Positions 1 to 64,000 of a stretch of DNA of 64,000 bases are shown one piece after another. Numbering within the stretch: the first letter of the stretch is position 1; each line of letters begins with the position of its first letter. The stretch spans positions 652 through 64,651 of the forward strand of contig CALVJQ010000002.1 in NCBI GenBank assembly GCA_944332265.1, written 5' to 3'. The stretch is from an uncultured Bacilli bacterium (GTDB lineage: Bacteria; Bacillota_I; Bacilli_A; RF39; UBA660). Position numbers and translations under genes: made by a program. The notes below the pieces were generated by a model, which worked only from the letters and a program-made list of their open reading frames with translations, did no database searches and was not told the DNA's origin.

Positions 1-1543
1 CATTTAAAATTGTACTTGGAACTTCATAAATACTTTGGTCAGTCATTCCTTGAGGAGTAATATTTTTTAATTCTGTTGTAACTTTTTTATCACCACGATC
101 ACGACCTGAGAAAACATTAAATTCATAAGTTATAGTAACAAAGTCCCCATAAAAATCACGGTGAGAATTTTTATAATATGACGTATCTTTATCCCAAATT
201 AATTCGTCTTCAATAATTACTAGAGCATTTCCCCCACTTGGAACTATGGTATCAGTGATGTTTGTACAATCATCATTTTCATCACATATTTTTTGTGTAT
301 ATTTATAGCTGGTTTTAGTATTAAAACTATTAATAGTAATTTTTGTATCTCCTAAAGTTGTATCTTTTAATGAATTTTCGATACCTAGTGATGACTCACC
401 AATAGATGATTTCTTAGTAATATTATGAGGTCTTATATTTATTTTACGATATTTAGATACTAATTTATTATTTTTAATAACTGGAGCTTCATTTAAAATA
501 CGTATTTGATAACTTGTTTTTATTTGATTTTTATTTAATTCATAGACAAATACATATTCATCAGATGATTTTGCTGGTAAAGGACTACCTTGATATGTTT
601 TAGCAATGTCAATGAAACGAGAACTACGATCATAACTCGGATATAATACTTCATCGCCAATATATAATCTAAAGTACGAGGTATCGATAGGTGTTGAAGC
701 TCCTTTGTTCTCAACGCCAATTTTAACAGCAAGATAATATTTATCCTTAGCTATTATTTTACCTTGGTAATCTGTATTAGTTATGTAACTTTCTTTAACT
801 GATACAGAAAAGTTATCTAGTATAACTGCTTGATTGGAAGCGTATGTACGATTATAAACACGATAATTTGTATATGTTGTATAACCAACTATTAAAATAA
901 GAGCAACTGCAATACATGTAAATACTAGTTTATTTTCTAATATATAATATTTTAATTCACGAATTAAATGGATAATATTTTTCTTAAGACTATTATTTTC
1001 ACTACCGACTTTTATTTCAATTTCATCTTCATCGTCACTAACTTTTAAATCGGCATTTTTATCAAAACGGAAAGTTTTTATATTAAATCCAGAGGCATTT
1101 ACGATATTAACTAACATAAAAAAATAAATCGGTAAATAAACAATAAAAGAAATATCACGGACAAGATTAGCAAATGTTGGATCTAAACTATCTCTTTCTA
1201 TACTACTCATTGATGAACCTAGTATTACCATCGCAATAAGTAAAACAATATAATATAATACACTTATACCATATATTAAGTTATTTTTTTTCCTTGTAGC
1301 AAATATAAAATAAAGAATAGCATTAGAGATAAGCATAAAGACTATCGCTACTGCAGTTAAAACTGTAACATATGTATCAGCAAAATTGGTTTCATGAGTA
1401 GTATATCCTTGAGCTATATAATCACTAAAGAAACCAGCAATATCCCCAAACTTAAGGGATAAATAAAGCATAGGAATTAATAACAATAAATTGATTATTT
1501 TATAGTATTTGACAACTATATTATAAGGATTTCTTATAATCAT
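1..1543 (-). CDS. 5'-truncated (at window edge) polytopic membrane protein with C-terminal extracytoplasmic DUF4352-like beta-rich region
   Basis: Open frame on the minus strand from the window edge to the ATG at 1541-1543, preceded by AGGAGG. My translation shows about 6 N-terminal TM helices, an acidic linker, a further TM helix, then a beta-rich domain. Not in the ORF track because it runs off the window. Confidence 0.5.
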   Translation of the reverse strand, partial: MIIRNPYNIVVKYYKIINLLLLIPMLYLSLKFGDIAGFFSDYIAQGYTTHETNFADTYVTVLTAVAIVFMLISNAILYFIFATRKKNNLIYGISVLYYIVLLIAMVILGSSMSSIERDSLDPTFANLVRDISFIVYLPIYFFMLVNIVNASGFNIKTFRFDKNADLKVSDDEDEIEIKVGSENNSLKKNIIHLIRELKYYILENKLVFTCIAVALILIVGYTTYTNYRVYNRTYASNQAVILDNFSVSVKESYITNTDYQGKIIAKDKYYLAVKIGVENKGASTPIDTSYFRLYIGDEVLYPSYDRSSRFIDIAKTYQGSPLPAKSSDEYVFVYELNKNQIKTSYQIRILNEAPVIKNNKLVSKYRKINIRPHNITKKSSIGESSLGIENSLKDTTLGDTKITINSFNTKTSYKYTQKICDENDDCTNITDTIVPSGGNALVIIEDELIWDKDTSYYKNSHRDFYGDFVTITYEFNVFSGRDRGDKKVTTELKNITPQGMTDQSIYEVPSTILN

Positions 1544-1639
1544 TTATTTCATACCTCCTATTCTTTTTTTATTATATCATATCTTGTTTAATAATTATTA
1601 ATTATTTAATTGCAAATAAAAAAGTAGAAATCTACTTTT

Positions 1640-2089
1640 TTAATTTTTCTTAACTAATAGTTGTCCAGATTGGAGATATATTGTATCGTTAGTATTTAAT
1701 AATTCTAATGGTCTTTGATTAAATTTTTGAGCTACTATATCTAAGGTATCTCCTTCTTTTGTTACATAATAACTATAATTACTTTTAGGAATTAGAATTT
1801 CTTGATTAGGATAGATATAATCTTGACTGTTTAAACCATTTAATAAAGCTAATAACTCAGGATTAATATTATATTGGCGAGCTATTTCATATAGGGTGTC
1901 TCCTTTTTTGATTGTATAGTATTCAAAGTATTGTTCTTTATTAATTGGAACTATTATTTCTTTACCTGCTCTTAGCATATCAGGAAAAGGAATATTATTT
2001 AATTCTAAAATAATATTTTCTTTAGTATGAAATTTTTCAGCAATAGTAGTTAAACTATCTCCTTGTTGTATTAGGTATTTATCGTACAT
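1640..2089 (-). CDS. LysM-repeat protein (3 LysM domains)
   Basis: Three repeats of the LysM signature (YxVKKGDTLxxIAxxY...LxxLN) in 149 aa; SD AGGAGTGA upstream. Confidence 0.75.
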   Translation of the reverse strand: MYDKYLIQQGDSLTTIAEKFHTKENIILELNNIPFPDMLRAGKEIIVPINKEQYFEYYTIKKGDTLYEIARQYNINPELLALLNGLNSQDYIYPNQEILIPKSNYSYYVTKEGDTLDIVAQKFNQRPLELLNTNDTIYLQSGQLLVKKN

Positions 2090-2115
2090 AAAATCACTCC
2101 TAATATAACATATGT

Positions 2116-3270
2116 TTATTTTTCTGTTTGGTCATTAATAAAGATTAAATTTTTATTATTTCGTTGCCATTCTTCATAAGAAATAAGTTTTGTTTCTCCA
2201 TATTTTAAATTATACTTATATAATGTATCATTTACTAAATAATATACTTCATCATTATTAACATGAATAATAGAAGATATTTTTTGATTAGATATTTTAG
2301 TTTTAATATTATAATCTAAATATGTTAAGTATAAGGTATTATTTTTTAATTCATAATGATAGTTGTTAGGATATTTAAATTGATAATCTTTAGATATAAG
2401 TTTATTTAAAGTTATTTTTTCAGAATGATTATTATTATATATAATTCCTTGTTTATTTGAAGAACCTACAATACGCATTTTTTCACGATGAGGTACTAAT
2501 TCATATTCTATTTTATTCTTACGATCAACTATATAAAGAGATTTGTCATGATATCCTAAAATATAACTATCAAATGATATATCATATTTTAATTTCCATT
2601 CTTTTAATTCAAGGGTATTCATATTTAAAATATATACTTTATTAAATGAGTGTTTTTGTTCATAATCAGGAATAACTATATATTCATTTACTCTTGAAGC
2701 TAGAGGAATATCATATATATCATTATCAAATATTTTAATAAATTCTCTAGTAGAGTTGTTAATATAGGTAAATCCTTTATAAGACCAGATGAATATTTTG
2801 TTTGCTGTATTATATAGTTGATAATTTTCATATGTATCTTCTTTTATAGTTGAATTTTCTAAATATTTAGTTATTTTTTCTTTTACTTGACCTTCAACTA
2901 AGTGAGCATCAATTAGTTTATCTTGATAACTACATAAAGGTTTGGTAGTAATGTAATCACTTTTAATAAGAAGACATGTATAATCATCTGCTTCATATTT
3001 AGTAATGTCTTTTATTAGTTTATTTTCTTTTATATATTTACTATTATAAATTAAATTATATGTTATATCGTTATATACTATTTCATAATAAAACACTTGA
3101 TTTTTATCGTCATAGTTTTCACTTATTTTATATTCATTTAAATTATATTCATAACTATAAGATTTTGTTTTAAATAAAGAAAGAATAAATAAAATTATGG
3201 CTATTAAAATAATTAGGAATAAACACATTATGATAATAGCACTTTTTTTAAGTTTGTACTTTTTCTTCAT
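2116..3270 (-). CDS. membrane-anchored hypothetical protein (N-terminal signal-anchor, Tyr/Asn-rich extracellular domain)
   Basis: 384-aa ORF with a good SD (AGGAG), a hydrophobic segment after the N-terminal K-rich stretch, and no recognisable catalytic motif. Confidence 0.5.
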   Translation of the reverse strand: MKKKYKLKKSAIIIMCLFLIILIAIILFILSLFKTKSYSYEYNLNEYKISENYDDKNQVFYYEIVYNDITYNLIYNSKYIKENKLIKDITKYEADDYTCLLIKSDYITTKPLCSYQDKLIDAHLVEGQVKEKITKYLENSTIKEDTYENYQLYNTANKIFIWSYKGFTYINNSTREFIKIFDNDIYDIPLASRVNEYIVIPDYEQKHSFNKVYILNMNTLELKEWKLKYDISFDSYILGYHDKSLYIVDRKNKIEYELVPHREKMRIVGSSNKQGIIYNNNHSEKITLNKLISKDYQFKYPNNYHYELKNNTLYLTYLDYNIKTKISNQKISSIIHVNNDEVYYLVNDTLYKYNLKYGETKLISYEEWQRNNKNLIFINDQTEK

Positions 3271-3289
3271 AATATACTCCTATAATAAA

Positions 3290-3739
3290 TTACTCTATAT
3301 CGTTTGTACGAGCAGCATATTTTTGTTTTTGTTCCATCATATTACTAGTTATAGCGTTTTCTATCTCTGGTAAACTTTTTTTATCTAAGTCGGAAAAGAA
3401 GACTCTTTCTTTTACGGTATCAATTGTAACACGACCAAATAGAAGACCACTATAAGCAGTTAAATCATTAAACATATCAGGAGTAATGGAGATTAAAGTA
3501 TATCCGGTAATAATATGATCTTGCCCTATTAATAGTCTTTTATTAGTAACTGTTAAAACTGCTGTTGAAAAGAAATCAAAGACATCTGGAGTTTTTTGAC
3601 CAGCAAAAGAATATAAAGGTTCTTCATCAGAAGCTAGATGTTCTTCAACTACTTTTGAATGTTTGCGTAAACGCCACCAAGTAATTGTTCCTGGATATTT
3701 TGCTTTAAACATACATACTTGATCATATACTTTTCCCAT
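3290..3739 (-). CDS. small cytoplasmic protein, bacterial PH (bPH_2/YdbT-like) domain candidate
   Basis: 149 aa with SD AGGTGA; the central 'TNKRLLIG' and surrounding beta-rich pattern resemble bPH_2 proteins. Family assignment is from memory. Confidence 0.4.
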   Translation of the reverse strand: MGKVYDQVCMFKAKYPGTITWWRLRKHSKVVEEHLASDEEPLYSFAGQKTPDVFDFFSTAVLTVTNKRLLIGQDHIITGYTLISITPDMFNDLTAYSGLLFGRVTIDTVKERVFFSDLDKKSLPEIENAITSNMMEQKQKYAARTNDIE

Positions 3740-3741
3740 AT

Positions 3742-4263
3742 TTACTCACCTAATCCTTCTACTATTTTATTTAATTTATCATTTGTGAATGTTGTAATAG
3801 ATAATATTTGATTATTACTTACACTTAGTATATAGTTTGTTTCTAGGGATGATAAACGTTCATCTAGTTCATAAAATGCTATAGTATTTTTTTTAGATAA
3901 TTTATTTATTTCTAAAAGATAAATTTTAGTATTTTTATAGTAAGCTATTTTATTAATCATTTCTATAAATTTATCGTGAGTATTTGTTGTATTATCTAAA
4001 ATAGCAATTGTTGTTATATCTTCATCTTTATATAATTTTTTGAATTTTTTATAACTAATTGTTGCATAATATTTTTTATTATCTTGATAATCTTCATCTG
4101 TTTCTCTAAATAATATTTCTTGAGTTATTTTATCTTCTTTATTAGCTTTATTATATATAGAGATAAAATAGATATTAGAAATAATTAATACTATTATTAT
4201 ACAGATAAATAGAATTATTACTTTGTTATTATTTGGTTTTTTGTTTTGTTTTTTTTTACTCAT
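3742..4263 (-). CDS. small membrane-anchored hypothetical protein
   Basis: The ORF track starts at GTG 4272, but AGGTGG overlaps that codon; the ATG at 4263 with a 5-nt spacer is the likely start. K-rich N-terminus followed by one TM helix. Confidence 0.45.
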   Translation of the reverse strand: MSKKKQNKKPNNNKVIILFICIIIVLIISNIYFISIYNKANKEDKITQEILFRETDEDYQDNKKYYATISYKKFKKLYKDEDITTIAILDNTTNTHDKFIEMINKIAYYKNTKIYLLEINKLSKKNTIAFYELDERLSSLETNYILSVSNNQILSITTFTNDKLNKIVEGLGE

Positions 4264-4333
4264 AAAAACCACCTGCTATATATGTTTATTTTATAATGTT
4301 TTATTTATTAATGCAATAAAAAGGAAACTATTA

Positions 4334-5632
4334 CTAGTTTCCAAAAGTTAATAATACATAAGCTATACCTATTCCAATACCACAAATTAATGATACAGCA
4401 GCGATTAGAATAGCAGCAGTGGCAAAACCTTGACTTTTTTTCTCTTCTTCGACAACTAATTTGATATCCTCTTGTTCTAATTGTTTCTTTTTTTCTTTTA
4501 GTAACTCTGGATGATCTTTAGGGTTAATTGGATATTTCTTTTGAATTAAGTCTAATTTAGTTGTTACACGAACGTTGATACTTTGAGTCGCCATTGTTCT
4601 TTCTACTTTATTTGTTTTTTCTTCTTTAGCTAATTTAGATTCTTTTTCTTTTTGTAATTTAGCAATATCTTGAATATTTTTAACAATGTCATTTTCTAAT
4701 ATAGAAGCATTTTTTAAATCTGTATTATTATAAATTATTCTAATAACAGCATCTATATATAATTTTTTAGCATCATTAATAGCTTCGCTCATTTTTCTTA
4801 TTTCAGGATAGAATCTTTCAAATAAGGTATTTATTAAAGCGGTTTTATTTACTAGTTTATTATTTAATATATATTCATTATCGCCAACTAAATTATCTTT
4901 ATCTATACTATTAGTTACAGAGATTGGGCTTAAATAAGCATCAGACCAAACTGGCTTTTTATATTCATTTTGTTTGCTAATTAAACAATAATCTAAACCA
5001 CGATATTTGCGACCAACAATATAATCGAATAGAATCATACGAAGATATTTTTTTTCAATTGCTCTTTTAACTTTAGTATCGATAGATGTACCAGTTTGAA
5101 GTTCAATTTCTTTAATTAAAGCATATAACCCTAGTTTAATAATATCTTCTATAGTATCATGACTTTTAATACCATTTCCTTTAGTATATATTGGTATTTC
5201 TAAAACATTAGTTAACCAAGTAGCATCTTTTTCAGGAATTACACCATTATTTAAATATGTTAGCATATGGTTAATAACGGTTGTAGCAGATATTCTTGTC
5301 TCAATATCTTTACTATAATTTAATAAGGTAAAGACTCCGATATTTTGATCTTCTGTTACTATTCTTTTACTTTCTTCGTGATCAACATCAAATAATTCGG
5401 CAATGTCTGATTTTATAATATCATAATCATCTATATACATTGTATCAGGGTTTAAACTATTTGATTTAAAAACACCAAATACATTATTATTTAATTGAAC
5501 TAGTTGTGAGCCATCTTTAAAGTTGTTAAAAACTTCCATCGTTATTGGTTCTTCGCGACGGATACCATTATCTAAGGATACTATATATTTTTGTTCAGGT
5601 TGAATATTTGTTTCAGAATAATTTTTCTCCAT
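4334..5632 (-). CDS. tail-anchored hypothetical protein (large cytoplasmic domain, C-terminal TM helix)
   Basis: 432-aa ORF with SD AGGAG 8 nt upstream. The only hydrophobic helix is at the extreme C-terminus (GFATAAILIAAVSLICGIGIGIAYVLL), preceded by a K/E-rich coiled segment. Confidence 0.5.
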   Translation of the reverse strand: MEKNYSETNIQPEQKYIVSLDNGIRREEPITMEVFNNFKDGSQLVQLNNNVFGVFKSNSLNPDTMYIDDYDIIKSDIAELFDVDHEESKRIVTEDQNIGVFTLLNYSKDIETRISATTVINHMLTYLNNGVIPEKDATWLTNVLEIPIYTKGNGIKSHDTIEDIIKLGLYALIKEIELQTGTSIDTKVKRAIEKKYLRMILFDYIVGRKYRGLDYCLISKQNEYKKPVWSDAYLSPISVTNSIDKDNLVGDNEYILNNKLVNKTALINTLFERFYPEIRKMSEAINDAKKLYIDAVIRIIYNNTDLKNASILENDIVKNIQDIAKLQKEKESKLAKEEKTNKVERTMATQSINVRVTTKLDLIQKKYPINPKDHPELLKEKKKQLEQEDIKLVVEEEKKSQGFATAAILIAAVSLICGIGIGIAYVLLTFGN

Positions 5633-5719
5633 AATAACTGCTCCTAGTCTATAAGAGAATTATAGCAGATATTTATTAATTTGGGTATAAAAAATGTACA
5701 TTTTGTTGATTTACTATTA

Positions 5720-5746
5720 AAAAAAGACCAATATGGTCTTTTGGTT
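5720..5746 (-). terminator. intrinsic terminator hairpin (AAGACCA-TAT-TGGTCTT) with flanking A/T runs, directly after the tRNA-like element
   Basis: Perfect 6-7 bp GC-containing stem read in the sequence, with a T-run on the minus strand after it. Confidence 0.4.
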
Positions 5747-5752
5747 GACATT

Positions 5753-5828
5753 TGGTGCCGAGAGACTGAGTTAAACAAGTCACCTTATGCAAACAAAGCA
5801 TACGTTCTAACGTTACAACTATCTCGGC
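5753..5828 (-). ncRNA. tRNA-like element, 76 nt: 7-bp acceptor stem plus encoded ACCA, perfect 5-bp anticodon stem with loop UUUGUUU (anticodon UGU); D and T arms degenerate
   Basis: Minus-strand sequence is GCCGAGA-TA-...-TATGC-TTTGTTT-GCATA-AGGTG-ACTTG-TTTAACT-CAGTC-TCTCGGC-ACCA. It is about 60% identical to the tRNA-Thr(CGU) 3 kb away and is followed 8 nt later by a terminator. Only 3 bp of the T-stem and 3 bp of the D-stem pair. Confidence 0.45.
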
Positions 5829-5968
5829 ATAAATAGTACTTTTTCAAGTACATTAATATAATACCACAAAGTTTTAAAATTATACAATTTTTTTAAATAA
5901 ATTGACACTATAATTACAAATTTATTAGAAAATGATATAATTAGATTATCTTTAGGAAGGATGTTCTT

Positions 5969-6670
5969 ATGAATCAAGAAAAATTTGGACAAGTTATTAA
6001 AGAGATAAGAAAAAAGCATAATTTAACACAAAGTCAATTAGCACAAAAATATAATGTTACTTATCAAGCTGTAAGTAAATGGGAAAATGGTTTGAATATG
6101 CCTGATACTGGATTAATAAAACAAATTAGTAAAGATTTTAATATTAGTTTAGAAGAACTATTAGATGGTGAATATAAAGAAAAGGCAGAACATCCTAAAA
6201 CATTTAAATGGTTATTACTATTAATTCCACTTATAATTTTAATTATTATAGGAATAATATTATTAGTTGTAAAACTTAACGATGATTTTAAATTTAAAAC
6301 TTTATCTTCTTCTAGTAATTTTTTTAATATATCTGGGAGTATTGCTTATAATGAAAGTAAATCTGCTATATATATTACTAATATTGAATATAGTGGAGAG
6401 GAAGATGATACTTTATATAAAGATATAGAATGTAGTTTATTTGAATCAGACAATAACGTAGATGTGAAAATAAGTTCTTTTTCTTCTAATAAAGAAAATA
6501 TTAAATTAGATGAATTTTTAAAAGAAGTTACTTTATCTGTTGATGACTATGAAAAAAATTGTGATGAATATAATGATAATAGTTTATATTTAACAATTAA
6601 TGCAACTGATAAAAATGATAAAATTACAACTTATAAAATTCCTTTAACAATGGATAGCTGTGCTACTTAA
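5969..6670 (+). CDS. membrane-anchored XRE-family (HTH_3) transcriptional regulator with extracellular C-terminal domain
   Basis: N-terminal HTH 'LTQSQLAQKYNVTYQAVSKWENG', then a TM helix (WLLLLIPLIILIIIGIILLVV), then a roughly 130-aa extracytoplasmic domain. A TTACAA-16-TATAAT promoter and an SD are upstream. Confidence 0.7.
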   Translation: MNQEKFGQVIKEIRKKHNLTQSQLAQKYNVTYQAVSKWENGLNMPDTGLIKQISKDFNISLEELLDGEYKEKAEHPKTFKWLLLLIPLIILIIIGIILLVVKLNDDFKFKTLSSSSNFFNISGSIAYNESKSAIYITNIEYSGEEDDTLYKDIECSLFESDNNVDVKISSFSSNKENIKLDEFLKEVTLSVDDYEKNCDEYNDNSLYLTINATDKNDKITTYKIPLTMDSCAT

Positions 6671-6771
6671 TTTAACTCAACTCTTAGTTGAGTTATTTTC
6701 AACTATTTCTTTATTTATTTTTATTTGTTTTTTTTGTATGATGATAGCAAGAAAGGAGAAATTATGTATTT

Positions 6772-8736
6772 ATGAAAAAGAAAAAAATATTATTGGGACT
6801 GGGAGTTTTAATTATTGTAATACTCTTAGTAATTGGAGGATTTTGGATAGGAAAAAATAAGTTAAATAAAGAAGAAGTTAATCAAGTTAAAAGTATGATT
6901 GCTTTACAAAGTGAAAAAGAAAAGGATTTTAAAATTGATGGTTATACAATTGATGAACCTAATGTTATTTTGAATCCTTATGGCAATTCGCCATTAACAG
7001 CATTAATAATGTTTGAAACTGATAAGGAGGTTGAAGTAACAGTTACTATAAAAGGTGATGATAAATTATCAACTTTTACACATACTTTTGCTAAAGAAAA
7101 AGAGCATTATTTACCTATTTATGGTTTATATGCTGATAGAAAAAATAAAGTTATAATTGAATATGAAGATGATAATCAAGAAATTAAAAAGGAAATAGAA
7201 ATTAAAACTGATAAATTACCTTCTAATATGGCTTTGCCAACGGAAGTAGATGCTAAAAAAAGTAAATTAACTAACGAATTATATTTCTTTACACCATCTA
7301 GTAGTGGGTATACTATGGCATATGATGTAAATGGTGATGTTAGATGGTATTTTACTAATTATGCATTATGGAAAATAGACAGATTAGAAAATGGAAATCT
7401 TTTAGTTAGTACGGAAAGATTAGTTAATAGTCCATATTATATGACAGGATTATATGAAATGGATTTATTAGGTAAGATATATAATGAATATAGTCTTCCT
7501 GGGGGATATCACCATGATTATTATGAAATGGAAAATGGAAATCTTTTAGTTGCAAGTGATGACTTTAATAACGAAAGTGGTACTGTAGAAGATTATATTG
7601 TTGAATTAGATAGGAAAACTGGAGAAATAGTAAAAACATTTGATTTAAAAGATGTTTTAAAGATGACAGATGGTAAAAGTGAAAACTGGTCTGATTATGA
7701 TTGGTTTCATAATAATTCAGTTTGGTATGATAAAAAAACTAATTCTATTACCTTGTCAGGTCGTCATCAAGATGCTGTTATTAATTTAGACTATGATACA
7801 GGAAAATTAAATTGGATTATTGGTGATTCAACTAATTGGAGTGAAGAATATCAAAAGTATTTCTTTACACCTGTTGGCGACGACTTTGAATGGCAATGGA
7901 GTCAACATGCGGCAATGATTACTCCAGAAGGATATGTATTTATCTTAGATAACGGTAATAATAAATCAAAAATTAAAGAAGAATATGTTGATGCTTCTAA
8001 TAGTTATACTAGAGGAGTTATGTATAAGATAGATACTGATAAAATGACAATTGAACAAGTATGGGAATATGGTAAAGAAAGAGGAAGTGAATTTTATTCT
8101 CCATACATATCTGATGTTGATTATTTAGATAAGGATCATTATATAGTTCATTCTGGTGGTATAGTATTTGTAGATGGTAAAAATTCTAATCAACCTGCGG
8201 GATTTAGTAAAGGTGCTGAATTATTATCTGATACAGTAGAAATTATTGATGATGAAGTAGTTTTTGAAATAAAATTACCAACAAATAATTATCGTGTTGA
8301 AAAAATGAGTTTATATACTGATGATAATAATTTTAAATTGGGTGAAGCAAACAGAATTGGTTCACTTGGTGAAACAAAGAAAGATGATAAAAAATTAACA
8401 TTTAATTTATTTACTAAAAAAATCGATGATACTTATAAAAAACATGATATTAGTATTGATAAAGAGGTTGATCGTTTAGTAGTTAAAGGTCAATTTAAAA
8501 GAACTGATTCAGTTAATATTGTATTATATAAAGGAATAACTGCTAATTATTATAACCTACGAGTAAGTAAAAAACCATATACTGCTTTATGTGTTGATAT
8601 TTTTACAGAAGAAGAGACTAAAAATGGAATTGTTGTTACTAAGTATATTAATAATGATGGTTTAAAAGGTAAGTATGCTGTATATATTGAAATAAATGGA
8701 ACATTATATAATACTAATGAATATGTTGAATTTTAA
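6772..8736 (+). CDS. signal-anchored beta-propeller protein, arylsulfotransferase (ASST)-like
   Basis: 654 aa with an N-terminal TM helix; repeated 'ENGNLLV' and 'GGYHHDYY' and Trp-rich propeller-like repeats recalled from the ASST family. Not verified by search. Confidence 0.45.
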   Translation: MKKKKILLGLGVLIIVILLVIGGFWIGKNKLNKEEVNQVKSMIALQSEKEKDFKIDGYTIDEPNVILNPYGNSPLTALIMFETDKEVEVTVTIKGDDKLSTFTHTFAKEKEHYLPIYGLYADRKNKVIIEYEDDNQEIKKEIEIKTDKLPSNMALPTEVDAKKSKLTNELYFFTPSSSGYTMAYDVNGDVRWYFTNYALWKIDRLENGNLLVSTERLVNSPYYMTGLYEMDLLGKIYNEYSLPGGYHHDYYEMENGNLLVASDDFNNESGTVEDYIVELDRKTGEIVKTFDLKDVLKMTDGKSENWSDYDWFHNNSVWYDKKTNSITLSGRHQDAVINLDYDTGKLNWIIGDSTNWSEEYQKYFFTPVGDDFEWQWSQHAAMITPEGYVFILDNGNNKSKIKEEYVDASNSYTRGVMYKIDTDKMTIEQVWEYGKERGSEFYSPYISDVDYLDKDHYIVHSGGIVFVDGKNSNQPAGFSKGAELLSDTVEIIDDEVVFEIKLPTNNYRVEKMSLYTDDNNFKLGEANRIGSLGETKKDDKKLTFNLFTKKIDDTYKKHDISIDKEVDRLVVKGQFKRTDSVNIVLYKGITANYYNLRVSKKPYTALCVDIFTEEETKNGIVVTKYINNDGLKGKYAVYIEINGTLYNTNEYVEF

Positions 8737-8740
8737 AAGA

Positions 8741-8811
8741 GCTTGTTAATAACTAATCAGTTATTAACAAGTTAAATAAAAAGAATAGTTTGAAAATTCA
8801 AGCTATTCTTT
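8741..8811. terminator. two hairpins (CTTGTTAATAAC/GTTATTAACAAG and GAATAGTTTG/CAAGCTATTC) followed by a T-run; bidirectional terminator for the ASST-like gene and tRNA-Thr
   Basis: Inverted repeats read directly from the sequence, with A/T runs flanking both sides. Confidence 0.5.
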
Positions 8812-8825
8812 TTTTAAATATTATA

Positions 8826-8900
8826 TGGTGCCGACTGCCGGATTTGAACCAGCGACCTACGCGTTACGAGGGCGTTGCACTACCACTGTGCTAAGTCGGC
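8826..8900 (-). tRNA. tRNA-Thr (anticodon CGU), CCA encoded
   Basis: Reverse complement folds as a cloverleaf: acceptor GCCGACT/AGTCGGC, D-arm GCAC-AGTGGTA-GTGC, anticodon loop CUCGUAA, T-arm GCTGG-TTCAAAT-CCGGC, discriminator A, then CCA. There is one C-C mismatch at 31-39. Confidence 0.85.
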
Positions 8901-8967
8901 TTATATAAATTATACACTTTTTTTTAAAATAGTGGTATACTTTTATAAATAATAGGAGTTGATTTTT

Positions 8968-9993
8968 GTGAAATGTGTTTCCTTAAAAGGTAAAAAGAAA
9001 CTAGAAGTTTCGACTATTAATAATGCAAAGTCTAAAGATGGTAGTGTTGTTATTGATATTAAGAAAACAGGAATTTGTGGTTCTGATATTCATTATTGGG
9101 ATATGGGAATGCCTGATGGATTAGTAATGGGACATGAGTTTTGTGGAGTAGTAACTGACCCTGGGTCACGTAAAGATTTAAAAATTGGAGATCGTGTAAC
9201 AGGTTTACCTATTTCGCCTTGTGGAAAGTGTCCTGCTTGCTTAAGTGGAAATCCACAATATTGTCCTGATACTTGGACATATGCTGTTGGGTTGTCTTTA
9301 ACTAACCCTGGTGGTTATGCTGAGGCAACTGCCGTAAGACCCGATTTAGTTATTAAGGTTCCTAGTAATATTACTGATTCTGAAGTTGCGATGGTAGAAC
9401 CAACTGCTGTTGGGTTGCATGCTGTTAATTTAGCTGATATTAAAATAGGTTCTAAAGTTTTAGTTATTGGAGCGGGAATTATAGGCGATATATGTGCTAT
9501 GTTTGCTAAAATGAATGGAGCTTCTTATGTAGCTATATCTGAAACTAATGAAAAACGTGGTAAAAAAGCAGTTACATTAAAGTGTGCTGATGAATACTTT
9601 TATGCTCATGATGAAAAGTTTATGGAAAATGTTAGAAGAGAGTGTCCTTTTGGATATGATGTAGTATTTGATTGTTCAGGGAATAGTGCAGCTGTTTCAA
9701 CTGCCCTTGCTTGTGTTAAACCAAATGGAACTGTAGTTATGGTTGGAGTTTCAATGGAAAGTATTACTATTCCTTCTGTTTTATTAGTTATGCATGAATT
9801 AAAAGTATATGGAGCTATTGGATATACATATGATGAATTTAAAGAATGTATTGATTTAATGTCTACACGTAAAATTGATATGTTGAAATTTGTTGATGAT
9901 ATAGTTGGATTAGATGGCGTACAAAATGCTTTTGAGAGATTGACTTCCGGCGAAGATAATGCTATTAAAATTTTAATTGACCCAAATAAATAA
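8968..9993 (+). CDS. Zn-dependent alcohol/polyol dehydrogenase (MDR family, sorbitol/threonine dehydrogenase-like)
   Basis: 'GICGSDIHYW' and 'GHEFCGVV' catalytic-zinc motifs, a structural-zinc Cys cluster (CGKCPACLSGNPQYC) and a 'GAGIIG' Rossmann motif. GTG 8968 sits 10 nt after AGGAG, which is better than the track's TTG 8959. Confidence 0.8.
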   Translation: MKCVSLKGKKKLEVSTINNAKSKDGSVVIDIKKTGICGSDIHYWDMGMPDGLVMGHEFCGVVTDPGSRKDLKIGDRVTGLPISPCGKCPACLSGNPQYCPDTWTYAVGLSLTNPGGYAEATAVRPDLVIKVPSNITDSEVAMVEPTAVGLHAVNLADIKIGSKVLVIGAGIIGDICAMFAKMNGASYVAISETNEKRGKKAVTLKCADEYFYAHDEKFMENVRRECPFGYDVVFDCSGNSAAVSTALACVKPNGTVVMVGVSMESITIPSVLLVMHELKVYGAIGYTYDEFKECIDLMSTRKIDMLKFVDDIVGLDGVQNAFERLTSGEDNAIKILIDPNK

Positions 9994-9996
9994 AAA

Positions 9997-10053
9997 CCAC
10001 ATAGTGGTTTTTTTATTTTAAAAAAAAGAGATTACCTAGTTAAAAGTAATCTT
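9997..10053. terminator. terminators: ACCAC-ATA-GTGGT hairpin plus T-run (plus strand, for adh) and AGATTAC/GTAATCT hairpin followed by T8 on the minus strand (for tmRNA)
   Basis: Both hairpins read in the sequence. Confidence 0.45.
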
Positions 10054-10095
10054 ATTTTTATATATTAAACTCTAAAGATAAGAGTATGTTACATA

Positions 10096-10461
10096 TGGTG
10101 GAGCAGAGGAGAATCGAACTCCTGTCCAAACTACTCTGTTATATAACGTCTACAAGTTTAGTTAGATTTATAATTTCATTAAGAAGACGGCTATAACGTA
10201 CCTATTTCTTAACTATCCTAAAAAAGATTCATTATTAGATCTTAGGATATCTAATAATATAATCTATATATATTAACCCTTAATTTATCCTATAGATGAA
10301 AATAAATAAGAGTGCTTCTTAACCTTCTATTAGGCAAATGCTAAAGCATTTGAAGCGAAATTATATGACTCTTTGTCATTTTATTTTAATTGTGAATTTT
10401 AGGTAATTCCTACCACTTGCAGTCATACACAGACATAATCTGTCGAAACCTGGTCTGCCCC
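10096..10461 (-). ncRNA. ssrA: tmRNA (ssrA), about 366 nt
   Basis: Minus-strand 5' end GGGGCAGACCAGGTTTCGACAG and 3' tRNA-like end GGACAGGAGTTCGATTCTCCTCTGCTCCACCA. An internal tag frame GAC AAA GAG TCA TAT AAT TTC GCT TCA AAT GCT TTA GCA TTT GCC TAA TAG reads (D)KESYNFASNALAFA**. Confidence 0.85.
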
Positions 10462-10514
10462 GTGTAGTTAATTATATCATATTTTTTTATTTTTAGAAAA
10501 ATTTAGATGCTTTT

Positions 10515-10545
10515 TTGACAATTTTTTGTCATATAGTGTTATAAT
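10515..10545 (+). promoter_or_regulatory. sigma-A-type promoter (TTGACA ... TGtTATAAT) with a perfect palindrome TGACAATTTTTTGTCA overlapping the -35
   Basis: Read in the sequence. The spacer is 19 nt, compensated by an extended -10 (TG). It lies 130 nt upstream of the J-like gene. Confidence 0.4.
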
Positions 10546-10677
10546 TTTCTTAATTAAATATTTTATATTTTGATTGGCATTTATCCTATATATAAAGATA
10601 AGGTTGACTTTTTAAGTGTTATATGGTAGTGTAAGTGACGAAAAGGAGAAAATGTTTTATTAAGGGGGGTAATACTA

Positions 10678-12020
10678 TGAATTATTATGATATTTTAAAC
10701 ATTCAAACAGATGCTACTTCAGATGAGATAAAAGTAGCTTTAGAGAATTACGAAAATCAACTTTATGAAGATCGAATTAATGATAAAATCTCAGCACAAG
10801 AATTCAATGATTTAATTGATGAATTCGAAGAAATAAAAAAGGTTTTACTTAATGATGATCTTCGCCAAGAATATGACAAAAAATTTGCTAAACGTAAAAG
10901 GCAAAATACTGGTAAAGGTAAGAAAAAAACGGGAGCCGTTGTTGCAGGAGCCGTGGCAGCATCACTTATAGTAGCAGCTTTAATTGGAACTAATGCAGAT
11001 AAAATATCTACACTATTTAGAAGTACAGGAGGAGATGTTACAGTTTCTCAAGATGTAAATCAAGAAAATAACGATTACACATCAGGTAATACTAGTACAG
11101 GAGAAACTGCTGAAGCAGAAGATAATATAGAAGTTTTAGAAGAAACTCCTGAACCTATTAATTATGGGGATATTAATGATGATGCTTTAGTAACTGAAAG
11201 AGCTACAACTTTAGTTAATCAATTAAATGATATGGGAATTATTAATCCTTCTACTGGAACAGCTTATACTGTTGAAGAAATAAAGACATTAATTTTATAT
11301 ATTAATGGTGTATATACACCTACTACATTAGAAGAAATCGATGTTTTACATTTAAATCTATTAAATCTTTTGATTTCTCCATTAAATGTTGATCCATATT
11401 TATACCATGTTGTATATGCATCAGGAAATGATGATTTTAAAGATATGGTAAATCCTGAAGCGATTAAACCAATTGATTTTGGTTCAGCATTGGCTGAATA
11501 TGGAACTAATGGGGTTTATCCATTAACTGAGTGGATTCAACAAAAACGTGAAGATATATTTAAAGCTACTGATAGAGAGACTATTAATAGTATATATGTT
11601 GAAGTTGGACAAGTAATGGCAGACATTATGAAAGGTAATGGATGTACAATTAAAGTTGATGATGTTGAATATACTTATACAAGTGAACAAATTCTTGCTA
11701 ATCATGCATCAGCTATGCTTCTTACTACGGAAGCACAATTAATATTTGCTAACCATTATGAGGTAAGAGATATAAATGATAATGTTATTGATTCAGTTCA
11801 AACTACTTGGGAAGTTTATAACAAATTTAATGGTGATGAACCTGATCATGTTACATTAGATGAAATTCAAGCTTGGATTAATAATGGTTGTGATTATGAA
11901 TGGGGTATCGATGATGTTTTAATTAACGGTCAAACATTCGGACAAAGAATTCAAGGGGATTTGGAAGGCATGGCACAAAATAACTATGCAATGTCATCTG
12001 GTAAAACACTTTCTAAGTAA
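10678..12020 (+). CDS. bitopic membrane protein with N-terminal degenerate J-domain (HPD replaced by YED) and large extracytoplasmic domain
   Basis: ATG at 10678 after AAGGGGGG. Residues 1-70 align with the DnaJ J-domain (YYDILNI...DEIK...YD) but have 'LYEDRIN' where 'YHPDRN' is expected. A TM helix GAVVAGAVAASLIVAALIG follows, then about 330 aa of acidic extracellular sequence. Confidence 0.6.
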
Positions 12021-12043
12021 ATATAGGTAGGAGGTTATAAGTT

Positions 12044-14227
12044 ATGTACGATAATGATAATGTTACTTACAAAGTTGGAATTAACTGGAAAGATATTATA
12101 ATTAAAGTAATAATTTTAGCTTTATTTATCTTACTTCTTTTATGGCTATTTCCTAAGGCTAATTTAGATGTTTTCTATGATTCAATTTATTCAGAAAACA
12201 TTAAAACAATGAAAGATGCTGCAAGAAACTATTATACTGTTGATAGACTTCCAGCAAATGTTGGCGATCAAACATCAATGACATTAAAAGAAATGATTGA
12301 TAATAAAATGTTAATCAGATTTACCGATAAAGATGGTCAAACTTGTGATGAGACTACTAGTAAAGTTGAAGTTACAAAGATTGCTGATGATGAATATACT
12401 TTAAAAGTACAATTAAATTGTGGTGAACAACAAGATTATATATTAGAAACTATTGGTTGTACTACTGTATGTTCTAATGGTACTTGTACAACTGTAATCA
12501 ATAATGGTGATAATTCTAGTACTATTGCTAACAACAATAATAATCAATCTAATAATACAACTGGTATATCTAATGATGATTCAGTAACTGAAAGAGTTGA
12601 TTCTGATGGTACTGAAACTGGTAGTGTTAAAGATGATATTTATACAGTAAAAACGATACTATATCAACATAAAAAAGCAATTGTAACTACGAAGACTGTT
12701 TATACTTGCCCTAGTGGTTACACAAAGAATGGTACTAAATGTATTAAGAAAACTACTGGTGCTACAATCGATGCTACTCCTGTATACAATCCTGATCAAG
12801 TTATAACTACGGACGCTAAATATAATTATACTGGCGACTATACTGTTAGTGCTGATCCAATTAAGAAAGAAGTTGGAACCGATTATACTTGTCCTTCTGG
12901 TTATACATTAAATGGAGCATATTGTATAAAATATACTAACGCAACAGAACATAAAGGTGAAACTACTTATACTTGTCCTTCTGGTTATACTAAGAATGGT
13001 ACAAAATGTGTTAAGACTTATGATGCTACAAAGAAAACTGGCAGTGGATCTTATAGTTGTCCTAGTGGTGGAACTTTAAGTGGTTCTAAGTGTACAATAA
13101 CTTCTAATGCTTCTGCTAGTACAAGTTATACTTGTCCTTCTGGTTATACAAAAAATGGAACAAGTTGTTATAAAGTATATACGGCATCTGGAAGTACTAC
13201 TTATAGTTGTCCTTCTGGTTATACAAGAAGTGGTTCTACTTGTTCTAAAACTACTTCAGTAGCAGCTACTGCTCATACTTCATATGGTGGATGGGTAAAT
13301 CAAGGAACTAAGTATTATACTTCATCTTCTAAAGCATATACTGGTACTACTTCTAAATTAGTATTACAAGGTGCTATTTCTGGAGCTACTTGTGGTTCTC
13401 CTTGTGGAAATAAAGGTATATGGTATAAATATATTTACTATACTAGAAGTCAATCTACTTCATATACTTGTCCTTCTGGTTATTCAAGAAGTGGTTCTAC
13501 ATGTTATAAGACAACAACTATTTCTGCAACTGCTAATACTAAATATAGTTGTCCTAGTGGAGGATCTTTAAGTGGAAATAAATGTACAATAACTTCTAGT
13601 GCTACTGCTAATACTACTTATAGTTGTCCTTCTGGATATTCAAAGAATGGTACTAAATGTACTAAAACATATAATGCAACTTATAATTCTGGTTCAACAA
13701 GTTATACTTGTCCTAATGGTGGAACTTTATCTGGTACGAAATGTACAATAACTAAGGATGCTACTGCTTCAACTGGTCAAACAACATATACTTGTCCTTC
13801 TGGATATACATATAATTCAAGTACTAAGAAATGTGAAATGAAAATAAGTGCTACTGCAACTAAGAAATATAGTTATAGTTGCCCTACTGGATATACAGCT
13901 TCTGGTGAAGGAGAAAATATGAAATGTACTAAAACTGTTAAAGGAGAAAACAAATACTATTGTGAAGATAGTGATGCAGTTTTAAATGGTACTAAGTGTA
14001 TTAAAACTGTTAAGGGTGATATTAAGAATTATACTTGTCCTAATGGCTATACATTAAGTGGAGAGAAATGTATAAAACAAACAACTGTTACTATAGATGC
14101 TACTGTAAGTACTAAGAAATCTACATCTTATCAATATAAATGGAGTGAGAAATCTTATTTAGAAGGTTGGACATTTACTGGTAAGACTAAGACTTCAACA
14201 AAAACTTATACAGCTGGTCAAAGATAA
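12044..14227 (+). CDS. signal-anchored surface protein with about 14 tandem Cys-pair repeats ([ST]Y[ST]CP[SN]G[YG][ST]x[NS]G[ST]xC[TIVY]K)
   Basis: Strong SD (GGTAGGAGG) 24 nt after the upstream stop, an N-terminal TM helix, and a repeat unit of 24-30 aa with exactly two Cys; Thr/Ser/Lys-rich. Confidence 0.6.
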   Translation: MYDNDNVTYKVGINWKDIIIKVIILALFILLLLWLFPKANLDVFYDSIYSENIKTMKDAARNYYTVDRLPANVGDQTSMTLKEMIDNKMLIRFTDKDGQTCDETTSKVEVTKIADDEYTLKVQLNCGEQQDYILETIGCTTVCSNGTCTTVINNGDNSSTIANNNNNQSNNTTGISNDDSVTERVDSDGTETGSVKDDIYTVKTILYQHKKAIVTTKTVYTCPSGYTKNGTKCIKKTTGATIDATPVYNPDQVITTDAKYNYTGDYTVSADPIKKEVGTDYTCPSGYTLNGAYCIKYTNATEHKGETTYTCPSGYTKNGTKCVKTYDATKKTGSGSYSCPSGGTLSGSKCTITSNASASTSYTCPSGYTKNGTSCYKVYTASGSTTYSCPSGYTRSGSTCSKTTSVAATAHTSYGGWVNQGTKYYTSSSKAYTGTTSKLVLQGAISGATCGSPCGNKGIWYKYIYYTRSQSTSYTCPSGYSRSGSTCYKTTTISATANTKYSCPSGGSLSGNKCTITSSATANTTYSCPSGYSKNGTKCTKTYNATYNSGSTSYTCPNGGTLSGTKCTITKDATASTGQTTYTCPSGYTYNSSTKKCEMKISATATKKYSYSCPTGYTASGEGENMKCTKTVKGENKYYCEDSDAVLNGTKCIKTVKGDIKNYTCPNGYTLSGEKCIKQTTVTIDATVSTKKSTSYQYKWSEKSYLEGWTFTGKTKTSTKTYTAGQR
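12690..14080 (+). repeat. imperfect tandem coding repeats, about 14 units of 72-90 bp, two alternating subtypes
   Basis: Recurrent 'ACTTGTCCTTCTGGTTATAC' and 'AGTTGTCCTAGTGGTGGAAC' DNA cores, seen directly in the sequence. Confidence 0.6.
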
Positions 14228-14235
14228 GAAAAAAG

Positions 14236-14262
14236 TTATTATGAAATTCATAATAACTTTTT
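14236..14262. terminator. bidirectional terminator hairpin AGTTATTATGA-AAT-TCATAATAACT plus T-run
   Basis: Perfect 11-bp stem between the two convergent genes. Confidence 0.5.
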
Positions 14263-15644
14263 TAATTGAATAAATATAAATTATTATCGATTAAGATTAA
14301 TTTATCTTTTTTATATGTTTCAAGGAATATATATTTTATATTATTTTGATTATCTATAATATAACCTGTTTTTTCGACTGTAGGAGAGTTTTCTATTATA
14401 TTAAAGGATTTTATTGTATTTGATATAAATTCTTCTGTATCAAGCTCTTTTTCGTTAATATTAGTAATATATGTTATAGTATCTGTTTGATATTCGTTAT
14501 AACCAATTAAAAGGATAGTATATATATCATTGTTTTGGATAACAATAAAATTTAAGATTGTTTTATTATAGAACTCTTGTTTTTCATTTGTTTTTAAATT
14601 AGTTATTGAGAAGATATTATCTTCTAGTTTTAATTCATATTGATTATTAGAATTATCTAATTGATATTCAGTATAAACTGGATAAGTTAATTCATTATAA
14701 GATATTTCTTTTAAATCATAATTATAGCATATTTCAGGATTATCATATTCTGGTAAATAACCTATAGAAAAATATAAAACAATAATAATAAAGATTAAAC
14801 GAGATTTATTTTTCTCTGATTTTTCTATTTCTTCAGCTGTATATTTAATAGAAACTAAGTCTTTTATTTTATCTTTTCTGAGAAGATAAAGACCTATTAG
14901 AATATAAATTATAGACATAATTATGGATATTAAAAGACTTGATATTAAATATGTTTTGGTAATATTTCCCTCTGTACAATCTTTAATAGTATCAATAAGG
15001 GATATATAAATAGCAAAATCCCAAAAGCCATGAATGAAAGCATTAGCCCAGATATTTTTAGTACGATAGTAAATACATCCTAAAAGGAAACCGGCACCAA
15101 TAGCTTGAATAATTTGAGCTATTGTTTCAATTATACCTTGGCCACCAATCCAAATATTGGATATATGCATTCCTCCAAAGATTATAGATGAACATAAAAT
15201 AGAGATAATTACTTGTTTTTGAGTATTGCTATATTTTTCAATAAATTCATTTTGAATCCAACCACGACATAGTATTTCTTCCATTACACCAATAGAAAGA
15301 CAATATAGTAATAAAGATAGTACATCGATTATTAAAGGATTAGTTTTAAGACTCAATAAATTAACTAGTAAACTTAGAAAAGATAAACCAATCATAAAAC
15401 CACCAATTAATAATGATTTGCTAAAGTTTTCTTTCTTTTCTTTAAATATATATGTATTTTTAAATATTATAATAACAATTACAGCTAAGAGGATACAACT
15501 CATTTCAACGATAAACTCTCTACCATAACGACCATATAAAATTGATCTTGATATTATTGGGTATAATTGGTTACTAATTATTTCATATATAAAAAAGAAT
15601 AATAATAATTTTAAAAATAGTAAGACTATTTTAAGTTTTTTCAT
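14262..15644 (-). CDS. CPBP-family (CAAX/Abi) intramembrane metalloprotease with extra C-terminal extracytoplasmic domain
   Basis: Motifs 'EEILCRGW' (EExxxR), 'FGGMHISN' (FxxxH) and 'HGFWDF' (HxxxN/D) in successive TM helices; 460 aa; SD GAGGTG. Confidence 0.7.
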   Translation of the reverse strand: MKKLKIVLLFLKLLLFFFIYEIISNQLYPIISRSILYGRYGREFIVEMSCILLAVIVIIIFKNTYIFKEKKENFSKSLLIGGFMIGLSFLSLLVNLLSLKTNPLIIDVLSLLLYCLSIGVMEEILCRGWIQNEFIEKYSNTQKQVIISILCSSIIFGGMHISNIWIGGQGIIETIAQIIQAIGAGFLLGCIYYRTKNIWANAFIHGFWDFAIYISLIDTIKDCTEGNITKTYLISSLLISIIMSIIYILIGLYLLRKDKIKDLVSIKYTAEEIEKSEKNKSRLIFIIIVLYFSIGYLPEYDNPEICYNYDLKEISYNELTYPVYTEYQLDNSNNQYELKLEDNIFSITNLKTNEKQEFYNKTILNFIVIQNNDIYTILLIGYNEYQTDTITYITNINEKELDTEEFISNTIKSFNIIENSPTVEKTGYIIDNQNNIKYIFLETYKKDKLILIDNNLYLFN

Positions 15645-15689
15645 TTTAACACCTCATATAATAAGAATATCATATTATTAATTGTTGTT

Positions 15690-15718
15690 AAATAAGAAAA
15701 AAGTACTATTAAAGTACT
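15690..15718. terminator. hairpin AAAAGTACT-ATTAA-AGTACTTTT, terminator of the pheST operon (bidirectional)
   Basis: Perfect 9-bp stem with flanking A/T runs, immediately after the pheT stop. Confidence 0.5.
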
Positions 15719-15720
15719 TT

Positions 15721-18087
15721 TTAACTTCTTAATTTAGCTGTTGTTTTTTCTTCTACTTCTTTAATTATTTTATTAAAGACAATCATAACTTCTTCATCAG
15801 ATAAAGTTCTACTTGAATCTTTAAATGTAAGTTTGTAAGCAATTGATTTTTTACCTTCTGTAATATTATTATATATATCAAATACTTCTATATTAGTTAA
15901 TAAACGACCACCTGATTTTTTTATTTGATTTTTAATTACTTCGCTTTCAATATCATTATCAACTACAAAAGCTAAATCTTTAACTATTTCTGGATATTTT
16001 GATGCTTCTTTGAATTTTAATGGTTTTATTTGTTTATTATATAATTTAGTCATTGATAATTCAGCTAGATATATTTCTTCTTTCTTATATGAAGGATGAA
16101 TACGACCAATGATACCTATTTCTTCACGATCTATATATATCTTAGCACTAATACCAGGATGAAGATCTTTGATTTCTGATGAGACAAAGGTATATCTATT
16201 TTTAAATCCTAAATAATTTAATAAATTTTCAATTATACCTTTAAGACAATAGAAATCACATTTAGTAGTTGTATGTTGCCAATCATTTATTAGGTAATTT
16301 CCTTTCATTAAGATTGCTACTTTACTATCTTCATTATAATTAATATCATAAGTTTTAGATATTTCATAAATTAATATATCTTTTACATTACGTGCTTTAT
16401 TATATTCGTATACATTTATTAAAGATGGTAGTAAAGATGTTCTTATTATAGATTTATCAGAACTCATAGGATTAGGTAATTTAATTTTTTCTTTATTTTC
16501 ATAATTGAATCTACTTGCCATTTCAGGACTTATTAAAGTATAGTTTTTAGTTTCATTTAAACCTAGAGTTCTTAATCTTTTAGTTATTTGTTTTCTTAAT
16601 AGAACATCTCCTACATATATTCCTCGACGATTTGGAATATTAGGTAAAGTAGAAGTAAGATTTTCATAGCCATATAATCTACCTATTTCTTCAGCTATAT
16701 CATTAACATTTGGATCAACGTCTAAACGACGATGAGGGATAGTAACAGTAAAAATATTTTTATTTAATTTATAAGGAAACATTAAACGATTTAATTCTGT
16801 TTCAACATCTTTATCAGTTAACTCTAAACCTAAAAGAGTACTTATTTCATTTGTTTTAAATTTAACTATCTTATCTTTTTTATCTATATTATCATATTTA
16901 GCAATTCCACTTAGAATTGTGGCATTTGCGTATTTTTCTAGTAAATAGCAAGCTCTTTCTAAGGCAGCATCAGTATATTCATAAGATAAACCTTTACCAT
17001 ATCTTATTGATGCTTCACTTTTTAAATCCAGACGACTTGAAGTATAACGAATACTTACAGAATCAAAGATAGCGCTTTCTATTAAAATATCTTTAGTATT
17101 TTCATCAACTTCTGTATTTTCCCCACCCATAACACCTGCTATACAAACTGGTTTTTGACCATCAGTTATTACGATATCGCTAGTTAGTAATGAACGTTCT
17201 TGACCATCTAAAGTTTTAATCTTTTCATTTTCTTTAGCATTACGAACTAAAATTGTATCTCCTAGTTTGTTTTTATCAAAGAAATGTAGAGGTTGACCAT
17301 ATTCTAGCATTACATAGTTAGAAATATCTACAACGTTATTTATAGGGCGCATTCCAGCACTAATTAGGCGTTTTTGAATAAATGATGGTGATTCTTTTAT
17401 TTCAACGTTTTTTACCATCTTAGCAGTGTAGTATGGGCATTTGTCGGTTTCTACTTTAATTTTTATATAATCATTTATATCTTCAGCAATTTCTTTATAC
17501 TTAGTATCTGGTAGTTTTACTTTTTTATTTAAGATACTAGCTATTTCATAAGCAAAACCAATATGATAGTAACAATCATTGTTACGATGTTTATGAACAT
17601 CTAATTCATATAGAACATCATCTGTACCTAGGTATGTATTAGCATCTGTACCTGGTTCTAAATCTGTATTTAGAATTTCGATTCCTTTAGCATATGTTTC
17701 TTCGGTTTTTTCTTCTACTCCAAGCTCAAATAAAGCACAAATCATACCATTAGATTCTTCTCCACGAATTATACCGGCTTTTATTTCGTTATTTCCTGGT
17801 AGTATACATCCTGGTAATGCAACAATTACTTTTATTCCTTCTTTAACATTTGGAGCACCACATACGATTTGAGTGATTTTATTTCCAATATCTACTTGGC
17901 AGATATGTAGGTGATCACTATCTGGATGATCAGTACATTTAATAACTTTTCCAATTACAAGGTTATCTATGTGACTATCTATTACTTTTTCAACATTTAC
18001 ACCAGCTTTAGTTATCTTAACAGCTAGTTCATGTAAGTCTTCTTCTTCGATATCTATATAGTCTTTTACCCAATTTAAACTTATCAT
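15721..18087 (-). CDS. pheT: phenylalanine--tRNA ligase beta subunit
   Basis: 788 aa; N-terminal tRNA-binding domain, B3/4 and B5 domains, C-terminal FDX-ACB-like region; overlaps the pheS stop (ATGA). Confidence 0.95.
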   Translation of the reverse strand: MISLNWVKDYIDIEEEDLHELAVKITKAGVNVEKVIDSHIDNLVIGKVIKCTDHPDSDHLHICQVDIGNKITQIVCGAPNVKEGIKVIVALPGCILPGNNEIKAGIIRGEESNGMICALFELGVEEKTEETYAKGIEILNTDLEPGTDANTYLGTDDVLYELDVHKHRNNDCYYHIGFAYEIASILNKKVKLPDTKYKEIAEDINDYIKIKVETDKCPYYTAKMVKNVEIKESPSFIQKRLISAGMRPINNVVDISNYVMLEYGQPLHFFDKNKLGDTILVRNAKENEKIKTLDGQERSLLTSDIVITDGQKPVCIAGVMGGENTEVDENTKDILIESAIFDSVSIRYTSSRLDLKSEASIRYGKGLSYEYTDAALERACYLLEKYANATILSGIAKYDNIDKKDKIVKFKTNEISTLLGLELTDKDVETELNRLMFPYKLNKNIFTVTIPHRRLDVDPNVNDIAEEIGRLYGYENLTSTLPNIPNRRGIYVGDVLLRKQITKRLRTLGLNETKNYTLISPEMASRFNYENKEKIKLPNPMSSDKSIIRTSLLPSLINVYEYNKARNVKDILIYEISKTYDINYNEDSKVAILMKGNYLINDWQHTTTKCDFYCLKGIIENLLNYLGFKNRYTFVSSEIKDLHPGISAKIYIDREEIGIIGRIHPSYKKEEIYLAELSMTKLYNKQIKPLKFKEASKYPEIVKDLAFVVDNDIESEVIKNQIKKSGGRLLTNIEVFDIYNNITEGKKSIAYKLTFKDSSRTLSDEEVMIVFNKIIKEVEEKTTAKLRS

Positions 18088-19133
18088 TATTCGGCCTCCT
18101 TTCGATCGAATGTTTCTAATTCTCTTAGATCTGTTTGATAGAATGTTCTTATATCATTAATACCATATTTTAACATGGCTAATCTTTCAGCTCCAAAACC
18201 AAAAGCAAAACCTGACCAGATGGCTGGATCATAGCCACAATTTCTTAATACATTAGGGTGAACCATACCTGCTCCACTAACTGTAATCCAACCTGTATTC
18301 TTACATAGTGGACATCCTTTTCCTTTACAAACAAAGCAAGAGATATCTGTTTCTACTGATGGTTCAGTAAATTGATAATAACTAGGTCTAAATCTAGTTT
18401 CACAATCTTCCCCAAATAATTTTTTAGCTATTACATCGAATGTTCCTTTTAGATCAGATAAACGAATATTTTTGTCAACTAATAAACCTTCAATTTGCAT
18501 AAATTGATGAGAATGAGTTGCGTCATCAGCATCACGACGATATGTTTTTCCTGGACAGATCATACGAACTGGTTCTTTACCTCCTGCTTTTAGCATTGTT
18601 CTTATTTGGACAGGAGATGTTTGACTACGAAGAAGAATTTTCTCATCTTCAATATAAAATGTATCTTGTGCATCTCTTGCTGGATGACCCTTAGGAATAT
18701 TTAACATTTCAAAATTATATTTATCTTCTTCTACTTCTGGGCCATCTACAACATCATAGCCCATTGACATAAAAACTTCTTCAATTTCTTCAATTATTTT
18801 TTCAAGAATATTTGGTGCTCCAACAGGAATCTTAGTAGCAGGTAATGTTACATCAATTTTTTCACTAGCTAGTTTTTTATTTAGTTCTTCTTCTTCATAA
18901 AATTTAATTTTATTTTCAATATTAGATGCTAGTTCTTGTTTTAAATCATTTAGTAATTTACCAAATTCTTTTTTCTCTTCTTGGTTTAATTCTTTAATAT
19001 GAGAAGACAGTTCATTTACTGGACCTTTTTTCCCTAAATATTCAACTTTTATTTCGTTGATTTCTTTTAAATTATTAGTCTCTTCTATTTTTTTTAGGAC
19101 TTCTTTTTTTAATTGTTCAACTTTTTCTTTCAT
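18087..19133 (-). CDS. pheS: phenylalanine--tRNA ligase alpha subunit
   Basis: 348 aa; class II aaRS motifs (FRPSYYQFTEPS, GFAFGFGAERLAML); SD GGAGG. Confidence 0.95.
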   Translation of the reverse strand: MKEKVEQLKKEVLKKIEETNNLKEINEIKVEYLGKKGPVNELSSHIKELNQEEKKEFGKLLNDLKQELASNIENKIKFYEEEELNKKLASEKIDVTLPATKIPVGAPNILEKIIEEIEEVFMSMGYDVVDGPEVEEDKYNFEMLNIPKGHPARDAQDTFYIEDEKILLRSQTSPVQIRTMLKAGGKEPVRMICPGKTYRRDADDATHSHQFMQIEGLLVDKNIRLSDLKGTFDVIAKKLFGEDCETRFRPSYYQFTEPSVETDISCFVCKGKGCPLCKNTGWITVSGAGMVHPNVLRNCGYDPAIWSGFAFGFGAERLAMLKYGINDIRTFYQTDLRELETFDRKEAE

Positions 19134-19149
19134 ATATTTACCTCCAATA

Positions 19150-19395
19150 AAAAAAATCTAAAACTAAGGGACGAGAAAACCCGCGGTACCACCCTAATTC
19201 TAGATATCTAGCACTTTTATAGATTTAACGCATCTATTTACGATACAACTCCAACAGTGAATTTCATTATATTATTTATCTATAAATGCTTCCAGCTTTT
19301 AACATTTAATCTCTATTTAAGAACTTAATATAATTACTTAATCCGTCTTCAACGTTTTTCTAAAAAGTATTTTAGCATACTTATAAATAATATGC
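19150..19395 (-). promoter_or_regulatory. T-box riboswitch leader (Phe specifier UUC) with promoter TTGCAT-17-TAAAAT
   Basis: Conserved T-box sequence AATTAGGGTGGTACCGCGGG (reverse complement of 19180..19199), a stem I AGAGA motif, a 'GAAAUUCAC' specifier region, and a terminator hairpin plus U-run before the pheS SD. Confidence 0.8.
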
Positions 19396-19408
19396 AATTT
19401 TTTTGATT

Positions 19409-20254
19409 CTATATTTTATTAAATTCAATTATTTCTTTATAAATTTCTTTTATTTGGTCTTGTTCTTTAATATTATAGTTGTTTAGAATTTTATTTATTT
19501 GGTCTTGTTCCTTTAATTTAGTATTTTTTAAAATTTTTTCAAAGTTAGTAATAGTAAGTTTAATACTTTCTTCGTCAGTTAAATGGCTATATGATTTAAT
19601 ACGCATAATACCATATTCAGTTTCTCTTTTAGTTATTGCTCCAATATAACTTGTTATATTACGATATATTTTAGGTTTAGTATATTCATTATATATCATT
19701 ATAGAATAAATTAGATTGTTTATATTATTATTTTTACTTTTTATGAATTTAGCATATTGATTTTTGAATTTAGCATATTGAACAATAATTTGTTCTTTTT
19801 TTATTTTTAAATCTTTATTTTTTAATGATATTTTCTTTTCTTTAGTTAATTCATTATACAAATGTGATATGTATAATATTATTAAAAACCATAATAAAGG
19901 TTTAATATCTGAAGGATTAGGGATTACTGTATCTACTTGATTAATAAAGTAATTATATGTAAATAAACTAAGAGCTATACTAACAACGCTTTCAATAATA
20001 AACATTGTGTTGCTAATCTTATTTTCTTTGGATATTACAGATGTTATATAGAAGTTGCGAATAAAAATTTCGAATACAACAATTAGGAAGATATTATTTT
20101 TTATAGTTGGAAATAAAGCTGATAATATTATTATATAAATAGATGGAATAAGAATATAATTGATTGATCGATTTTCTTTATTTTCTAAAATATTTAGTAT
20201 TATAGTTAGGGGAATAGTTAAAATAATTTGTATTATCAAAGTTAGTAAATCCAT
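19409..20254 (-). CDS. polytopic membrane hypothetical protein with cytoplasmic C-terminal domain and internal duplications
   Basis: 281 aa with SD AGGAGG; 4-5 TM helices; direct DNA repeats TTTATTTGGTCTTGTTC(T/C)TTTAAT x2 and TGAATTTAGCATATTGA x2 inside the ORF (protein 'NNYNIKEQDQI' and 'QYAKF' duplications). Confidence 0.5.
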   Translation of the reverse strand: MDLLTLIIQIILTIPLTIILNILENKENRSINYILIPSIYIIILSALFPTIKNNIFLIVVFEIFIRNFYITSVISKENKISNTMFIIESVVSIALSLFTYNYFINQVDTVIPNPSDIKPLLWFLIILYISHLYNELTKEKKISLKNKDLKIKKEQIIVQYAKFKNQYAKFIKSKNNNINNLIYSIMIYNEYTKPKIYRNITSYIGAITKRETEYGIMRIKSYSHLTDEESIKLTITNFEKILKNTKLKEQDQINKILNNYNIKEQDQIKEIYKEIIEFNKI

Positions 20255-20341
20255 AGGTATCCTCCTTTTTGAATGTTATACTACTATAAAATCGTTTTAA
20301 AGTCAATGAAGATAAAAAAAGTAGATAAATTTCTTTATCTA

Positions 20342-20587
20342 CTATATTTGTGATTTTAAGATTCTAGTTAAAATTATTATTAGTTCTGGATCTTTAACAC
20401 GATCAACATAGGTATCTTGACCATCTATTATTTCTTCAACTATAGCAACGTTACTAGGTATGATATCTTTATTTTCGTCTACACCCATTACTAGAAAATA
20501 TTTTACACCACCATACATTGTTTCATTTAATACAACATATTTTTCATTATTTTCTAAACTTATAATAGTATTTGTTTTTAAACTCAT
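20342..20587 (-). CDS. small acidic conserved hypothetical protein (DUF1292-like, tentative)
   Basis: 81 aa with SD AGGAGA and a terminator hairpin (AGTAGATAAA/TTTATCTACT) at its 3' end. Family assignment is from memory only. Confidence 0.35.
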   Translation of the reverse strand: MSLKTNTIISLENNEKYVVLNETMYGGVKYFLVMGVDENKDIIPSNVAIVEEIIDGQDTYVDRVKDPELIIILTRILKSQI

Positions 20588-20602
20588 TGTATCTCTCCTA
20601 TC

Positions 20603-22717
20603 TTAGTTTTGATTATTATCCAGACTATTAATATATTGATCAAGTTCATGAGTTAAATCTTCAGTTGTTACTTGTTTATTATTATTTTGAAGCTCTTCAT
20701 ATTTTTTTTCAGGGTTGAAAATAGTATCTATTGATAATGGATTATTATCTTGAGGTTCATTATTTTCTTCTTTATTTGATTCTTGAGTTACTTCCTCTTC
20801 TTTTTCTTCTTCAGATGGAAGTTCTTCATTATTAGCTATTTCTGTTGGTAATGGATTTTCTACCGGTATTTGTTCTTCTTCAATTTTTTCTGGTTCTAAT
20901 ACTGATTCTTCATTTAGATTACTTTCATTGGAAGTATTTTCTTCAATATTTGAAGTTAATTGTTCATCTGGTTGAGATATTTCAGAATCTTCATTATCAA
21001 CATCATCTAATATATTAGAAGGAATAGTTATTTGAGCTTCATCTATTACTTTTATTCCTCTTTTAGGAGGTGCTGATATTTCGTCAATTGGTGTTTCATC
21101 TAGAGAATCTATTAATTGATAATCTTCTTTTATATATTGATCATAATCACGAGGAATAATTTTACTTGTATTATTTATTAATTCAATATCAATATCTTTT
21201 ATAAGGTCTAAACCTAAATATTCTTCAAGACGATTTATAATATCTATTGGAGCTTCAGGAAATTGACGGCGATGTTTAATATCAATTACTATTTGTGCTA
21301 GTTCTTTAAGAACATCTTTATCTTTGTTTTTAGAAGCGATATCAATTAAGCCAGATTTTTTAGAAGTCAAACGATTTTTTAAACGATTAATTTCTTCTTC
21401 TGCTTCTTTAATTTTGTCACGAAGATTTTCACATTCATATTTGATTATTCTTGTAGCATTTTCAATATCTTCAGCTTCATCATTTTTAAATGATGTAGCA
21501 ATTTTTTCTGCTTCTTTAATGTCTTCTTTCTTTTCATCTAGAGATGCTTTTAAACGAGCTTTTGCTCCAATGCTAGTATCTGGTGTTTCATCATATGCTC
21601 TTTGAAATTCACTATAATCTTTTTTCATTGTAGCAATCATTTCAGCTATTATTTTATCTTTAGCATTATAATTAAATTCACTATCTTTATCAACTAAAAG
21701 AATTTTATTATTTAGCTGATTTAAATCTTCTTGCCATTTTGTAATACGTTCATTTAGAAATTCAGTTCTAACTTTTTCTGGAGTATTTGCTTCAAGAATA
21801 TTATATGTTTTTTGGTCAATTTCATTGGCAAATGAATCACGAGCTTGAGTGGCTCTTAATAATTCCTCTTCTAAAGCATTATTTATAGGAACATTAATAT
21901 AAGGAATTCTAATTACTTGATTAAGAAGGTTTATTAAATATGGACGAGTTTTAGATAAATCTTCTTTATTATTAATAATTTCTTTTATTTTAGATTCTAA
22001 ATACTTAGGATCTTTTTTTATTTCTTCTAAACGTATATTTAGGGCTTTTTTCTTACTTTCTAATTCAGCGATTCTTTTGTTGTTTTTTTCTTTTTTTACT
22101 TTATCTATATAGTTATCGCGGTTTTCTAAGGATGCTTGAGTTTCTGCAAGTATTTTCTTTTTCTTATCTATTTTTTCTTCAAGGACTTTAATAGCTTCTG
22201 TATAATCAATTATTTGTTGTTGGATTTCATCATAGTTTCCACTTTGACTATTTAGTTCGTCATTTAGTTTATTTATGTTTTCTGTTGTTTCAGTAATTAA
22301 CATATTATAATGATTAACTATCTCAGTATCAGTTGTTGTACTTATACGTTCTTGCATGCTTAATAGATATTTTTCTTGACTATCTTTATTGTTTCTTAAT
22401 AAAGTTGTTTGATCATATAATAGTTTTTCTTCATCTTTTAGATTTGCTAATTCCTTGTTTTTTTCTTTTAATTCGTTTTTTAATGATTGAAGTTGTTTTT
22501 TAGTTATTATTTCAATGTTACGATCGGCCATTTCAGCGCTTGTATCATATATTTCTTCTTCAGAAATAGAATTTATATCATCTATTTCTTGGTTGTAACT
22601 TTTTAATTTTGTTTCGATTTCTTCTTCTTCGACACGTAAAGATGGACCATCACTTTTGGAGCGTGACATTTTTACTAATACATCCAAATTCCAAAATACT
22701 TTTAATTTATCGTCCAT
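20603..22717 (-). CDS. large acidic coiled-coil protein (704 aa), unknown function
   Basis: Heptad-rich K/E sequence through most of its length, a Glu/Asp/Asn-rich low-complexity C-terminus, and no TM or NTP-binding motif. Confidence 0.55.
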   Translation of the reverse strand: MDDKLKVFWNLDVLVKMSRSKSDGPSLRVEEEEIETKLKSYNQEIDDINSISEEEIYDTSAEMADRNIEIITKKQLQSLKNELKEKNKELANLKDEEKLLYDQTTLLRNNKDSQEKYLLSMQERISTTTDTEIVNHYNMLITETTENINKLNDELNSQSGNYDEIQQQIIDYTEAIKVLEEKIDKKKKILAETQASLENRDNYIDKVKKEKNNKRIAELESKKKALNIRLEEIKKDPKYLESKIKEIINNKEDLSKTRPYLINLLNQVIRIPYINVPINNALEEELLRATQARDSFANEIDQKTYNILEANTPEKVRTEFLNERITKWQEDLNQLNNKILLVDKDSEFNYNAKDKIIAEMIATMKKDYSEFQRAYDETPDTSIGAKARLKASLDEKKEDIKEAEKIATSFKNDEAEDIENATRIIKYECENLRDKIKEAEEEINRLKNRLTSKKSGLIDIASKNKDKDVLKELAQIVIDIKHRRQFPEAPIDIINRLEEYLGLDLIKDIDIELINNTSKIIPRDYDQYIKEDYQLIDSLDETPIDEISAPPKRGIKVIDEAQITIPSNILDDVDNEDSEISQPDEQLTSNIEENTSNESNLNEESVLEPEKIEEEQIPVENPLPTEIANNEELPSEEEKEEEVTQESNKEENNEPQDNNPLSIDTIFNPEKKYEELQNNNKQVTTEDLTHELDQYINSLDNNQN

Positions 22718-22843
22718 ATTTACACACCCTTTATTCTAGTCTAAATTAATCATATCATAAAGATTGTTTATTTTCAATAAAACTGTTTTTAGATATAAAA
22801 ATTTCTTATTTAAAATATAATTTTTTTAGAGGATGGAGAGTTT

Positions 22844-23212
22844 ATGAATAGATTTCCCCCAAGTTATGATCCAAAATTATATACAATTAGTGCTGTAATT
22901 ATTGGATTAGCATTAATTGATAATTTTACAGCTAATGAGCAGAATGCTATAGGTAATTGGTTTATGACGATTGGTCAAACCCTTGAAAATTCAGCAACCT
23001 GGCAACAAGTAATTGAAGAGAGAATTATTGGTAATACGATAAATATTAATAGTAAGGAAGCAAAGTGTGGAGGAAGTCCTTATATGAATAATAAACCATT
23101 GTATCCTAAAAATGAACAAGCTTATAAAGGTGAAAATGGTGATTTTTTTATGGATCTCGAAAAAACTATTAATATTATGAAAGAAGAAATTAGTAATTTA
23201 AAAAGCAAATAA
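22844..23212 (+). CDS. hypothetical protein (122 aa)
   Basis: ORF with SD GGATGGAGAG; central hydrophobic stretch; no recognisable motif. Confidence 0.4.
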   Translation: MNRFPPSYDPKLYTISAVIIGLALIDNFTANEQNAIGNWFMTIGQTLENSATWQQVIEERIIGNTININSKEAKCGGSPYMNNKPLYPKNEQAYKGENGDFFMDLEKTINIMKEEISNLKSK

Positions 23213-23240
23213 AAAAAAAGAACTATTAAACTAGTTCTAA
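23209..23240. terminator. bidirectional terminator AGAACTA-TTAAAC-TAGTTCT with A9/T runs (end of the alpha operon after rplQ)
   Basis: Read in the sequence. Confidence 0.5.
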
Positions 23241-23570
23241 TTTTACTGTTAGAGCGTCATCTCCAACTCTTTCTTTAAGTTTTATGATTCTAGTATATCC
23301 ACCATTTCTAGTTTCATAACGTTTAGCTAATTCACTAAATACTTTATCAACTACTTGAGTATCATTATTAACAAAAGCTAAAGCTTTTCTTCTAGAAACT
23401 AGAGTTCCTCTTTTACCATAAGTAATCATTTTATCAACGAATTTTCTTACTTCTTTTGCTCTTGCTTCTGTTGTTACTACAGATTCATTTAAAATAACAT
23501 CTTTAGTTAAACCAGCTAAAATACTTCTACGGATACTTTTTTCTCTATTTAATCTTCTATACTTTGCCAT
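23226..23570 (-). CDS. rplQ: 50S ribosomal protein L17
   Basis: Characteristic L17 sequence (MAKYRRLNR...). Confidence 0.93.
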   Translation of the reverse strand: MAKYRRLNREKSIRRSILAGLTKDVILNESVVTTEARAKEVRKFVDKMITYGKRGTLVSRRKALAFVNNDTQVVDKVFSELAKRYETRNGGYTRIIKLKERVGDDALTVKLELV

Positions 23571-23599
23571 AAGTATTTTACCTCCTTGTTTTTTATTTA

Positions 23600-24544
23600 T
23601 TAATCGCGGAACTTAAGTCCCATTTCTTTTACTTTGTCTATTACTTCTTTTAATGATTTTTTACCTAAATTACGAATCTTTGTAACTTCTATTTCTTTTT
23701 TAGAAATTAAGTCTTGAACAGTATTTATACCTGCTCTTTTTAGACAATTATAAGCACGTACTGAGAATTCAATTTCTTCGATAGGTGTTTCTAATGTTTT
23801 AGTAATAGTATCTACTTTCTTTTCAGCCATTAATCCTGATACATCACTAATAGCATTTAAATCTGTTACAATATTGAAATGTTCAATTAATATACGTGCA
23901 GATAAAGCCATTGCCTCTTCAGGAGTTATTGAACCATTAGTATATACATTGATAATTAATTTATCGAAGTTTTCATTTTGTCCTACACGAGCACTTTCAA
24001 CTTCATAACTTACTCTTTCAATTGGAGAGTATAATGAATCGATAGCTATAACACCAACTTTATTTTCACCTAATAATTTTTGGTTAGTTTTAGAATCAAC
24101 ATATCCACGGCCGTTACTTACTGTCATTTCCATATCTAGTTTGCCACCTTTAACTAGGTTAGCTATTACAAAATCTGGATTAACAATTTCGATATCAGCA
24201 TCTCTTTCAATGTCGCCAGCTGTTACAGCTCCTTCTTTATCAGCATATAATCTAATAACTTTATCTTCATCTGAATGATTTTTTATTACAACGCTTTTTA
24301 AAGCTAATACAATAGCAGTAACATCTTCTACTACACCATCTATTTTTTGGAATTCATGCATTACACCTTCAATTTTTACAGATGTAATAGCGCTTCCTGG
24401 TAGAGAAGATAACATAACTCTTCTTAAAGCGTTTCCAATTGTTGTACCAAAACCTCTTTCTAGTGGTTCTAGTTCAAATTTTCCATAGTGATTACTTTCA
24501 ATGTATTCTGTAATTTTGTATTCTGGTTTTTCAAATCTTAACAT
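23600..24544 (-). CDS. rpoA: DNA-directed RNA polymerase subunit alpha
   Basis: 314 aa with N-terminal dimerisation domain and C-terminal CTD. Confidence 0.95.
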   Translation of the reverse strand: MLRFEKPEYKITEYIESNHYGKFELEPLERGFGTTIGNALRRVMLSSLPGSAITSVKIEGVMHEFQKIDGVVEDVTAIVLALKSVVIKNHSDEDKVIRLYADKEGAVTAGDIERDADIEIVNPDFVIANLVKGGKLDMEMTVSNGRGYVDSKTNQKLLGENKVGVIAIDSLYSPIERVSYEVESARVGQNENFDKLIINVYTNGSITPEEAMALSARILIEHFNIVTDLNAISDVSGLMAEKKVDTITKTLETPIEEIEFSVRAYNCLKRAGINTVQDLISKKEIEVTKIRNLGKKSLKEVIDKVKEMGLKFRD

Positions 24545-24566
24545 ATCCTTAAGTCCCCTCTTTCAA

Positions 24567-24950
24567 TTAATTTCTTGGACGTTTTGGTGGACGACATCCG
24601 TTATGTGGAACTGGAGTAACGTCATTAATAGATGTAATTTCTAATCCTGCAGTTTGTAATGAACGAATTGCGTTTTCACGTCCTGCACCTAAACCCTTAA
24701 CAAATACTTCTACTTTTTTAACTCCATTATCCATTGCGGCTTTAGCAGCAGCTTCTGAACTCATACCAGCAGCAAATGGAGTTTTCTTTTTTGAACCCTT
24801 ATATCCAATAGTACCAGCAGAAGCCCAACTAATTACATTACCTTCTTTATCAGTAATTGTTACAACTGTATTGTTGTAAGTTGAATGAATATGAGCTTGT
24901 GCTTCTGGAATATTTTTCTTTACTTTTCTTTTTCTTCTATTATAAGCCAT
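24567..24950 (-). CDS. rpsK: 30S ribosomal protein S11
   Basis: S11 signature sequence. Confidence 0.93.
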
Positions 24951-24971
24951 AATCTTTTAACCTCCTATTTA

Positions 24972-25346
24972 TTATTTAGTAGCTTTCTTCTTGTTAGCAA
25001 CTACTTTACCTTTACCTTTTCTTGTACGAGCGTTTCTTGAAGTTCTTTGACCATGTACTGGAAGACCTTTTTTATGTCTAGTTCCTTGATAACTATTAAT
25101 TTCCATTTTATTTTTAATGTTTAATTGAACTTCACGACGTAGGTCACCTTCAACCATGTGTTTATCTACTTCAGAACGTAATTTTGTAATTTCTTCGTCA
25201 GTTAAATCTTTAATCTTTTTTTCTCTATCTACTCCAGCATTATCGCAGATTGTATTTGCTAAACTTCTACCTATACCATAAATAGCAGTTAATCCTATAC
25301 AAGTATGTTTTTCACCTGGTAATTCAATATTTTTAATACGTGCCAT
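24972..25346 (-). CDS. rpsM: 30S ribosomal protein S13
   Basis: S13 signature ([10 protein letters not shown]...GIGRS). Confidence 0.93.
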
Positions 25347-25360
25347 ATTTTACCTCCTAA

Positions 25361-25474
25361 TTAACCTTGTTTTTGTTTGTGTTTTGGATTTTCACAAATA
25401 ACCATGATTTTTCCTTTTCTTCTTATGATTTTGCATTTTGCACAAATTTTTTTAACTGATGGTCTAACTTTCAT
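25361..25474 (-). CDS. rpmJ: 50S ribosomal protein L36
   Basis: 37-aa [37 protein letters not shown]. It is absent from the ORF track but obvious on the minus strand between rpsM and infA. Confidence 0.85.
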
Positions 25475-25487
25475 AATTGTACCTCCA

Positions 25488-25706
25488 TTATTTTTTATTC
25501 CATATTATACGCCCACGTGTTAAATCATAAGGCGATAACTCAATTGTAACTGTATCACCTGGTAAGATACGAATCATATTAACTCGCATTTTACCAGAAA
25601 CGTAGGCTTCTACAGTATGTCCGTTAGGTAATTCAACGATTGGAGTTCCTCCTTTTAGGATCTCAACAACTTTACCTTCAACTTCAATTTTTTCTTCTTT
25701 AGCCAT
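25488..25706 (-). CDS. infA: translation initiation factor IF-1
   Basis: 72 aa, S1-like fold, typical IF-1 sequence. Confidence 0.93.
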
Positions 25707-25764
25707 ATTTCTCTCCTATATAATTTTTTTTGCCTTTATTGGTAAGGTGGATGTTGATAACTTA

Positions 25765-26427
25765 TTAGTTACCAACATTTCCACTTTGAAGAATTTGTTC
25801 AACTACTTTAAAAACTTCGTCTGATTCAACATTAGCATCGATTACATATAGCTTTTCTAATTTTTTATAATAATCAAGCACTGGTGAAGTCACATCTATA
25901 TAAGTTTGAAATCTTTTTTTAAATGTTTCTTCTGTATCATCAGCACGATGTTTTAGTTCGCTACCACATTTATCACAAATCCCTGTCTTTTTAGGCATAA
26001 AATTTTCAAAATATGTATTATAACTTGCTCCACATTTTGAACAAATTACTCTTCCAAGAGCTCTTTTCATTGCTAATTCTTCTTCTAAATCTAGATATAT
26101 TGTAACATAATTATCTATATTTAATTCATCAAAAATACTTTTTAATATTTCTGCTTGTGCAATGTTTCTTGGATAACCATCTAAAATGAATTTCTCACCT
26201 TTTAAATTTTGTAATTCATTTTTTAGAAGTTCAGTGATTATTTCATCACTTACCAATTCGCCTTTTGATATAATTTTATCGATTCTCTTCCCTAAAGCTG
26301 ATTGTTTTTTTATTTCTTCTCTTAATAAGTCTCCTGTAGAGATATGTTTATAATCATACTTAGTTACAAGTTTGTCACTAAGTGTTCCTTTACCAGCTGC
26401 AGGAGGCGCTATAAATATAATATTCAT
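25765..26427 (-). CDS. adk: adenylate kinase (Zn-lid type)
   Basis: P-loop GAPGAGKGT; lid CxxC...CxxC. Confidence 0.93.
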   Translation of the reverse strand: MNIIFIAPPAAGKGTLSDKLVTKYDYKHISTGDLLREEIKKQSALGKRIDKIISKGELVSDEIITELLKNELQNLKGEKFILDGYPRNIAQAEILKSIFDELNIDNYVTIYLDLEEELAMKRALGRVICSKCGASYNTYFENFMPKKTGICDKCGSELKHRADDTEETFKKRFQTYIDVTSPVLDYYKKLEKLYVIDANVESDEVFKVVEQILQSGNVGN

Positions 26428-27686
26428 TATCTTCTTATACCTGCCCTATGATTTCTACTAATTAGACTACTCTCTAATTGTTTATATGTTTCTATAGCTA
26501 CACCAACAACGATTAGTAATCCTGTTCCTCCAATTGTTACAGAACTTGATAGTCCTGAGAAGTTAGAAAATAGTATTGGTAATCCTGCAATAATAACTAG
26601 GAATAAAGAACCTACTATTGTTAGTTTACTTAATACATTACTTACGTATTCTATTGTATTATTTCCTGGTCTAACACCTGGAATGTATGCTCCACTCTTA
26701 CTTAGATTTTTAGCCATTTCTTCAGGATTCATTTGTAAGAAAGTATAAAAATATCCGAAGAAGAAGATTAAAAATACATAAATAGCAAATCCAGTTAATG
26801 AGGTGTTAACAATATATTTGTTAACAAAATCAATAGCTGTTTGATTGTCAATAAAATTAACAACAGTAGTTGGAATTGCCATCAAAGTTGAAGCAAATAT
26901 TACTGGAATAACTCCAGCAGAATTAATTTTGATTGGAAGGAAATTCTGATGTCCTCCATATGCACTATTTGTTCTATTAGCGTATTGTATTGGTATTCTT
27001 CTTTCAGCAAGTTGTACCCATACCATACCAATAATTATTAGTAGATATATTATTACAAATGAGCCGAATAACAATGAACCAATAACAGTATTAAAACTTT
27101 CAGCTAATACTAGTTCATTAAAGGCATTAACAAATACACTTGGCATAGATTGTAAAATACCAGCCATGATTAGTAATGATAAACCATTACCGATACCTCT
27201 TTTAGTTATTTGATCACCAATCCATAGTAATAAACATGTTCCAGCAGTTAAAACGACAGTTGTTTTTAAAATAGTTGACCAATCATTTGAATTGGAAAAA
27301 ACTATTGTAAATATATAACCTTGGATAAAAGCAAATGCTACTCCAAGATATCTTGTAATTTGATTTATTTTTTGTTTGCCTGTATAACCTTGCTCTTTTA
27401 ATTCTTTAAAATATGGAATGATGTCCATTTGTAATAATTGTGTAATAATTTGAGCTGTAATATATGGGGTTACACCTAATGCAAAGATGGAGAATGAAGA
27501 TAAACCTCCACCTGTCATTAAGTTGAAAATTTCTAAGAAACCTAATTCCTCATATACTGTATTAGCCCATGGTACAGTAATTGTACTTCCGAAACTAAAT
27601 ACTGCTAAACAAAATAGTGTAAAATATATTCTTTTTCTTAAATCTTTATTGTTACGGTTAAATAGCTGTTTTAGGTTAGAAAACAT
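26427..27686 (-). CDS. secY: preprotein translocase subunit SecY
   Basis: 419 aa, 10 TM helices, in conserved position. Confidence 0.95.
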   Translation of the reverse strand: MFSNLKQLFNRNNKDLRKRIYFTLFCLAVFSFGSTITVPWANTVYEELGFLEIFNLMTGGGLSSFSIFALGVTPYITAQIITQLLQMDIIPYFKELKEQGYTGKQKINQITRYLGVAFAFIQGYIFTIVFSNSNDWSTILKTTVVLTAGTCLLLWIGDQITKRGIGNGLSLLIMAGILQSMPSVFVNAFNELVLAESFNTVIGSLLFGSFVIIYLLIIIGMVWVQLAERRIPIQYANRTNSAYGGHQNFLPIKINSAGVIPVIFASTLMAIPTTVVNFIDNQTAIDFVNKYIVNTSLTGFAIYVFLIFFFGYFYTFLQMNPEEMAKNLSKSGAYIPGVRPGNNTIEYVSNVLSKLTIVGSLFLVIIAGLPILFSNFSGLSSSVTIGGTGLLIVVGVAIETYKQLESSLISRNHRAGIRR

Positions 27687-28130
27687 CTAGATCACCTCAG
27701 CTTTTCCGCCAGCACTTTCAATTTTTGTAACGGCTGAACTTGAGAATCTATTAGCTTTAATAGTTAATTTCTTTTCTAGTTCACCATTGCCTAAGACTTT
27801 TACGCCACAAAGTTGTTTTTTGATAATTCCCTTTTCTTTTAATAATTCTGGAGTTACAATGTCTCCATCTTCAAAAAATTTATTTAAATCACTTAAATTA
27901 ATTGTTGCATATTCTATTCTAAATTTAGTATTTTTAAATCCACGTTTTGGAACTCTTCTATAAAGAGGAGTTTGTCCACCTTGGAACCAAGCTGGAATAC
28001 TTGCTCCTGAACGTGATTTTTGACCTTTTTGACCTCTAGTAGAAGTTTTACCTCTTCCACTACCTGGGCCACGACCAACAATTTTCTTTCTCTTTGCTTC
28101 AGGAGATTGAGCTAATTCATTTAATTTCAT
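27687..28130 (-). CDS. rplO: 50S ribosomal protein L15
   Basis: L15 sequence. It directly abuts rpsE, leaving no room for rpmD. Confidence 0.93.
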
Positions 28131-28132
28131 AA

Positions 28133-28636
28133 CTATAACTCCTCAACTTTCTTTCCTCTTAAAGCTGCAATATGTTCAGGTGTTTTTTGCATCTTAAGAG
28201 CTTCTAGAGTAGCTTTTGCAACATTAATTTTTGTATTTGATCCAAGTGATTTAGAAACTATATCACGTACTCCTGCTAATTCTAGAACATCTCTGGCAGA
28301 TCCACCAGCGATAACTCCAGTACCTTCTTTTGCAGGTTTAATTAATACTTGAGCACGTCCTATTTTTCCAATAGCTTCATGTGGGATTGTTCTGTTATCA
28401 ATTAAAGCAATCTTTGTTACGTTTTTATTAGCTGCTTGAATAGCTTTTTTAATAGCTTCTGGTACTTCGTTAGCTTTACCAGTTCCGATTCCAACTAATC
28501 CTTTTCTATTTCCAACAACAACTGTTGCAGAAAATCTAAAATGACGACCACCTTTTGTAACTTTTGTTACACGGCCAATTGAAACAACTTTTTCTTCAAG
28601 CAAGTTTTTCTTAGAGTCCATTTTTGTTTTTGGCAT
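28133..28636 (-). CDS. rpsE: 30S ribosomal protein S5
   Basis: S5 sequence (GGRHFRFSA...). Confidence 0.93.
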
Positions 28637-28652
28637 AATTTGTACCTCCCTC

Positions 28653-29009
28653 TTAGAATTCTAGTCCATTTTCACGTGCTGCTTCAGCTAATGCTTGAAC
28701 ACGTCCGTGGTAAAGGTATCCACCTCTATCGAAAACTACTTTTGTAATATTAATTTTCTTAGCTTTTTCAGCAATGTCTTTACCAACTAATTTAGCACCT
28801 TCAACATTGCCACCATTTTTAATTTTTAATTCGACAGATGAAGAGCTAGCTAGAGTAACGCCCTTAACATCATCGATAATTTGCGCAAATATTTGTGTAT
28901 TTGATCTAAATACATTTAATCTTGGGCACTCAGCTGTACCGCTTATTTTATTACGAATACGAGAATGTCTTTTTTTACGCATTTCATTTCTTGATTCTTT
29001 AACTATCAT
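28653..29009 (-). CDS. rplR: 50S ribosomal protein L18
   Basis: L18 sequence (RLNVFRSN...). Confidence 0.92.
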
Positions 29010-29029
29010 AATATCTCGACTCCTTACCC

Positions 29030-29569
29030 TTATTTAGCTGCTTTCTTACCTTCTTTACGACGAACATATTCACCTTTGTAACGAACACCTTTACCTTTGT
29101 AAGGTTCTGGTTCTCTTACACTACGAACATTAGCCGCAAATTCAGTAACATGTTGCTTATCTATTCCTGAAATTGTAATTTCAGTGTTACTTACTTGTTC
29201 TGCTTTTAAATCAGCAGGAACTTCAATTACAACTGGATGTGAATAACCAGCATTTAATGTAATTTTGTTGCCTTGAACTTGGAATCTATATCCAACTCCA
29301 ACAGCTTCTAAACCTTTTTGATAACCTTCAGTTACACCAGTAATCATATTTTTGATTAAAGCATTTGTTGTACCATGTTGTTGTTTTGCAACTTTAGTAT
29401 CATTTGGTCTTTTTGTAATTATCTTGCCATCAACTTCTTCAACACTTATAATGTCTGCTTTGTTATAACTTAATTCACCCTTAGGTCCTTTTACAGTTAC
29501 AGTATTATCATTAACAGTTACTGTTACTCCTGATGGAATAACTAATTCTCTTTTTCCAATTCTACTCAT
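29030..29569 (-). CDS. rplF: 50S ribosomal protein L6
   Basis: L6 sequence. Confidence 0.93.
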
Positions 29570-29581
29570 AACTTGTTTTCC

Positions 29582-29977
29582 TTACCAAATATAGGCAAGT
29601 ACTTCTCCTCCTAGACCAGCTTCACGAGCTTCTTTGTCAGTCATTAATCCTTTTGAAGTTGAGATGATTGCAATTCCTAATCCGTTAAGTACACGAGGAA
29701 TTTCATCACTTTTGGCATAGACACGTAATCCAGATTTTGAGATTCTTTTTAAACCTGTAATTACTCTTTCTTTTTTATCACCATATTTAAGTGTTATGTT
29801 TAATTTATCGCCTTTAAGATTTTTTTCATATTTAAAATCAGCAATATAACCTTCACGTTTTAGGATTTCAGCAATTCCTAAAGTCATTTTAGAACCTAAA
29901 ACTTCAACATTTTCATATTTCATTTGATTTGCATTACGTATTCTTGTAAGCATATCTGCAATTATATCTCCTACCAT
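29582..29977 (-). CDS. rpsH: 30S ribosomal protein S8
   Basis: S8 sequence. Confidence 0.93.
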
Positions 29978-29995
29978 AGTCTAAATTCCTCCTTT

Positions 29996-30181
29996 CTACC
30001 AACTTGACTTCTTAACGCCAGGGATTTGTCCATTATTTGCCATTTCTCTGAAGCAAATACGGCATAACTTATATTTACGAAGAACTCCATGAGGACGTCC
30101 ACATCTTTCGCAACGAGTATAAGCTCTTGATTTAAATTTTGCAGGTCTTTGTTGTTTAACTTTTAAACTAGTCTTTGCCAT
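29996..30181 (-). CDS. rpsN: 30S ribosomal protein S14, type Z (zinc-binding, 61 aa)
   Basis: [12 protein letters not shown]...[23 protein letters not shown] with a CxxC...CxxC zinc ribbon. The ATG at 30181 follows AGGAGGAGG; the track's longer ORF starts upstream of the SD. Confidence 0.9.
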
Positions 30182-30200
30182 AAATATTTTCCTCCTCCTT

Positions 30201-30740
30201 TTACTTTCTAAATGGCATTCCAAATTCATTTAATAATTCGAATGCTTCTTCGTTTGTTTTTGCTGTTGTTACGAATACGATATCCATTCCTCTGATTTTT
30301 AGAACTTGATCATATTCGATTTCTGGGAATATAATTTGTTCTTTTATTCCTAAAGTATAATTTCCTTTACCATCAAAAGCGGTTTTTGAAATACCTCTGA
30401 AGTCTCTAACACGTGGAAGAGCTATTTTAATTAACTTTTCCATGAAATTATACATATTTTCACCACGTAATGTAACTTTAGCTCCGATTACTTGGCCTTC
30501 TCTTATTTTAAAGCCAGCTATTGATTTACGAGCTTTTGTTACAACAGGTTTTTGACCAGATATTAATTCTAGGTCTTTTACTGCTGCTTCAATGAATTTT
30601 GAATCATGTGAAGCTTCACCAACTCCCATATTAATTACTATTTTTTCTAATTTTGGAACTTCCATTTTAGATGAATAATTAAATTTTTTCATTAGAGAGT
30701 CGATGATTTGTTCATTATATAACTTTTTAAATGTACTCAT
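30201..30740 (-). CDS. rplE: 50S ribosomal protein L5
   Basis: L5 sequence. Start taken at the ATG (MSTFKK...) rather than the track's GTG four codons upstream; the exact start is uncertain. Confidence 0.9.
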
Positions 30741-30751
30741 ATCTTCACCCA

Positions 30752-31057
30752 CTAACTAGCTTTCTCTTCTGTTTTTTTAGATTTTTTTGCTGTTTTTGTA
30801 GCAGTTGCTTTTTTTGGTTCTGCTTTTTTTGTTGCTTTTTCATCAACAACTTTTACGTTAGATACATGAATTGGTGCCTCAACTTCAACTATTGAACCAA
30901 CTTCATTCATTCTGTTTGGTTTTACATGTTTTTTTACGATATTGATTCCTTCAACAACTACTTTGTTGTCTTTAGCTAGAGTCTTAATAATTCTTCCAGT
31001 TTTGCCTTTATCTTTACCAGCTAAAACTTTTACATTGTCGCCAACTTTAACTTTCAT
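30752..31057 (-). CDS. rplX: 50S ribosomal protein L24 (Lys-rich C-terminal tail)
   Basis: L24 KOW sequence. Confidence 0.92.
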
Positions 31058-31071
31058 ATTCTAGTTACCTC

Positions 31072-31440
31072 CTATAATACTTCAGGTGCAAGTGAAACTA
31101 TCTTCATGAAATCTTTTTCACGTAGTTCACGAGCAACAGGTCCTAAAACTCTTGTTCCAATTGGACTCTTATCTTCTCTAATCAATACACATGCATTGTC
31201 GTCAAATTTGATATATGAACCATCAGCTCTTCTAACACCTTCAACTGTTCTAACGATTACAGCTTTTACAACTTTTCCCTTAGGAATATTACTATTTGGA
31301 ATAGCTTTTTTTACTGTTCCGATTACGATATCACCAATGTTACCGCTTTTTACTCTACTTCCACCTACAACTCTAATAACAAGTAGTTCACGAGCACCAG
31401 AGTTATCTGCAACTTTAAGTCTTGATTCTTGCATTACCAT
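31072..31440 (-). CDS. rplN: 50S ribosomal protein L14
   Basis: L14 sequence ([13 protein letters not shown]). Confidence 0.94.
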
Positions 31441-31451
31441 AATGATACCCC

Positions 31452-31712
31452 CTATAGAACAACAGCTTCGATTAGCACTTCGTCTAGTTCATATCTTTTT
31501 GTTTTTGATAATGGTCTAGTAGAACTAATTCTAACTGTGTCTCCTTCTTTTGCTTTATTTAACTCGTCATGAGCTGTATATTTTTTTGAGTATTTAACTC
31601 TTTTACCATAAAGTGGATGCTTTTTATATGTTTCAACTAAAACAGTAATTGTCTTGTCATTTTTTGCACTTACAACTTTACCAACTAATGTAGTTTTTTT
31701 AGTATCTGCCAT
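31452..31712 (-). CDS. rpsQ: 30S ribosomal protein S17
   Basis: S17 sequence. Confidence 0.92.
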
Positions 31713-31933
31713 TATTTTTCGCCTCCATTTTCTCTTTCTGCTAAAATAGTTTTCATTCTAGCAACGTTCTTTCTTAACTCACGAATCCTAGATGGCTTTT
31801 CTAATGAACCAGTTGATTGTTTTAATCTAAGATCGAATAGTTCTTTTTTAGATTCTGTGATTTTTGCTTTTAGATCTTCGTCTGATAAAGCTCTTAGTTC
31901 TTTTACTACTTCATTAACCTTCATTAGATTCAC
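31712..31933 (-). CDS. rpmC: 50S ribosomal protein L29
   Basis: L29 sequence; overlaps the rplP end. Confidence 0.9.
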
Positions 31934-32348
31934 CGCCTTTGTCTTCTTTTTTAACTATTTTGCAAGTTATTGGAAGTTTATGAGATGCAAGTCTTAAAGC
32001 TTCTCTTGCTATTTCTTCACTAACGCCCCCAACTTCAAACATGATTTTGCCTTTTTTTACTACAGCAACCCATTGTTCAACATTACCTTTACCTTTACCT
32101 TGACGAACACCAAGAGGTTTCTTAGTTAATGGTAAATGTGGGAAGATGTTAATCCATACTTTTCCTCCACGTTTCATGAAACGAGTCATTGCGATACGAG
32201 CTGCTTCAATTTGTTGAGCAGTTATATATGTACCTTCTGTAGCCATAAGACCATATTCGCCATAATGTAATTCAGTATTTCCTTTTGCTTTTCCTTCGTA
32301 TGATAAACGATGTTGTTTACGATACTTAGTTCTTTTTGGCATTAACAT
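31914..32348 (-). CDS. rplP: 50S ribosomal protein L16
   Basis: [14 protein letters not shown]... Confidence 0.94.
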
Positions 32349-33006
32349 CTTTGTTCTCTCCCTTCACAGCTTTTTTAGTAGGAAGAATTTCACCTTTGTA
32401 AATCCAAACTTTTACACCAATTTTTCCATATGTTGTATTTGCTTCAGCGATAGCATAATCAATGTCAGCTCTAATTGTATGTAAAGGAACAGTTCCTTCA
32501 GTGTAACCTTCAGTACGAGCCATTTCTGCTCCACCAAGTCTTCCTGAAACTGAAGTTTTAATTCCTTTAGCTCCAGCTTTCATTGTATTTCTAATAGCTC
32601 TTTTTTGAGCGCTTCTAAATGGTGCTCTTGCTTCGATTTGACTAGCGATTTGTTCAGCTACTAATTTAGCATTTAGATCTGGATTTTTTACTTCGATGAT
32701 AGAAACATAAATTTCTTCATCTACTAATTTTTTAAGTTCATTTCTTAATTTTTCTATGTCTTCTCCACCGTGTCCGATAATAACACCAGGTTTAGCAGTA
32801 TAGATTTTTACATCTGTTCTTTTTGAAGTTCTTTCAATTAGAACAGTTGCAATTGCAGCATCTTTCATTTTAGTTGCAATATATTTACGAATTTTATTAT
32901 CTTTATTTAAAAGATTACCAAATTCTTTTTTGTCTGCGAACCAATTAGCTTCCCAATCTTTATTAACGCCTACTCTTAGGCCAATTGGATTTACTTTTTG
33001 TCCCAT
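32326..33006 (-). CDS. rpsC: 30S ribosomal protein S3
   Basis: [13 protein letters not shown]..., KH domain. Confidence 0.94.
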
Positions 33007-33007
33007 A

Positions 33008-33352
33008 CTATTTTACCTCCTTATTATCAGATACTTTGATAGTAATATGACTTGTTCTTTTATCTCTTCTATCTACTTTTGTTCTTGAACCAAATTTAAT
33101 TCTTTTTAAAACTTGTCCTGGATTAATGTAGCATTCAGAGATAACAAGATCAGATTCATTTGCGCCATTGTTATTTACGGCATTAGCTACTGCAGATTTT
33201 AAAACCTTAAGGATTAATCTACTTGCTTTAGTATTAGTATTTTCTAATATACCTTCTGCTGTTTGTACATCTTTTCCTCTTACTAAATCAAGAGTCATTC
33301 TTGCTTTACGAGGAGCGATCATAGCATTTTTATGTATTGCATATGTTTCCAT
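33008..33352 (-). CDS. rplV: 50S ribosomal protein L22
   Basis: L22 sequence. Confidence 0.92.
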
Positions 33353-33370
33353 TACTTATTCTCTCCTTTC

Positions 33371-33634
33371 CTACTTTTGTCCAGCATGTCCGCCAAATTT
33401 ACGAGTTAATGCAAACTCACCTAATTTGTGTCCAACCATATCTTCTGTAATATAAACTGGAATAAATTCTTTACCATTATGAACAGCTATTGTATGTCCT
33501 ATGAAATCAGGATAAATAGTTGAACGACGAGACCATGTTTTAATAACTTCTTTTTTATTGTTTTTATTTAATTCTTGAACCTTTTTTAATAATCTATCAA
33601 ATACATAAGGTCCTTTTTTTAAACTTCTTGCCAT
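33371..33634 (-). CDS. rpsS: 30S ribosomal protein S19
   Basis: S19 sequence. Confidence 0.93.
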
Positions 33635-33647
33635 TATTTATTTCCTC

Positions 33648-34478
33648 CTATTTTTTCTTACGACTAACAATTAGCTTGCTAGATTTTTTCTTGCTACTAC
33701 GAGTTTTAACTCCCATAGCTTTTTTACCCCATGGTGTCATTGGTGACTTACGTCCAACTGGAGCACGTCCTTCACCACCACCATGTGGATGGTCATTAGG
33801 GTTCATAACTGAACCACGGTTTGTAGGTCTTATACCCATGTGACGTTTACGTCCAGCTTTTCCAAGATTAACTAGTTCATAATCTTCGTTACCTACAGTT
33901 CCGATTGTTGCCATACAAGTTCCAAGAACTTTTCTTGTTTCGCCTGATTGTAATCTAATTAATACGTATTTGTCTTCACGACCAAGTATTTGTGCGCTTG
34001 TTCCAGCTGCACGGCATAGAGATGCTCCTTTTCCTGGTTGTACTTCAATACAATGGATTGTTGTACCAACAGGAATGTTAGCAAGTGGTAAAGCATTACC
34101 AATTTTGATATCAGCGTTTTCGCCTGCTTCAATAATTGATCCTACAGTTAGATCTTTTGGAGCGATTATATATCTCTTTTCTCCATCGCGATAATTAATT
34201 AATGCAATATTAGCATTACGATTTGGATCATATTCGATAGTAGCTACTTTTCCAGTAACTCCAACTTTATTTCTCTTGAAATCAATAACTCTGTATTTTT
34301 GTTTTGCCCCTCCACCGATGTGGCGAACAGTCATTTTTCCTTGGTTATTTCTTCCGCCTGATTTTGTTTTTGAAACCAATAATGATTTTTCAGGAGCTGA
34401 AGTCGTTATTTCATTATTTGCTAAAGTAGTCATTCCACGGCGACCATTAGTCGTTGGATTATATTTCTTTATTGCCAT
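33648..34478 (-). CDS. rplB: 50S ribosomal protein L2
   Basis: L2 sequence (276 aa). Confidence 0.95.
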
Positions 34479-34494
34479 AATTTCTTCTCTCCTT

Positions 34495-34770
34495 CTATAA
34501 TTCTATTTTGTCACCATCAACTAGTGTGACAAATGCTTTTTTATAAGTTTTAGTTTTTCCAGCATATCTTCCAACTCTTTTAGCTTTAGATTTAGTATTT
34601 AAAGTGTTTACTTTTTTTACTTTTACGCCAAAAGCTTCTTCGATAGCTTTCTTTATTTCGATTTTATTTGCAGATGCATTTACTTTAAAAGTATATACAT
34701 TTGCTTCTGCTTGGATAGCAGATTTTTCTGTAATTACAGGTGCAATAATAATATCAGTATAATCTTTCAT
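34495..34770 (-). CDS. rplW: 50S ribosomal protein L23
   Basis: L23 sequence. Confidence 0.92.
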
Positions 34771-35393
34771 TATTTAAGTCCCCCTTCAATTACTTCAATA
34801 GCTTTTTCATCGCAAACAACAACATCAGCATTTACTAAGTCATAGCAATTTATTTCATCAGCATTTATGTTATATGCATAACCTAAATTTCTTGTTGCCA
34901 TGTATAAATTTTCGTTGTCTTCGCCTGTTACGAATAAAACTTTTCCTTCTAATTTAAGTGTTGCCATTATATCTTTGATAGTTTTTGTTTTTAAATTATC
35001 AAGATTAATGTTATCTATTACCATTAATTCCTTATCTTGGAATTTATGAGATAGAGCACTCTTAAGTGCTAAAGCTCTTTCTTTTTTATTGATTTGGAAT
35101 GTATAGTCTCTAGGTGTTACACCTCCAGCAATTCCGCCTCCACACCATTGTGTAGCTCTAATTGAACCTTGACGAGCTCTACCTGTTCCTTTTTGTCTCC
35201 AAGGTTTTCTTCCACCACCAGAAACTTCAGAACGTGTTTTAGTTTTGGCAGTTCCTTGTCTAGTTGCTGCTAGTTGTAAATCAATTGCCTTTTTTAGAAC
35301 AATATCATTTGCTTCTATATTCCATACATTGTCAGCTAAAGTTAAATCTTTTAGTTTTTCGCCTTTTATATTAATTAATTGTATTTTTGCCAT
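34770..35393 (-). CDS. rplD: 50S ribosomal protein L4
   Basis: L4 sequence. Confidence 0.94.
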
Positions 35394-35416
35394 ATTAGAT
35401 CACCTTTCTAAGTAAA

Positions 35417-36178
35417 TTACTTACTTTCTCCTTGGTTTTCTTCTGTAGCAACAACTTCTTCAGCAGTAGTTTCTTCTACTGGAGTAGTGTTTTCTACAAC
35501 TTCATCAACAACTGTTTCATCTTCGTAAGAAAGGATTTCTTTTGCTTCAGCAGCACCTTTCTTTTTAGTAGCAGTTCTAATTAAAACTAAAGATTGTTTA
35601 GCTCCTGGAATATTTCCACTAACTAAAATATAATTTTCAGCAGCATTTACTTCGATAATTTCTAGGTTTTGGATTGTTGTTGTTTCAACACCCATGCGAC
35701 CAGGTAATTTTTTACCTTTAAGAACACGCATTGGTCTCATTGTACCCATTGAACCTGGTCTTCTGTGATAACGTGAACCGTGTGCCATAGGGCCTCTTGA
35801 TTGGTTCCAACGTTTAATAACACCTTCGGTACCTTTACCTTTACTTGTACCTGTTACGTCAACATATTCACCAGCAGCGAATACATCAGCGCCAATAGTA
35901 TCTCCTAAGTTATAAGTACCTTCGTAATTACGAATTTCTTTTAAGTAGCGCTTAGGAGTTGTATTTGCCTTTTTAGCATGACCAATACTAGCTTTGCTAG
36001 CATTTTTTTCTTTCTTGTCTACTGTAGCTAGTTGAATTGCGTTATAACCGTCTTTTTCAGTTGTTTTGATTTGTGTAACAACATTTGGTTCAACTGAAAC
36101 AACTGTTACAGGGACAAGTTTTCCATCTTTTGTAAAGACTTGAGTCATTCCGACTTTACGTCCTAAGATTCCTTTCAT
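35417..36178 (-). CDS. rplC: 50S ribosomal protein L3 (with about 40-aa acidic C-terminal extension)
   Basis: L3 sequence over 210 aa, then a Glu/Thr/Val-rich tail. Confidence 0.93.
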
Positions 36179-36202
36179 TTTCTTACCTCCATATTATTTT
36201 CA

Positions 36203-36508
36203 TTATTTTATGTTAATAGCAACACCACTTGGAATATCTAAGTGAGCAAGTGCTTCAACAGTTTCTTTTGTTGGGTTTTTAATATCTATAAGTCTCTTGT
36301 GAGTACGACTTTCAAATTGTTCTCTAGAGTCTTTGTATTTGTGTACAGCTCTTAGTACAGTGATTTTTTCTACTTCAGTAGGTAGTGGCACTGGACCAAC
36401 AACTTCTCCCCCAGTTCTTTTAACAGTTTCAACAATTTTTCCGCAAGCTAGATCTAATAGTCTATGATCATAAGCTTTTAGAGTGATGCGAACTTTGTTA
36501 CTTGACAT
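36203..36508 (-). CDS. rpsJ: 30S ribosomal protein S10
   Basis: S10 sequence. Confidence 0.95.
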
Positions 36509-36642
36509 TTTATGTCCTCCCTTCGTCTATATCTAGTATAGACTTGCTCCGTAATGAATTCCCCGACTTTTTTGGATAGTTATTTAACAACCTTTCCTAG
36601 TGTATCGGCAACCTCACACATCTAAGCAGTCATACGTTTTTA

Positions 36643-36671
36643 ATTATAGCAACAATGTCCGATAAATGCAA
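36643..36671 (-). promoter_or_regulatory. sigma-A promoter of the S10 operon (TTGCAT-17-TATAAT) with about 125-nt structured leader
   Basis: Hexamers read on the minus strand with an exact 17-nt spacer; a GC-richer leader follows, a candidate L4 autoregulatory leader. Confidence 0.5.
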
Positions 36672-36699
36672 GGAAAAGTTTAGTTTTTTGTAAAAAAAA

Positions 36700-36724
36700 T
36701 ATTACACACAAGATGTAATATTTA
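36700..36724. terminator. bidirectional hairpin ATATTACA-CACAAGA-TGTAATAT with flanking A/T runs (gpmI terminator)
   Basis: Read in the sequence; overlaps the gpmI stop. Confidence 0.45.
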
Positions 36725-38227
36725 TTTTTTACTGATTAAAATATCTGATTCTTTCATTTCTTTAGGAATCGCAATATCCATGTATTTTAGAAGAGTTGGA
36801 GCAAAACTAGTTAATATTCCATTATTTAGCTTGCATTTTTTATCCATTATAATAAATGGTACAGGACTTAATGTATTTTTAGTTATAATATTATTATTTC
36901 TATCAATTATTGTATCGGCATTAGCATGACTTGAAATAATAATAACTTTATAAAAGTTTTCTTCAGCTACTTCAATAATTTTACCTAAGCAAACATCTAT
37001 AGCTTGAAGACCGTTAATTGTTGCTTGATAATTGCCGGTATGACCTACTTCATCAGGATTGGCGAAATTAGCTAAAATAAAGTCATAATCTTTTTCCATA
37101 CATTTAATAATTGTTTTAGCAACTGATAATGAGTTCATTTCTGGTTTTAGATCAAAACTATCTACAGTTGGAGAATCAATACTATAAATATCGCAATTTT
37201 CAAGTTTTAAATATCTTTTACCATTTAGATAATAGCTCATTGAACTAGTTTTTATGCTTTCATAGATATGGGCTTGGGTTAATCCTAGTCCAGCTAAATA
37301 TTCTGGGAGTGAATTTTTATTTTTGGGCATTTCAAAAAAATAATTGTTATTCAATCTTTTATCTATTTCAAATAGACTATAAACTCTAATATTTATTTGA
37401 TAATTATTAAATTCAATAAAATCTTTATTACAAATAGAATCTAATATTTGAAGTTGATTTTCTTTACTAAAATTTAAAAATATTAAAACATCTTTACTAT
37501 CAAGTGATTGAAAATCATCTGTTTTTAATGGGGGCAAATATTCATCTGATAATTTTTTTTCATAACATTTTTCAATCACGCGTGGAAGATTTTTAGCATC
37601 GATACCACGACCGTCAAAAAGAAGATCATAATACATCTTTGTCCTTTTATAGTCTTTTGTATCATCTAAAGCATAATAACGTCCACAAACAGATGCTAGT
37701 TTTATATTATTATGAATATTATTTTCTATATCTTTTAAATATTTGTATATTTTATGTTTATCGGAATCGCGGCCATCAGCGATTAAGTGAAGAAATACAT
37801 TGTTTTCTATCTTATCGTGTTGAATAGTATTTAAGAAACATTTTAAATGATTTAAGTGGGAGGATACTCCACCATCTGATAGCAAATGAATTATATGAAG
37901 ACTTTTATTTGGATAGCTATGAAGATAATCTATCATTTCGTTATACTTAGGATTATATTTTAAACGTTCTCTTTTAAATACTTCATTTATTTCATCTAAA
38001 GGATTTTCTATTTGACGGCCTGTACCGATTATTTCATGTCCTAATTCACTACTACTACATTGTTTTTCAGGCAAGCCAATGGAAGGACCGCTGGCTTTTA
38101 ATAGACAATGGGGATAGTTGTTCCAAATATTGATGAAATTATTCATTCCGGCATTTTTAATAGCGTTACCATAAATATCTTCACGCATACCAAAGCCATC
38201 TAATATAATTGTTAAAATCTTCTTCAT
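36722..38227 (-). CDS. gpmI: 2,3-bisphosphoglycerate-independent phosphoglycerate mutase
   Basis: iPGM motifs (ILDGFG, HLLSDGGVSSH, ADGRD, SHANAD); ATG at 38227 (MKKIL...) with AGGAG 7 nt upstream. Confidence 0.88.
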   Translation of the reverse strand: MKKILTIILDGFGMREDIYGNAIKNAGMNNFINIWNNYPHCLLKASGPSIGLPEKQCSSSELGHEIIGTGRQIENPLDEINEVFKRERLKYNPKYNEMIDYLHSYPNKSLHIIHLLSDGGVSSHLNHLKCFLNTIQHDKIENNVFLHLIADGRDSDKHKIYKYLKDIENNIHNNIKLASVCGRYYALDDTKDYKRTKMYYDLLFDGRGIDAKNLPRVIEKCYEKKLSDEYLPPLKTDDFQSLDSKDVLIFLNFSKENQLQILDSICNKDFIEFNNYQINIRVYSLFEIDKRLNNNYFFEMPKNKNSLPEYLAGLGLTQAHIYESIKTSSMSYYLNGKRYLKLENCDIYSIDSPTVDSFDLKPEMNSLSVAKTIIKCMEKDYDFILANFANPDEVGHTGNYQATINGLQAIDVCLGKIIEVAEENFYKVIIISSHANADTIIDRNNNIITKNTLSPVPFIIMDKKCKLNNGILTSFAPTLLKYMDIAIPKEMKESDILISKK

Positions 38228-38263
38228 ACACATACTCCTAATAACATAATAGCACAAGAAAAA

Positions 38264-38294
38264 AAGAAATTATAGAGGACACGCATAATTTCTT
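38264..38294 (-). terminator. intrinsic terminator/attenuator AAGAAATTAT-N11-ATAATTTCTT plus U7 between the spo0A-like gene and gpmI
   Basis: Perfect 10-bp stem; the T-run on the minus strand ends about 30 nt before the gpmI start. Confidence 0.4.
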
Positions 38295-38299
38295 TTTGT

Positions 38300-39058
38300 T
38301 TAATATATAGTTCTTCCTTCTTCTATCATTAATTTATCTACAATGATAGCAATAAATTCACCATTAGTTGGCTTTGTTTTATAGTAATCAACACAATTAG
38401 AAAAAAGCTCGTTAGAATATTCGTAATTACCTCTATCCCAACCAGTCTCAATTGCACTTCTTATAGACCTTTCAATACAACTTTCTTTTTTGGAAAAAGA
38501 TTCTGCTAGCATAGGATATATTTCTTTTGTGATTGACGTTAATAATGATGGTTCCATATAACATTCATATATTGCCTTTCTAAGATAATGAAAACCATTC
38601 TTATCAGGAGCTATACCTAATTTTTTCAATATTTCAGCAACTTTATCGTATATTGATATTTTATGAAAATTATATTTTTCCTGTTTATTTTTTATTTCTT
38701 TTAAAGATATTATTAATTCATTTATTTTATAATTCTTAGGAATAACATTAAATATTTGATAATTAGAAGCTGCTAGATTATAGCAATCTAGTCTTATATT
38801 ATCAATAATAATTGTACGTGATAGAAGAACTTCATTTTTATAATTCATTAACAATTCTAAAATGTTTTCTCCTGGAATAGTTCCATCAACTAATATTGCA
38901 TCCAAGTCATCACTACTATTGATAATTTGTAGTGCGTCTTTGTAATTATCTGCTGTATATTTTATTGTTATTTCTGTTGTTCTAGATGTTATTTCTTGCT
39001 TAAGTTTGTTCGCTTCTTCGTTACTACATACTACCAATGTATTCATATTATTTTTCAT
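38300..39058 (-). CDS. spo0A: Spo0A-family response regulator (receiver domain plus Spo0A_C DNA-binding domain)
   Basis: C-terminal 110 aa closely parallel B. subtilis Spo0A_C (HYLRKAIYECY...ITKEIYPMLAESF...CIERSIRSAIETGWDRGN...KPTNGEFIAIIVDKLMIEE). The receiver has Asp in 'AILVDGTIPG' and Lys in 'VIPKNY', but an N-terminal 'SNEE' replaces the usual DD. Confidence 0.75.
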   Translation of the reverse strand: MKNNMNTLVVCSNEEANKLKQEITSRTTEITIKYTADNYKDALQIINSSDDLDAILVDGTIPGENILELLMNYKNEVLLSRTIIIDNIRLDCYNLAASNYQIFNVIPKNYKINELIISLKEIKNKQEKYNFHKISIYDKVAEILKKLGIAPDKNGFHYLRKAIYECYMEPSLLTSITKEIYPMLAESFSKKESCIERSIRSAIETGWDRGNYEYSNELFSNCVDYYKTKPTNGEFIAIIVDKLMIEEGRTIY

Positions 39059-39128
39059 GTTCCTTTTTCTCTTTCTATGTTTTTAGTTTAAATTATACTT
39101 ACTTGGTATTATGTACTATTTTGTCGAC

Positions 39129-39854
39129 TTAGATATTTTTTTGAATTTTTTGATAAATATATTCTACTTCGCTACTCTCTTTTGAGCTTTCTCCTAAAAC
39201 AAAGCCATCTAATTCATCTATTTTAACTAACTCATCTATATTATCTTCGTTGACACTACCTCCATATAATACTGGAAGTTCTAAATTATACTTTTCTTTT
39301 ATAATACTTTTAATTTCTTTTATACGGATTGTTATTTCTTCATTACTAGGAATTATTCCCGTACCTATTGCCCACCTAGGTTCATAGACTATTATCATTT
39401 TTGTTCTTTTATAGTCAGGGACTTCATCTATTATAGTTAGAAGTTGTTTTTTTAATCTTTTATTAATTTTTAATTTATCTTTTTCTGTTTCGCCAATAAA
39501 ATAAATTGGTTTTATATGACTATGATATGATTTTTTTATTTTAGATATTATCATTTTATTATTTTCTAACAATAATTTTCTTCTCTCACTATGTCCTACT
39601 AAAGCATATTTGACATTTATTGATTGTAATTGATTGGCTGTTGTCTCTCCTGTATAAGAACCTTCTTCAAACATTGAAACATCTTGACTTCCTAAAGAGT
39701 AATTGGGACTTTGAAAAAGGTATAAAAAAGGCAACGACGGGCAAATAATTAATTCGATAGTAGGTATTGTAAGTATTTTTGATATTTCTTTTTCATATGA
39801 TTTTAATTCGTCTTTAGTTTTATTGGCTTTTAAATTGCAAACTAAATATTTCAT
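39129..39854 (-). CDS. tpiA: triose-phosphate isomerase
   Basis: Motifs NLKAN, ALVGHSERR, YGGSV; overlaps the pgk stop. Confidence 0.85.
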   Translation of the reverse strand: MKYLVCNLKANKTKDELKSYEKEISKILTIPTIELIICPSLPFLYLFQSPNYSLGSQDVSMFEEGSYTGETTANQLQSINVKYALVGHSERRKLLLENNKMIISKIKKSYHSHIKPIYFIGETEKDKLKINKRLKKQLLTIIDEVPDYKRTKMIIVYEPRWAIGTGIIPSNEEITIRIKEIKSIIKEKYNLELPVLYGGSVNEDNIDELVKIDELDGFVLGESSKESSEVEYIYQKIQKNI

Positions 39855-41044
39855 TTGTCACTATCTGGAATATTATCAATAGCTGGTAATCCACCTTGGA
39901 TTATATATTCTAACGTTGCTCCTCCTCCGGTAGATAGGAAGTTGAAACGAGTTTCTAATTTGAAATGTTTTACTGCACTTACACCGTCGCCACCACCTAC
40001 TACTTTAACGGCATTGCTGGCTGTTATTCTATTTAGTAGTTCTCTTGTTCCAGTTGCAAATCTTATATCTTCGTATTTACCTGCTGTTCCGTTTACAAAT
40101 ATTGTTTTTGATTGTTTAATAATTTCATCGTATTTATCGATTGTTTTCATGCCAATATCAAAAATTATATCATCTTCGGCTACTTTATTAATGTTAACGT
40201 GTTCTACATAGTTTTCATCATATACACGGCCGACAATAGCATCTACTGGAAGCATTATTTTATCTTTATATTTAATTAATATTGTTTTTATTCGATTCAT
40301 TATATTTGGATCTTTAGTTCTTAAAGAATTACCAACGTTAAAACCTAAAATGGCCAAGCATGAATTGGCAATACCACCAGTTAATAGCAGCTGATCACAT
40401 CTTGGAAGAAGTGATTCAATTAATTCTACTTTATCTTCTACTTTGGCACCACCCATAACAATAGTAAATGGATGAGCAGCATTCAAAATATAAGTATCAA
40501 GCATTTCTACTTCGTGTTGAACTAAAAAGCCGATACAACTAGGAAGAAATTTAGCTACTCCATAAGTAGATGCATGTTTACGATGAGCAGAGCCAAAGGC
40601 ATCTAGACAGAAGATATCGGCAAGTCCTGCCCAATACATAGCTAGTTGGGTATCATTTCCACTTTCTAAGTTATTAGGAACATCTTCAAATCGGGTATTT
40701 TCTAAAACAATTATTTCCCCAGGATTCATATTCTCTATTTTTGCCTCAAGGTATAAACTCCTTGGTTGTTTAGAAAAAATAACTTTAGTATTTACCAATT
40801 TTTGGAGATGGGCAGCAATAGGAGCAAGTGAGTTCTTGGCTTTATCTTCTTCTTTTTTTACTTTACCAAAATGGGAAAGAATTATTATTTTAGCTCCTTC
40901 TTTAATTAAGTAATCAATTGTATTTAAAGCAGCTACTATTTTGCTATCATCAAGAATTATATTGTCTTTTACTGGAACATTAAAATCACATCTTAATAAT
41001 ACTCTTTTATTTTTGACATCCATATCTTGAATTCTTTTTTTCAT
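39851..41044 (-). CDS. pgk: phosphoglycerate kinase
   Basis: 397 aa with typical PGK N- and C-domain motifs. Confidence 0.93.
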   Translation of the reverse strand: MKKRIQDMDVKNKRVLLRCDFNVPVKDNIILDDSKIVAALNTIDYLIKEGAKIIILSHFGKVKKEEDKAKNSLAPIAAHLQKLVNTKVIFSKQPRSLYLEAKIENMNPGEIIVLENTRFEDVPNNLESGNDTQLAMYWAGLADIFCLDAFGSAHRKHASTYGVAKFLPSCIGFLVQHEVEMLDTYILNAAHPFTIVMGGAKVEDKVELIESLLPRCDQLLLTGGIANSCLAILGFNVGNSLRTKDPNIMNRIKTILIKYKDKIMLPVDAIVGRVYDENYVEHVNINKVAEDDIIFDIGMKTIDKYDEIIKQSKTIFVNGTAGKYEDIRFATGTRELLNRITASNAVKVVGGGDGVSAVKHFKLETRFNFLSTGGGATLEYIIQGGLPAIDNIPDSDK

Positions 41045-41136
41045 ATCATCACCTCTTTTATTATAAAATACTTATAATTGGACTTCAATTTCTTAAATAT
41101 TCCTTTACATAAAAAAGTGCCTTATAGACACTTTAA

Positions 41137-42150
41137 TTATTTATTAACATTCATCAACTTTTTAGCTGTACGCATCATTTGTGCTGTATAACCCATTTCA
41201 TTATCATACCATGCTATTATTTTTACAAGTTGACGACCTTCACTTTCTAGGACATTAGTTAATAAACCATCTACCAATGCTCCTGTTTTCTTACCTAAAA
41301 TATCACTAGATACAACTGGATCCATTGTGATTTTTAAGGTCTCATTTTGGTTGTTAGTAAACAATGTGTTTATTTCTTCAATTGTTGTATTTCTCTTTAA
41401 TTCTAAAGTTACATCTACAACTGAACCATCTGAAACAGGAACACGGAAGGCATTACCATCCATTTTACCTAAAAGGGATGGAATAACTTTGCCAATAGCA
41501 CTTGCTGCTCCTGTTGAAGCAGGAACAATATTCATGGCACATGCACGTCCACGGCGAGCTTTTATTCCTTTTTTGTGGGGAATATCTAGTGTTGCTTGAT
41601 CGTTGGTGTAGGCATGAACAGTAGTCATATATCCTTTTACAATACCAATATTATCTTCAATTACTTTTAAGACAGGCGCTAGACAGTTAGTTGTACATGA
41701 AGCAGCAGAAATAACTGTTTCACTACCATCTAATGTATCAGAATTAACATTATATACTATAGTCTTCATTTCGCCTTTTCCAGGAGCTGATATAATTACT
41801 TTCTTAGCACCAGCTTCTATATGCTTTGATGCATCTTCTAAACTAGTAAATAGACCTGTACATTCTAAAACTACATCAATGTCTAAATCTCTCCAAGGTA
41901 AATTGGCAGGGTCTTTTTCGCTATACACTTTTATTCTTTTAGTACCCTTAATAACTATTTCATCGCCTTCAAAATCGATGATATCCTCATGAAATGAACG
42001 ATGATTAGTATCATACTTTAACAGATATGCTAAAGTTTCCGCATCTGTTAAATCGTTTATTGCTACGATATCAAAATCACTTCCTGTTATCATTTCTCTA
42101 AATGCAAGACGTCCGATTCTTCCGAATCCATTAATTGCTACTTTTATCAT
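41137..42150 (-). CDS. gap: glyceraldehyde-3-phosphate dehydrogenase
   Basis: NGFGRIGR Rossmann motif and ASCTTN catalytic Cys motif. A terminator-like hairpin plus U-run lies between gap and pgk (41100..41130). Confidence 0.95.
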   Translation of the reverse strand: MIKVAINGFGRIGRLAFREMITGSDFDIVAINDLTDAETLAYLLKYDTNHRSFHEDIIDFEGDEIVIKGTKRIKVYSEKDPANLPWRDLDIDVVLECTGLFTSLEDASKHIEAGAKKVIISAPGKGEMKTIVYNVNSDTLDGSETVISAASCTTNCLAPVLKVIEDNIGIVKGYMTTVHAYTNDQATLDIPHKKGIKARRGRACAMNIVPASTGAASAIGKVIPSLLGKMDGNAFRVPVSDGSVVDVTLELKRNTTIEEINTLFTNNQNETLKITMDPVVSSDILGKKTGALVDGLLTNVLESEGRQLVKIIAWYDNEMGYTAQMMRTAKKLMNVNK

Positions 42151-42164
42151 TTTATCTCCTCTTT

Positions 42165-43835
42165 CTATTTATATGTTTCAAATGAACTTTTACCAATAAA
42201 TTCACGTAGGATTGAATCATCACCAACATAATCTGATGGAATTGGGTAAAAACCACGAAGTGAATTAATTAAACGACGGGCTTCGTTGTATGCTGATGAA
42301 TTACTTTTTACAGAATATAATAATGGTTCAACAAAGACTTTTAAGACTCCAACTTCATAAACTAGCGATGTATTAACAATTTTATTTACGTTGTTAATAT
42401 ATGGAAAAATATATTTTTCTTCGCCACTACGAACGGAATTCCAATAATTTATTGTTTCACCAACATCGGTTGCACGTGTACGATTGTCACGAACTATGCG
42501 ACGCATTAAACGTAAGTCGGTTGTTGAAATGTAATTATGACGATCAACGTTTATTGGAATAAATGGACTTAGATATACTTTATATTTTAGTGTTGGATCT
42601 AAATCAGGAGTCATCGCATCATTTAGACAATGTAATCCTTCCATTAAGATAATGGCATTTTCATTTAATTTAATCGGTTCATTATTAAATTCTTTTTCTC
42701 CAGTAACAAAATTATATTCTGGTAAATCAACTTTTTTACCTTGAATCAAATCTTTTAATTGCTTGTTAAGTAATTTTAAATCTAAAGCTTCTAAGCATTC
42801 AAAATCGTATTCGCCATCTTCCTTTTTAGGGGTATCTTTTTTATTTTTAAAGTAGTTATCAACTGATATAACTAAGACTTCATACCCTCGACTACGTAAT
42901 TGTAAAGCTACTTTTTTAGTTGTTGTTGTCTTTCCTGATGAGGAAGGTCCTGCAAAAAGAACATATTTTGCACCCTTTTTTACTATATCATCTACTAAGT
43001 CATGAATTTGATTACTAAAGTTTGTTTCAACTAATTTTATTAAATCTTCTATCTTACAATCTGACACTTGACGATTTAGATCTGGTATATATGGAATACC
43101 TAAATCTTTAATCCATTTTTTCCCTTCTTCAAAACACTTTATGACATTTTGATAATGGATATATTCTGGAACTTTAAACTTTGAATTAGGGGAAGGAAAT
43201 AGTAGGACTAATTTATTATCTCCTAAAAAGACTAAATCATATTTATTTAAGCAGCCTGTTGAATAAGGCATTTCAGAATAAAAATAATTTATATAATTAC
43301 GTAATTTGTAAACTGTTACAATGTTATTAGTTAAATTATGAATGTTTTGAGCTTTTTCTGGAGCTTTTACTTTATTGTAATAATTAATTGCTTCTTTCTT
43401 TTCAACATTTAAATTGTAAATTCTTTCGTCATTAGCAATTATTTCATTCATCTTAGTTTTTAGTTTTTTGGCATCTGTTAAAGTAAACTTTTTATCACAG
43501 ATTATTGTCATGTGTATACCATTAGCAATAGAATGATCAAATGTTACTTCATAACATAAACCAAAAGTTTCTTTTAAAGCTACTTCTGTTACAAATTCTA
43601 AACCATATTTATTAATTTTATATCCATTAGTAGATGTAACATCAATGAATTCTAGCTTTGTTGCACGATTTATTTTTGTTTCCATTGGAACTGTTTCATT
43701 ATCAATCTCTGCTCCTACTATATTATAGGGCATTTTAGATTTATATAATTTACTTAATTCATATATAGTTGTTCCTTTTTCGACTTCGATAACAGTTCCA
43801 TCATTAAAAGTTACGTTAGTTCTATTTGTTGCCAT
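42165..43835 (-). CDS. uridine-kinase/PRK-family nucleoside kinase with N-terminal TGS/ThrRS-like domain
   Basis: N-terminal ThrRS-like TGS segment, P-loop 'VLFAGPSSSGKTTT' and PRK-like core; 556 aa. Confidence 0.6.
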   Translation of the reverse strand: MATNRTNVTFNDGTVIEVEKGTTIYELSKLYKSKMPYNIVGAEIDNETVPMETKINRATKLEFIDVTSTNGYKINKYGLEFVTEVALKETFGLCYEVTFDHSIANGIHMTIICDKKFTLTDAKKLKTKMNEIIANDERIYNLNVEKKEAINYYNKVKAPEKAQNIHNLTNNIVTVYKLRNYINYFYSEMPYSTGCLNKYDLVFLGDNKLVLLFPSPNSKFKVPEYIHYQNVIKCFEEGKKWIKDLGIPYIPDLNRQVSDCKIEDLIKLVETNFSNQIHDLVDDIVKKGAKYVLFAGPSSSGKTTTTKKVALQLRSRGYEVLVISVDNYFKNKKDTPKKEDGEYDFECLEALDLKLLNKQLKDLIQGKKVDLPEYNFVTGEKEFNNEPIKLNENAIILMEGLHCLNDAMTPDLDPTLKYKVYLSPFIPINVDRHNYISTTDLRLMRRIVRDNRTRATDVGETINYWNSVRSGEEKYIFPYINNVNKIVNTSLVYEVGVLKVFVEPLLYSVKSNSSAYNEARRLINSLRGFYPIPSDYVGDDSILREFIGKSSFETYK

Positions 43836-43970
43836 ATAATCCCTCTCTTATTCTAAAATAATTATACTATAAATCATTATTTTTTGTTACAAAAATTAAA
43901 GATATTTAATTTTTAGTTTATTTTATATAGAACAATATTATGTTATAATGCTAGAAATGGAGGAACTTTA

Positions 43971-45344
43971 ATGAAGAAAAAAATTGGCTTTAGTATTATT
44001 GCTTTAATAGTAATAATTCTTGGTATTTATGTCACTTATGTTAATTTTAAATTTCCACCTTATGTAACTAATATTGAAATTAATGAATCTAAACGATTTG
44101 ATAATCAAGTTATTTTTAATATAGAAGTTAAGAGTCATTTATTGAAAATTGATAAAACAACATGGTGTTTATTAAGTATTAATGATAATTTACCTAAGGA
44201 AGATGATGACGGTTGGATTAAAGCAACAAATGGGTATTGTTCTTTTACGGTAGAAGATGGAGAATATAATATTTTTGTTAAAGATAGTTTAGGTAATATT
44301 GTCAATGCTGATAAACAAAAAGTTAATATTGATAAAATATTAGAAATTAAACCTAGTAAAAACATATTTTATATGTGGAGAGGAATGGAGCAAAAACTAT
44401 CTTATGAAATAGTTAAGTTAGGTAATGTTAAAGATAATATAAAAATGACATCAGCTAATGATAAGATAGCTTCTATTAGTGAAAATGGAATAATTACTGC
44501 TAATAATTATGGAACAACTACTATTTCTTTAACTAGTGAAGATGGAGCTTTAAGTAAAGTTAAAATAATTGTTAGTCCTTTTATTACTAAGCCGGTTGTT
44601 AATACTAAGAAAAGCTATATAACATGTAAACAATTTAATTTAGAGGAAGCTAATTTAATTGATGAAATATTATTTGATAGAATAGATGACGCAGGATATG
44701 GAACTAGGGCTGGTGTAGTAGCTGCTGCACGTTTTATTACTTTGGAATTTGCTTATCGTATACATTATTTTTATGAAAATGGACGTTTAAATAATTATTC
44801 TCCTTATAAACATGTTGATGGAGAGGGACGATATTATCACAGAGGTTTATATTTAAATGAAAGCAAATTTGCTGATATAACAGCAAGTTTTGTTGGACCG
44901 GCAATTTGGGGATGCGATTTACAAAATTATACTGATTGGGGACCTTATGTTACTGGTAAATATTATCCAAACGGGCTTGATTGCTCTGGCTTTGTTACAT
45001 GGGCTTTATTAAACGGAGGTTTTGATGTTGGAGATATTGGTGCAGGAGCCAATGCTAATCATAATGATTTAGATGATTTGGGTGAAAAAGTTATGATTAC
45101 TAATGAATTAATGAACTCCGGTAGAGTTAAAGTTGGTGATTTAATTGGCCTTAATGGTCATATGGCTATTTTAGCTGGTTGGGATGATAATAATTATTAT
45201 ATTGCTGAATCTCTTAATACTACTGGTGGAGTAGTAATGACCGTAGTTAAAAAAAGTAATTTAGTGAATAATAGTATATATGATTATATTATATTAATGG
45301 ATGAAGTTTATAAAAAAGATGGTAATTTATCTAATATGTGGTAA
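43971..45344 (+). CDS. signal-anchored NlpC/P60 (C40) cell-wall peptidase with Ig-like (Big_2) domain
   Basis: N-terminal TM helix; a Big_2-like segment around 'TANNYGTTTISLTSEDG'; catalytic Cys in 'LDCSGFVTWAL' and His in 'GHMAILAG'. Confidence 0.7.
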   Translation: MKKKIGFSIIALIVIILGIYVTYVNFKFPPYVTNIEINESKRFDNQVIFNIEVKSHLLKIDKTTWCLLSINDNLPKEDDDGWIKATNGYCSFTVEDGEYNIFVKDSLGNIVNADKQKVNIDKILEIKPSKNIFYMWRGMEQKLSYEIVKLGNVKDNIKMTSANDKIASISENGIITANNYGTTTISLTSEDGALSKVKIIVSPFITKPVVNTKKSYITCKQFNLEEANLIDEILFDRIDDAGYGTRAGVVAAARFITLEFAYRIHYFYENGRLNNYSPYKHVDGEGRYYHRGLYLNESKFADITASFVGPAIWGCDLQNYTDWGPYVTGKYYPNGLDCSGFVTWALLNGGFDVGDIGAGANANHNDLDDLGEKVMITNELMNSGRVKVGDLIGLNGHMAILAGWDDNNYYIAESLNTTGGVVMTVVKKSNLVNNSIYDYIILMDEVYKKDGNLSNMW

Positions 45345-45372
45345 AAAGAAGTGCTATTTGGCACTTCTTTCT
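45345..45372. terminator. bidirectional terminator AGAAGTGCxxxxxxGCACTTCT between the NlpC/P60 gene and whiA
   Basis: Read in the sequence. Confidence 0.45.
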
Positions 45373-46286
45373 TTGTGTTTTTCGACTAATTTTTTTACTT
45401 TAATAAAATAATGATTTATTCCTGACTTACCTATTTTACGGCCAGTTTCTGTAGATATAATATCGGCCAATTCCTGAAGGGAAGTTTCAGGATATGCTTC
45501 ACGATATTTAATTGCTGATTGAACGTTTTCATCTAGTAAACCAAGAAGGTCGTGCTCTTTTATATAGTTTATGTCATCTAATTGTTTCAAGCCAGTTTTT
45601 AAAACTTTTTCTTGATTAGCAATTTCACAGTTATTTAAGCGATTAACCATATTTTTATGATCACGGTATATACGAATATCTTCAAAATAAAAGAAACAAT
45701 TGGTTGCACCAAATAAGCGAATTAACTCGCTTATCATTTCAGCACTTTTTATATATGTCATATAGTTATTATTTCTTTTAATTACTTTGGCAGTTATATT
45801 ATAGCGCTTTAATAATTTAGCAAGAAATAAACCCTCTTTTTGGGTTGAGGTATTGAATTCTAAATGATATCCTGCTTTACTTGGATCATTGATACTACCA
45901 CAGGCAAGAAATGCTCCTTTAAGAAAAGAAGTTAACTCTTCTTGACTATTTAGAAAATATTCTTCCGGTAGTATTTTTTTATTATTTTTAATAATGCTTA
46001 AGGATTCAAGTATAGTATCCACTTTTTCGTTTATTTCTAATATATAGATTTGTTTTATACGAAATCGTTTTTGGTTACGAATAGTTATTTTAATATTAAC
46101 ACTAAAATTATTTTTTATATCTTTATAGATTCTTCTAGCTACTGAGGCATTTTCCATAATAAGTGCTATCTTATCTTTTTTTATACGAGCAGAGAATCTA
46201 ATAAATGATGATAGTTCAACTAGTGATTCTAATACGGAGATATCATTTTTAGTTATTTCTTCTTTTAATCTTGTTGTAAAGGTCAT
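45354..46286 (-). CDS. whiA: DNA-binding cell-division/sporulation regulator WhiA
   Basis: 310 aa; degenerate LAGLIDADG-like N-domains plus C-terminal HTH; conserved position downstream of yvcK. Confidence 0.8.
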   Translation of the reverse strand: MTFTTRLKEEITKNDISVLESLVELSSFIRFSARIKKDKIALIMENASVARRIYKDIKNNFSVNIKITIRNQKRFRIKQIYILEINEKVDTILESLSIIKNNKKILPEEYFLNSQEELTSFLKGAFLACGSINDPSKAGYHLEFNTSTQKEGLFLAKLLKRYNITAKVIKRNNNYMTYIKSAEMISELIRLFGATNCFFYFEDIRIYRDHKNMVNRLNNCEIANQEKVLKTGLKQLDDINYIKEHDLLGLLDENVQSAIKYREAYPETSLQELADIISTETGRKIGKSGINHYFIKVKKLVEKHKERSAK

Positions 46287-46287
46287 T

Positions 46288-47235
46288 TTATTCGTCCTCT
46301 ATTAAGTAAGAAAATATTAGATAAGCAGTTTTAAGGGAATTGTGTCTTACATAACCTTCTTCAACTTTGAATAATTTTTCTTCTAAAACTTCAACCCCCA
46401 TATTTTGTAGAGTTTTATTATCAACAGCTACAGGATCTTTACCTTCAGATTTAGCTAGTAAAGACATATTTTTAGGAATTTTAGAATTATTAGCAATAAC
46501 AGCATTAATAGTTCCAGCTCCTAAATATTTTTCTAAGAAATTAATATGATCACTAACTTTAAAATTATCTGTTTCTCCTGGTTGAGTAAGCATATTACTT
46601 ATATACATTTTACGAGCTTTGGAGTTTTTAATAGCTTCTTGAATTTCGGGAATAATAATATGAGGTAGAACACTTGTTAATAGAGATCCCGAACTAAAAA
46701 TAATTAAATCGGCTTTTTTAATTTCTTCTAATACTTTTGGTGTAACTTTAACTTTTTTACTATATTTTAAGTCAACGACTTTTCTTTTTGATTCTGTTAT
46801 TTGGGCTTCACCTATTATTTCATATCCTTCTTTTGTAATACCGACTAAATCAACATTATCTTCTGTAATAGGAAGAAGTTTTCCTTTGACATCTAATAAA
46901 TCACATAATATTGGCAATGAATGAGCAAAATCACCTTTCATTTCTAATAGGGCTGTCATTATTAGATTTTTAATAGAATGGTTTCCAATACTACTATCAT
47001 TACTAAAACGATAGTTAAATAATTCTTTTACTCCTTTAGATTCTGTAGACATTGCCATTAATACTTTAGTTATATCCCCAACAGCGGGAATTGAAAATTC
47101 TTCACGAAGACGGCCTGTACTTGTCCCATTGTCAGACATACTTACAACTGCAGTTATATCCATAGGAAATTGAATCATTCCTTTTAACAATTGTGACATT
47201 CCACTTCCGCCACCAAATATTACAACTTTTTTCAT
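46288..47235 (-). CDS. yvcK: YvcK/CofD-like gluconeogenesis-morphology factor (UPF0052)
   Basis: MKKVVIFGGGSGMSQLLKG...; ATG at 47235 with GGAGG 7 nt upstream. The track's longer ORF begins upstream of the SD. Confidence 0.8.
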   Translation of the reverse strand: MKKVVIFGGGSGMSQLLKGMIQFPMDITAVVSMSDNGTSTGRLREEFSIPAVGDITKVLMAMSTESKGVKELFNYRFSNDSSIGNHSIKNLIMTALLEMKGDFAHSLPILCDLLDVKGKLLPITEDNVDLVGITKEGYEIIGEAQITESKRKVVDLKYSKKVKVTPKVLEEIKKADLIIFSSGSLLTSVLPHIIIPEIQEAIKNSKARKMYISNMLTQPGETDNFKVSDHINFLEKYLGAGTINAVIANNSKIPKNMSLLAKSEGKDPVAVDNKTLQNMGVEVLEEKLFKVEEGYVRHNSLKTAYLIFSYLIEDE

Positions 47236-47300
47236 AATATAACCTCCATTAAATATTATGATAACACATTTATTTAACTTGTAATAATAAGTTATAAAGT

Positions 47301-47490
47301 AATTGACAAAATACGACATTTTAAAACAATTTATGACAATATTAGACAATATATGACTAATATAGACTATTTATGACAATAAAAGACTAAATACGATATT
47401 TTATGACATTATTAGACATTTATCGACTATTATAAACATAATTAGACTTATTACGACATAATTTGATATTATTCGACAAATTTCGACAAT
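47301..47490. repeat. array of 19 consecutive, exactly phased 10-bp units, consensus (A/T)T(A/T)NGAC(A/T)(A/T)T
   Basis: Unit sequence: AATTGACAAA ATACGACATT TTAAAACAAT TTATGACAAT ATTAGACAAT ATATGACTAA TATAGACTAT TTATGACAAT AAAAGACTAA ATACGATATT TTATGACATT ATTAGACATT TATCGACTAT TATAAACATA ATTAGACTTA TTACGACATA ATTTGATATT ATTCGACAAA TTTCGACAAT. Two units contain a perfect Spo0A box (TTCGACA = TGTCGAA). Confidence 0.7.
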
Positions 47491-47520
47491 ATAAAAAGAA
47501 AAAAAGAAGGTTTAACCTTC

Positions 47521-48741
47521 TTATCCTCTAGTAGTCCACTTCCAGCCTTTGCTACTTTTTAAACCTGATATTGATTGTACAGCGGTTGCTCCAGTATTAG
47601 CTTTAAATTTGTTCCATTGACTTCTACCACTTTCAGAGAAGAAGTAACCATAAGAAATAGCGTAATGTAAGTGAGCTCCATAAGTACAATAATCATATCC
47701 TCCAGAAAGGGCATGAGAAGTTGAATAACCACCAACAGTTCCAATTACTTGACCTTTAGTAATTTTTTGACCAGATGAAACTTTAATACTTAATAAATGG
47801 GCCATTTCTACAGTGTATTTTTTACCATCTACTAAAGCATGCATGTATACAATATTTCCACCACAATCTGTTTTACGAGCTACGTAAATAACAGTTCCGT
47901 TAGCTGGAGCATATACTGGTGTTCCCTCTGGATTACCACCTAGGTCCATACCGGCATGACTTTTTTTGTAAGCTTGCGTTACTTTTCCTTTGGTTAATGG
48001 ACGAGAAAATGAACCTGAACCTTCCATTTTAGAGAAGTAACAAACTTCTACATCATCATTATCTTTACAACCTGCTTCTTCAAATAGTTTAATCATATTT
48101 TTTTGAGCTTTAATTTGGTCTGCAAAACCCATACCTATACTAGCTTGTTTATCAACATATTCGTGAAGTTCTTCTAATTGCGTTTCATAAGAAGCAATTG
48201 AATTTGTTAAAGTAACGTTGTCTTCTGCTAATTTAACTTGTAATTTTTCATTTTCTTCTATTAGGACATCTAAGCTATCAAGTTGTTCTTGAGTATAGTC
48301 TACAACTTGTTCAACTACTGCTTGTCTTTCCATCATTTCTGAAATACTTGTTGCGGAGAATATATAATCCGTATAAACTTCATCAGGATTTAAATTAGAA
48401 TATTGTAAAGATACTAAAACATCTTTCATTTCTTCTTGTTTTATTTTTATTTCTTCTTGGCTTTCAGCAACTTTCTTTTTAGCATCTTCGACACGTTGTT
48501 CATTTAGAATGATTGTGTTATTGGCATCTTTTATAGCTTGAGATTTTTTTTCAATATTTTGCTTTGCTTCATTTGTTAAAGCATCTGCTTCAGCTTTTTG
48601 ACTTTCTAGTTCTGCTACTTTATTTTTGTAATCGATTAATCTTTCCGCTTTGACTTCTTTGACTTTGAATGGACATGTTGTAACAAAAACAATAGCAAAT
48701 ATTATAAACAGATTAATTATTTTTTTTGATTTCTTTATCAT
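47521..48741 (-). CDS. EnvC/PcsB-like coiled-coil M23 peptidase (FtsEX-associated)
   Basis: Signal peptide, a long coiled coil, and a C-terminal M23 domain (HxxxD ... HLHYAIS); it overlaps ftsX upstream. Confidence 0.7.
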   Translation of the reverse strand: MIKKSKKIINLFIIFAIVFVTTCPFKVKEVKAERLIDYKNKVAELESQKAEADALTNEAKQNIEKKSQAIKDANNTIILNEQRVEDAKKKVAESQEEIKIKQEEMKDVLVSLQYSNLNPDEVYTDYIFSATSISEMMERQAVVEQVVDYTQEQLDSLDVLIEENEKLQVKLAEDNVTLTNSIASYETQLEELHEYVDKQASIGMGFADQIKAQKNMIKLFEEAGCKDNDDVEVCYFSKMEGSGSFSRPLTKGKVTQAYKKSHAGMDLGGNPEGTPVYAPANGTVIYVARKTDCGGNIVYMHALVDGKKYTVEMAHLLSIKVSSGQKITKGQVIGTVGGYSTSHALSGGYDYCTYGAHLHYAISYGYFFSESGRSQWNKFKANTGATAVQSISGLKSSKGWKWTTRG

Positions 48742-49652
48742 ATCTTTAAATACTTCCTTACTGTTATATAACTACCAAACATACCAACTAATGATCCAAT
48801 AATTAGCAAAGCAATAGATGTATAAAAGACAAATGGTATTGGAGTTATCATTCTTATATAATTTGTAAATAGATGGCCTTCTAATTTATCAAAAGCAAAG
48901 ATATAACCCCAAATAGTAGCTAGGATTGGGATAAGTGACCCTATCATACCTAAGAATAAACCTTCTATTACAAATGGTAATTTTATTGTAAAATTACTTG
49001 TTCCAACAAGTCGCATAATTTCTATTTCATTTTTACGGGCAAAAATAGTTAATTTAATAGTATTACATATTAAGAAGGTGGTAACTACTATTAAGCCAAT
49101 AATTATAACAATAGTTACTTTTTCAACAACATTAAATAAAGGAATCATGTTGTCTACAACGTCTTCGCTATATTTAACGTTACTTACTTTATCGATGTTT
49201 TTTAATGTCTCAGCAGTTTTTCCTAAATCTTCGACATTTTTAACTGATATTATAAATTCTGATTCTAATGGATTTGTTTCTTCTGTCCAACTTTCCATTA
49301 TAGAATATAAAGAAGAACTTTCTTCTGTGTTTTTCATAGTTTCTTCTTTAATTGTCTCTTTATCTTTATAAATCAATTCATCACCTTTAACATTCTTTAT
49401 AGCTAGAATTTTACTTCTTATAGAGTTAATATCATCTTCAGTAGCAGTTTTATCTATAAAAGCGATAATAGTTAATGTATTTTCGATATCGTGAGTAAAA
49501 TTATTTACATTAGCAGAAAAAATTATCGCAAGAGAGACAATAACTAAAGTTATTGTTGTACAAATTATAGAAGCAATACTTAAGCTAAAATTACGAAAGA
49601 TACTTTTTACTGCGTTAGCAATATTACGACTAAATATTCTTATGGCTTTCAT
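48738..49652 (-). CDS. ftsX: cell division permease FtsX
   Basis: 4-TM FtsX-like permease with a large first extracellular loop; overlaps ftsE. Confidence 0.8.
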   Translation of the reverse strand: MKAIRIFSRNIANAVKSIFRNFSLSIASIICTTITLVIVSLAIIFSANVNNFTHDIENTLTIIAFIDKTATEDDINSIRSKILAIKNVKGDELIYKDKETIKEETMKNTEESSSLYSIMESWTEETNPLESEFIISVKNVEDLGKTAETLKNIDKVSNVKYSEDVVDNMIPLFNVVEKVTIVIIIGLIVVTTFLICNTIKLTIFARKNEIEIMRLVGTSNFTIKLPFVIEGLFLGMIGSLIPILATIWGYIFAFDKLEGHLFTNYIRMITPIPFVFYTSIALLIIGSLVGMFGSYITVRKYLKI

Positions 49653-50340
49653 CGGCTGTATAACCTCCTTTCTTAGAATCTGAGGTTAAAACACCATTTT
49701 CTAAAGTAATAACTCTTTTTTTCATAGAATTTACAATATCTTTATCGTGTGTAACCATTACAACGGTTGTTCCCATATCTTTATTAATGCTATTAATTAC
49801 TTTTATAATTTCCTTTGATGTTTTAGGATCTAAGTTTCCTGTTGGCTCATCACATATCAGTAGTTTAGGCTCATTAACTATTGCACGAGCTATACAAACT
49901 CTTTGTTGTTCACCACCTGATAATTCATTTGGAAAACTTCTTGTTTTTTCTTTTAAACCAACACGATCTAGAGCTTTTATTACACGTGATTTTATGATAT
50001 TGCTTTTTAAACCCAAATTTTCGAGACCAAAAGCTACATTTTCATAAACTGTTAGTTTAGGTAATAATTTAAAATCTTGAAAAACAATACCTAACTTTCT
50101 TCTTAATTTATAAACACGACTATTATATAGCTTAGCAACATTTATTCCACCAACCATTACTTGACCTTTTGTTGGTTTTTCTTCACGGTAAAGTAGTTTT
50201 ACTAAAGTTGATTTTCCACAACCAGAGGCTCCTGTAACAAAGACAAATTCGCCTTTTTCAATTGATAATGATAAATCAGCAATTGCCGTTACGCCATTTT
50301 TATAAACTTTGTAGCAATTTTTTATATCAATGAATTTCAT
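49630..50340 (-). CDS. ftsE: cell division ABC ATPase FtsE
   Basis: Walker A GASGCGKST, signature LSGGEQQR, Walker B LLICDEPT. ATG at 50340 after AAGGTGG. Confidence 0.85.
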   Translation of the reverse strand: MKFIDIKNCYKVYKNGVTAIADLSLSIEKGEFVFVTGASGCGKSTLVKLLYREEKPTKGQVMVGGINVAKLYNSRVYKLRRKLGIVFQDFKLLPKLTVYENVAFGLENLGLKSNIIKSRVIKALDRVGLKEKTRSFPNELSGGEQQRVCIARAIVNEPKLLICDEPTGNLDPKTSKEIIKVINSINKDMGTTVVMVTHDKDIVNSMKKRVITLENGVLTSDSKKGGYTADESHKNI

Positions 50341-50396
50341 TATACACCACCTTATCATATTAATTATAGCAAAGAAACAAGCTAAAAAAAACCCCT

Positions 50397-51293
50397 TTAC
50401 AAAAAGGGGAATTGTTCTTTACGTTGTCCTCCGTAAACTTCATAACAGTCACTAATTATAAAGAAAGCTTCGGGGTCTATTTTAGCAACGACGTTTTTAA
50501 ACATATAGTAATCCTTAGTAGGAACAACACACATTATTAAATCGTTGGTTTCTTTTGAATAACCTCCTTTTGTATGCATAATAGTGTATCCACTCTTAAT
50601 CTCTTGAATAAAGGAAGTAATTTCATCAACTTTCTTACTATGGATATAAAACATTTTACTATTGGATATACCTAACATGATTTTATCTACTAAGATACCA
50701 TTGATTGCGACTATTATTATAGAATATATGGCATTATTTATACCAAAGACAACAGCGCCGAAAGCAATTATTATCGCATAAATTATAAAGGAAGCTGTTC
50801 CAGTTGGAATTTTAAAATATTTATTAAATAATTGAATAATTATATCTGTTCCACCAGTTGAAAAGCCAATTTTATATAAAAAGCCATTAGCAGTTCCAAA
50901 AAGTAAAGCACTTATAATAGCAGTTATTAAAAAATTATCAAATACTAGTTGTTCTGCAAGATGAAGGCATATGTCTTCTGTTAATGAAACAAAAACGGGA
51001 TATAATATTGAGCCAATAATTGTTAATCCGGTACTTTTAGGTCCGAGAAAGATAAAGCTAATAATGACTAATATAATATTAGTAACGAAAATAAAAGTAG
51101 CGGGGTTTATATTCATTAACTCATGAAAGATAGTAGCAATACCACTTGTGCCACCAATTGCTAGATTGTTATACAATAAAAATGTATTATAGTTTATTGC
51201 TAAAACTAAAACGCATATAATAACAACGATTAATCGTGACCAGAAGTTTTTTGATCTTACTTCATCAATTAATTCTCTATAATTGAATTTCAT
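50397..51293 (-). CDS. YitT-family membrane protein (DUF161 plus C-terminal DUF2179)
   Basis: 5 TM helices with 'GGTSGIATI' and a soluble C-terminal domain. The start is assigned to the ATG after AGGTGA; coordinates are uncertain by 1 nt. Confidence 0.6.
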   Translation of the reverse strand: MKFNYRELIDEVRSKNFWSRLIVVIICVLVLAINYNTFLLYNNLAIGGTSGIATIFHELMNINPATFIFVTNIILVIISFIFLGPKSTGLTIIGSILYPVFVSLTEDICLHLAEQLVFDNFLITAIISALLFGTANGFLYKIGFSTGGTDIIIQLFNKYFKIPTGTASFIIYAIIIAFGAVVFGINNAIYSIIIVAINGILVDKIMLGISNSKMFYIHSKKVDEITSFIQEIKSGYTIMHTKGGYSKETNDLIMCVVPTKDYYMFKNVVAKIDPEAFFIISDCYEVYGGQRKEQFPFL

Positions 51294-51353
51294 ATTATTC
51301 ACCTATTTTTATTATACTATATTTATTTTTATTTGCATATATTGCTTTAAGAG

Positions 51354-51716
51354 GTGATAAAAATGGATGGTAATTATTACCAAAATCCAACGTTTCCATC
51401 ATTAAATGATAAGAAGGATAATTTTTCTTTTGAAGAAGGATACCAAGCAGGACAATTAGCTGATATACCTATGCAACAAAGTTATATTGAAAATATTTTA
51501 AGACATAATAAAGGGAAAAAAGTTAAGGCTTATGTTAGTTTTCCTGATGCTAAAGATTGGAAAGATAAAGTCTTTGAAGGAACTATAGAACAAGCAGGTA
51601 GAGATCATTTAATTATTCGTGATTATCAAAATGGACATTGGTATTTAATTTTGATGATATATTTGGATTATGTTGAGTTTGATGAAAAAATTGATTATAC
51701 AGAAAACAAGTTTTAA
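51354..51716 (+). CDS. GerQ-like spore-coat protein family candidate
   Basis: C-terminal segment 'YIENILRHNKGKKVKAYVSF...GTIEQAGRDHLIIRD...WYLILMIYLDYVEFDE' resembles the conserved GerQ/YwdL core as I remember it. GTG start after AGAGGTGA. Confidence 0.35.
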   Translation: MIKMDGNYYQNPTFPSLNDKKDNFSFEEGYQAGQLADIPMQQSYIENILRHNKGKKVKAYVSFPDAKDWKDKVFEGTIEQAGRDHLIIRDYQNGHWYLILMIYLDYVEFDEKIDYTENKF

Positions 51717-51739
51717 AAAGCTACTATTTAAGTAGCTTT

Positions 51740-52237
51740 TTAGATATATAATGAAAAATTTCTCTTTTCTTGACCTAATGTTGTTGATGGACCATGACCT
51801 GGATATATAGTTATTTCATCATCATATTTTTCTATTTCGTGAAGACTATTTATCATATCTTTTTGATTTCCTCCTAAATCAGTTCGACCAATGCCATTTT
51901 TGAATAAAAAGTCGCCACAAAACATAATTTTCTCTTTAGGGAAATAAAATGTTCTAGAATCAAAAGTGTGACCTGGGGTTTCTAACATGATAAAATTAAA
52001 ATTGTTATTATTAATATTATTAATTTCAACATTATAATAACTTAGAAGTTCTTCTAATGCTTCGATATGATCTTGATGAAAATGAGTTACTAAACAACCA
52101 ACAACTTTATTTTCATCTATTTCTTTTTTTATTTTAGGAAAGTCTGCACCAGGGTCAATTACTAAGCATTCATTATTGTTTTTTAAAATATAACAATTAG
52201 TCTCTAAAGGACCAACAATTACTTTTTTTATTTCCAT
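51740..52237 (-). CDS. MBL-fold metallo-hydrolase (glyoxalase II-like)
   Basis: HFHQDH motif and downstream His/Asp ligands; ATG after AGGTGG. Confidence 0.7.
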   Translation of the reverse strand: MEIKKVIVGPLETNCYILKNNNECLVIDPGADFPKIKKEIDENKVVGCLVTHFHQDHIEALEELLSYYNVEINNINNNNFNFIMLETPGHTFDSRTFYFPKEKIMFCGDFLFKNGIGRTDLGGNQKDMINSLHEIEKYDDEITIYPGHGPSTTLGQEKRNFSLYI

Positions 52238-52326
52238 TTTAACCACCTGTTTACATTTTATTATAAATTATTTCTTTTGTAAATTTAATAATATGCTATA
52301 ATTTATGTAGAATTGAGGTTATGTAT

Positions 52327-52872
52327 ATGCCAATATTATATAGTTTTTTATTTATTATAATTATTATTGGAGCTATTGGAATTTTGTATGTTTATCAATA
52401 TAATCAATTACAACATTCAAAGACTAAAATTGATCATGCTGAATGTTTAATTGATGAAGCTTTAAGAGAAAAGTATGATTTATTATTAAAAGCTGATAAA
52501 GTTATTCAATCTGAATTAAATGTAGATAAAACCTTTTTTAAAGGTTTAGACAAAGTTAAGAATGAAAATATTAGTAATTTTGACTTAGATAGAAAGTTAA
52601 CTGAGTTTATTAGAATTTTAGATCAAATAAAACTCGATTATCCAGATTTAACTAATAATAAAGGGTTTAAAGAAATAATTAGTGAAAACAAAAAGAATGA
52701 TGAAAAGTTACAAGCAGCTAAGTCATATTACAATAAATATACTAGTGAACTTAATGATTTAATTAGAAAGTTTCCATCTAATGTTGTAGCTAGAATGCAT
52801 GGTATAGAAATAAAATCTTTCTTTGATGGAAAAAATATGGAGGACGAAATCATAGATGATTTTAAATTATAA
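52327..52872 (+). CDS. LemA-family membrane protein (tentative)
   Basis: N-terminal TM helix then a coiled cytoplasmic domain ('EALREKYDLLLKA'); a bidirectional terminator AAATCTA-TTTAAG-TAGATTT follows at about 52876..52905. Confidence 0.45.
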   Translation: MPILYSFLFIIIIIGAIGILYVYQYNQLQHSKTKIDHAECLIDEALREKYDLLLKADKVIQSELNVDKTFFKGLDKVKNENISNFDLDRKLTEFIRILDQIKLDYPDLTNNKGFKEIISENKKNDEKLQAAKSYYNKYTSELNDLIRKFPSNVVARMHGIEIKSFFDGKNMEDEIIDDFKL

Positions 52873-52897
52873 AAAAAATCTATTTAAGTAGATTTTT

Positions 52898-53563
52898 TTA
52901 TTTGTCTAAAGACCAATCAATCTCTTTTAAATTATGTTCTTTTAAGAATTGATTAGTTTTAGAAAATGGATGGCTACCAAAGAAACCATAACGTGCTGAA
53001 AATGGAGAAGGATGTGGGGAAGTTAAAATCAAATGATGAGGATTAGTTATTAATTTAGCTTTTTCTTTAGCAAAATTTCCCCATAGTATAAATACTACTG
53101 GTTCTTCTTTGGTATTTAAAACTTTAATTATATAATCTGTTAAGAGTTCCCACCCTAAATTACGATGAGAAGCTGGCTTATCTTTTTCTACAGTTAAAAC
53201 CGCATTTAATAGCAAAACTCCTTCTTTGGCCCATTTAGTTAAATCGCCTTTAGAAGAAGGCTTTATTCCTAAATCACTTTCTAATTCTTTGTATATATTT
53301 TGTAATGATGGAGGAATCTTAATTCCTTCTTGAACAGAAAAAGATAAACCGTGAGCTTCGCCGACTCCATGATATGGATCTTGTCCAACAATGACGACCT
53401 TAGTATTGGCAAATGAAGTTAATTTTAGTGCATTAAAAACATAGTTTTTGGGAGGAAAGATTGTTTTAGTAGCATATTCATTTTCAATTATTTTATAAAA
53501 CTTTTTAAATCCTTCACTTTCCCATATAATTTTTAATTTTTCATCCCAATCATTACCTATCAT
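52898..53563 (-). CDS. ung: uracil-DNA glycosylase (family 1)
   Basis: 'VVIVGQDPYHG' and 'GVLLLNAVLTV...HSPLS'-type motifs; 221 aa. Confidence 0.9.
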   Translation of the reverse strand: MIGNDWDEKLKIIWESEGFKKFYKIIENEYATKTIFPPKNYVFNALKLTSFANTKVVIVGQDPYHGVGEAHGLSFSVQEGIKIPPSLQNIYKELESDLGIKPSSKGDLTKWAKEGVLLLNAVLTVEKDKPASHRNLGWELLTDYIIKVLNTKEEPVVFILWGNFAKEKAKLITNPHHLILTSPHPSPFSARYGFFGSHPFSKTNQFLKEHNLKEIDWSLDK

Positions 53564-53646
53564 ATTATCACCACTATTTATTAATTTAACATAATTAATA
53601 TTTAATGTTAATTCTTTTCATAAAAAAAGAGTAAATTTTACTCTTT

Positions 53647-53940
53647 TTATGATAATTTATTTATGATATCACTCATTTTTAAGTGAAAATCGCAAATTGA
53701 GTTTTGAATAGAATTTGTTAATACTAGTATTGCTTCAACAAAATCATCTTCTGTATAATTTTTGTTTTTTAAATCGGTTAGTTCTTTATTAATAATCATT
53801 TCATTTTCTGCACCTATTTCTTTACAAAATCCATTTGAGATAGCTGCAAGCATTTTTAATTGTTCAAAAACTATTTCTTGTTTTTCTCTTAATGGTAATT
53901 TTTTAATATCACTTAAATATTCATTAAAATCGTTTTCCAT
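53647..53940 (-). CDS. hypothetical protein (97 aa)
   Basis: ORF with short spacing to the downstream gene; no recognisable motif. Confidence 0.4.
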   Translation of the reverse strand: MENDFNEYLSDIKKLPLREKQEIVFEQLKMLAAISNGFCKEIGAENEMIINKELTDLKNKNYTEDDFVEAILVLTNSIQNSICDFHLKMSDIINKLS

Positions 53941-53948
53941 AAATCCTC

Positions 53949-55682
53949 CTAAAATAATTTTCTGGCTTCTTCAATATCTTTTTCAGTAACTTCTTCTTTT
54001 TGAGCTAATCTATTTAATTTAGCATATGACCCAGTTACTTTAGCAATTGTTCTTTGTAATTTATTCATACCATAGAATCTCTGTCTTGCTTGTTCTATTT
54101 CATTAGTGAATTCTCCTCTTGTTTTTGCAGAGCCTTCTTTTACTTGACTAGCTTTTACATAATATAAGTTAAATAATGGTTCTTCACCAAAATAGTCTTT
54201 ACAAACAGCTATTTTATTCATTTCATTTATTTTACTTTGTTCTTCAGTCATTTCTTGTTGGTTATTAACATTTATTTTTCTAGCTATTAATGATGCGAAA
54301 CAATCTTGTAAATATTTTAATGAATCGTTTCTTGACTCTTGAATCCTTCTTATTTCCTCTTCGCTTTGACTATATAAATTATTATTATATTGTTGATTTT
54401 TTAAAATATTGTAAAGTGATACTAATTGGTCAACTGACATTAATCTTGTTGCAGTAGATAACTTACTATAATATTCTACTTGGTTTCGACTATTAATTGA
54501 TCCCCATTTTCTAATAGAATCTATAATTTTGTTATTTATTGCCATTTTCAATTCTTCTGGAGTAACTAATCTAGGATTATTTTCATTAATATGGAACACT
54601 TCTTCATATGTACCTGATAATTGCGTTTTTATAGCATTTTTGATTTTTTCTTGTTCTTCTCTTGGTAATGCATTATATTGTTTTATATAGTTATTATAAG
54701 CTTGTGTATAAATTTCTATACTATTTCCCATTTTTAATTTACGCATTAAAGAACGAGAGTTTAATTGTGTTTTTATGTCATTACCAAACCCATCATTATT
54801 TAACAAATATTGAATTTGAGAATGGTAACAAGCTACTGCTAATTCCATTAGTGCGTACACTGAGTTACGACTATGAAATTGGTCTTTTTTAAATAATCCT
54901 TTGTCGTTACTATACTTATTTGATAATCTATTCATTTCAAAAGCTTCTGCTACAATATCATCAAAACTGTATGTTCCATATCCTGTATATGCATCGCGGA
55001 TTTCTTGCTTTTGTTCATATGTTAAACCAGTTATAGCTGTTCTTGGATCTTCAAGTTTTTTAATTATATTTTCATTAATTTCTTTTTGCTTTTCTTCGTC
55101 AGTTAAATATTTTGAAGAATATAATTCTGGTTTTTTTTCTGGAGTTGATGTTCTAGTTGTATATATTGTTCTTACATCAGATGTTGGGTAAGTTGTAGTA
55201 GAACGTGGTTGAGTTTGTTGTTTAACTTCTGATTTTTTTACTTCTTTTTCTCTTCTTAGAAGTTGGTCAAGTTCAACACTATTGATTATATATGATTCTA
55301 GATATCCTCTAGCACAATCTATTGGATCGTTTGCTATTCTACTAGCTAGAGTAAATGCTTCTCCATATTCAATTTTTATATCATTTCTCTTGAAACGAGT
55401 TTCAATTTCTTTTTCTATTGCTGATGAATTAAATGTTTTACTTTTTTCAATATCTTTTAAAGCATTATTGATTTTTCTTTGTATTTTTTTCTTTTCAGCA
55501 ATGTCTTGTGCTCTACTTAATTTGATATATAAATTATCAAGATTTTTTCTTTGACGATTATTTTTACATTTAATGTTTGATTCAGCAATATTAAACAATA
55601 TTAAAAATTTAACTACGTCTTTTCTTTTCTTTTTTATAGCAAGATCTTCTAGAGATTTATCTTCATTATACATTTTATACAC
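53949..55682 (-). CDS. large cytoplasmic K/E-rich hypothetical protein (577 aa)
   Basis: Long ORF with no TM or known catalytic motif. Confidence 0.5.
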   Translation of the reverse strand: MYKMYNEDKSLEDLAIKKKRKDVVKFLILFNIAESNIKCKNNRQRKNLDNLYIKLSRAQDIAEKKKIQRKINNALKDIEKSKTFNSSAIEKEIETRFKRNDIKIEYGEAFTLASRIANDPIDCARGYLESYIINSVELDQLLRREKEVKKSEVKQQTQPRSTTTYPTSDVRTIYTTRTSTPEKKPELYSSKYLTDEEKQKEINENIIKKLEDPRTAITGLTYEQKQEIRDAYTGYGTYSFDDIVAEAFEMNRLSNKYSNDKGLFKKDQFHSRNSVYALMELAVACYHSQIQYLLNNDGFGNDIKTQLNSRSLMRKLKMGNSIEIYTQAYNNYIKQYNALPREEQEKIKNAIKTQLSGTYEEVFHINENNPRLVTPEELKMAINNKIIDSIRKWGSINSRNQVEYYSKLSTATRLMSVDQLVSLYNILKNQQYNNNLYSQSEEEIRRIQESRNDSLKYLQDCFASLIARKINVNNQQEMTEEQSKINEMNKIAVCKDYFGEEPLFNLYYVKASQVKEGSAKTRGEFTNEIEQARQRFYGMNKLQRTIAKVTGSYAKLNRLAQKEEVTEKDIEEARKLF

Positions 55683-55752
55683 TCTCCTATTGTATTAATT
55701 ATATCATATTAAATTATAAATCAAAAAAAAATGATATAAATTTTATATCATT

Positions 55753-56190
55753 TTACTTATGGTATGTTTCATTATTTAGAATTTTAAACGAACGATATAT
55801 TTGCTCTAATAACATACCTCTAAATAATCCATGAGGAAATGTAAGTTTGGAAAATGATAAACGATAGTTAGCTCTTTTCTTTATAGTTTCATCTAAGCCA
55901 TAAGAACTTCCTATGATGAAAGTTATTGTACTATGACTAAGAAAAGTATTATCGATTTTTCGAGCTAATTCTTCAGAAGAAATATTTTCTCCTTGAATAT
56001 CTAGCGCTATTACATAATCTTGGTTGTTGATATGTTTGGAAATATCAACAGCTTCTTTTTTTAAATCATTAGAATCATTTAATTCTATTATTTCAATTCT
56101 ATGATAACGAGAAATTCGTTTTTGATAGTCAGAGATTAATTTTTTTAAGTATTCTTCTTTTATTTTACCAAGACATATTATTTTAATCAT
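55753..56190 (-). CDS. rlmH: 23S rRNA (pseudouridine1915-N3)-methyltransferase RlmH
   Basis: SPOUT fold, 'MIKIICLGKIKEEYLKKLISDYQKRISRY...IEL'; conserved position after yycJ. Confidence 0.85.
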   Translation of the reverse strand: MIKIICLGKIKEEYLKKLISDYQKRISRYHRIEIIELNDSNDLKKEAVDISKHINNQDYVIALDIQGENISSEELARKIDNTFLSHSTITFIIGSSYGLDETIKKRANYRLSFSKLTFPHGLFRGMLLEQIYRSFKILNNETYHK

Positions 56191-56960
56191 ATTTCAATCA
56201 ACTCACTTTTTTCTCTTTGTTTAGCACATGAGATATTAGTAAATTCTATATCATATTCAGTAAATATTTCTTTTATTGTATTTAATGCTTTTTCTTCAGT
56301 ATTATTTTTATGGGATAAATGAGTAAGTAGAATTTTTTTAGTATCTGGGCCAATTATTTTTGCTAAATAGATTGCACTATCTTTATTTGATAAGTGTCCA
56401 TATGGCCCCATAACACGATCTTTTAACCAACGAGGATAAGGACCATTAAGGAGCATTTCAACATCATGGTTACTTTCAAATAAATAGACATTTAGATTTG
56501 ATAATTGGGCAAAATTTTTAGTATTAATATAGCCAGTGTCGGTCATATAAGCCATCGATTTTCCTTTACTACGAAGAATAAAACTGCGAGAATCTGATGT
56601 ATCATGAGAAGTTTTTAAAATTTCAACTGTTACATCTGTAAGATTAACAATTTCATCATATAAAACTATTCGATCATAGTATTTTAAATCTTCTAATTCA
56701 GAAAACATTTTTGGGCTTACGCATATTACAGGATGATATTTTTTTATAAGATTTTTTAAGGCTTTAATGTGATCATCATGAACATGAGTAATAAATATAT
56801 AATCTATATCCTCTAAATTAACAGATATCTCTGAAAGTTTATCTTTTATATATTTTACAGTCATTCCTGCATCTAATAGAATTTTGTGTTCATCGGTTTC
56901 GACATATGTTACGTTTCCTTCTGAACCACTTGCTAAATTACATATTTTCATTAGCGCCAT
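56187..56960 (-). CDS. YycJ/WalJ-like MBL-fold metallo-hydrolase
   Basis: 'ITHVHDDH' motif, 257 aa; overlaps rlmH (ATGA) and the upstream M23 gene. Confidence 0.75.
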   Translation of the reverse strand: MALMKICNLASGSEGNVTYVETDEHKILLDAGMTVKYIKDKLSEISVNLEDIDYIFITHVHDDHIKALKNLIKKYHPVICVSPKMFSELEDLKYYDRIVLYDEIVNLTDVTVEILKTSHDTSDSRSFILRSKGKSMAYMTDTGYINTKNFAQLSNLNVYLFESNHDVEMLLNGPYPRWLKDRVMGPYGHLSNKDSAIYLAKIIGPDTKKILLTHLSHKNNTEEKALNTIKEIFTEYDIEFTNISCAKQREKSELIEI

Positions 56961-58462
56961 AATGTTCGAGGATTATATGAACGACTACCTGGGCTATATG
57001 GTTTGCCACGGAATAAACCAAAATGCAAATGTGTTCCTGTTACATTTCCGGTATTTCCCATAGCTGCGATTCTTTGTTTTCTACTAACTCTTTGCCCTGC
57101 TTTAACATATACTTTGGAACAGTGAGCATATACAGTAAACCAACCGTTTTGATGATCGATTACAACGTTTAAGCCTGCGTCACGACCAACTATTCCACTG
57201 TATTGTGCTTGAACTACGACGCCATCTAAAGAGGCATATACTGGAGAACCATATCCAGTACCTGAAATATCCATTCCATCATGTAGAGTTCCCCAACGAT
57301 AACCATATTCACTAGTAATAATATATGGTGAATTGGTTGGCCATGCCCAAGCAGCCCCAGTATCAACATATTGTGTACTTGATTGCCAGCCATTTGAAGA
57401 TGGTCTTTTTTTAGTACCTTTAATTGTTATTTTATTTTGAACTGGTCTAATTACAATAGGAACTCCTATAATTGTTCCTCCTGAACTTTGTTCTCCATTT
57501 ACAAATTGTACACGACTCGTAATACGATTTATTCCATTTATACCCTCTTGTTTTACTTTAGAATAATTGGTATATTTACTAGAATCATTTTCAACAACAC
57601 TTTGATATTGTTGTTCAACATCAGATGTAATTAGTTCTTCATATACTAAGCTTAAGACAGGATCGATTAGGGCAACATTTATTTTTTGGCCGATAGCCAA
57701 TAATGTATCAGAACTTTTTATATCATCATTTGCAATAAGTAATTCTTCAACATTTAATTTATTTTTTTCAGCAATAGATGAAACTGTATCTCCTTGAGTA
57801 ACGGTATATTCTATTTGTGATTCGTTTTCACCAAATAGAAGATATTTAGTTAATTCATTAGCATCTGTATAGATTGTTTCATCTGTACTAATATATGATT
57901 CTTTAATAGTTATATTATCTTTAAAATACATATTTTCTATTATATAGCCAGTATCGATTATTTCAGCTTGTGTATCAGTTAGATATTGTTCATATCTTTC
58001 TTCGCCGATAAATGTAGCTACAACATTATTTAAAGCTTCTTCAAAAACGTTTTGATCTAAGACATAAATATAAGTTGGAGTTGCATTTTCAACATCAGGT
58101 TTTATTGTTATGGTGTATCCTTTTACAGTGAATTTTTTCTCGTCTTTAATTGAATCATATACTTTTTTTACGGTTGTTACTTCTTTATCGTAAGTATTTT
58201 TTTTTACTATTTGGAAGCCTTTAGGAGGATATACTTGATCAACATTATATTCGTCTTTTATTTCACTTTGTTCTTTATTTATTAAAGAATAAAGTTCATC
58301 TTTTGATTTTATTAAACCAATTTTATTACCATCAAGATATACTTGATATATTTGGGTAGCTTTAGTATATTTTTCTTCTTTTATAAAACTAAAGACAGTT
58401 AATATACTAATAAAAGTAATTAATAAGATACAAAGAATTTTACTTTTTATAGGTACTTTCAT
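56951..58462 (-). CDS. signal-anchored LysM-M23 peptidoglycan metalloendopeptidase (paralog A)
   Basis: N-terminal TM; a conserved 'YQVYLDGNKIGLI' N-domain; a LysM ('YTVTQGDTVSSIAEK...'); C-terminal M23 (HDGMDI ... HLHFG). Confidence 0.75.
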   Translation of the reverse strand: MKVPIKSKILCILLITFISILTVFSFIKEEKYTKATQIYQVYLDGNKIGLIKSKDELYSLINKEQSEIKDEYNVDQVYPPKGFQIVKKNTYDKEVTTVKKVYDSIKDEKKFTVKGYTITIKPDVENATPTYIYVLDQNVFEEALNNVVATFIGEERYEQYLTDTQAEIIDTGYIIENMYFKDNITIKESYISTDETIYTDANELTKYLLFGENESQIEYTVTQGDTVSSIAEKNKLNVEELLIANDDIKSSDTLLAIGQKINVALIDPVLSLVYEELITSDVEQQYQSVVENDSSKYTNYSKVKQEGINGINRITSRVQFVNGEQSSGGTIIGVPIVIRPVQNKITIKGTKKRPSSNGWQSSTQYVDTGAAWAWPTNSPYIITSEYGYRWGTLHDGMDISGTGYGSPVYASLDGVVVQAQYSGIVGRDAGLNVVIDHQNGWFTVYAHCSKVYVKAGQRVSRKQRIAAMGNTGNVTGTHLHFGLFRGKPYSPGSRSYNPRTLWR

Positions 58463-58481
58463 GTATAGCCTCCTTTCCTTT

Positions 58482-59990
58482 TTATTTATAGAATTGTAAT
58501 GGATTTATTCCTCGACCGTTAGAATATGGTACACCTACAAAGACACCAAAGTGTAAGTGGTTACCAAATGCTCGTCCTGTTTGACCAACTCCTGCAATTA
58601 ATTGCCCTTTGCTTACTGTTTGACCATTTTTAACATATATTTTAGAGCAGTGAGCATATACGGTTGAATATCCGTTAGCATGTTGGATTACGACGTTATA
58701 TCCAGCTGAAGAACCAGCATAACCTCCCCATCCAGCATTTATTACAACTCCATCTAAGGCTGCATATATTGGTGAACCAGCTGGTCTTGGAATATCTAAT
58801 CCATCATGATATTCTCTGATGCCATTTAACGTACGCCATCCAAAGCTTGATGAAGTATAATATGTAGAATCTGTTGGCCATCCCCAATTAGAATTATCAC
58901 TAATGATAATAACTTGACTTCCTGGAACTGTTGGTTTTTTAGTTCCACGAATTATTACTTCATTTACAACTGGTTTTATTATTTGATCAGGAGCAACACT
59001 AAAGCCAACATCAGTACTTTGGTTACCATTGATATATTGAACTCGTAATGTAACTCTTGATATTCCATCTTCACCTGCTGTTTGGACTTTTTTATATCCA
59101 ACATATTCATTTGGATCATCTATATATTCAGTCTGATAATACTTTTTAGTATCTGACACTTCTAGGTTTTCATATACTAAATTTAGCATTGGTTCAATTA
59201 AAGCTACGTTTATCTTTTGACCTACTGCTAAGAGTGTATCTTCACTATCTATGTCATCATTAACTAATAGTAATTCGTTAATATTTAATTCATTTGCTTC
59301 TGCTACTGATGCAATAGTATCTCCTTGAACAACAGTATATTCTTTAGTAGATTGACTATCATTAAACAAAAGGTGTTTAGTAAGTTCGTTAGCATCTGTA
59401 TAGATTTTTTCTTCAGAACTTATATAAGATTCTTTAATTTTAATATTTTCTTGAAAATACATACTTTCAATTATATAGCCTGTATCTACAATTTCTGGTT
59501 GAGTTTTATCAACATACTGTTGATATCTTTCCTCACCAATAAATGTTTTAACAACATTTTCTAGGGCTTCTTTAAAGACGTTTTGATCTAGAACATAGAT
59601 GTATATCGGTTCTTTATCTTCATCTTCACTTGTAATAGTTATAGTATATCCTTTTAAAGTAAAGGCTTTATCTTCTTGAATAATATCATATATATCTTCA
59701 ACAGTTGTTTCGTTTTGTTCATAAGTATTTTGACGAATTATTTGGAATCCTTTAGGAGGGTATACTTGGTTAACATTATATTCTTTTTTGATTTCTGATT
59801 GTTTTTGATTTATTAAATCATATAATTCGTTTTTTGAAGATATTAAACCAATTTTATTACCATCTAGATAGACTTGATACTTTGATGTTGCTCTTTCATA
59901 GTTTTTATTAGTATAAAAATCTAATGATAATAAAGCAATGGCAATTATAGATATAATTGTACATGTTAAAAAGCTTATTTTTTTACTCAT
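58482..59990 (-). CDS. signal-anchored LysM-M23 peptidoglycan metalloendopeptidase (paralog B)
   Basis: Same architecture, about 55-60% identical to paralog A over its full length; overlaps the dnaB stop. Confidence 0.75.
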   Translation of the reverse strand: MSKKISFLTCTIISIIAIALLSLDFYTNKNYERATSKYQVYLDGNKIGLISSKNELYDLINQKQSEIKKEYNVNQVYPPKGFQIIRQNTYEQNETTVEDIYDIIQEDKAFTLKGYTITITSEDEDKEPIYIYVLDQNVFKEALENVVKTFIGEERYQQYVDKTQPEIVDTGYIIESMYFQENIKIKESYISSEEKIYTDANELTKHLLFNDSQSTKEYTVVQGDTIASVAEANELNINELLLVNDDIDSEDTLLAVGQKINVALIEPMLNLVYENLEVSDTKKYYQTEYIDDPNEYVGYKKVQTAGEDGISRVTLRVQYINGNQSTDVGFSVAPDQIIKPVVNEVIIRGTKKPTVPGSQVIIISDNSNWGWPTDSTYYTSSSFGWRTLNGIREYHDGLDIPRPAGSPIYAALDGVVINAGWGGYAGSSAGYNVVIQHANGYSTVYAHCSKIYVKNGQTVSKGQLIAGVGQTGRAFGNHLHFGVFVGVPYSNGRGINPLQFYK

Positions 59991-61344
59991 TATTTAAATC
60001 TTCCTTTTCTGGAGCTAAGTAATTGCGAAAATTACTCATATTTAACTCGAACAATAATTGAAATTTGCCAGTAGATCCTTTACGATGCTTAGCTATGATA
60101 ATATCGGCAACAACATTTTTTTGCTGTTCTAGTTGTTCTTTAGCTTTATAGTAATCATTACGATTAATGAATAAAACCATATCTGCATCTTGTTCTATTG
60201 ATCCTGATTCTCTTAAATCTGACAACATAGGCTGATTGTTTTCTCTTTTTTCGGCACTACGTGAAAGTTGGGCTAAAGCTATAACTGGAACTTTTAATTC
60301 CATAGCCATAGTCTTTAAGGCACGAGAGATATCTGATACTTCTTGTTGACGTGACTCTGGGCGTTTTCCACCACTTGTAACTAATTGTAAATAGTCGATA
60401 ATGACTAGACCAAGGCCTTCTTCTTTGTTAGCTAAGGTACGACATTTGGCTTTTATTTCTGAAGCAGTAATACCCGCATCATCAACAATTTGAATATTAG
60501 TTTCAGCTAGTTGACTGTTAGCTTCATTAATTCTTTTCCAATCTTCATGATTCATTTGACCCGTTTGGATTTTATATGAATCAATTTGTCCAACAGCAGA
60601 ACGCATTCTGTTAACTAGCTGTTCAGCCGGCATTTCTAGATTAAATATAGCAATTGCTTTTTTAGTATGTTGAGCCGCATTGGTAGCTATATTTAGAGCA
60701 AAAGCTGTTTTTCCCATTCCGGGACGAGCAGCAATAATAATCATTTCACCTGCATGTAGACCTGATGATGCTTTATCTAAATCATAAAAACCGGTTGGTA
60801 GTCCTGTTATATCTGATTTATTTTGTGATAAACGTTCAAGATTTTCTTGAGCTGTAGCAATTGCATCTTTAATATGAATGAAATCACTTGTTTGTCTTTC
60901 TTTAACAACATTTAAGATTTTCTTCTCTGCTTCATCAAGCATATGAGTGATATCTTCATCTTCTTCATAAGCATTAGTAACAATATCTGTTGCTGTTTCA
61001 ATTAAGTTACGCATTACAGCTTTATCTTTAACAATCTTAATATAGTAATCTAGATTAGCTGCAGTAGCTACTGAATCAATTACATCACTTATATATTCTA
61101 TTCCACCAACAGCATTTAAATTTTTTTTACGGTCTAGGACTTCTTTAACTGTTGTAATATCAACAGGAATTTTTTCGTCGTAACATGTTTTTATTGCTTC
61201 AAATAGCTTTTGATTTGCTTCGCTATAAAACATTTCAGAATATAATTCTTCACAGATTTTGGTTAGGGCATTTTTATTTAAAAAAGCAACACCTAAAACG
61301 CTCATCTCTGCTTCTAAATTTTGAGGCATTTTTCGTGCTGGCAT
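59983..61344 (-). CDS. dnaB: replicative DNA helicase DnaB
   Basis: Walker A 'GMGKTAF', RecA-like C-domain, N-terminal 'MPQNLEAEMSVLG'. Confidence 0.93.
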   Translation of the reverse strand: MPARKMPQNLEAEMSVLGVAFLNKNALTKICEELYSEMFYSEANQKLFEAIKTCYDEKIPVDITTVKEVLDRKKNLNAVGGIEYISDVIDSVATAANLDYYIKIVKDKAVMRNLIETATDIVTNAYEEDEDITHMLDEAEKKILNVVKERQTSDFIHIKDAIATAQENLERLSQNKSDITGLPTGFYDLDKASSGLHAGEMIIIAARPGMGKTAFALNIATNAAQHTKKAIAIFNLEMPAEQLVNRMRSAVGQIDSYKIQTGQMNHEDWKRINEANSQLAETNIQIVDDAGITASEIKAKCRTLANKEEGLGLVIIDYLQLVTSGGKRPESRQQEVSDISRALKTMAMELKVPVIALAQLSRSAEKRENNQPMLSDLRESGSIEQDADMVLFINRNDYYKAKEQLEQQKNVVADIIIAKHRKGSTGKFQLLFELNMSNFRNYLAPEKEDLNNE

Positions 61345-61357
61345 TTAATCACCTACT

Positions 61358-61801
61358 TTATTGTTTTTTTAAAGTTACTTTTAAATCAGCAATTACTTTT
61401 TTATGTAATTCTATTTTTACAATGTGTGTTCCTAGTGAATCTAGAGAATGATCTAATATGATTTTCTTTTTATCTATATCAAAATTTTTCTTTTTTAATT
61501 CTTCGCAGATTTGTTTAGTGGAAACAGTTCCAAATACTTTATCCTGTTCACCAGTTTTTACTTTAATAATAATTTCTATGTTTTTAAGTTCTTTAGCTAT
61601 TTTTTGGCATTCTTCGATAAATGCTTCTTCTTGAGCTTTTCTTTTATCTAGTTCACGATTTAGAGTTTTTTGATTGGTTGCAGTAGCAGCGATTGCTAAA
61701 CCATTTTTTATAAGATAGTTTCTTGCATATCCATCGCTAACTTCAATAATTTGATCTTTTTTTCCTTGCTTTTTTACATCTTGAAGTAAAATTACTTTCA
61801 T
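61358..61801 (-). CDS. rplI: 50S ribosomal protein L9
   Basis: [21 protein letters not shown]...; ATG at 61801 after AAGGAG. The track's GTG start sits on the SD. Confidence 0.88.
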
Positions 61802-61868
61802 AAGAATCACTCCTTTATATAAATGTCGTCTTATATTATATCAAATATTTGGTAAATAATAAACCTTA

Positions 61869-63038
61869 TTAACTTTTTAGTAATAGATACTCTTTTATTT
61901 CTTTTTCACTTGGTTTTAACTTATGATTTCTAATATTTTTAATAACATCGCTTTCAACAATAAGTCTTACTTTCATATTAGGGATTGTTGTAAATAAAAT
62001 AGGATTTACTTGAAGATTGGTTAAATTTTTACTAAGGAGATTAGAAATTGCTTGGAAGTATATTTTTTCTATTTTATAGAGATTAACTAAGCCTTCTTGA
62101 TTCATTTCGATTTTAAATGATATTTCTTGATAATGAAATAAAGCTATTAAGAAAGTTATTGAATATTGATTAATAATGTAGTTTATTTGTTTTGCTTTGC
62201 TACTTAATAATTTATTTTTGTATTTTAGAAAAGCTTGTAAATATTTGGTTGTTTTTTTATCTACTTTTAACCTTTCAGTAAAACTTGCTATTTCAGAAGA
62301 AGAACAGGAGTTTAAAAGAATAAATAATCTTAAGAGATAGTCATTAGATGATTCTTTTATCATATTACAAATATTATAATAATCTTTATTTTTTATTTCA
62401 GGAATTATTTCTAAAATAAATGGCTTAAGATTGTTAATTATTTGGGGAAGATATTGACCACTTAGAATTTTTTTTAACTCATTATATACTTTTTCTGGAG
62501 TTGATGTTGATAAGTTTTTGCGATATATTAGCATTTGTTGATAACAATTTTTATCAATGGTAAATCCTAATTTAGAGGAAAGCCTGATAGCTCGTAAAAT
62601 ACGAGTTGGATCTTCTTTAAATGTTTCTCCATTAGGATTAACTAATTTAATAAGGTGGTTATTTAGGTCATTAGCACTAAGGAGGTAGTCGTAAATTATT
62701 CCTGTTGCATCTTCAATAATAGTATTGATAGTAAAATCTCTTTTCATTAAATCTTCTATAATTGTTTGCCCTTTCATTTGGGCTATTTCTGTTTGTGTTC
62801 CTAATATATTAAGAACTCCAACTTGACGATTAGCATTTTGTTTCATAATATGAAATTTAGGATATAATTCTTTTACTTTATCTAACGGCATATTAGTACA
62901 AATATCATAGTCATTAATTGGTAAACCAAGCATTTTATCGCGAACAGCTCCACCAACTATATATGCTATATATCCTAATGAATTAATTGTATATAATATA
63001 TTTTTAATTTCTTTTTCAATTTCTTCGTTATTTGTCAT
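61869..63038 (-). CDS. cca: CCA-adding tRNA nucleotidyltransferase (PolyA_pol family)
   Basis: 'GGAVRD' head motif, 'RDFTIN' and 'DPTRILRAIR'. Confidence 0.75.
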   Translation of the reverse strand: MTNNEEIEKEIKNILYTINSLGYIAYIVGGAVRDKMLGLPINDYDICTNMPLDKVKELYPKFHIMKQNANRQVGVLNILGTQTEIAQMKGQTIIEDLMKRDFTINTIIEDATGIIYDYLLSANDLNNHLIKLVNPNGETFKEDPTRILRAIRLSSKLGFTIDKNCYQQMLIYRKNLSTSTPEKVYNELKKILSGQYLPQIINNLKPFILEIIPEIKNKDYYNICNMIKESSNDYLLRLFILLNSCSSSEIASFTERLKVDKKTTKYLQAFLKYKNKLLSSKAKQINYIINQYSITFLIALFHYQEISFKIEMNQEGLVNLYKIEKIYFQAISNLLSKNLTNLQVNPILFTTIPNMKVRLIVESDVIKNIRNHKLKPSEKEIKEYLLLKS

Positions 63039-63210
63039 TTCTTTCTCCTTATAAAGCTTGGATAGTATAACACAATTAACATAAAATGTAAAAAGAAACG
63101 TAAAAGTTTTTATATTATAATATTTTTTATATTATTTTAGTTACTTCATATATATAATATAAAGCGGTTTATTATTTTTGTGTGATATAATTTAAATGAA
63201 GGTGATTTTT

Positions 63211-64000
63211 GTGATTAAAGGTAAAAAAGTATTCATTTTAGGTATGGCAAGAAGTGGATTTGAAGCAGCTAAGATACTTGCTAAAGATAATGAAGTATTA
63301 GTTACAGATATGAATGAGCAAGATATTAATCAAGTACAAATTTTAGAAGAACTTGGAGTAAAAATTGTAATATGTAAAAATCCAATAAATTTATTAGATA
63401 ATTCATTTGACATTATGATTAAGAATCCTGGGATAAAATATGATCATCCTACTGTTTTAAAAGCTAAAGATTTAGGAATAAAAGTTATTAACGAAGTTGA
63501 ACTTGCTTATAAATATATGAATAAGAATGTAAATATAATTGGAGTTACTGGTTCGAATGGTAAAACAACAACAGTAACTTTAATATATAATATAATGAAA
63601 GAAGCTGGATTACCTGTACATCTTGGTGGTAATATCGGAACTCCTTTATGTAATTTTGTTAAAGACATAAAAGAAAATGATTATTTAGTTATGGAAATAT
63701 CTGATCACCAATTATGTGATATGTATAGTTTTAAAACTAATGTAAGTGTTTTAACTAATATATACGAAGTACATACAGATTTTCATGATTCTCATGAAAA
63801 ATATGTTCAAACTAAGAAAAAGATTTTTAATAATCATACAAAGAAGGATATTGCGATAATAAATTTTGATAATAAAGAAGCTGTTGATATTTCTAAAGAT
63901 ATCAACAGTACCAAGTATTATTTTTCTAAAAATAGTAAACAGAATGTTTATTTAAAAGATAATGCTATATATTATCATGACGAAAAAGTAATAGATTGTA
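63211..64000 (+). CDS. murD: UDP-N-acetylmuramoylalanine--D-glutamate ligase (3'-truncated at window edge)
   Basis: GTG start after AAGGTGA; N-terminal Rossmann 'VFILGMARSG', P-loop 'GVTGSNGKTTT'; the ORF continues to the window end. Confidence 0.8.
   Translation, partial: MIKGKKVFILGMARSGFEAAKILAKDNEVLVTDMNEQDINQVQILEELGVKIVICKNPINLLDNSFDIMIKNPGIKYDHPTVLKAKDLGIKVINEVELAYKYMNKNVNIIGVTGSNGKTTTVTLIYNIMKEAGLPVHLGGNIGTPLCNFVKDIKENDYLVMEISDHQLCDMYSFKTNVSVLTNIYEVHTDFHDSHEKYVQTKKKIFNNHTKKDIAIINFDNKEAVDISKDINSTKYYFSKNSKQNVYLKDNAIYYHDEKVIDC

Follow-up and report, generated by a model that had tools for sequence, protein, structure and literature searches.

The window analyzed here is a 64,000-nucleotide stretch from a genome of RF39, an order of uncultured gut Bacilli with small genomes. 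On its forward strand, an ATG-initiated open reading frame (12044..14227) encodes a protein of 727 aa, as a first, sequence-only reading had stated; this protein is called the stalk protein below. The context is chromosomal, with pheST and a ribosomal protein operon, and the other neighbors encode a CPBP protease, an ADH and an arylsulfotransferase. The features of the locus are listed in Table 1.

Table 1. Features of the stalk gene, its product and the adjacent sequence (positions in the window).
Feature	Position	Strand	Basis
Upstream partner, 447 aa: J-like domain, TM helix, ~330-aa C-terminal domain	10677..12020	+	sequence, Pfam
Shine-Dalgarno GGAGG of the stalk gene	12030..12034	+	sequence reading; 9 nt upstream of ATG
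Residues 1-17, short conserved N-terminal tail, putatively cytoplasmic	12044..12094	+	alignment A1; topology by homologous arrays
Residues 18-36, single transmembrane helix (signal anchor)	12095..12151	+	hydrophobic stretch; AF2 helix 15-35
Residues 37-140, membrane-proximal alpha/beta domain	12152..12463	+	AF2 model; conservation
Residues 141-198, Cys cluster (C143, C148), then N/S/D-rich linker	12464..12637	+	AF2, conservation
Residues 199-400, arm 1: leading strand, units 1-6	12638..13243	+	unit listing, alignment, AF2
Residues 401-469, insert, proposed distal "tip"	13244..13450	+	unit listing, alignment, AF2
Residues 470-680, arm 2: hairpin units 7-14	13451..14083	+	unit listing, alignment
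Residues 681-727 and stop codon, C-terminal beta strands SYQYKWSEKSYLEGWTFTGKTKT	14084..14227	+	alignments A1, A2; AF2
Perfect 16-bp A/T-rich hairpin between the convergent stalk and CPBP genes	14229..14263	.	folding energy, sequence reading

The partner gene, whose database homologs also encode 447 aa, is preceded by AAGGGGGG 7 nt upstream of its ATG. Only 23 nt separate its stop codon from the stalk gene, with no terminator-like site found between the two, and terminator-like hairpins lie before and after the pair. The hairpin following the stalk gene (-14.6 kcal/mol, z = -6.7 against shuffles) was missed by a scan requiring G+C and is likely a bidirectional terminator. In the J-like domain of the partner, the HPD motif is replaced by YED, and the Pfam DnaJ score of 25.2 bits lies below the cutoff of 27.8. 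HPD is missing from all the upstream ORFs checked except one; a J domain without this motif should not activate Hsp70. Some partner homologs have a precomputed PF00226 match and bear the NCBI name "J domain-containing protein". The two genes are usually adjacent, and the pairing is kept where the other neighbors differ; the partner evolves fast, and in distant relatives another gene takes its place. The downstream CPBP protease was considered as a processing partner and rejected: its adjacency is not conserved outside the genus, and a C-terminal sorting signal is missing from the stalk protein.

The single N-terminal membrane anchor recognized earlier was recovered, both as a hydrophobic helix and in the AF2 model. 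In the tail preceding it, M1 and W15 do not vary in alignment A1, and Y2 is conserved at 90% or more. The membrane-proximal domain is the most conserved region of the protein, with a mean pairwise identity of 0.61. Its AF2 model (pLDDT 85, pTM 0.65) shows a helix (residues 42-63) and four strands, and C101 and C126 are invariant. Foldseek with this model revealed no significant structural neighbor in the PDB or BFVD; hence, a pilin-like base domain is not supported. Nor does the stalk protein match Pfam N_methyl (PF07963, class III signal peptide G|F-T-L-x-E), a model that two relatives of true prepilin type, P0295 and P0347, do match; in the orthologs, neither G12 nor the acidic residue at +5 is conserved. 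A word-indexed homolog search with the membrane-proximal domain as the only query returned fragments only. The linker that follows is the least conserved region (pairwise identity 0.15), and AF2 assigns residues 141-197 a pLDDT below 50.

Beyond residue 199, the full-length AF2 model is all-beta; its pTM is 0.25, and Foldseek found nothing at E<0.1 for it in the PDB. This part of the protein is built of units with the pattern "Y-x-C-P-x-G-(Y/G)...G-x-x-C". A search for Y-x-C-[PE]-x-[GS]-x(6-12)-C gave 14 matches, against a mean of 0.017 and a maximum of 2 in 2000 shuffles of residues 206-727, which bears out the previous count of about 14 tandem Cys-pair repeats. The protein contains 35 cysteines in total; those of the units form the pairs 222/233, 283/294, 311/322, 339/350, 364/375, 389/400 and 476/487 (units 1-7) and 503/514, 528/539, 556/567, 584/597, 613/628, 640/652 and 665/676 (units 8-14). 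All 28 are invariant in 24 orthologs with identities down to 44%, a range over which the units also align one-to-one. Together with the all-beta model, this invariance supports the disulfide beta-hairpin scaffold suggested before, in which each unit would be closed by one disulfide. Zinc binding was rejected as an alternative role of the cysteines, as the units contain two of them and no histidine and homologous arrays are extracellular. Counting against a disulfide-rich stalk, no thiol-disulfide oxidoreductase was seen in the 64-kb window. Cysteine is reportedly avoided, as a rule, in exported proteins of Firmicutes.

The array is less uniform than first described. Arm 1 starts with a conserved "YQHKKA" strand, followed by hairpin unit 1, a beta spacer and units 2-6. 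This conserved 43-aa spacer widens the step between units 1 and 2 to 61 aa, and the proposed unit size of 24-30 residues fails there. The alternation of two subtypes holds locally and not array-wide, the "GG" subtype being found three times (units 4, 8 and 10). The insert with its own Cys pair is present (C450/C454, "CGSPCG"); it sits between units 6 and 7 instead of inside one unit and measures about 70 residues instead of 60. It is beta-rich and also contains W417 and the segment "WYKYIYYTRS". The last four units of arm 2 are conserved special forms (..YNSSTKKC, ..SGEGENMKC, CEDSDAVLNGTKC and CPNGYTLSGEKC). Near the C-terminus, AF2 predicts strands at residues 687-701 and 710-723, and Y696, Y698, W700, S701, G708, W709, T712 and G713 are invariant (alignments A1 and A2). 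The protein ends with GKTKTSTKTYTAGQR, without an LPXTG motif or TM segment.

The unit is a cEGF-like hairpin, predicted to be closed by a single disulfide, and not a new fold. It shares "C-x-x-G-[YF]-x-x-x-G-x-x-C" with cEGF (PF12662), the C5-C6 C-terminal hairpin of EGF-like domains, and 10 of the 14 units show "C-x-x-G-[YF]-x(n)-C". In contrast to the six-Cys EGF domain, however, the two-Cys hairpin stands alone here, and the units follow one another head to tail, with T/S-rich strands. The cEGF score of the window protein (13.9 bits, E 0.05) is below the Pfam gathering threshold of 26.6, which is passed by the orthologs P0059 (31.2) and P0098 (39.2) and by a Halieaceae protein (36.5) through summed weak repeats. 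The best PDB sequence match of the unit profile is 6ee9 (TCPSGYVRRGTFC, E 0.02), the insect stress-response peptide-1, an isolated 25-aa disulfide hairpin peptide resembling the unit; such peptides adopt the EGF C-terminal hairpin. Whole-protein PDB sequence matches (zinc-finger, LAMP) were discarded as spurious, due to the periodic "Y-x-C-P", and the "cysteine-rich repeats" encountered in the literature (PMC7379824) are an unrelated eukaryotic repeat. The match to a described repeat that would have counted against the sequence-only reading is found in part: the repeat builds the stalk of TraN and resembles cEGF, but neither Pfam nor NCBIfam has a model of its own for it, and the RF39 family is not one with an established function.

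A repeat profile search, as proposed at the outset, was run and retrieved 1679 clusters among 1.84 billion representatives. The unit occurs in giant adhesins, prepilin-type proteins and Ser/Thr-kinase ectodomains, as well as in a Shewanella RHS toxin and in the Halieaceae protein, of 1312 aa. The longest array reaches 149 units, in a 4088-aa protein. P0295 (prepilin-type), the kinases P0304 and P0346 (Pkinase domain, then TM, then hairpin array), the Shewanella sairae RHS toxin L068 and the giant Ig-like adhesins of Shewanella plasmids have the unit in common with the window protein; they differ in their anchor or effector part (class III signal peptide, kinase, toxin or Ig domains) and lack the RF39 base domain and the J-like partner. 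With P0295, the common part extends to the tip domain and to the "YKWS...G(Y/W)..TG" strands of the C-terminus (E 9e-37, residues 378-716). No match for the stalk protein was found in PHROGs, PADLOC or, by tblastn, among phages.

The closest parallel is TraN. A tblastn search with residues 205-727 matched 55 plasmids. TraN genes of Sphingopyxis, within a traC-trbI-traW-traU-trbC-traN-traF-traH-traG operon, gave the best matches (E 2e-51; 36% identity, with 90% of the query covered). The arrays of TraN (e.g., Sphingopyxis pDB-1, WP_306999122.1) and of the window protein are homologous, with 30-36% identity over ~470 residues. Both proteins show the pattern "Y-S-C-P-x-G-(Y/G)-x-L-x-G-x-x-C-x-x-T" with GY and GG subtypes, and in both the array is interrupted midway by an insert that is not a repeat, with matching unit numbers on either side. 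In TraN arrays of varied lengths, the units flanking the central insert number 9/9, 9/9, 12/12, 10/11, 8/9 and 7/8; these figures come from unit-spacing lists, the jackhmmer delimiting of the C-domains having drifted into the repeats. In the published model of TraN, an extended beta domain leads to a distal "tip" from which the chain folds back, and all cysteines are in predicted intramolecular disulfides (PMC9246713, on the TraN of pKpQIL, R100-1 and F). No homology is detectable between the TraN insert and the window tip. Unlike TraN, the window protein is anchored by an N-terminal TM helix and has a base domain of its own, lacks the PF06986 C-terminal domain, a tra operon, a cleavable signal peptide and an outer membrane, and is encoded by a chromosomal, vertically inherited gene in a lineage of Gram-positive type.

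The stalk family is unnamed, and every member is labeled "hypothetical protein". It is present in at least 207 species-level genomes, nearly all of them uncultured RF39-type gut Bacilli. The base domain also occurs in proteins with other stalks: L077-L082, from RF39/Bacilli, share the TM helix and base domain at 47-53% identity (L077: 47%, E 3e-47), but their stalks are made of Cys-free Trp/Tyr-rich repeats without hairpins, mostly, as judged by eye, Trp-rich units like the C-terminal motif of the window protein, and no J-like gene lies directly upstream of their genes. As for the tip, of the 16 differences in the strain allele P0262, 13 fall within these 69 residues (binomial p = 2e-11). The tip is not consistently the fastest-evolving part, and comparison within the genus shows it to be better conserved than the arms.

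The numbers of units before (n1) and after (n2) the insert change in concert. For 81 of the 106 orthologs, n2-n1=2, in the classes (5,7), (6,8), (7,9), (8,10), (9,11) and (10,12), and the other 25 are off this diagonal. The correlation (r = 0.88-0.91) also holds after de-replication at 60% identity, with a permutation p<=1e-4 that is optimistic, the orthologs being phylogenetically related. Furthermore, the unit periods are palindromic around the insert (25, 25, 28, 28 before it and 27, 25, 28, 28 after it; register 0 is best), and units 1 and 14 are alike, each followed by "TIDAT". This co-variation and the symmetry of the TraN arrays point to a stalk of two arms that folds back on itself, the insert being its far tip. 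Complementarity of GG and GY in paired units is enriched at register 0; it was not used, since GG-GG pairs occur next to the tip in some orthologs.

The same array could also be a straight, single-file rod, in which the 14 hairpins span the wall as a passive spacer or tether, setting a distance or anchoring an outer layer, and the insert is an extra mid-rod domain without fold-back or specific binding. The very long arrays found elsewhere, of up to 149 units, cannot in every case have two arms, and P0295, aligned to residues 378-716, has one unit before the tip and seven after, so that the pairing of arms is not obligatory for the module. The low global confidence of AF2 and a conservation that is highest in the base domain and C-terminus, and lower in the insert, would also suit a rod. 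However, such a rod leaves unexplained why the flanking unit numbers change jointly, why TraN is symmetric around its insert and why the unit periods are palindromic, and we regard it as rather unlikely.

The reading that we prefer, with a probability of roughly 0.55, is that of a bitopic envelope protein in which a folded-back, TraN-like stalk holds a ligand-binding tip, assisted by the J-like partner. The protein of Ca. Coprovivens excrementavium, an RF39 gut bacterium, would have its N-terminus inside and its C-terminus outside, a topology suggested by the extracellular position of homologous arrays in kinases and in TraN. Outside the membrane, the alpha/beta base would be followed by a flexible N/S/D-rich tether, a rigid stalk of 14 hairpins and the Trp/Tyr-rich C-terminal strands. 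The stalk most likely doubles back, with six units and the spacer leading outward and eight units returning; the beta domain of residues 401-469 would be the distal tip, and the C-terminal strands would close the base. This plan corresponds to the stalk and tip of the extracellular part of TraN. As the hairpin building block is common to the TraN adhesin, the outer part, built of 14 such units, probably keeps a binding tip clear of the cell. The stalk would set a constant spacing between this tip and the membrane, reaching through the cell wall or past it, so that the tip may bind a ligand on another surface, either host material or another cell. The co-transcribed J-like membrane protein may be an assembly or anchoring partner. 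The possible adhesin of the sequence-only reading is in line with homologous arrays in known extracellular adhesins, from which a function in adhesion or contact may be proposed.

Alternatively, the outer part could be the ectodomain of a receptor or sensor that passes a ligand signal through the N-terminal tail to the J-like domain of the partner. Similar arrays form the ectodomains of the Ser/Thr kinases P0304 and P0346, the tail residues are conserved, and the co-transcribed partner has a cytoplasmic J-like domain. This is nevertheless improbable: the tail has just 17 residues, no recognizable output domain is present in either protein, the J-like domain lacks the HPD needed to activate Hsp70, and the partner is fast-evolving and replaceable.

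A phase- or length-variable adhesin or S-layer-like array, with DNA repeats driving changes between strains, had been the initial interpretation, and it is largely refuted and very improbable. Species do differ, with 10 to 22 units and 25 to 53 cysteines among the 83 full-length orthologs counted, and in one ortholog the tip is surrounded by five units of identical sequence, a hint at conversion. On the contrary, 15 strain-level variants taken from the 90% cluster measure 724, 727 or 729 aa, with indels confined to residues 168-176 of the N/S-rich linker, so that the expected hot spot of repeat-number variation is not supported. Across the family, 35 cysteines and 14 units are the commonest numbers, the latter even at 44% identity. 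The repeat copies reported in the DNA exist, and the longest exact direct repeat is 25 nt, but they have diverged to 60-87% identity, and Tandem Repeats Finder reported nothing on the stalk gene. Nor is an S-layer-like array supported, as a Pfam and NCBIfam scan of the stalk protein gave no SLH, CWB or LysM domain and an LPXTG motif is lacking. A true TraN-type mating-pair stabilization protein of an unrecognized RF39 conjugation system is hardly credible, and membership of the TraN family is refuted: besides the array homology, this idea has a JGI label "TraN" on the homolog P0078 and a weak NCBIfam TraN match (NF009017, E 1e-6), but that match reaches 27.7 bits against a cutoff of 796, PF06986 is not found at E<=1 in a scan that gives the TraN-type P0272 246 bits, the neighborhood is housekeeping, varies by species and contains no tra or T4SS genes, and conservation is vertical across the family's genomes.

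RF39 is a widespread gut order without a cultured member, and we know of no account of how its cells touch their surroundings. With its conservation across 207 or more species-level genomes, the gene pair offers a concrete candidate for the surface interface of these bacteria. A tentative and more far-reaching possibility, which we consider doubtful, is that RF39 bears a vertically inherited, chromosomal, TraN-like contact device, a core docking organelle whose specificity is set by exchangeable tip alleles. If so, docking from cell to cell or from cell to host would take place throughout the order, by a device whose anchor in the cytoplasmic membrane is a base domain specific to the lineage and whose partner is a membrane protein with a degenerate J domain, and the stalk would be a rare heavily disulfide-bonded exported protein in an anaerobic Firmicute. 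The co-variation of the flanking units makes a case for fold-back from sequence alone that would extend to TraN. Finally, the "TraN Cys-rich region" becomes a mobile, definable repeat of ~25-28 aa that recurs in adhesins, toxins, pilins and receptor kinases, and a dedicated model of the hairpin unit would annotate about 1,700 protein clusters.

The gene studied here encodes a protein with 35 cysteines, 28 of which fall into 14 pairs with a spacing of 11-15 residues, each pair preceded by Y-x. The hairpin motif occurs 14 times; shuffling the same residues 2000 times gave 0.017 occurrences on average and 2 at most. The 727-aa Cys-pair repeat protein of about 14 units, proposed in a sequence-only reading, is real. 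Two details of that proposal did not hold: the 'GG' subtype does not alternate with the other form along the whole array but is restricted to units 4, 8, and 10, and the insert with 'CGSPCG' (~70 residues), said to interrupt a unit, lies between units 6 and 7. A full-length AF2 model built on 84 sequences (mean pLDDT 72.5, pTM 0.25) gives the domain borders listed in the table. The N-terminal base domain, modelled separately, is confident (pLDDT 85, pTM 0.65), and no significant structural neighbor was found in PDB or BFVD.

Features of the stalk protein and its surroundings in the window
Feature	Position	Strand	Remarks
Pfam-less ORF	2116-3270	-	384 aa; no Pfam match at E<=1e-5
Pfam-less ORF	4334-5632	-	432 aa; no Pfam match at E<=1e-5
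Arylsulfotransferase (ASST)	6772-8736	+	Ig-like N-domain; Pfam 340 bits
Terminator-like hairpin	9992-10012		3' of upstream ADH gene
Partner gene	10677-12020	+	true start ATG 10677; strong SD
Stalk gene	12044-14227	+	ATG start; 727 aa; GGAGG 9 nt 5' of ATG
Perfect 16-bp A/T-rich hairpin	14229-14263		between convergent stalk and CPBP genes; -14.6 kcal/mol, z = -6.7; undetected by G+C-requiring terminator scan
CPBP/Rce1-like intramembrane protease	14262-15644	-	460 aa; Pfam 72 bits; long extra C-terminal part
Pfam-less ORF	19409-20254	-	281 aa; no Pfam match at E<=1e-5
Pfam-less ORF	20603-22717	-	704 aa; no Pfam match at E<=1e-5
TM helix	residues 15-35		AF2
Alpha/beta domain	end at ~residue 140		AF2
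Disordered stretch	residues 141-197		AF2
Beta strands throughout	residues 199-723		AF2

In 24 orthologs, with identities as low as 44%, each unit has a single aligned counterpart. Invariant positions are the 28 hairpin cysteines, C101, C126, and C454 and, at the C-terminus, Y696, Y698, W700, S701, G708, W709, T712, and G713. Mean pairwise identity is 0.61 in the base domain, 0.51 in arm 1 (residues 199-400), 0.43-0.49 in arm 2 (residues 470-680), 0.49 at the C-terminus, 0.41 in the insert, and 0.15 in the linker. Three cysteines where the base domain ends (C139, C143, and C148, 'GCTTVCSNGTC', 12458-12487) are absent together in the branch of P0113, P0114, and P0118; with an odd total of 35, one of the three may lack a bonding partner or engage in an intermolecular bond. 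In other Bacilli MAGs (locus L077, 4980-7223, and L078-L082), the same TM helix and base domain (47-53% identity) carry a stalk of Cys-free Trp/Tyr-rich repeats ('..W....GY.YTG.T..'), similar by eye to the motif at the C-terminus of the window protein; no J-like gene is found directly upstream of them.

No model of the hairpin unit was found in Pfam or NCBIfam. The closest matches of the window protein, to Pfam cEGF (13.9 bits, cutoff 26.6) and NCBIfam TraN (27.7 bits, cutoff 796), are sub-threshold, and its orthologs P0059 and P0098 exceed the cEGF threshold. A profile of ten di-units of the window protein, searched against 1.84 billion representatives, matched 1679 clusters at E<=1e-3, including 182 at E<=1e-30. 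Among PDB sequences, the top match was 6ee9, a 25-residue disulfide hairpin peptide, followed by CCP modules. With residues 205-727, tblastn matched 55 plasmids, the best matches being Sphingopyxis and Sphingobium traN genes, at E 2e-51 with 36% identity across 90% of the query; the array had no match in phages. One of these traN genes sits in a complete operon, traC-trbI-traW-traU-trbC-traN-traF-traH-traG, and encodes 1058 aa with ~21 units, 'YSCPSGYTLSGTTC' and 'YSCPNGGTLNGTNC', corresponding to both subtypes of the window protein. The Pfam TraN model spans the C-terminal 240 residues of TraN alone, leaving the hairpin array outside; this Cys-rich region is the best-known, though unnamed, occurrence of the unit.

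Further carriers are a 2682-aa RHS/YD-repeat toxin of Shewanella sairae (L068, 141-8189), with ~20 units inserted ahead of its C-terminal part, a 1312-aa Halieaceae protein (L054, 4788-8726), with ~30 units and then an unrelated C-terminal region, and giant Ig-like adhesins on Shewanella plasmids. In Ser/Thr kinases with a single TM helix (P0304, P0346, P0373, P0384, P0400, and P0412 from the profile search), the units make up the ectodomain past this helix, which looks like an unannotated receptor kinase class. Prepilin-type (N_methyl) array proteins were also found (P0295, 361 aa; P0347, P0365, and P0406), and both the tip domain and C-terminal motif of the window protein recur in P0295 (E 9e-37). 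The stalk protein itself, without a class III signal peptide, was rejected as a pilin. Judged by the cEGF-, TraN-, and 6ee9-type matches and the varied carriers, the unit is a cEGF-like hairpin, putatively closed by a single disulfide; it is rare yet widely reused in extracellular proteins.

The best-supported reading is a membrane-anchored two-arm stalk with a binding tip. The protein would be N-in/C-out, because of the kinase-TM-array proteins and TraN, with the conserved base domain at the membrane, probably together with the outer domain of the partner encoded upstream. A flexible tether would lead to a rigid stalk of two putatively disulfide-stapled arms, which would position the beta-rich tip (the insert) far from the membrane for putative binding, as in TraN.

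The insert was located by HMM in 106 orthologs, and the units before (n1) and after it (n2) were counted. In 81 of them, n2-n1=2, in the classes (5,7), (6,8), (7,9), (8,10), (9,11), and (10,12); n1 and n2 are correlated (r = 0.88-0.91), and none of 10,000 permutations reached the observed diagonal count. De-replication at 60% identity (33 representatives, 20 on the diagonal) left the permutation outcome unchanged. Since each diagonal class requires one gain per side of a single-copy insert, selection keeping both sides matched is the simplest reading. The gains adjoin the insert, the first two and last four units being conserved. In P0010, a (7,9) ortholog, five identical 'CPNGGTLDGSKC' units flank the insert directly on both sides, suggesting that tip-proximal units were recently duplicated, or homogenized by gene conversion, across the insert. 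Outward from the insert, the unit periods are 25, 25, 28, and 28 vs. 27, 25, 28, and 28, and register 0 gives the best period agreement across orthologs. Units 1 and 14 are alike, both followed by 'TIDAT'; the two surplus arm-2 units could face the 43-residue spacer that follows unit 1. TraN arrays of varied length also have an insert at their center, with nearly equal numbers of units on either side (9/9, 9/9, 12/12, 10/11, 8/9, and 7/8), an independent support for the fold-back, and the published TraN model has an extended beta domain reaching out to a 'tip', after which the chain folds back (PMC9246713). However, the full-length model has a low pTM (0.25), in P0295 a single unit precedes the tip and seven follow it, and a quarter of the orthologs lie off the diagonal. 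A straight passive spacer rod is weighed first among four alternatives.

Second comes a receptor whose conserved 17-residue tail would relay a signal to the partner's J-like domain; the role of the partner is putative. The partner gene ends 23 nt upstream of the stalk gene. Its product starts with a J-like domain with 'YED' replacing HPD (Pfam DnaJ 25.2 bits, sub-threshold), followed by one TM helix and a ~330-aa C-terminal domain; its relatives are named 'J domain-containing protein' at NCBI. It is restricted to the clade of the stalk protein and evolves fast, faster than the latter. Homologs lie directly upstream in related loci despite differing other neighbors, and two genes upstream in more distant relatives, with a second bitopic protein intervening. 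A second Coprovivens species also has the CPBP gene beside the stalk gene; distant relatives do not. E. coli ASST is exported and reliant on a dedicated disulfide system, which makes the ASST of interest beside a Cys-rich stalk protein; no thioredoxin-like CxxC ORF was found within the 64-kb window.

The length-variable adhesin or S-layer of the sequence-only reading, third in weight, is contradicted by direct tests (domain scans and strain lengths), and the protein was rejected as an S-layer or LPXTG protein. The strain comparison proposed there gave 15 variants of 724, 727, or 729 aa, with all indels in the linker (residues 168-176), so that the unit count is stable at the species level. Nor do the DNA repeats support a hot spot: copies are 60-87% identical, the longest exact repeat is 25 nt, and TRF found no tandem array. 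Across the family, 14 is the commonest unit number. Strains also show a mosaic: of the 16 differences between the P0262 allele and the window protein, 13 fall in the 69-residue insert (13244-13450; binomial p = 2e-11), and P0269, a divergent protein of 724 aa, has an insert allele like that of P0262, a hint of tip-restricted allele exchange. A tip that is simply variable is at odds with the insert being conserved more strongly than the arms within the genus and being the most divergent structured region in just 32/83 comparisons.

The exact protein is publicly deposited, and its 90%-identity cluster includes HIS18346.1 of Candidatus Coprovivens excrementavium, a genus corresponding to GTDB UBA11963 (order RF39, family CAG-1000; PMC8035907). 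RF39 is without a cultured member, and a peptidoglycan wall is predicted to be kept in most species (PMC10868615). The window is chromosomal, with pheST, a ribosomal protein and rpoA cluster, and further housekeeping genes. A homolog search gave 1361 proteins, almost all unnamed or 'hypothetical'. With one genome per GTDB species, relatives are encoded by 207 stretches; the source MAGs nearly all bear the labels uncultured Bacilli, Tenericutes, 'Mycoplasma sp. CAG:956', or Erysipelotrichaceae.

A true TraN, the last alternative, is contradicted by direct tests, as the PF06986 domain and the tra operon of TraN are missing here, although the arrays are homologous and its action may resemble that of the extracellular part of TraN. 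The repeat and the stalk-and-tip plan are known; the anchor, the lineage, the context, and the partner are new.

What the first reader, a model, noticed from the sequence alone, without database searches (positions are those of the whole stretch)
38300..39058. Spo0A ortholog embedded in the glycolytic gene cluster, with an atypical acidic pocket
The C-terminal 110 residues match the Spo0A-specific DNA-binding domain almost motif-for-motif, including the helix that recognises the 0A box and the KPTN(S/G)EFIA segment. The N-terminal receiver retains the phospho-acceptor Asp and the conserved Lys, but its first acidic pair is 'NEE'. Genomically it sits between tpiA and gpmI, in a gap-pgk-tpiA-X-gpmI arrangement. 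In that arrangement Firmicutes normally have no gene there, and spo0A normally follows spoIVB/recN. It has its own downstream hairpin terminator only about 30 nt from gpmI, and a 6/7 0A-like box (TGTCGAC) in its upstream region. Together with the GerQ-like gene this argues the organism can sporulate, and it links the master sporulation regulator physically to central glycolysis.
Basis: partly seen in the sequence, partly recalled or inferred. Interest (0 to 1): 0.6.

Follow-up and report, generated by a model that had tools for sequence, protein, structure and literature searches.

The report
Spo0A ortholog with a decayed phospho-switch
This is the real spo0A gene (the master switch for spore formation) of an uncultured gut bacterium of the order RF39. 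It sits at that lineage's usual spo0A position beside glycolysis genes, but the part of the protein that normally receives the activating phosphate has lost most of its catalytic residues, so the switch is probably operated some other way.

Summary
The ORF at 38300-39058 (-) is real. It encodes 252 aa with a full-length Spo0A_C DNA-binding domain (Pfam 1e-32; model TM 0.88 to 1FC3/1LQ1).

The N-terminal domain has a receiver fold but is degenerate:
- Pfam REC scores 16.9 bits against a 30.2 cutoff, and TIGR02875 scores 127 against 200.
- Asp58 and Lys108 are kept.

The organism is Candidatus Coprovivens (order RF39). The order gap-pgk-(tpiA)-X-gpmI-rpsJ holds in 18 species and in relatives only 35-43% identical. 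It also holds in sister lineages whose gene passes the Spo0A equivalog cutoff. The window gene is therefore the positional ortholog of spo0A, not an orphan.

Receiver decay runs through the clade:
- Syntenic orthologs carry H, Y or E at the phospho-Asp position.
- One ortholog is a 121-aa DNA-binding domain alone.
- 73 of 119 sister-clade representatives have Ser, Asn, Glu or Gly there.

Both domains are under purifying selection. The gene has its own conserved terminator and a conserved upstream TGTCG (0A-box core). No 0A box is conserved at the neighbouring glycolytic promoters. A GerQ equivalog is present, but sporulation competence remains unproven.

The parts
38300..39058 (-). spo0A positional ortholog (252 aa): degenerate receiver-fold N-domain plus Spo0A_C DNA-binding domain
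   Evidence: ORF. Pfam, NCBIfam and PDB matches. AF2 model. Synteny with equivalog-level Spo0A.
38675..39058 (-). N-terminal receiver-fold domain (residues 1-128). Cys11-Ser12 replace the Asp-Asp pair. Asp58 occupies the phospho-acceptor position. Asp86 replaces Thr/Ser. Lys108 is kept. Helix alpha4 is almost absent.
   Evidence: Pfam REC 16.9 bits, below the 30.2 cutoff. DSSP and pLDDT of the model. Foldseek receiver hits with TM 0.64-0.76. Alignments. dN/dS 0.05-0.15.
38318..38644 (-). Spo0A_C DNA-binding domain (residues 139-247). Recognition-helix residues E196, R197 and R200 are invariant.
   Evidence: PF08769 1e-32. 1LQ1/1FC3 by sequence and TM 0.88 by structure. Invariant columns. dN/dS 0.006-0.03.
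39122..39128 (+). 0A-like box TGTCGAC (GTCGACA on the gene strand), abutting the tpiA stop codon. The TGTCG core is conserved. Proposed autoregulatory operator.
   Evidence: The core carries G2, C4 and G5, the base-specific contacts of the 0A box (PMC3485338).
39108..39114 (-). Conserved ACATAAT at a fixed 8 nt downstream of the box. Either a -10-like element or a second, 10-bp-phased half-site (ACA).
   Evidence: Alignment A3.
39068..39079 (-). Conserved CATAGAAAGAGA just upstream of the start codon (ribosome-binding region).
38256..38295 (-). Intrinsic terminator of the gene: a 10-11 bp AT-rich stem (AAAGAAATTAT / ATAATTTCTTT) followed by a U-run.
   Evidence: Fold -13 kcal/mol, z = -2.6. 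Conserved in 17 loci with 2 compensatory pairs.
38246..38256 (-). Conserved extended -10 promoter TGTGCTATTAT for gpmI, directly after the terminator.
   Evidence: The same architecture is present in L021, L024 and L027.
36722..38227 (-). gpmI (2,3-bisphosphoglycerate-independent phosphoglycerate mutase). This is the most constant neighbour of spo0A across the clade.
   Evidence: Pfam. Adjacency.
39129..39854 (-). tpiA, the upstream neighbour. No terminator lies between it and the spo0A ortholog.
   Evidence: Pfam and terminator scan. tpiA is absent at this position in L008 and L013-L016.
51363..51716 (+). gerQ (spore coat protein GerQ equivalog). The only sporulation-specific marker in the window besides spo0A.
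   Evidence: PF09671 8.7e-34. TIGR02728 109.7 bits, above the 88.95 cutoff.
47301..47490 (-). Nineteen tandem 10-bp units with a (T)GTC core, starting with two perfect 0A boxes (47482-47488 and 47472-47478). The array lies upstream of yvcK(cofD)-whiA. Candidate multi-site target of the protein (speculative).
   Evidence: Strain polymorphism of 19 vs 12 units. A shorter version in L001 only.

Best explanation
The gene is the vertically inherited spo0A of an RF39 lineage (Candidatus Coprovivens). In this clade spo0A sits immediately upstream of gpmI and the S10 ribosomal operon, usually after gap-pgk(-tpiA).

Shown:
- The C-terminal domain is an intact, very strongly constrained Spo0A DNA-binding domain. 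The residues E196, R197 and R200 of the recognition helix are unchanged.
- The N-terminal domain keeps a CheY-like fold and is under purifying selection.
- That domain has lost both Mg2+-binding aspartates (now Cys11-Ser12) and the Thr/Ser (now Asp86), and its alpha4 region is remodelled.
- In this genus the gene has its own conserved terminator and a conserved upstream TGTCG element.

Inferred:
- The DNA-binding domain recognises 0A-type boxes (TGTCGAA, core TGTCG / GACA), probably as head-to-tail oligomers on sites phased 10 bp apart.
- The protein is no longer switched by His-Asp phosphotransfer. The receiver-like domain acts as a constitutive oligomerisation or regulatory module. Asp58, Asp86 and Lys108 may form a fixed charge network.
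- The conserved TGTCG element about 70 nt upstream of the ATG is an autoregulatory operator, so activity is set mainly by how much protein is made. Read-through from pgk-tpiA is possible because no terminator precedes the gene.
- The likeliest output is still entry into a reduced sporulation programme. This rests on the GerQ equivalog in the window and on the sporulation genes reported for RF39 genomes.
For: Identity:
- Pfam Spo0A_C 1e-32.
- PDB 1LQ1/1FC3, E about 2e-23.
- AF2 C-domain TM 0.88 and N-domain receiver hits TM 0.64-0.76.

Orthology:
- Identical gene order in 18 species-level genomes and in relatives of 35-43% identity.
- The same position is occupied by two-domain Spo0A scoring 203-218 bits on TIGR02875 (cutoff 200). 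One of these is named Spo0A by PGAP.

Receiver decay:
- REC 16.9 bits, below 30.2, and TIGR02875 127 bits, below 200.
- None of the 120 listed family representatives carries a precomputed PF00072 hit, whereas nearly all sister-clade representatives do.
- Signature in 118 family representatives: Cys at the first Asp, no acid at the second, Asp at the Thr/Ser position.
- Syntenic orthologs have His (P0128) or Tyr (P0130) at the phospho-Asp, and Glu occurs there in P0143, a clade member on a contig too short to show synteny.
- L018 has a 121-aa stand-alone DNA-binding domain at the same place.
- The sister clade has Asp at the phospho-acceptor in only 46 of 119 representatives (Ser 35, Asn 35, Glu 2, Gly 1).

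Selection:
- dN/dS is 0.05-0.15 for the N-domain and 0.006-0.03 for the C-domain.

Cis elements:
- The conserved CGACA (reverse of TGTCG) covers G2, C4 and G5, the bases Spo0A contacts specifically (PMC3485338).
- Related boxes lie upstream of the canonical-type orthologs. In L029 there are three GACA at exact 10-bp phase, the only such run in 506 kb of loci and absent from 20 shuffles.
- The terminator and the gpmI promoter are conserved.

Sporulation context:
- GerQ equivalog.
- RF39 genomes are reported to keep many sporulation genes (PMC10868615).
- RF39 ASVs were transferred to chicks together with spore-forming taxa (PMC7028958).
Against: - Asp58 is invariant (118/118) and Lys108 nearly so (114/118) in this family. 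An acidic residue at position 15 is kept in 109/118. A remodelled but still phosphorylatable pocket is therefore not excluded.
- The rest of the genome could not be searched for a second spo0A, for histidine kinases, or for the sporulation sigma factors.
- One predictor assigns RF39 MAGs 0% sporulation probability (PMC12536801).
- The upstream box is absent in the more divergent orthologs (L020, L021, L024), where the gene follows pgk by only 30-50 nt. Autoregulation is therefore not a clade-wide feature.
- Cluster representatives are not phylogenetically independent, so the 73/119 figure overstates the number of independent losses.
Confidence: 0.6

Rival explanations
1. It is a conventional, phosphorylation-controlled Spo0A. 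Asp58 is still phosphorylated by an orphan kinase or a small-molecule donor. Glu14/Glu15 and/or Asp86 supply the metal-binding carboxylates that Cys11-Ser12 no longer provide.
For: Asp58 is 118/118, Lys108 is 114/118 and an acidic residue at position 15 is 109/118 in the family. The receiver fold is retained and under purifying selection. Clostridial Spo0A proteins are phosphorylated directly by orphan kinases (textbook knowledge).
Against: Both canonical metal-binding Asp positions lack a carboxylate in every family member. Asp at the Thr/Ser position would sit where the phosphoryl oxygens go (receiver-domain chemistry, inference). Positional orthologs lack the Asp, the Lys or the whole domain, yet keep the DNA-binding domain and the locus. 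The REC profile score is far below threshold.
Confidence: 0.2
2. The lineage no longer sporulates. The protein is a repurposed, constitutively DNA-binding regulator of vegetative functions, for example cell-envelope or division genes such as yvcK-whiA, whose upstream region carries the 10-bp array.
For: Spo0A is encoded by many non-spore-formers (bioRxiv 10.1101/2022.02.25.481979). SpoMAG predicts 0% sporulation for RF39 MAGs. RF39 is reported to lack spoIIAB and spoIIE. The array of 19 phased (T)GTC units, starting with two perfect 0A boxes, lies upstream of yvcK-whiA.
Against: A GerQ equivalog is kept intact in the window, and the identical sequence is indexed in 482 blocks of the contig collection. 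RF39 is reported to keep spoIIGA, spoIIM, spoIIP, spoIIQ and spoIIIAH. RF39 transfers along with spore formers. The array is confined to this species and its closest relative, so it cannot explain conservation of the protein across the clade.
Confidence: 0.13
3. It is a regulator of central glycolysis, a functional stand-in for CggR, which explains its place inside the gap-pgk-tpiA-gpmI cluster.
For: Position between glycolytic genes is conserved over a very wide divergence. No cggR-like gene heads the cluster; a PRK-family gene does. In basal relatives the gene lies 30-50 nt after pgk and is probably co-transcribed with it.
Against: No conserved 0A-like box was found upstream of the PRK-gap, pgk, gpmI or rpsJ units in 19 aligned loci. 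The neighbours have their own conserved promoters and terminators. In L029 the upstream glycolytic genes are replaced and only the spo0A-gpmI-rpsJ linkage remains. No sugar-phosphate-binding domain is present.
Confidence: 0.05
4. It is a decaying relic of spo0A with no remaining function.
For: The receiver motifs are degenerate, and domain loss occurs in relatives.
Against: The ORF is intact in all 18 genome loci and in over 200 protein clusters. dN/dS is 0.006-0.03 (C-domain) and 0.05-0.15 (N-domain). The C-domain is more conserved than the neighbouring TpiA and GpmI.
Confidence: 0.02

Closest known systems
Spo0A of Bacillus subtilis / Geobacillus stearothermophilus / Clostridioides difficile (TIGR02875; PDB 1LQ1, 1FC3, 1QMP)
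   Same: Same two-domain layout. The Spo0A_C domain is about 41-43% identical and superposes at TM 0.88. The ER..R recognition-helix residues and the KPTN.EFIA segment are kept. A 0A-type box lies in its own upstream region, as for B. subtilis spo0A.
   Different: The receiver lacks the Asp-Asp pair (Cys-Ser) and the Thr (Asp), and alpha4 is almost missing. It falls below the Pfam REC and TIGR02875 cutoffs. The gene lies next to gpmI and glycolysis genes instead of after spoIVB/recN. Five family-specific invariant cysteines are present.
Atypical / aspartate-less receiver (ALR) response regulators (ChxR, HP1043/HsrA, Streptomyces BldM, WhiI, GlnR; PMC4395418)
   Same: A receiver fold is retained while phosphorylation-site residues are lost. 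The expected behaviour is phosphorylation-independent DNA binding, often as constitutive dimers. Orthologs of this gene with Ser, Asn, His, Tyr or Glu at the phospho-Asp meet the strict ALR definition.
   Different: The window protein itself keeps the phospho-acceptor Asp, so it is not an ALR in the strict sense. The output domain is Spo0A_C rather than OmpR or NarL type. No natural Spo0A of this kind was found in the searchable literature.
Constitutive Spo0A forms made in the laboratory (isolated C-terminal domain; receiver deletions such as sad67)
   Same: The isolated DNA-binding domain binds legitimate Spo0A targets without phosphorylation (PMC3485338). The 121-aa natural protein in L018 is the equivalent of such a construct.
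   Different: These are natural, conserved genes. In the window protein the N-domain is retained and under selection rather than deleted.
CggR, repressor of the gapA operon in Bacillus
   Same: A transcription factor encoded within the central glycolytic gene cluster.
   Different: Unrelated fold (SorC/DeoR family). CggR heads the operon and has operators at the gapA promoter. No operators were found at the glycolytic promoters here.

Membership tests
Spo0A (sporulation transcription factor, TIGR02875 equivalog) | C-terminal Spo0A-specific DNA-binding domain (PF08769) | tested here: met
   1e-32, 112.7 bits, full profile length. 1LQ1/1FC3 E about 2e-23. TM 0.88.
Spo0A (sporulation transcription factor, TIGR02875 equivalog) | Whole-protein score at or above the curated equivalog cutoff (200 bits) | tested here: not met
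   127.4 bits. Syntenic sister-clade proteins score 203-218.
Spo0A (sporulation transcription factor, TIGR02875 equivalog) | N-terminal phospho-accepting receiver with the Asp-Asp / Asp / Thr(Ser) / Lys signature | tested here: not met
   PF00072 scores 16.9 bits against a 30.2 cutoff. The signature is Cys-Ser / Asp58 / Asp86 / Lys108.
Spo0A (sporulation transcription factor, TIGR02875 equivalog) | Orthology (descent from the lineage's spo0A) | tested here: met
   Same position next to gpmI-rpsJ as equivalog-level Spo0A in L027, L029 and L030. Synteny across 18 genomes.
Spo0A (sporulation transcription factor, TIGR02875 equivalog) | Binds 0A boxes (TGTCGAA) | tested here: inconclusive
   Recognition-helix E196, R197 and R200 are invariant. 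A conserved TGTCG lies upstream of the gene itself. No binding assay is possible.
Spo0A (sporulation transcription factor, TIGR02875 equivalog) | Required for, and activated at, entry into sporulation through kinases or a phosphorelay | not testable with these tools
   Only 64 kb of the genome is available. A GerQ equivalog is present. The literature on RF39 is split.
Aspartate-less / atypical receiver response regulators | CheY-like receiver fold retained | tested here: met
   The AF2 N-domain has pLDDT 83-95 over residues 1-80 with beta-alpha alternation. Foldseek hits to AdeR, ArlR and Spo0F receivers have TM 0.70-0.76.
Aspartate-less / atypical receiver response regulators | Phospho-acceptor Asp replaced (strict ALR definition) | tested here: not met
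   Asp58 is present and invariant in the family. The criterion is met in relatives P0128 (His) and P0130 (Tyr), which are syntenic, in P0143 (Glu), and in 73/119 sister-clade representatives.
Aspartate-less / atypical receiver response regulators | Other phosphorylation-pocket residues lost (atypical response regulator in the broad sense) | tested here: met
   Both metal-binding Asp residues and the Thr/Ser are replaced.
Aspartate-less / atypical receiver response regulators | Activity independent of phosphorylation | not testable with these tools
   Needs in vitro phosphorylation and DNA-binding assays.
CggR-type central glycolytic regulator | SorC/DeoR-type sugar-phosphate-binding regulator with operators at the gap promoter | tested here: not met
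   No such domain. No conserved box at the PRK-gap, pgk or gpmI promoters.

The most novel reading that the evidence does not exclude
In this RF39 lineage the universal phospho-switch of the sporulation master regulator has been replaced by a different input.

All five cysteines of the protein (Cys11, Cys92, Cys166, Cys194, Cys222) are invariant in the family. Cys11 sits at the first metal-binding Asp position, Cys92 is in the beta4-alpha4 loop, and Cys194 replaces the Arg before the ER of the recognition helix. Each replaces a residue that is itself conserved in canonical relatives. Together they could form a thiol, metal or Fe-S (redox or oxygen) switch.

Protein level would be set by autoregulation and by read-through from the glycolytic pgk-tpiA unit.

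The protein would polymerise head to tail on 10-bp-phased (T)GTC sites. The extreme example would be the strain-variable array of 12 or 19 units upstream of yvcK-whiA.
Probability: 0.15. Interest if true: 0.85.

Novelty: new variant of a known kind. Interest (0 to 1): 0.62.

Why it matters
Every studied spore former decides to sporulate through the level of phosphorylated Spo0A. Genome surveys also use the presence of spo0A as the first marker of sporulation potential.

A whole group of abundant, uncultured gut Bacilli (RF39 and allies) carries a spo0A whose receiver has lost its phosphorylation chemistry to varying degrees, down to complete loss of the domain, while the DNA-binding domain stays under very strong constraint.

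If these bacteria do sporulate, they must trigger it without the classical phospho-switch. If they do not, spo0A has acquired another essential role in a reduced genome.

Either answer bears on three things:
- how sporulation is predicted from MAGs, since the two published predictions for RF39 disagree;
- how response regulators evolve after they lose their kinases;
- how these unculturable organisms are transmitted between hosts.

It also gives concrete, cheap experiments: protein phosphorylation, EMSA on its own promoter, and metagenomics of the resistant fraction.

Tried and rejected
- **0A boxes at neighbouring promoters.** I looked for conserved 0A boxes upstream of PRK-gap, pgk, gpmI and rpsJ in 19 aligned loci. 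None was found, so direct control of glycolysis is not supported.
- **Terminator scan.** The scan reported nothing between the gene and gpmI because the stem is AT-rich. Folding and comparative analysis showed the hairpin is real.
- **Rfam over 36000-48000.** No family reached its gathering score, so neither the 10-bp array nor the intergenic elements are a known RNA.
- **10-bp array in other species.** It is present only in the window species and, shorter, in L001. It is therefore not a clade-wide target.
- **Whole-genome sporulation inventory.** The supplementary tables of PMC10868615 held no family-level entries for CAG-1000. The listing of cluster members gave no organism names.
- **GerQ look-up.** The first look-up failed because the listed ORF starts at an upstream GTG. 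It succeeded from the ATG.
- **Sigma-factor assignment of the upstream motif.** Reading TCGACA-N8-CATAAT by eye as a -35/-10 pair or as a sigmaE/G/K promoter gave no convincing fit. Activation versus repression is left open.
- **Internal promoter-like site.** The site at 38805-38777 (11 of 12 matches) was rejected. Such matches occur at chance frequency here (53 found, 51.8 expected), and no in-frame start would give a complete C-domain.
- **C-domain NJ tree.** It grouped the pseudo-receiver proteins but did not resolve their relation to the canonical-type clade. Synteny was used instead.
- **Model coordinates.** They were not available, so distances in the remodelled pocket and between the cysteines could not be measured.
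Full report
**1. What is at the coordinates**

The ORF at 38300-39058 on the minus strand is 252 codons long and starts with ATG.

- Residues 140-243 match Pfam Spo0A_C over the whole profile (1e-32, 112.7 bits).
- They also match the solved Spo0A C-terminal domains 1LQ1 and 1FC3 (E about 2e-23, roughly 42% identity).
- An AlphaFold2 model built on 19 family members has mean pLDDT 77.6. Its C-domain superposes on 1FC3/1LQ1 at TM 0.88.

The N-terminal half is modelled with high confidence (pLDDT 83-95 over residues 1-80) as alternating strands and helices. Its best structural matches are receiver domains such as AdeR, ArlR and Spo0F (TM 0.70-0.76).

At the sequence level the N-domain is not a recognisable receiver:
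- Pfam Response_reg scores 16.9 bits against a gathering score of 30.2.
- The whole protein scores 127 bits on the Spo0A equivalog model TIGR02875, whose cutoff is 200.
- NCBI's pipeline names a 93%-identical homolog only 'Spo0A C-terminal domain-containing protein'.

**2. The phosphorylation pocket**

I aligned the protein with canonical Spo0A sequences and tabulated 118 family representatives.

| Canonical position | Window protein | Family conservation |
|---|---|---|
| First Asp of the pair | Cys11 | 115/115 non-gap |
| Second Asp of the pair | Ser12 | Ser 93, Cys 21 |
| Phospho-acceptor Asp | Asp58 | 118/118 |
| Thr/Ser | Asp86 | 117/118 |
| Conserved Lys | Lys108 | 114/118 |

It is not the acidic pair, although an acidic residue at position 15 is kept in 109/118.

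Between strand beta4 (82-85) and strand beta5 (104-106) the model has only a three-residue helix where alpha4 should be. This stretch carries a family-invariant motif, DNI(K/R)LDCYNL.

From what is known of receiver chemistry (my own knowledge of the CheY family), the two Asp residues hold the Mg2+ that phosphotransfer needs, and the Thr/Ser hydroxyl binds the phosphoryl group. A pocket with Cys-Ser and Asp at those places is therefore unlikely to be phosphorylated. That step is inference, not a result.

**3. Organism and synteny**

The window has 28% G+C. The closest named genome is Candidatus Coprovivens excrementavium. GTDB places that genus in order RF39, family CAG-1000 (PMC8035907).

A scan of one genome per species found 18 loci. 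All of them have the order (PRK-like)-gap-pgk-(tpiA)-X-gpmI-rpsJ.

The same order holds for much more distant relatives, 35-43% identical:
- P0126 lies next to gpmI.
- P0128 and P0130 lie in the full cluster.

Decisively, the same position is occupied in other uncultured Bacilli by two-domain proteins that carry Pfam Response_reg plus Spo0A_C and pass the TIGR02875 cutoff:
- P0279, 218 bits, locus L027.
- P0344, 214 bits, locus L029, named 'sporulation transcription factor Spo0A' by PGAP.
- P0300, 203 bits, locus L030, which shows the full ftsX-M23-whiA-...-gap-pgk-spo0A-gpmI-S10 order.

The window gene is therefore the positional ortholog of this clade's spo0A. It is not an orphan Spo0A_C paralog. 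The glycolysis-side location is an old, inherited feature of the clade, and the spo0A-gpmI-rpsJ adjacency is its most constant part.

**4. Receiver decay is a clade-wide trend**

Among the relatives of the window protein:
- the phospho-Asp position is His in P0128 and Tyr in P0130, both syntenic, and Glu in P0143, whose contig is too short to show its neighbours, and the Lys is lost in P0126, P0128, P0130 and P0143;
- in L018 the gene between tpiA and gpmI encodes only a 121-aa Spo0A_C domain.

In the canonical-type sister clade (119 cluster representatives):
- the first Asp (118/119) and the Lys (117/119) are kept;
- the second Asp survives in only 15;
- the phospho-acceptor is Asp in 46, Ser in 35, Asn in 35, Glu in 2 and Gly in 1.

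These representatives are not independent lineages; for example, many Ser variants are about 61% identical to the query and probably form one group. Several different substitutions nonetheless imply repeated loss.

TIGR02875 scores fall in step: 203-218, then 127 for the window, then 115 to 60.

I found no description of natural Spo0A proteins of this kind in the searchable literature.

**5. The gene is functional**

Pairwise Nei-Gojobori estimates on codon alignments from the 18 loci give dN/dS of 0.006-0.03 for the DNA-binding domain and 0.05-0.15 for the N-domain. dS is near 1, so the values are approximate.

The protein is better conserved across species (67-93% identity) than the neighbouring TpiA (37-77%) and GpmI (56-88%).

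The recognition-helix residues E196, R197 and R200 are invariant in every sequence examined, canonical or not.

**6. Transcription unit and cis elements**

Downstream of the stop codon there is a hairpin (38263-38295) followed by a U-run. It folds at -13 kcal/mol, z = -2.6. It is conserved in 17 loci with two compensatory stem pairs.

Immediately after it comes a conserved extended -10 element, TGTGCTATTAT (38246-38256), and then the gpmI ribosome-binding site. gap has its own terminator, and pgk has its own TTGAAG-17-TATAAT promoter. No terminator lies between tpiA and the gene, so read-through into it is possible.

- As a single 7-mer it is chance-level.
- In the alignment of 17 orthologous upstream regions, however, CGACA (the reverse of TGTCG) is invariant or nearly invariant. 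It is followed at a fixed 8 nt by ACATAAT.
- TGTCG contains G2, C4 and G5, the bases Spo0A contacts specifically in the 0A box TGTCGAA (PMC3485338).

Related boxes precede the canonical-type orthologs:
- TTGACAgaaaTCGACAaTGTC in L027;
- TCGACA...GTCA in L030;
- three GACA at exact 10-bp spacing in L029. This is the only such run in 506 kb of fetched loci, and none appeared in 20 shuffles.

I read these as autoregulatory operators, as is known for B. subtilis spo0A. Whether the effect is positive or negative cannot be told from sequence.

The more divergent orthologs (L020, L021, L024) lack the box and follow pgk by only 30-50 nt.

No conserved 0A box occurs at the promoters of the neighbouring glycolytic or ribosomal units. 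The link to glycolysis is therefore positional, and at most one of co-expression.

**7. Sporulation**

The GerQ-like gene is real and passes the curated equivalog cutoff (TIGR02728 109.7 vs 88.95; Pfam 8.7e-34). Its exact sequence is indexed in 482 blocks of the contig collection.

No other sporulation-specific gene was found among the window's ORFs.

Published genome surveys disagree:
[quoted passage not shown] It reports spoIIGA, spoIIM, spoIIP, spoIIQ and spoIIIAH present but spoIIAB and spoIIE reduced or absent (PMC10868615).
- A machine-learning tool gives RF39 MAGs 0% (PMC12536801).
- In a chick experiment, RF39 ASVs were among the few taxa transferred from egg surfaces, together with spore-forming families (PMC7028958).

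Spo0A is also present in many non-spore-formers. I therefore regard sporulation as the likeliest output but unproven.

**8. Side observations that may bear on mechanism**

(a) *The 10-bp array.* Between the PcsB-like M23 gene and yvcK(cofD)-whiA, at 47301-47490 on the minus strand, lie 19 tandem 10-bp units with a (T)GTC core.
- The first two units are perfect 0A boxes exactly 10 bp apart.
- Another strain of the same species has 12 units, an exact 70-bp difference.
- The closest species has a shorter version, and other species have none.
- The geometry is what head-to-tail Spo0A binding would need, but WhiA or simple DNA curvature are alternatives.

(b) *The cysteines.* All five cysteines of the protein are invariant in the family. 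Each replaces a residue that is conserved in the sister clade:

| Window residue | Sister-clade residue at that position |
|---|---|
| Cys11 | Asp |
| Cys92 | Asp or Asn |
| Cys166 | Met |
| Cys194 | Arg |
| Cys222 | Ser |

The stand-alone domain of L018 has cysteines at the equivalents of 166, 198 (one helical turn from 194) and 222.

**9. Verdict**

The gene is the clade's spo0A ortholog, and its place beside glycolysis genes is conserved. It is not an equivalog-level Spo0A, its receiver is most likely not a phospho-switch, and nothing indicates that it regulates glycolysis.

It is a new variant of a known kind: Spo0A with an atypical or pseudo-receiver. It forms part of a clade-wide erosion of phospho-control in the sporulation master regulator.

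Noticed in passing
window 47301-47490 (- strand); L031 and L032 at about 5930-6175; L001 1600-1760: Nineteen tandem 10-bp units with a (T)GTC core lie between the PcsB-like M23 gene and yvcK(cofD)-whiA. The first two units are perfect 0A boxes (TGTCGAA) exactly 10 bp apart. Unit number varies between strains of the same species (19 vs 12, an exact 70-bp difference). The closest species has a shorter version and other species have none. There is no Rfam match.
   Followed up: partly
window 38300-39058 (residues C11, C92, C166, C194, C222); L018 6312-6677: All five cysteines of the protein are invariant in 115-118 of 118 family representatives. Each replaces a residue conserved in canonical-type relatives (Asp, Asp/Asn, Met, Arg, Ser). 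The stand-alone Spo0A_C of L018 keeps three cysteines at equivalent or i+4 positions. This may be a thiol, metal or Fe-S site.
   Followed up: partly
window 51363-51716 (+): A GerQ spore-coat protein equivalog (TIGR02728 109.7 bits against an 88.95 cutoff). One published survey reports gerQ as reduced or absent in RF39.
   Followed up: yes
window 39129-39854; loci L008, L013-L016: tpiA evolves much faster than its neighbours (37-77% identity across the clade, against 67-93% for the Spo0A ortholog). It is missing from its place between pgk and spo0A in five species.
   Followed up: no
proteins P0121, P0123, P0124, P0129, P0137: Public data hold proteins with three or four tandem Spo0A_C domains (394-454 aa) and one 1003-aa protein with three. 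Overall, 7307 clusters at 50% identity match this domain at E up to 0.001.
   Followed up: no
window 36509-36700 (- strand), upstream of rpsJ: The roughly 150-nt leader of the S10 ribosomal operon is highly conserved across all related loci (…GTATGACTGC.TAGATGTG.GAGGTTGCCGATACACTAGG…). It has no Rfam match at gathering threshold and may be an undescribed S10/L4 leader variant.
   Followed up: no
window 39068-39079 (- strand): A 12-nt block, CATAGAAAGAGA, just before the spo0A start codon is nearly invariant in about 14 of 17 related loci. That is more conserved than a plain ribosome-binding site would need to be.
   Followed up: partly
window 42165-43835 (-): A 556-aa PRK / uridine-kinase-family protein heads the gap unit in all related loci, at the place where Bacillus has cggR.
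   Followed up: no
window 56951-59990 (-) and 47521-49652 (-): Two adjacent paralogous LysM-G5-M23 peptidases, plus an FtsE-FtsX-PcsB-like M23 set. The lineage clearly keeps a peptidoglycan wall and its division hydrolases.
   Followed up: no
L030 9287-9859; L027 4710-5360: In canonical-type relatives, extra genes are inserted in the cluster: an HTH_3 protein between pgk and spo0A, and a 171-216-aa protein of unknown family between gap and pgk.
   Followed up: no

What the first reader, a model, noticed from the sequence alone, without database searches (positions are those of the whole stretch)
47301..47490. Nineteen perfectly phased 10-bp repeats with a GAC core, upstream of yvcK-whiA and containing Spo0A boxes
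The whole 190-bp intergenic stretch between the EnvC-like M23 gene and yvcK parses into 19 head-to-tail decamers, (A/T)T(A/T)NGAC(A/T)(A/T)T, with no insertions or deletions. The conserved GAC therefore falls on the same helical face for 19 turns. Two units are perfect Spo0A boxes (TTCGACA), and the GACA(A/T) cores also resemble the GACAC motif reported for WhiA, whose gene lies in the operon immediately downstream. A Spo0A ortholog is also encoded in this window. An exact helical-repeat array of this length in a bacterial promoter region is very unusual. It could be a cooperative binding platform, a curved-DNA upstream element, or both. The slot where rapZ normally precedes yvcK is occupied by this array instead.
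Basis: partly seen in the sequence, partly recalled or inferred. Interest (0 to 1): 0.8.

Follow-up and report, generated by a model that had tools for sequence, protein, structure and literature searches.

The report
Phased decamer box array upstream of yvcK
A gut bacterium carries, just upstream of the promoter of two cell-envelope and division genes, 12 to 23 head-to-tail 10-bp units that share only a GTC core in an A/T background; it is most likely a young, amplified landing pad for a DNA-binding regulator, with the cell's own Spo0A-like protein the best candidate.

Summary
Window 47301-47490 parses into 19 gap-free decamers. On the + strand 15 carry GAC in phase, against a maximum of 4 in 5000 shuffles. 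The genes lie on the minus strand, where the unit reads WWTGTCNWAW. The array sits between the terminator of an M23 peptidase gene and the extended -10 promoter of yvcK-whiA, at about -54 to -237.

Units share only the G-T-C core. The other seven positions are as alike as random A/T, with no G/C at the six pure-A/T positions. This argues for selection on the core and its phase.

The array is lineage-specific. It occurs in this Candidatus Coprovivens species (alleles of 12, 19 and 23 units) and its sister species (15 units). More distant relatives have a ~108-bp spacer with one orthologous box.

The geometry is a 7-bp box plus 3 bp, head-to-tail, as in Spo0A sites. Two units are perfect 0A boxes, the conserved bases are Spo0A contact positions G2 and C4, and a conserved Spo0A-type protein is encoded nearby.

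The WhiA reading is not supported. This genome has a canonical WhiA site (GATACACT + GTTGT) in the rpsJ leader, and the array has none.

Binding is untested. I rate it a new variant of a known kind, of moderate interest.

The parts
47301..47490 (-). Array of 19 in-phase decamers, WWTGTCNWAW on the gene strand. It spans roughly -54 to -237 from the inferred transcription start of yvcK.
47472..47488 (-). Two perfect 0A boxes, TGTCGAA-aat-TGTCGAA on the minus strand, forming the promoter-distal end of the array.
47302..47308 (-). Promoter-proximal box TGTCAAT. It is orthologous to the single box TATGT(C/A)AA kept by array-less relatives. Its core lies 41 nt upstream of the -10 hexamer and exactly 40 bp from the TGTG of the extended -10.
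47331..47400 (-). Approximate position of the seven units missing in the 12-unit allele (L021, L189). This middle block is also the one that gains a 40-bp (4-unit) duplication in the 23-unit allele (L027). Its units are mostly weak, non-G5 boxes.
47258..47285 (-). Inferred sigma-A promoter of yvcK-whiA: -35-like ATTACA (47285-47280) and TG-extended -10 TGT-TATCAT (47266-47258). The extended -10 is conserved in all relatives.
   Evidence: inferred; no transcript data
47243..47247 (-). Ribosome-binding site GGAGG of yvcK.
47494..47522 (-). Intrinsic terminator of the M23 peptidase gene (8-bp stem plus T-run), immediately upstream of the array.
46288..47235 (-). yvcK (CofD family, 315 aa), the first gene downstream of the array.
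45354..46286 (-). whiA (WhiA_N, LAGLIDADG_WhiA and HTH_WhiA domains), the second gene of the operon.
47521..48741 (-). M23 peptidase with a PcsB-like coiled coil. It is the last gene of ftsE-ftsX-M23, upstream of the array.
38300..39058 (-). Candidate binder: a Spo0A-type protein of 252 aa. The Spo0A_C DNA-binding domain is present, the N-terminal domain is an atypical receiver-like domain, and the recognition helix reads ..ERSIRSAIETGWDRGN.
39119..39128 (+). 0A-type box TTTTGTCGAC upstream of the spo0A-like gene. The box is present in four lineages of the clade.

Best explanation
The array is a young, lineage-specific amplification of a promoter-upstream regulator box. It now forms a head-to-tail, 10-bp-phased multi-site platform for a DNA-binding regulator. 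The most likely binder is the organism's own Spo0A-type protein.

Proposed mechanism (all inferred, none shown):
- Spo0A-type proteins bind 7-bp TGTCGAA-like boxes as head-to-tail pairs separated by 3 bp.
- The better boxes would nucleate binding. These are the two perfect ones at the distal end and four GTCG units (three TGTCGTA, one AGTCGAT).
- The many weak boxes in register would allow cooperative extension along the DNA.
- The proximal boxes, at about -54 and -64 and four helical turns from the extended -10, would place the regulator next to RNA polymerase.
- Transcription of yvcK-whiA would then become a steep function of regulator level.
- Gain and loss of whole units (12, 19 or 23) by recombination between identical units changes the number of sites without changing their register.

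Shown here: the anatomy, the selection signature on the G-T-C core and on phase, the phylogenetic restriction, the copy-number polymorphism, and the presence and conservation of the Spo0A-type protein and of a 0A-type box at its own gene.

Inferred: that any protein binds, that it is Spo0A, and the sign of the effect on transcription.
For: 1. Geometry. The period is exactly 10.0 bp with no indel over 190 bp. This equals a 7-bp box plus 3 bp, the arrangement found in footprinted Spo0A sites, which are two 0A boxes, imperfect ones allowed, separated by 3 bp (PMC2731898).

2. Sequence. Two units are perfect TGTCGAA. 14 of 19 units have 2 or fewer mismatches, against 1.3% of background 7-mers. The mean is 1.89 mismatches against 5.14 in background.

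3. Where the information sits. G2, T3 and C4 are conserved at 17, 19 and 17 of 19. G2 and C4 are two of the three base-specific contact positions reported for Spo0A (PMC3485338). The third, G5, is kept in 6/19 units here but in 8/10 intact cores of the sister species.

4. Selection rather than decay. The seven non-core positions have a pairwise identity of 0.49, which equals random A/T. There are 0 G/C at the 114 positions of the six pure-A/T columns (P about 6e-16). G2 is retained far more than G5 (Fisher p = 6e-4) despite AT-biased composition.

5. The candidate binder. A Spo0A_C protein is encoded 8 kb away. Its DNA-binding domain is nearly invariant across the clade and aligns to the Spo0A-DNA complex structure.

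6. Autoregulation pattern. A 0A-type box (TTTTGTCGAC, TTTTTTGTCGTT, TTTTTGTCGATTT) lies upstream of the spo0A-like gene in four lineages. One version is the same 13-mer as units of the sister array. This fits the autoregulation known for Spo0A.

7. Origin. The proximal unit aligns with a single box TATGT(C/A)AA that array-less relatives keep 38-42 nt upstream of the -10. A lineage at 89% YvcK identity has a two-box proto-pair at 10-bp spacing.

8. Precedent. A metagenome contig (L118) has five tandem 0A boxes at 10-bp phase upstream of a ParB-HTH gene.
Against: - No binding or expression data exist; the organism is uncultured.
- G5, a Spo0A contact base, and A6 are not conserved in the window's array. 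The ancestral box in many relatives is TGTAAA, a poor 0A box.
- Apart from the box at the spo0A-like gene, the 64 kb shows no enrichment of 0A boxes or tandem box pairs. There are 7 pairs against 4.6 expected, and 9 single boxes against 3.8 expected, two of them in the array.
- The Spo0A-type protein has an atypical N-terminal domain: no Pfam Response_reg hit, and the acidic pair is replaced. Its activity and oligomerisation may therefore differ from canonical Spo0A.
- The protein is identical in its DNA-binding helix in relatives that lack the array.
- Individual units decay reciprocally between the two species, and one sister lineage carries a 1-bp deletion that breaks the register. Constraint on any one unit, and on phase, is therefore not absolute.
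- A (T/A)GTC core in an A/T background is short enough to fit other head-to-tail binders.
Confidence: 0.4

Rival explanations
1. The array is a binding platform for a different head-to-tail regulator. Candidates are an OmpR/PhoB-type winged-helix response regulator or an uncharacterised factor that recognises (T/A)GTC every 10 bp. The resemblance to the 0A box would then be coincidental.
For: - Only W-G-T-C is strongly conserved, and G5 and A6 of the 0A box are not.
- The ancestral box TGT(C/A)AA is a poor 0A box.
- OmpR/PhoB-family regulators are known to bind tandem direct half-sites at 10-11 bp periods (established knowledge, not tested here).
- Degenerate (T/A)GTC decamer arrays occur in unrelated contexts, for example phage contig L030.
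Against: - No such regulator is encoded near the locus.
- Perfect TGTCGAA units and the TGTCGA-rich sister array fit Spo0A better than any other named motif I compared. CtsR RGTCAAA, WalR TGTWAH-N5 and the PhoB 11-bp period all fit worse by inspection.
- A 0A-type box is conserved at the spo0A-like gene.
Confidence: 0.2
2. The array acts structurally, as intrinsically curved or easily wrapped A/T-rich upstream DNA. Curvature or polymerase wrapping would stimulate the weak -35, extended -10 promoter without a dedicated regulator.
For: - Three wedge models put the array among the more curved 190-bp stretches of the window: top 12%, 0.14% and 7%. The mean 31-bp bend is 32-34 degrees against 16-20 degrees overall (parameter tables recalled from memory).
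- Spacers are pure A/T.
- The array lies directly upstream of the promoter and in register with it.
Against: - Curvature does not require one specific trinucleotide, yet all G/C in 190 bp is confined to the G and C of GTC and the base after it.
- A/T order in the spacers is random (identity 0.49), so A-tract phasing is not conserved.
- A period of 10.0 rather than 10.5 bp gives a superhelical, not planar, bend.
- Another spot in the window (about 53531-53720) is predicted to be more curved by all three models.
Confidence: 0.15
3. The array is a functionless minisatellite. A 10-bp tandem repeat arose by slippage or unequal recombination in a tolerant intergenic spot, drifts in copy number, and has no regulatory role.
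For: - Copy number is polymorphic (12, 19, 23), through events bounded by identical units.
- The array is confined to two sister species.
- Some units are fully decayed in the sister species, and one lineage has a register-breaking 1-bp deletion.
- Near-perfect decamer repeats with a TGTC core are common in viral and metagenome contigs.
Against: - Neutral decay in a 28% GC genome should erase G and C first. Instead G and C of the core are kept in 17/19 units while A/T positions are randomised.
- There is no G/C gain at the 114 positions of the six pure-A/T columns.
- There is no indel in 190 bp of low-complexity A/T-rich DNA.
- The array has persisted since before the split of two species with 93% YvcK identity, and both ends remain alignable.
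Confidence: 0.15
4. WhiA autoregulation: WhiA, encoded in the downstream operon, binds the GACA cores through its sigma-region-4-like HTH domain.
For: - GACA is present in 14/19 units on the + strand.
- WhiA is reported to bind additionally in a non-specific, oligomeric mode (PMC11701221).
- WhiA autoregulation is known in Streptomyces (as cited in PMC11701221).
Against: - The WhiA core is GACAC in Streptomyces and GAYACRCY plus auxiliary GTTGT in Mollicutes. Binding is sensitive to single substitutions in the core.
- The array never has C at the fifth position and has no GTTGT.
- This genome has a textbook WhiA site in the rpsJ leader: GATACACT at 36606-36599 and GTTGT at 36591-36587. Its WhiA therefore probably has the canonical specificity.
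Confidence: 0.05

Closest known systems
Spo0A binding sites (paired 0A boxes at abrB, spoIIG, the spo0A promoter, and phage phi29/Nf promoters)
   Same: The box is 7 bp and TGTCGAA-like. Boxes are direct, head-to-tail, and separated by 3 bp, giving a 10-bp period. Imperfect boxes sit next to perfect ones. Sites lie upstream of or overlap promoters. A Spo0A-type protein is encoded in the genome.
   Different: Known sites have 2 boxes, or a few clusters; here there are 12-23 contiguous boxes in one register. G5 and A6 are poorly conserved. The target is yvcK-whiA, not a known Spo0A target. The protein has an atypical receiver-like domain. Binding is untested.
OmpR/PhoB-type tandem half-site arrays (e.g. 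ompF F1-F2-F3, tandem pho boxes)
   Same: Contiguous direct half-sites at 10-11 bp are read head-to-tail by a response regulator upstream of a promoter, with graded affinities along the array.
   Different: Those arrays have 4-8 half-sites and other motifs. No such regulator was identified here. This comparison is from established knowledge, not tested.
Plasmid and phage iteron or centromere arrays (ParR-parC of pSK41 and R1, omega heptads of pSM19035, TubR-tubC)
   Same: Many short direct repeats in strict register are bound cooperatively into a helical nucleoprotein filament. A period below the helical repeat gives a superhelical path.
   Different: This array is chromosomal and sits between housekeeping genes. 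There is no partition or replication gene nearby and no DNA similarity to plasmids or phages. Units are far more degenerate.
Copy-number-variable promoter repeats (contingency or rheostat loci such as nadA TAAA tracts or hmw 7-bp repeats)
   Same: A tandem repeat next to a promoter varies in unit number between strains.
   Different: Here the unit equals one helical turn and lies upstream of the -35, so unit changes preserve register and promoter spacing. Units are degenerate rather than identical. Change occurs by multi-unit recombination, not single-unit slippage.
MraZ operator upstream of the dcw cluster
   Same: Direct repeats with a 10-bp period (7-nt box plus 3-nt spacer in Mollicutes) lie upstream of cell-division and envelope genes in reduced Bacillota (from memory, not tested).
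   Different: The MraZ motif contains GTG(G/T) and is repeated 3-4 times. No GTG occurs in the array.

Membership tests
Spo0A binding site (0A-box cluster) | Presence of the 7-bp 0A box TGTCGAA or near matches | tested here: met
   There are 2 perfect boxes. 14/19 units have 2 or fewer mismatches, against 1.3% of background 7-mers.
Spo0A binding site (0A-box cluster) | Boxes in direct orientation separated by 3 bp (10-bp period) | tested here: met
   The period is exactly 10.0 and all units have the same orientation. The architecture is as described in PMC2731898.
Spo0A binding site (0A-box cluster) | Conservation at the base-contact positions G2, C4 and G5 | tested here: inconclusive
   G2 is kept in 17/19 and C4 in 17/19, but G5 only in 6/19 in the window. 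G5 is kept in 8/10 intact cores in the sister species. Contact positions are from PMC3485338.
Spo0A binding site (0A-box cluster) | A Spo0A protein with a conserved DNA-binding domain in the same genome | tested here: met
   Pfam Spo0A_C 1e-32. The protein aligns to 1LQ1 residues 9-117 at 2e-23. The recognition-helix residues ER-IR-AIE--W-RGN are kept, and the domain is nearly invariant in the clade.
Spo0A binding site (0A-box cluster) | Canonical phospho-receiver domain controlling binding | tested here: not met
   No Response_reg hit in this protein or in any of 120 clade homologues. The acidic pair is replaced (VVCSNEE). There is only a weak match (E 0.008) to a receiver structure.
Spo0A binding site (0A-box cluster) | Demonstrated binding of Spo0A to the site | not testable with these tools
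   This needs EMSA, footprinting, DAP-seq or ChIP.
WhiA target site | Core GACAC (Streptomyces) or GAYACRCY (Mollicutes) | tested here: not met
   No unit has C at the fifth base, and GAYAC is absent from 47301-47490. Motif definitions are from PMC11701221.
WhiA target site | Auxiliary GTTGT motif downstream of the core | tested here: not met
   The array has no GTTGT or ACAAC (read directly). A positive control exists in the rpsJ leader: GATACACT at 36606-36599 plus GTTGT at 36591-36587.
Intrinsically curved upstream DNA / UP-like element | Predicted curvature well above the genomic background, with phased A-tracts | tested here: inconclusive
   The array ranks in the top 12%, 0.14% and 7% by three wedge models whose parameters were recalled from memory. 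A/T order in the spacers is not conserved.
Tandem-repeat contingency (phase-variable) promoter locus | Unit number varies between strains | tested here: met
   Alleles of 12, 19 and 23 units are seen.
Tandem-repeat contingency (phase-variable) promoter locus | Repeat lies where unit changes alter promoter spacing or reading frame | tested here: not met
   The array lies wholly upstream of the -35. Changes are multiples of 10 bp and leave the promoter and its register intact.
Plasmid/phage iteron or centromere array | Adjacent replication or partition genes, or a mobile-element context | tested here: not met
   The neighbours are ftsE, ftsX, M23, yvcK and whiA in all strains. There is no blastn match in the plasmid or phage collections.
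Known structured RNA | Match to an Rfam family | tested here: not met
   The only Rfam hits in the window are tmRNA and one tRNA, both elsewhere.

The most novel reading that the evidence does not exclude
The array is a chromosomal, copy-number-tunable titration and threshold device for an orphan Spo0A-type regulator that does not depend on phosphorylation. It would have been built de novo within the last speciation by amplifying one promoter box. Twelve to twenty-three in-register weak sites would polymerise the regulator into a superhelical filament. That filament would both buffer the free regulator pool and switch yvcK-whiA (cell envelope and division) in an ultrasensitive way, and strains would differ in set-point through unit number.
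Probability: 0.1. Interest if true: 0.75.

Novelty: new variant of a known kind. Interest (0 to 1): 0.5.

Why it matters
If the array is bound by the Spo0A-type protein, it would be by far the longest in-register 0A-box array known. It would also be a natural snapshot of how a regulatory platform is born. One ancestral box can be traced to a two-box pair, to 12-15 units, and to polymorphic 19 and 23 units within one genus.

It would link a Spo0A descendant in a reduced, probably non-sporulating gut lineage to the yvcK-whiA envelope and division operon. That would give a handle on what Spo0A-type proteins do outside sporulation. The allelic series is a ready-made dose series for testing cooperative, phased binding.

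If the array is only a minisatellite or curved DNA, it is a curiosity in one uncultured genus.

Tried and rejected
- WhiA site: rejected because the core and auxiliary motifs are absent, although a canonical site exists at rpsJ.
- Mobile or plasmid/phage origin: no blastn match in the plasmid or phage collections, and the neighbours are housekeeping genes.
- Known RNA: no Rfam hit in the array.
- Regulon search in the window: no other tandem pair of the array PWM, and no excess of paired 0A boxes (7 against 4.6 expected).
- Other named motifs compared by eye and rejected: CtsR (RGTCAAA-nan-RGTCAAA; only one GTCAA unit), WalR (TGTWAH-N5, 11-bp period, W not C at position 4), PhoB (11-bp period), MraZ (needs GTG), DnaA box, IHF.
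- Promoter cluster on the + strand: the scan finds 15 promoter-like matches against 4.0 expected. These follow trivially from GACA plus A/T and would only drive antisense transcription into the M23 gene, so I did not pursue them.
- Viral and metagenome pattern scans: these mostly returned unrelated near-perfect decamer repeats. The one similar degenerate array (L030) lies in a phage packaging region upstream of terS and is a different system.
- Unit-by-unit token alignment of the two species' arrays: uninformative because the registers differ by 1 relative to the ATG. The nucleotide alignment was used instead.
- Assembly artefact: rejected, because the same sequence appears in many independent assemblies.

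Full report
**What is there**

It consists of 19 head-to-tail decamers without a single insertion or deletion.

- On the + strand the unit is W-T-W-(A/C/T)-G-A-C-W-W-W, with G in 17, A in 19 and C in 17 of the 19 units.
- Exact GAC occurs in 15 units. The rest are GAT (2) or AAC (2).
- Nothing else in the 64 kb has more than 3 phased GAC or GTC in a 19-unit frame.
- In 5000 dinucleotide-preserving shuffles of the 285-bp spacer, the largest number of in-phase GTC was 4, against 15 observed.
- G+C Fourier power is sharply peaked at 10.0 bp: 3.37, against 0.17 at 10.5.
- The sequence is not an assembly artefact. Seven of ten independent metagenome assemblies carry an identical 19-unit array, and an eighth differs by one SNP.

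**Context and orientation**

All relevant genes are on the minus strand. In order they are ftsE (49630-50358), ftsX (48738-49652), an M23 peptidase with a PcsB-like coiled coil (47521-48741), an intrinsic terminator (47522-47494), the array, a promoter, yvcK (CofD family, 46288-47235) and whiA (45354-46286).

On the gene strand the unit reads WWTGTCNWAW. The promoter is inferred from conservation in all relatives. It has a TG-extended -10 (TGT-TATCAT, 47266-47258) and a weak -35 (ATTACA).

The array therefore spans roughly -54 to -237. Its proximal core is 41 nt upstream of the -10 hexamer and exactly 40 bp, or four units, from the TGTG of the extended -10. The same holds in the sister species.

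Because the period is 10.0 and not about 10.5 bp, the cores drift about 17 degrees per unit. They wind once around the helix over the array. 'One helical face' holds only if the DNA is overwound on binding.

**Signature of constraint**

The units share nothing but the core.

- There are 18 distinct units among the 19.
- Pairwise identity at the seven non-core positions is 0.49, the value expected for random A/T.
- There is no G or C at any of the 114 positions of the six pure-A/T columns. Other non-coding DNA in the window has 26.5% G+C, giving P of about 6e-16.
- The G and C of the core are kept in 17/19 units, while the G that follows in the 0A consensus is kept in 6/19 (Fisher p = 6e-4).

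In a 28% G+C genome, neutral decay would remove G and C first. This pattern, together with the absence of indels, argues for selection on GTC at a 10-bp register in an A/T background, not for an ordinary decaying minisatellite.

**Evolution**

The organism belongs to Candidatus Coprovivens, an uncultured genus of gut Bacilli. I examined orthologous loci from 18 species-level genomes and about 40 further metagenome contigs.

- Only two sister lineages have the array. One is the window's species. The other is the C. excrementavium-like clade (YvcK 92-94% identical), which carries a stable 15-unit array rich in TGTCGA(A/T), with five fully decayed units.
- Lineages at 90% YvcK identity and below have a spacer of about 108 bp, with terminator and promoter only.
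- Nucleotide alignment shows that both ends of the two arrays are orthologous.
- The promoter-proximal unit aligns with a single box TATGT(C/A)AA that array-less relatives keep at the same distance from the -10.
- One lineage at 89% identity has a two-box pair at 10-bp spacing.
- Within the window's species there are three alleles: 12 units (L021, L189), 19 units (eight places) and 23 units (L027). They are produced by a 70-bp deletion or insertion bounded by identical units and by an exact 40-bp duplication.
- The extra units of the 19- and 23-unit alleles are the weakest boxes.
- Orthologous units have lost their cores reciprocally in the two species, and one sister lineage has a 1-bp deletion that breaks the register.

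Selection therefore seems to act on the number and density of cores rather than on each unit.

**Who binds: WhiA**

The WhiA idea fails a direct test. The WhiA core is GACAC in Streptomyces and GAYACRCY with a downstream GTTGT in Mollicutes. Binding is sensitive to single substitutions in the core (PMC11701221).

This genome carries that exact bipartite site in the rpsJ leader: GATACACT at 36606-36599 and GTTGT at 36591-36587, about 40 nt downstream of a TTGCAT-17-TATAAT promoter. Its WhiA probably has canonical specificity.

The array contains no GAYAC, because the fifth base is never C, and it contains no GTTGT.

**Who binds: Spo0A**

- Footprinted Spo0A sites are two 0A boxes, imperfect ones included, separated by 3 bp. 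That is a 10-bp head-to-tail repeat (PMC2731898).
- Base-specific contacts are at G2, C4 and G5 (PMC3485338).
- The array has two perfect boxes. It averages 1.89 mismatches per unit against 5.14 in background. Its information is concentrated at G2-T3-C4.
- The sister array keeps G5 in 8 of 10 intact cores.
- A 252-aa protein with a Spo0A_C domain is encoded at 38300-39058 (E 1e-32). It aligns over the whole DNA-binding domain of the Spo0A-DNA complex entry 1LQ1. Its DNA-binding domain is almost invariant across the clade.
- Upstream of this gene, a 0A-type box is present in four lineages (TTTTGTCGAC, TTTTTTGTCGTT, TTTTTGTCGATTT). The last is the same 13-mer as units of the sister array. This is the pattern expected from Spo0A autoregulation.

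**Weaknesses of the Spo0A reading**

- G5 and A6 are not conserved in the window's array.
- Many relatives have TGTAAA as the single box.
- There is no excess of paired boxes elsewhere in the 64 kb.
- The protein lacks a recognisable receiver domain: no Response_reg hit in any of 120 homologues, and the acidic pair is replaced.
- Nothing has been tested at the bench.

**Other readings**

- Curvature. Three wedge models, with parameters recalled from memory, place the array in the top 12%, 0.14% and 7% of 190-bp stretches. A structural contribution is plausible. Curvature alone does not explain why every G/C is confined to one trinucleotide, nor why the A/T order is free.
- Plasmid or phage iteron or centromere origin. 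This is not supported. The neighbours are housekeeping genes, and there is no similarity to plasmid or phage records.
- Pattern scans. Near-perfect TGTC decamer repeats are common in viral and metagenome contigs. Long degenerate arrays are rare. The closest look-alike (L030, 13 units) sits in a phage packaging region upstream of terS. A contig with five tandem 0A boxes upstream of a ParB-HTH gene (L118) shows that multi-box 0A arrays in 10-bp register exist elsewhere.

**Verdict**

My best explanation is a recently amplified, copy-number-polymorphic, head-to-tail box array upstream of the yvcK-whiA promoter that serves as a cooperative binding platform. The Spo0A-type protein is the leading candidate binder (confidence about 0.4). 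The rivals are another regulator (0.2), a purely structural role (0.15), a functionless minisatellite (0.15) and WhiA (0.05).

It is a new variant of a known kind, namely tandem regulator-box arrays. It is of moderate interest, mainly as a natural series showing the birth and expansion of a regulatory array and as a lead to the function of Spo0A-type proteins outside sporulation.

Noticed in passing
window 36587-36606 (minus strand), rpsJ leader: A canonical bipartite WhiA site lies about 40 nt downstream of a TTGCAT-17-TATAAT promoter and upstream of rpsJ. It has core GATACACT (36606-36599) and auxiliary GTTGT (36591-36587). It matches the Mollicutes WhiA operator described in PMC11701221, which suggests WhiA control of the ribosomal-protein operon extends to this Bacilli lineage.
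   Followed up: partly
window 38300-39058 (minus strand); L192-L197: The Spo0A_C-domain protein has an atypical N-terminal domain. There is no Response_reg hit in any of 120 clade homologues, the acidic pair is replaced, and the Asp at the phospho-site position is kept. The gene sits inside the glycolytic gene cluster (pgk-tpiA-[spo0A-like]-gpmI), and this synteny is conserved across the clade. That is an odd home for a 'sporulation' regulator.
   Followed up: partly
window 39119-39128; L192, L194 and L196, about 60-70 nt upstream of the spo0A-like start: A 0A-type box (TTTTGTCGAC, TTTTTTGTCGTT, TTTTTGTCGATTT, on the strand opposite the gene) lies directly after the stop codon of the upstream gene in four lineages. 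It is aligned in three lineages and shifted by about 15 nt in the fourth.
   Followed up: partly
window ~53531-53720: This is the most strongly curved 190-bp stretch of the window by all three wedge models (end-to-end/contour 0.56-0.66). It overlaps the start of the UDG-family gene (52898-53563) and extends into the spacer before the next ORF (53949-55682).
   Followed up: no
window ~20756-20900, inside ORF 20603-22717 (minus strand, 704 aa): Phased TTC at period 12 (8 of 12 frames) and TCT at period 9 (7 of 12) probably reflect a repetitive coding segment.
   Followed up: no
L118 5985-6054 (metagenome contig JAEEGL013670256.1, 47% G+C): Five tandem 0A boxes at 10-bp phase (four perfect TGTCGAA and one TGTCGAT) lie about 85 bp upstream of a gene for a ParB-HTH-domain protein. 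Two further 0A-like boxes lie just upstream, out of register by 2.
   Followed up: partly
L030 ~7600-7735 (IMG/VR contig IMGVR_UViG_3300038675_000641, 43% G+C): A 13-unit degenerate decamer array (TGTCTAATAA / AGTCTAATAT, A/T-only spacers) is very like the window's. It lies in a non-coding stretch about 700 bp upstream of terS-HNH-terL. It may be a packaging-site or terminase-binding array. A second repeat (a PQSYNFWV-coding-like tandem) lies next to it at 7900-8100.
   Followed up: partly
L191 ~515-560 (YvcK 89% lineage): This relative has no array but carries TGTCATA followed 10 bp later by TGTAAAT, and a further TGTAAAT 14 bp on. It looks like a proto-array stage.
   Followed up: no
L054-L059 (sister lineage P0003, seen on 44 contigs): A 1-bp deletion inside the array (GTCGTACAGTATC becomes GTCGTATGTATC) puts the distal 8 units out of register with the proximal units. 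Strict phase is therefore not indispensable in that lineage.
   Followed up: no
window 10096-10461 and 8829-8900 (minus strand): tmRNA (123.5 bits) and one tRNA are the only Rfam matches in the window.
   Followed up: no
window 19409-20254 (minus strand): This 281-aa ORF has no Pfam match at E <= 0.001.
   Followed up: no
window 47261-47270 (minus strand) versus array unit 47311-47320: The promoter decamer AATGTGTTAT, which contains the TG of the extended -10, is in register with the array. It differs from unit AATGTCGTAT at only 2 of 10 positions. In the sister species TGTGGTATCAT compares with TGTCGTATTAT at 9 of 11 positions. This may hint that the unit derives from the promoter itself, or it may be coincidence.
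   Followed up: no
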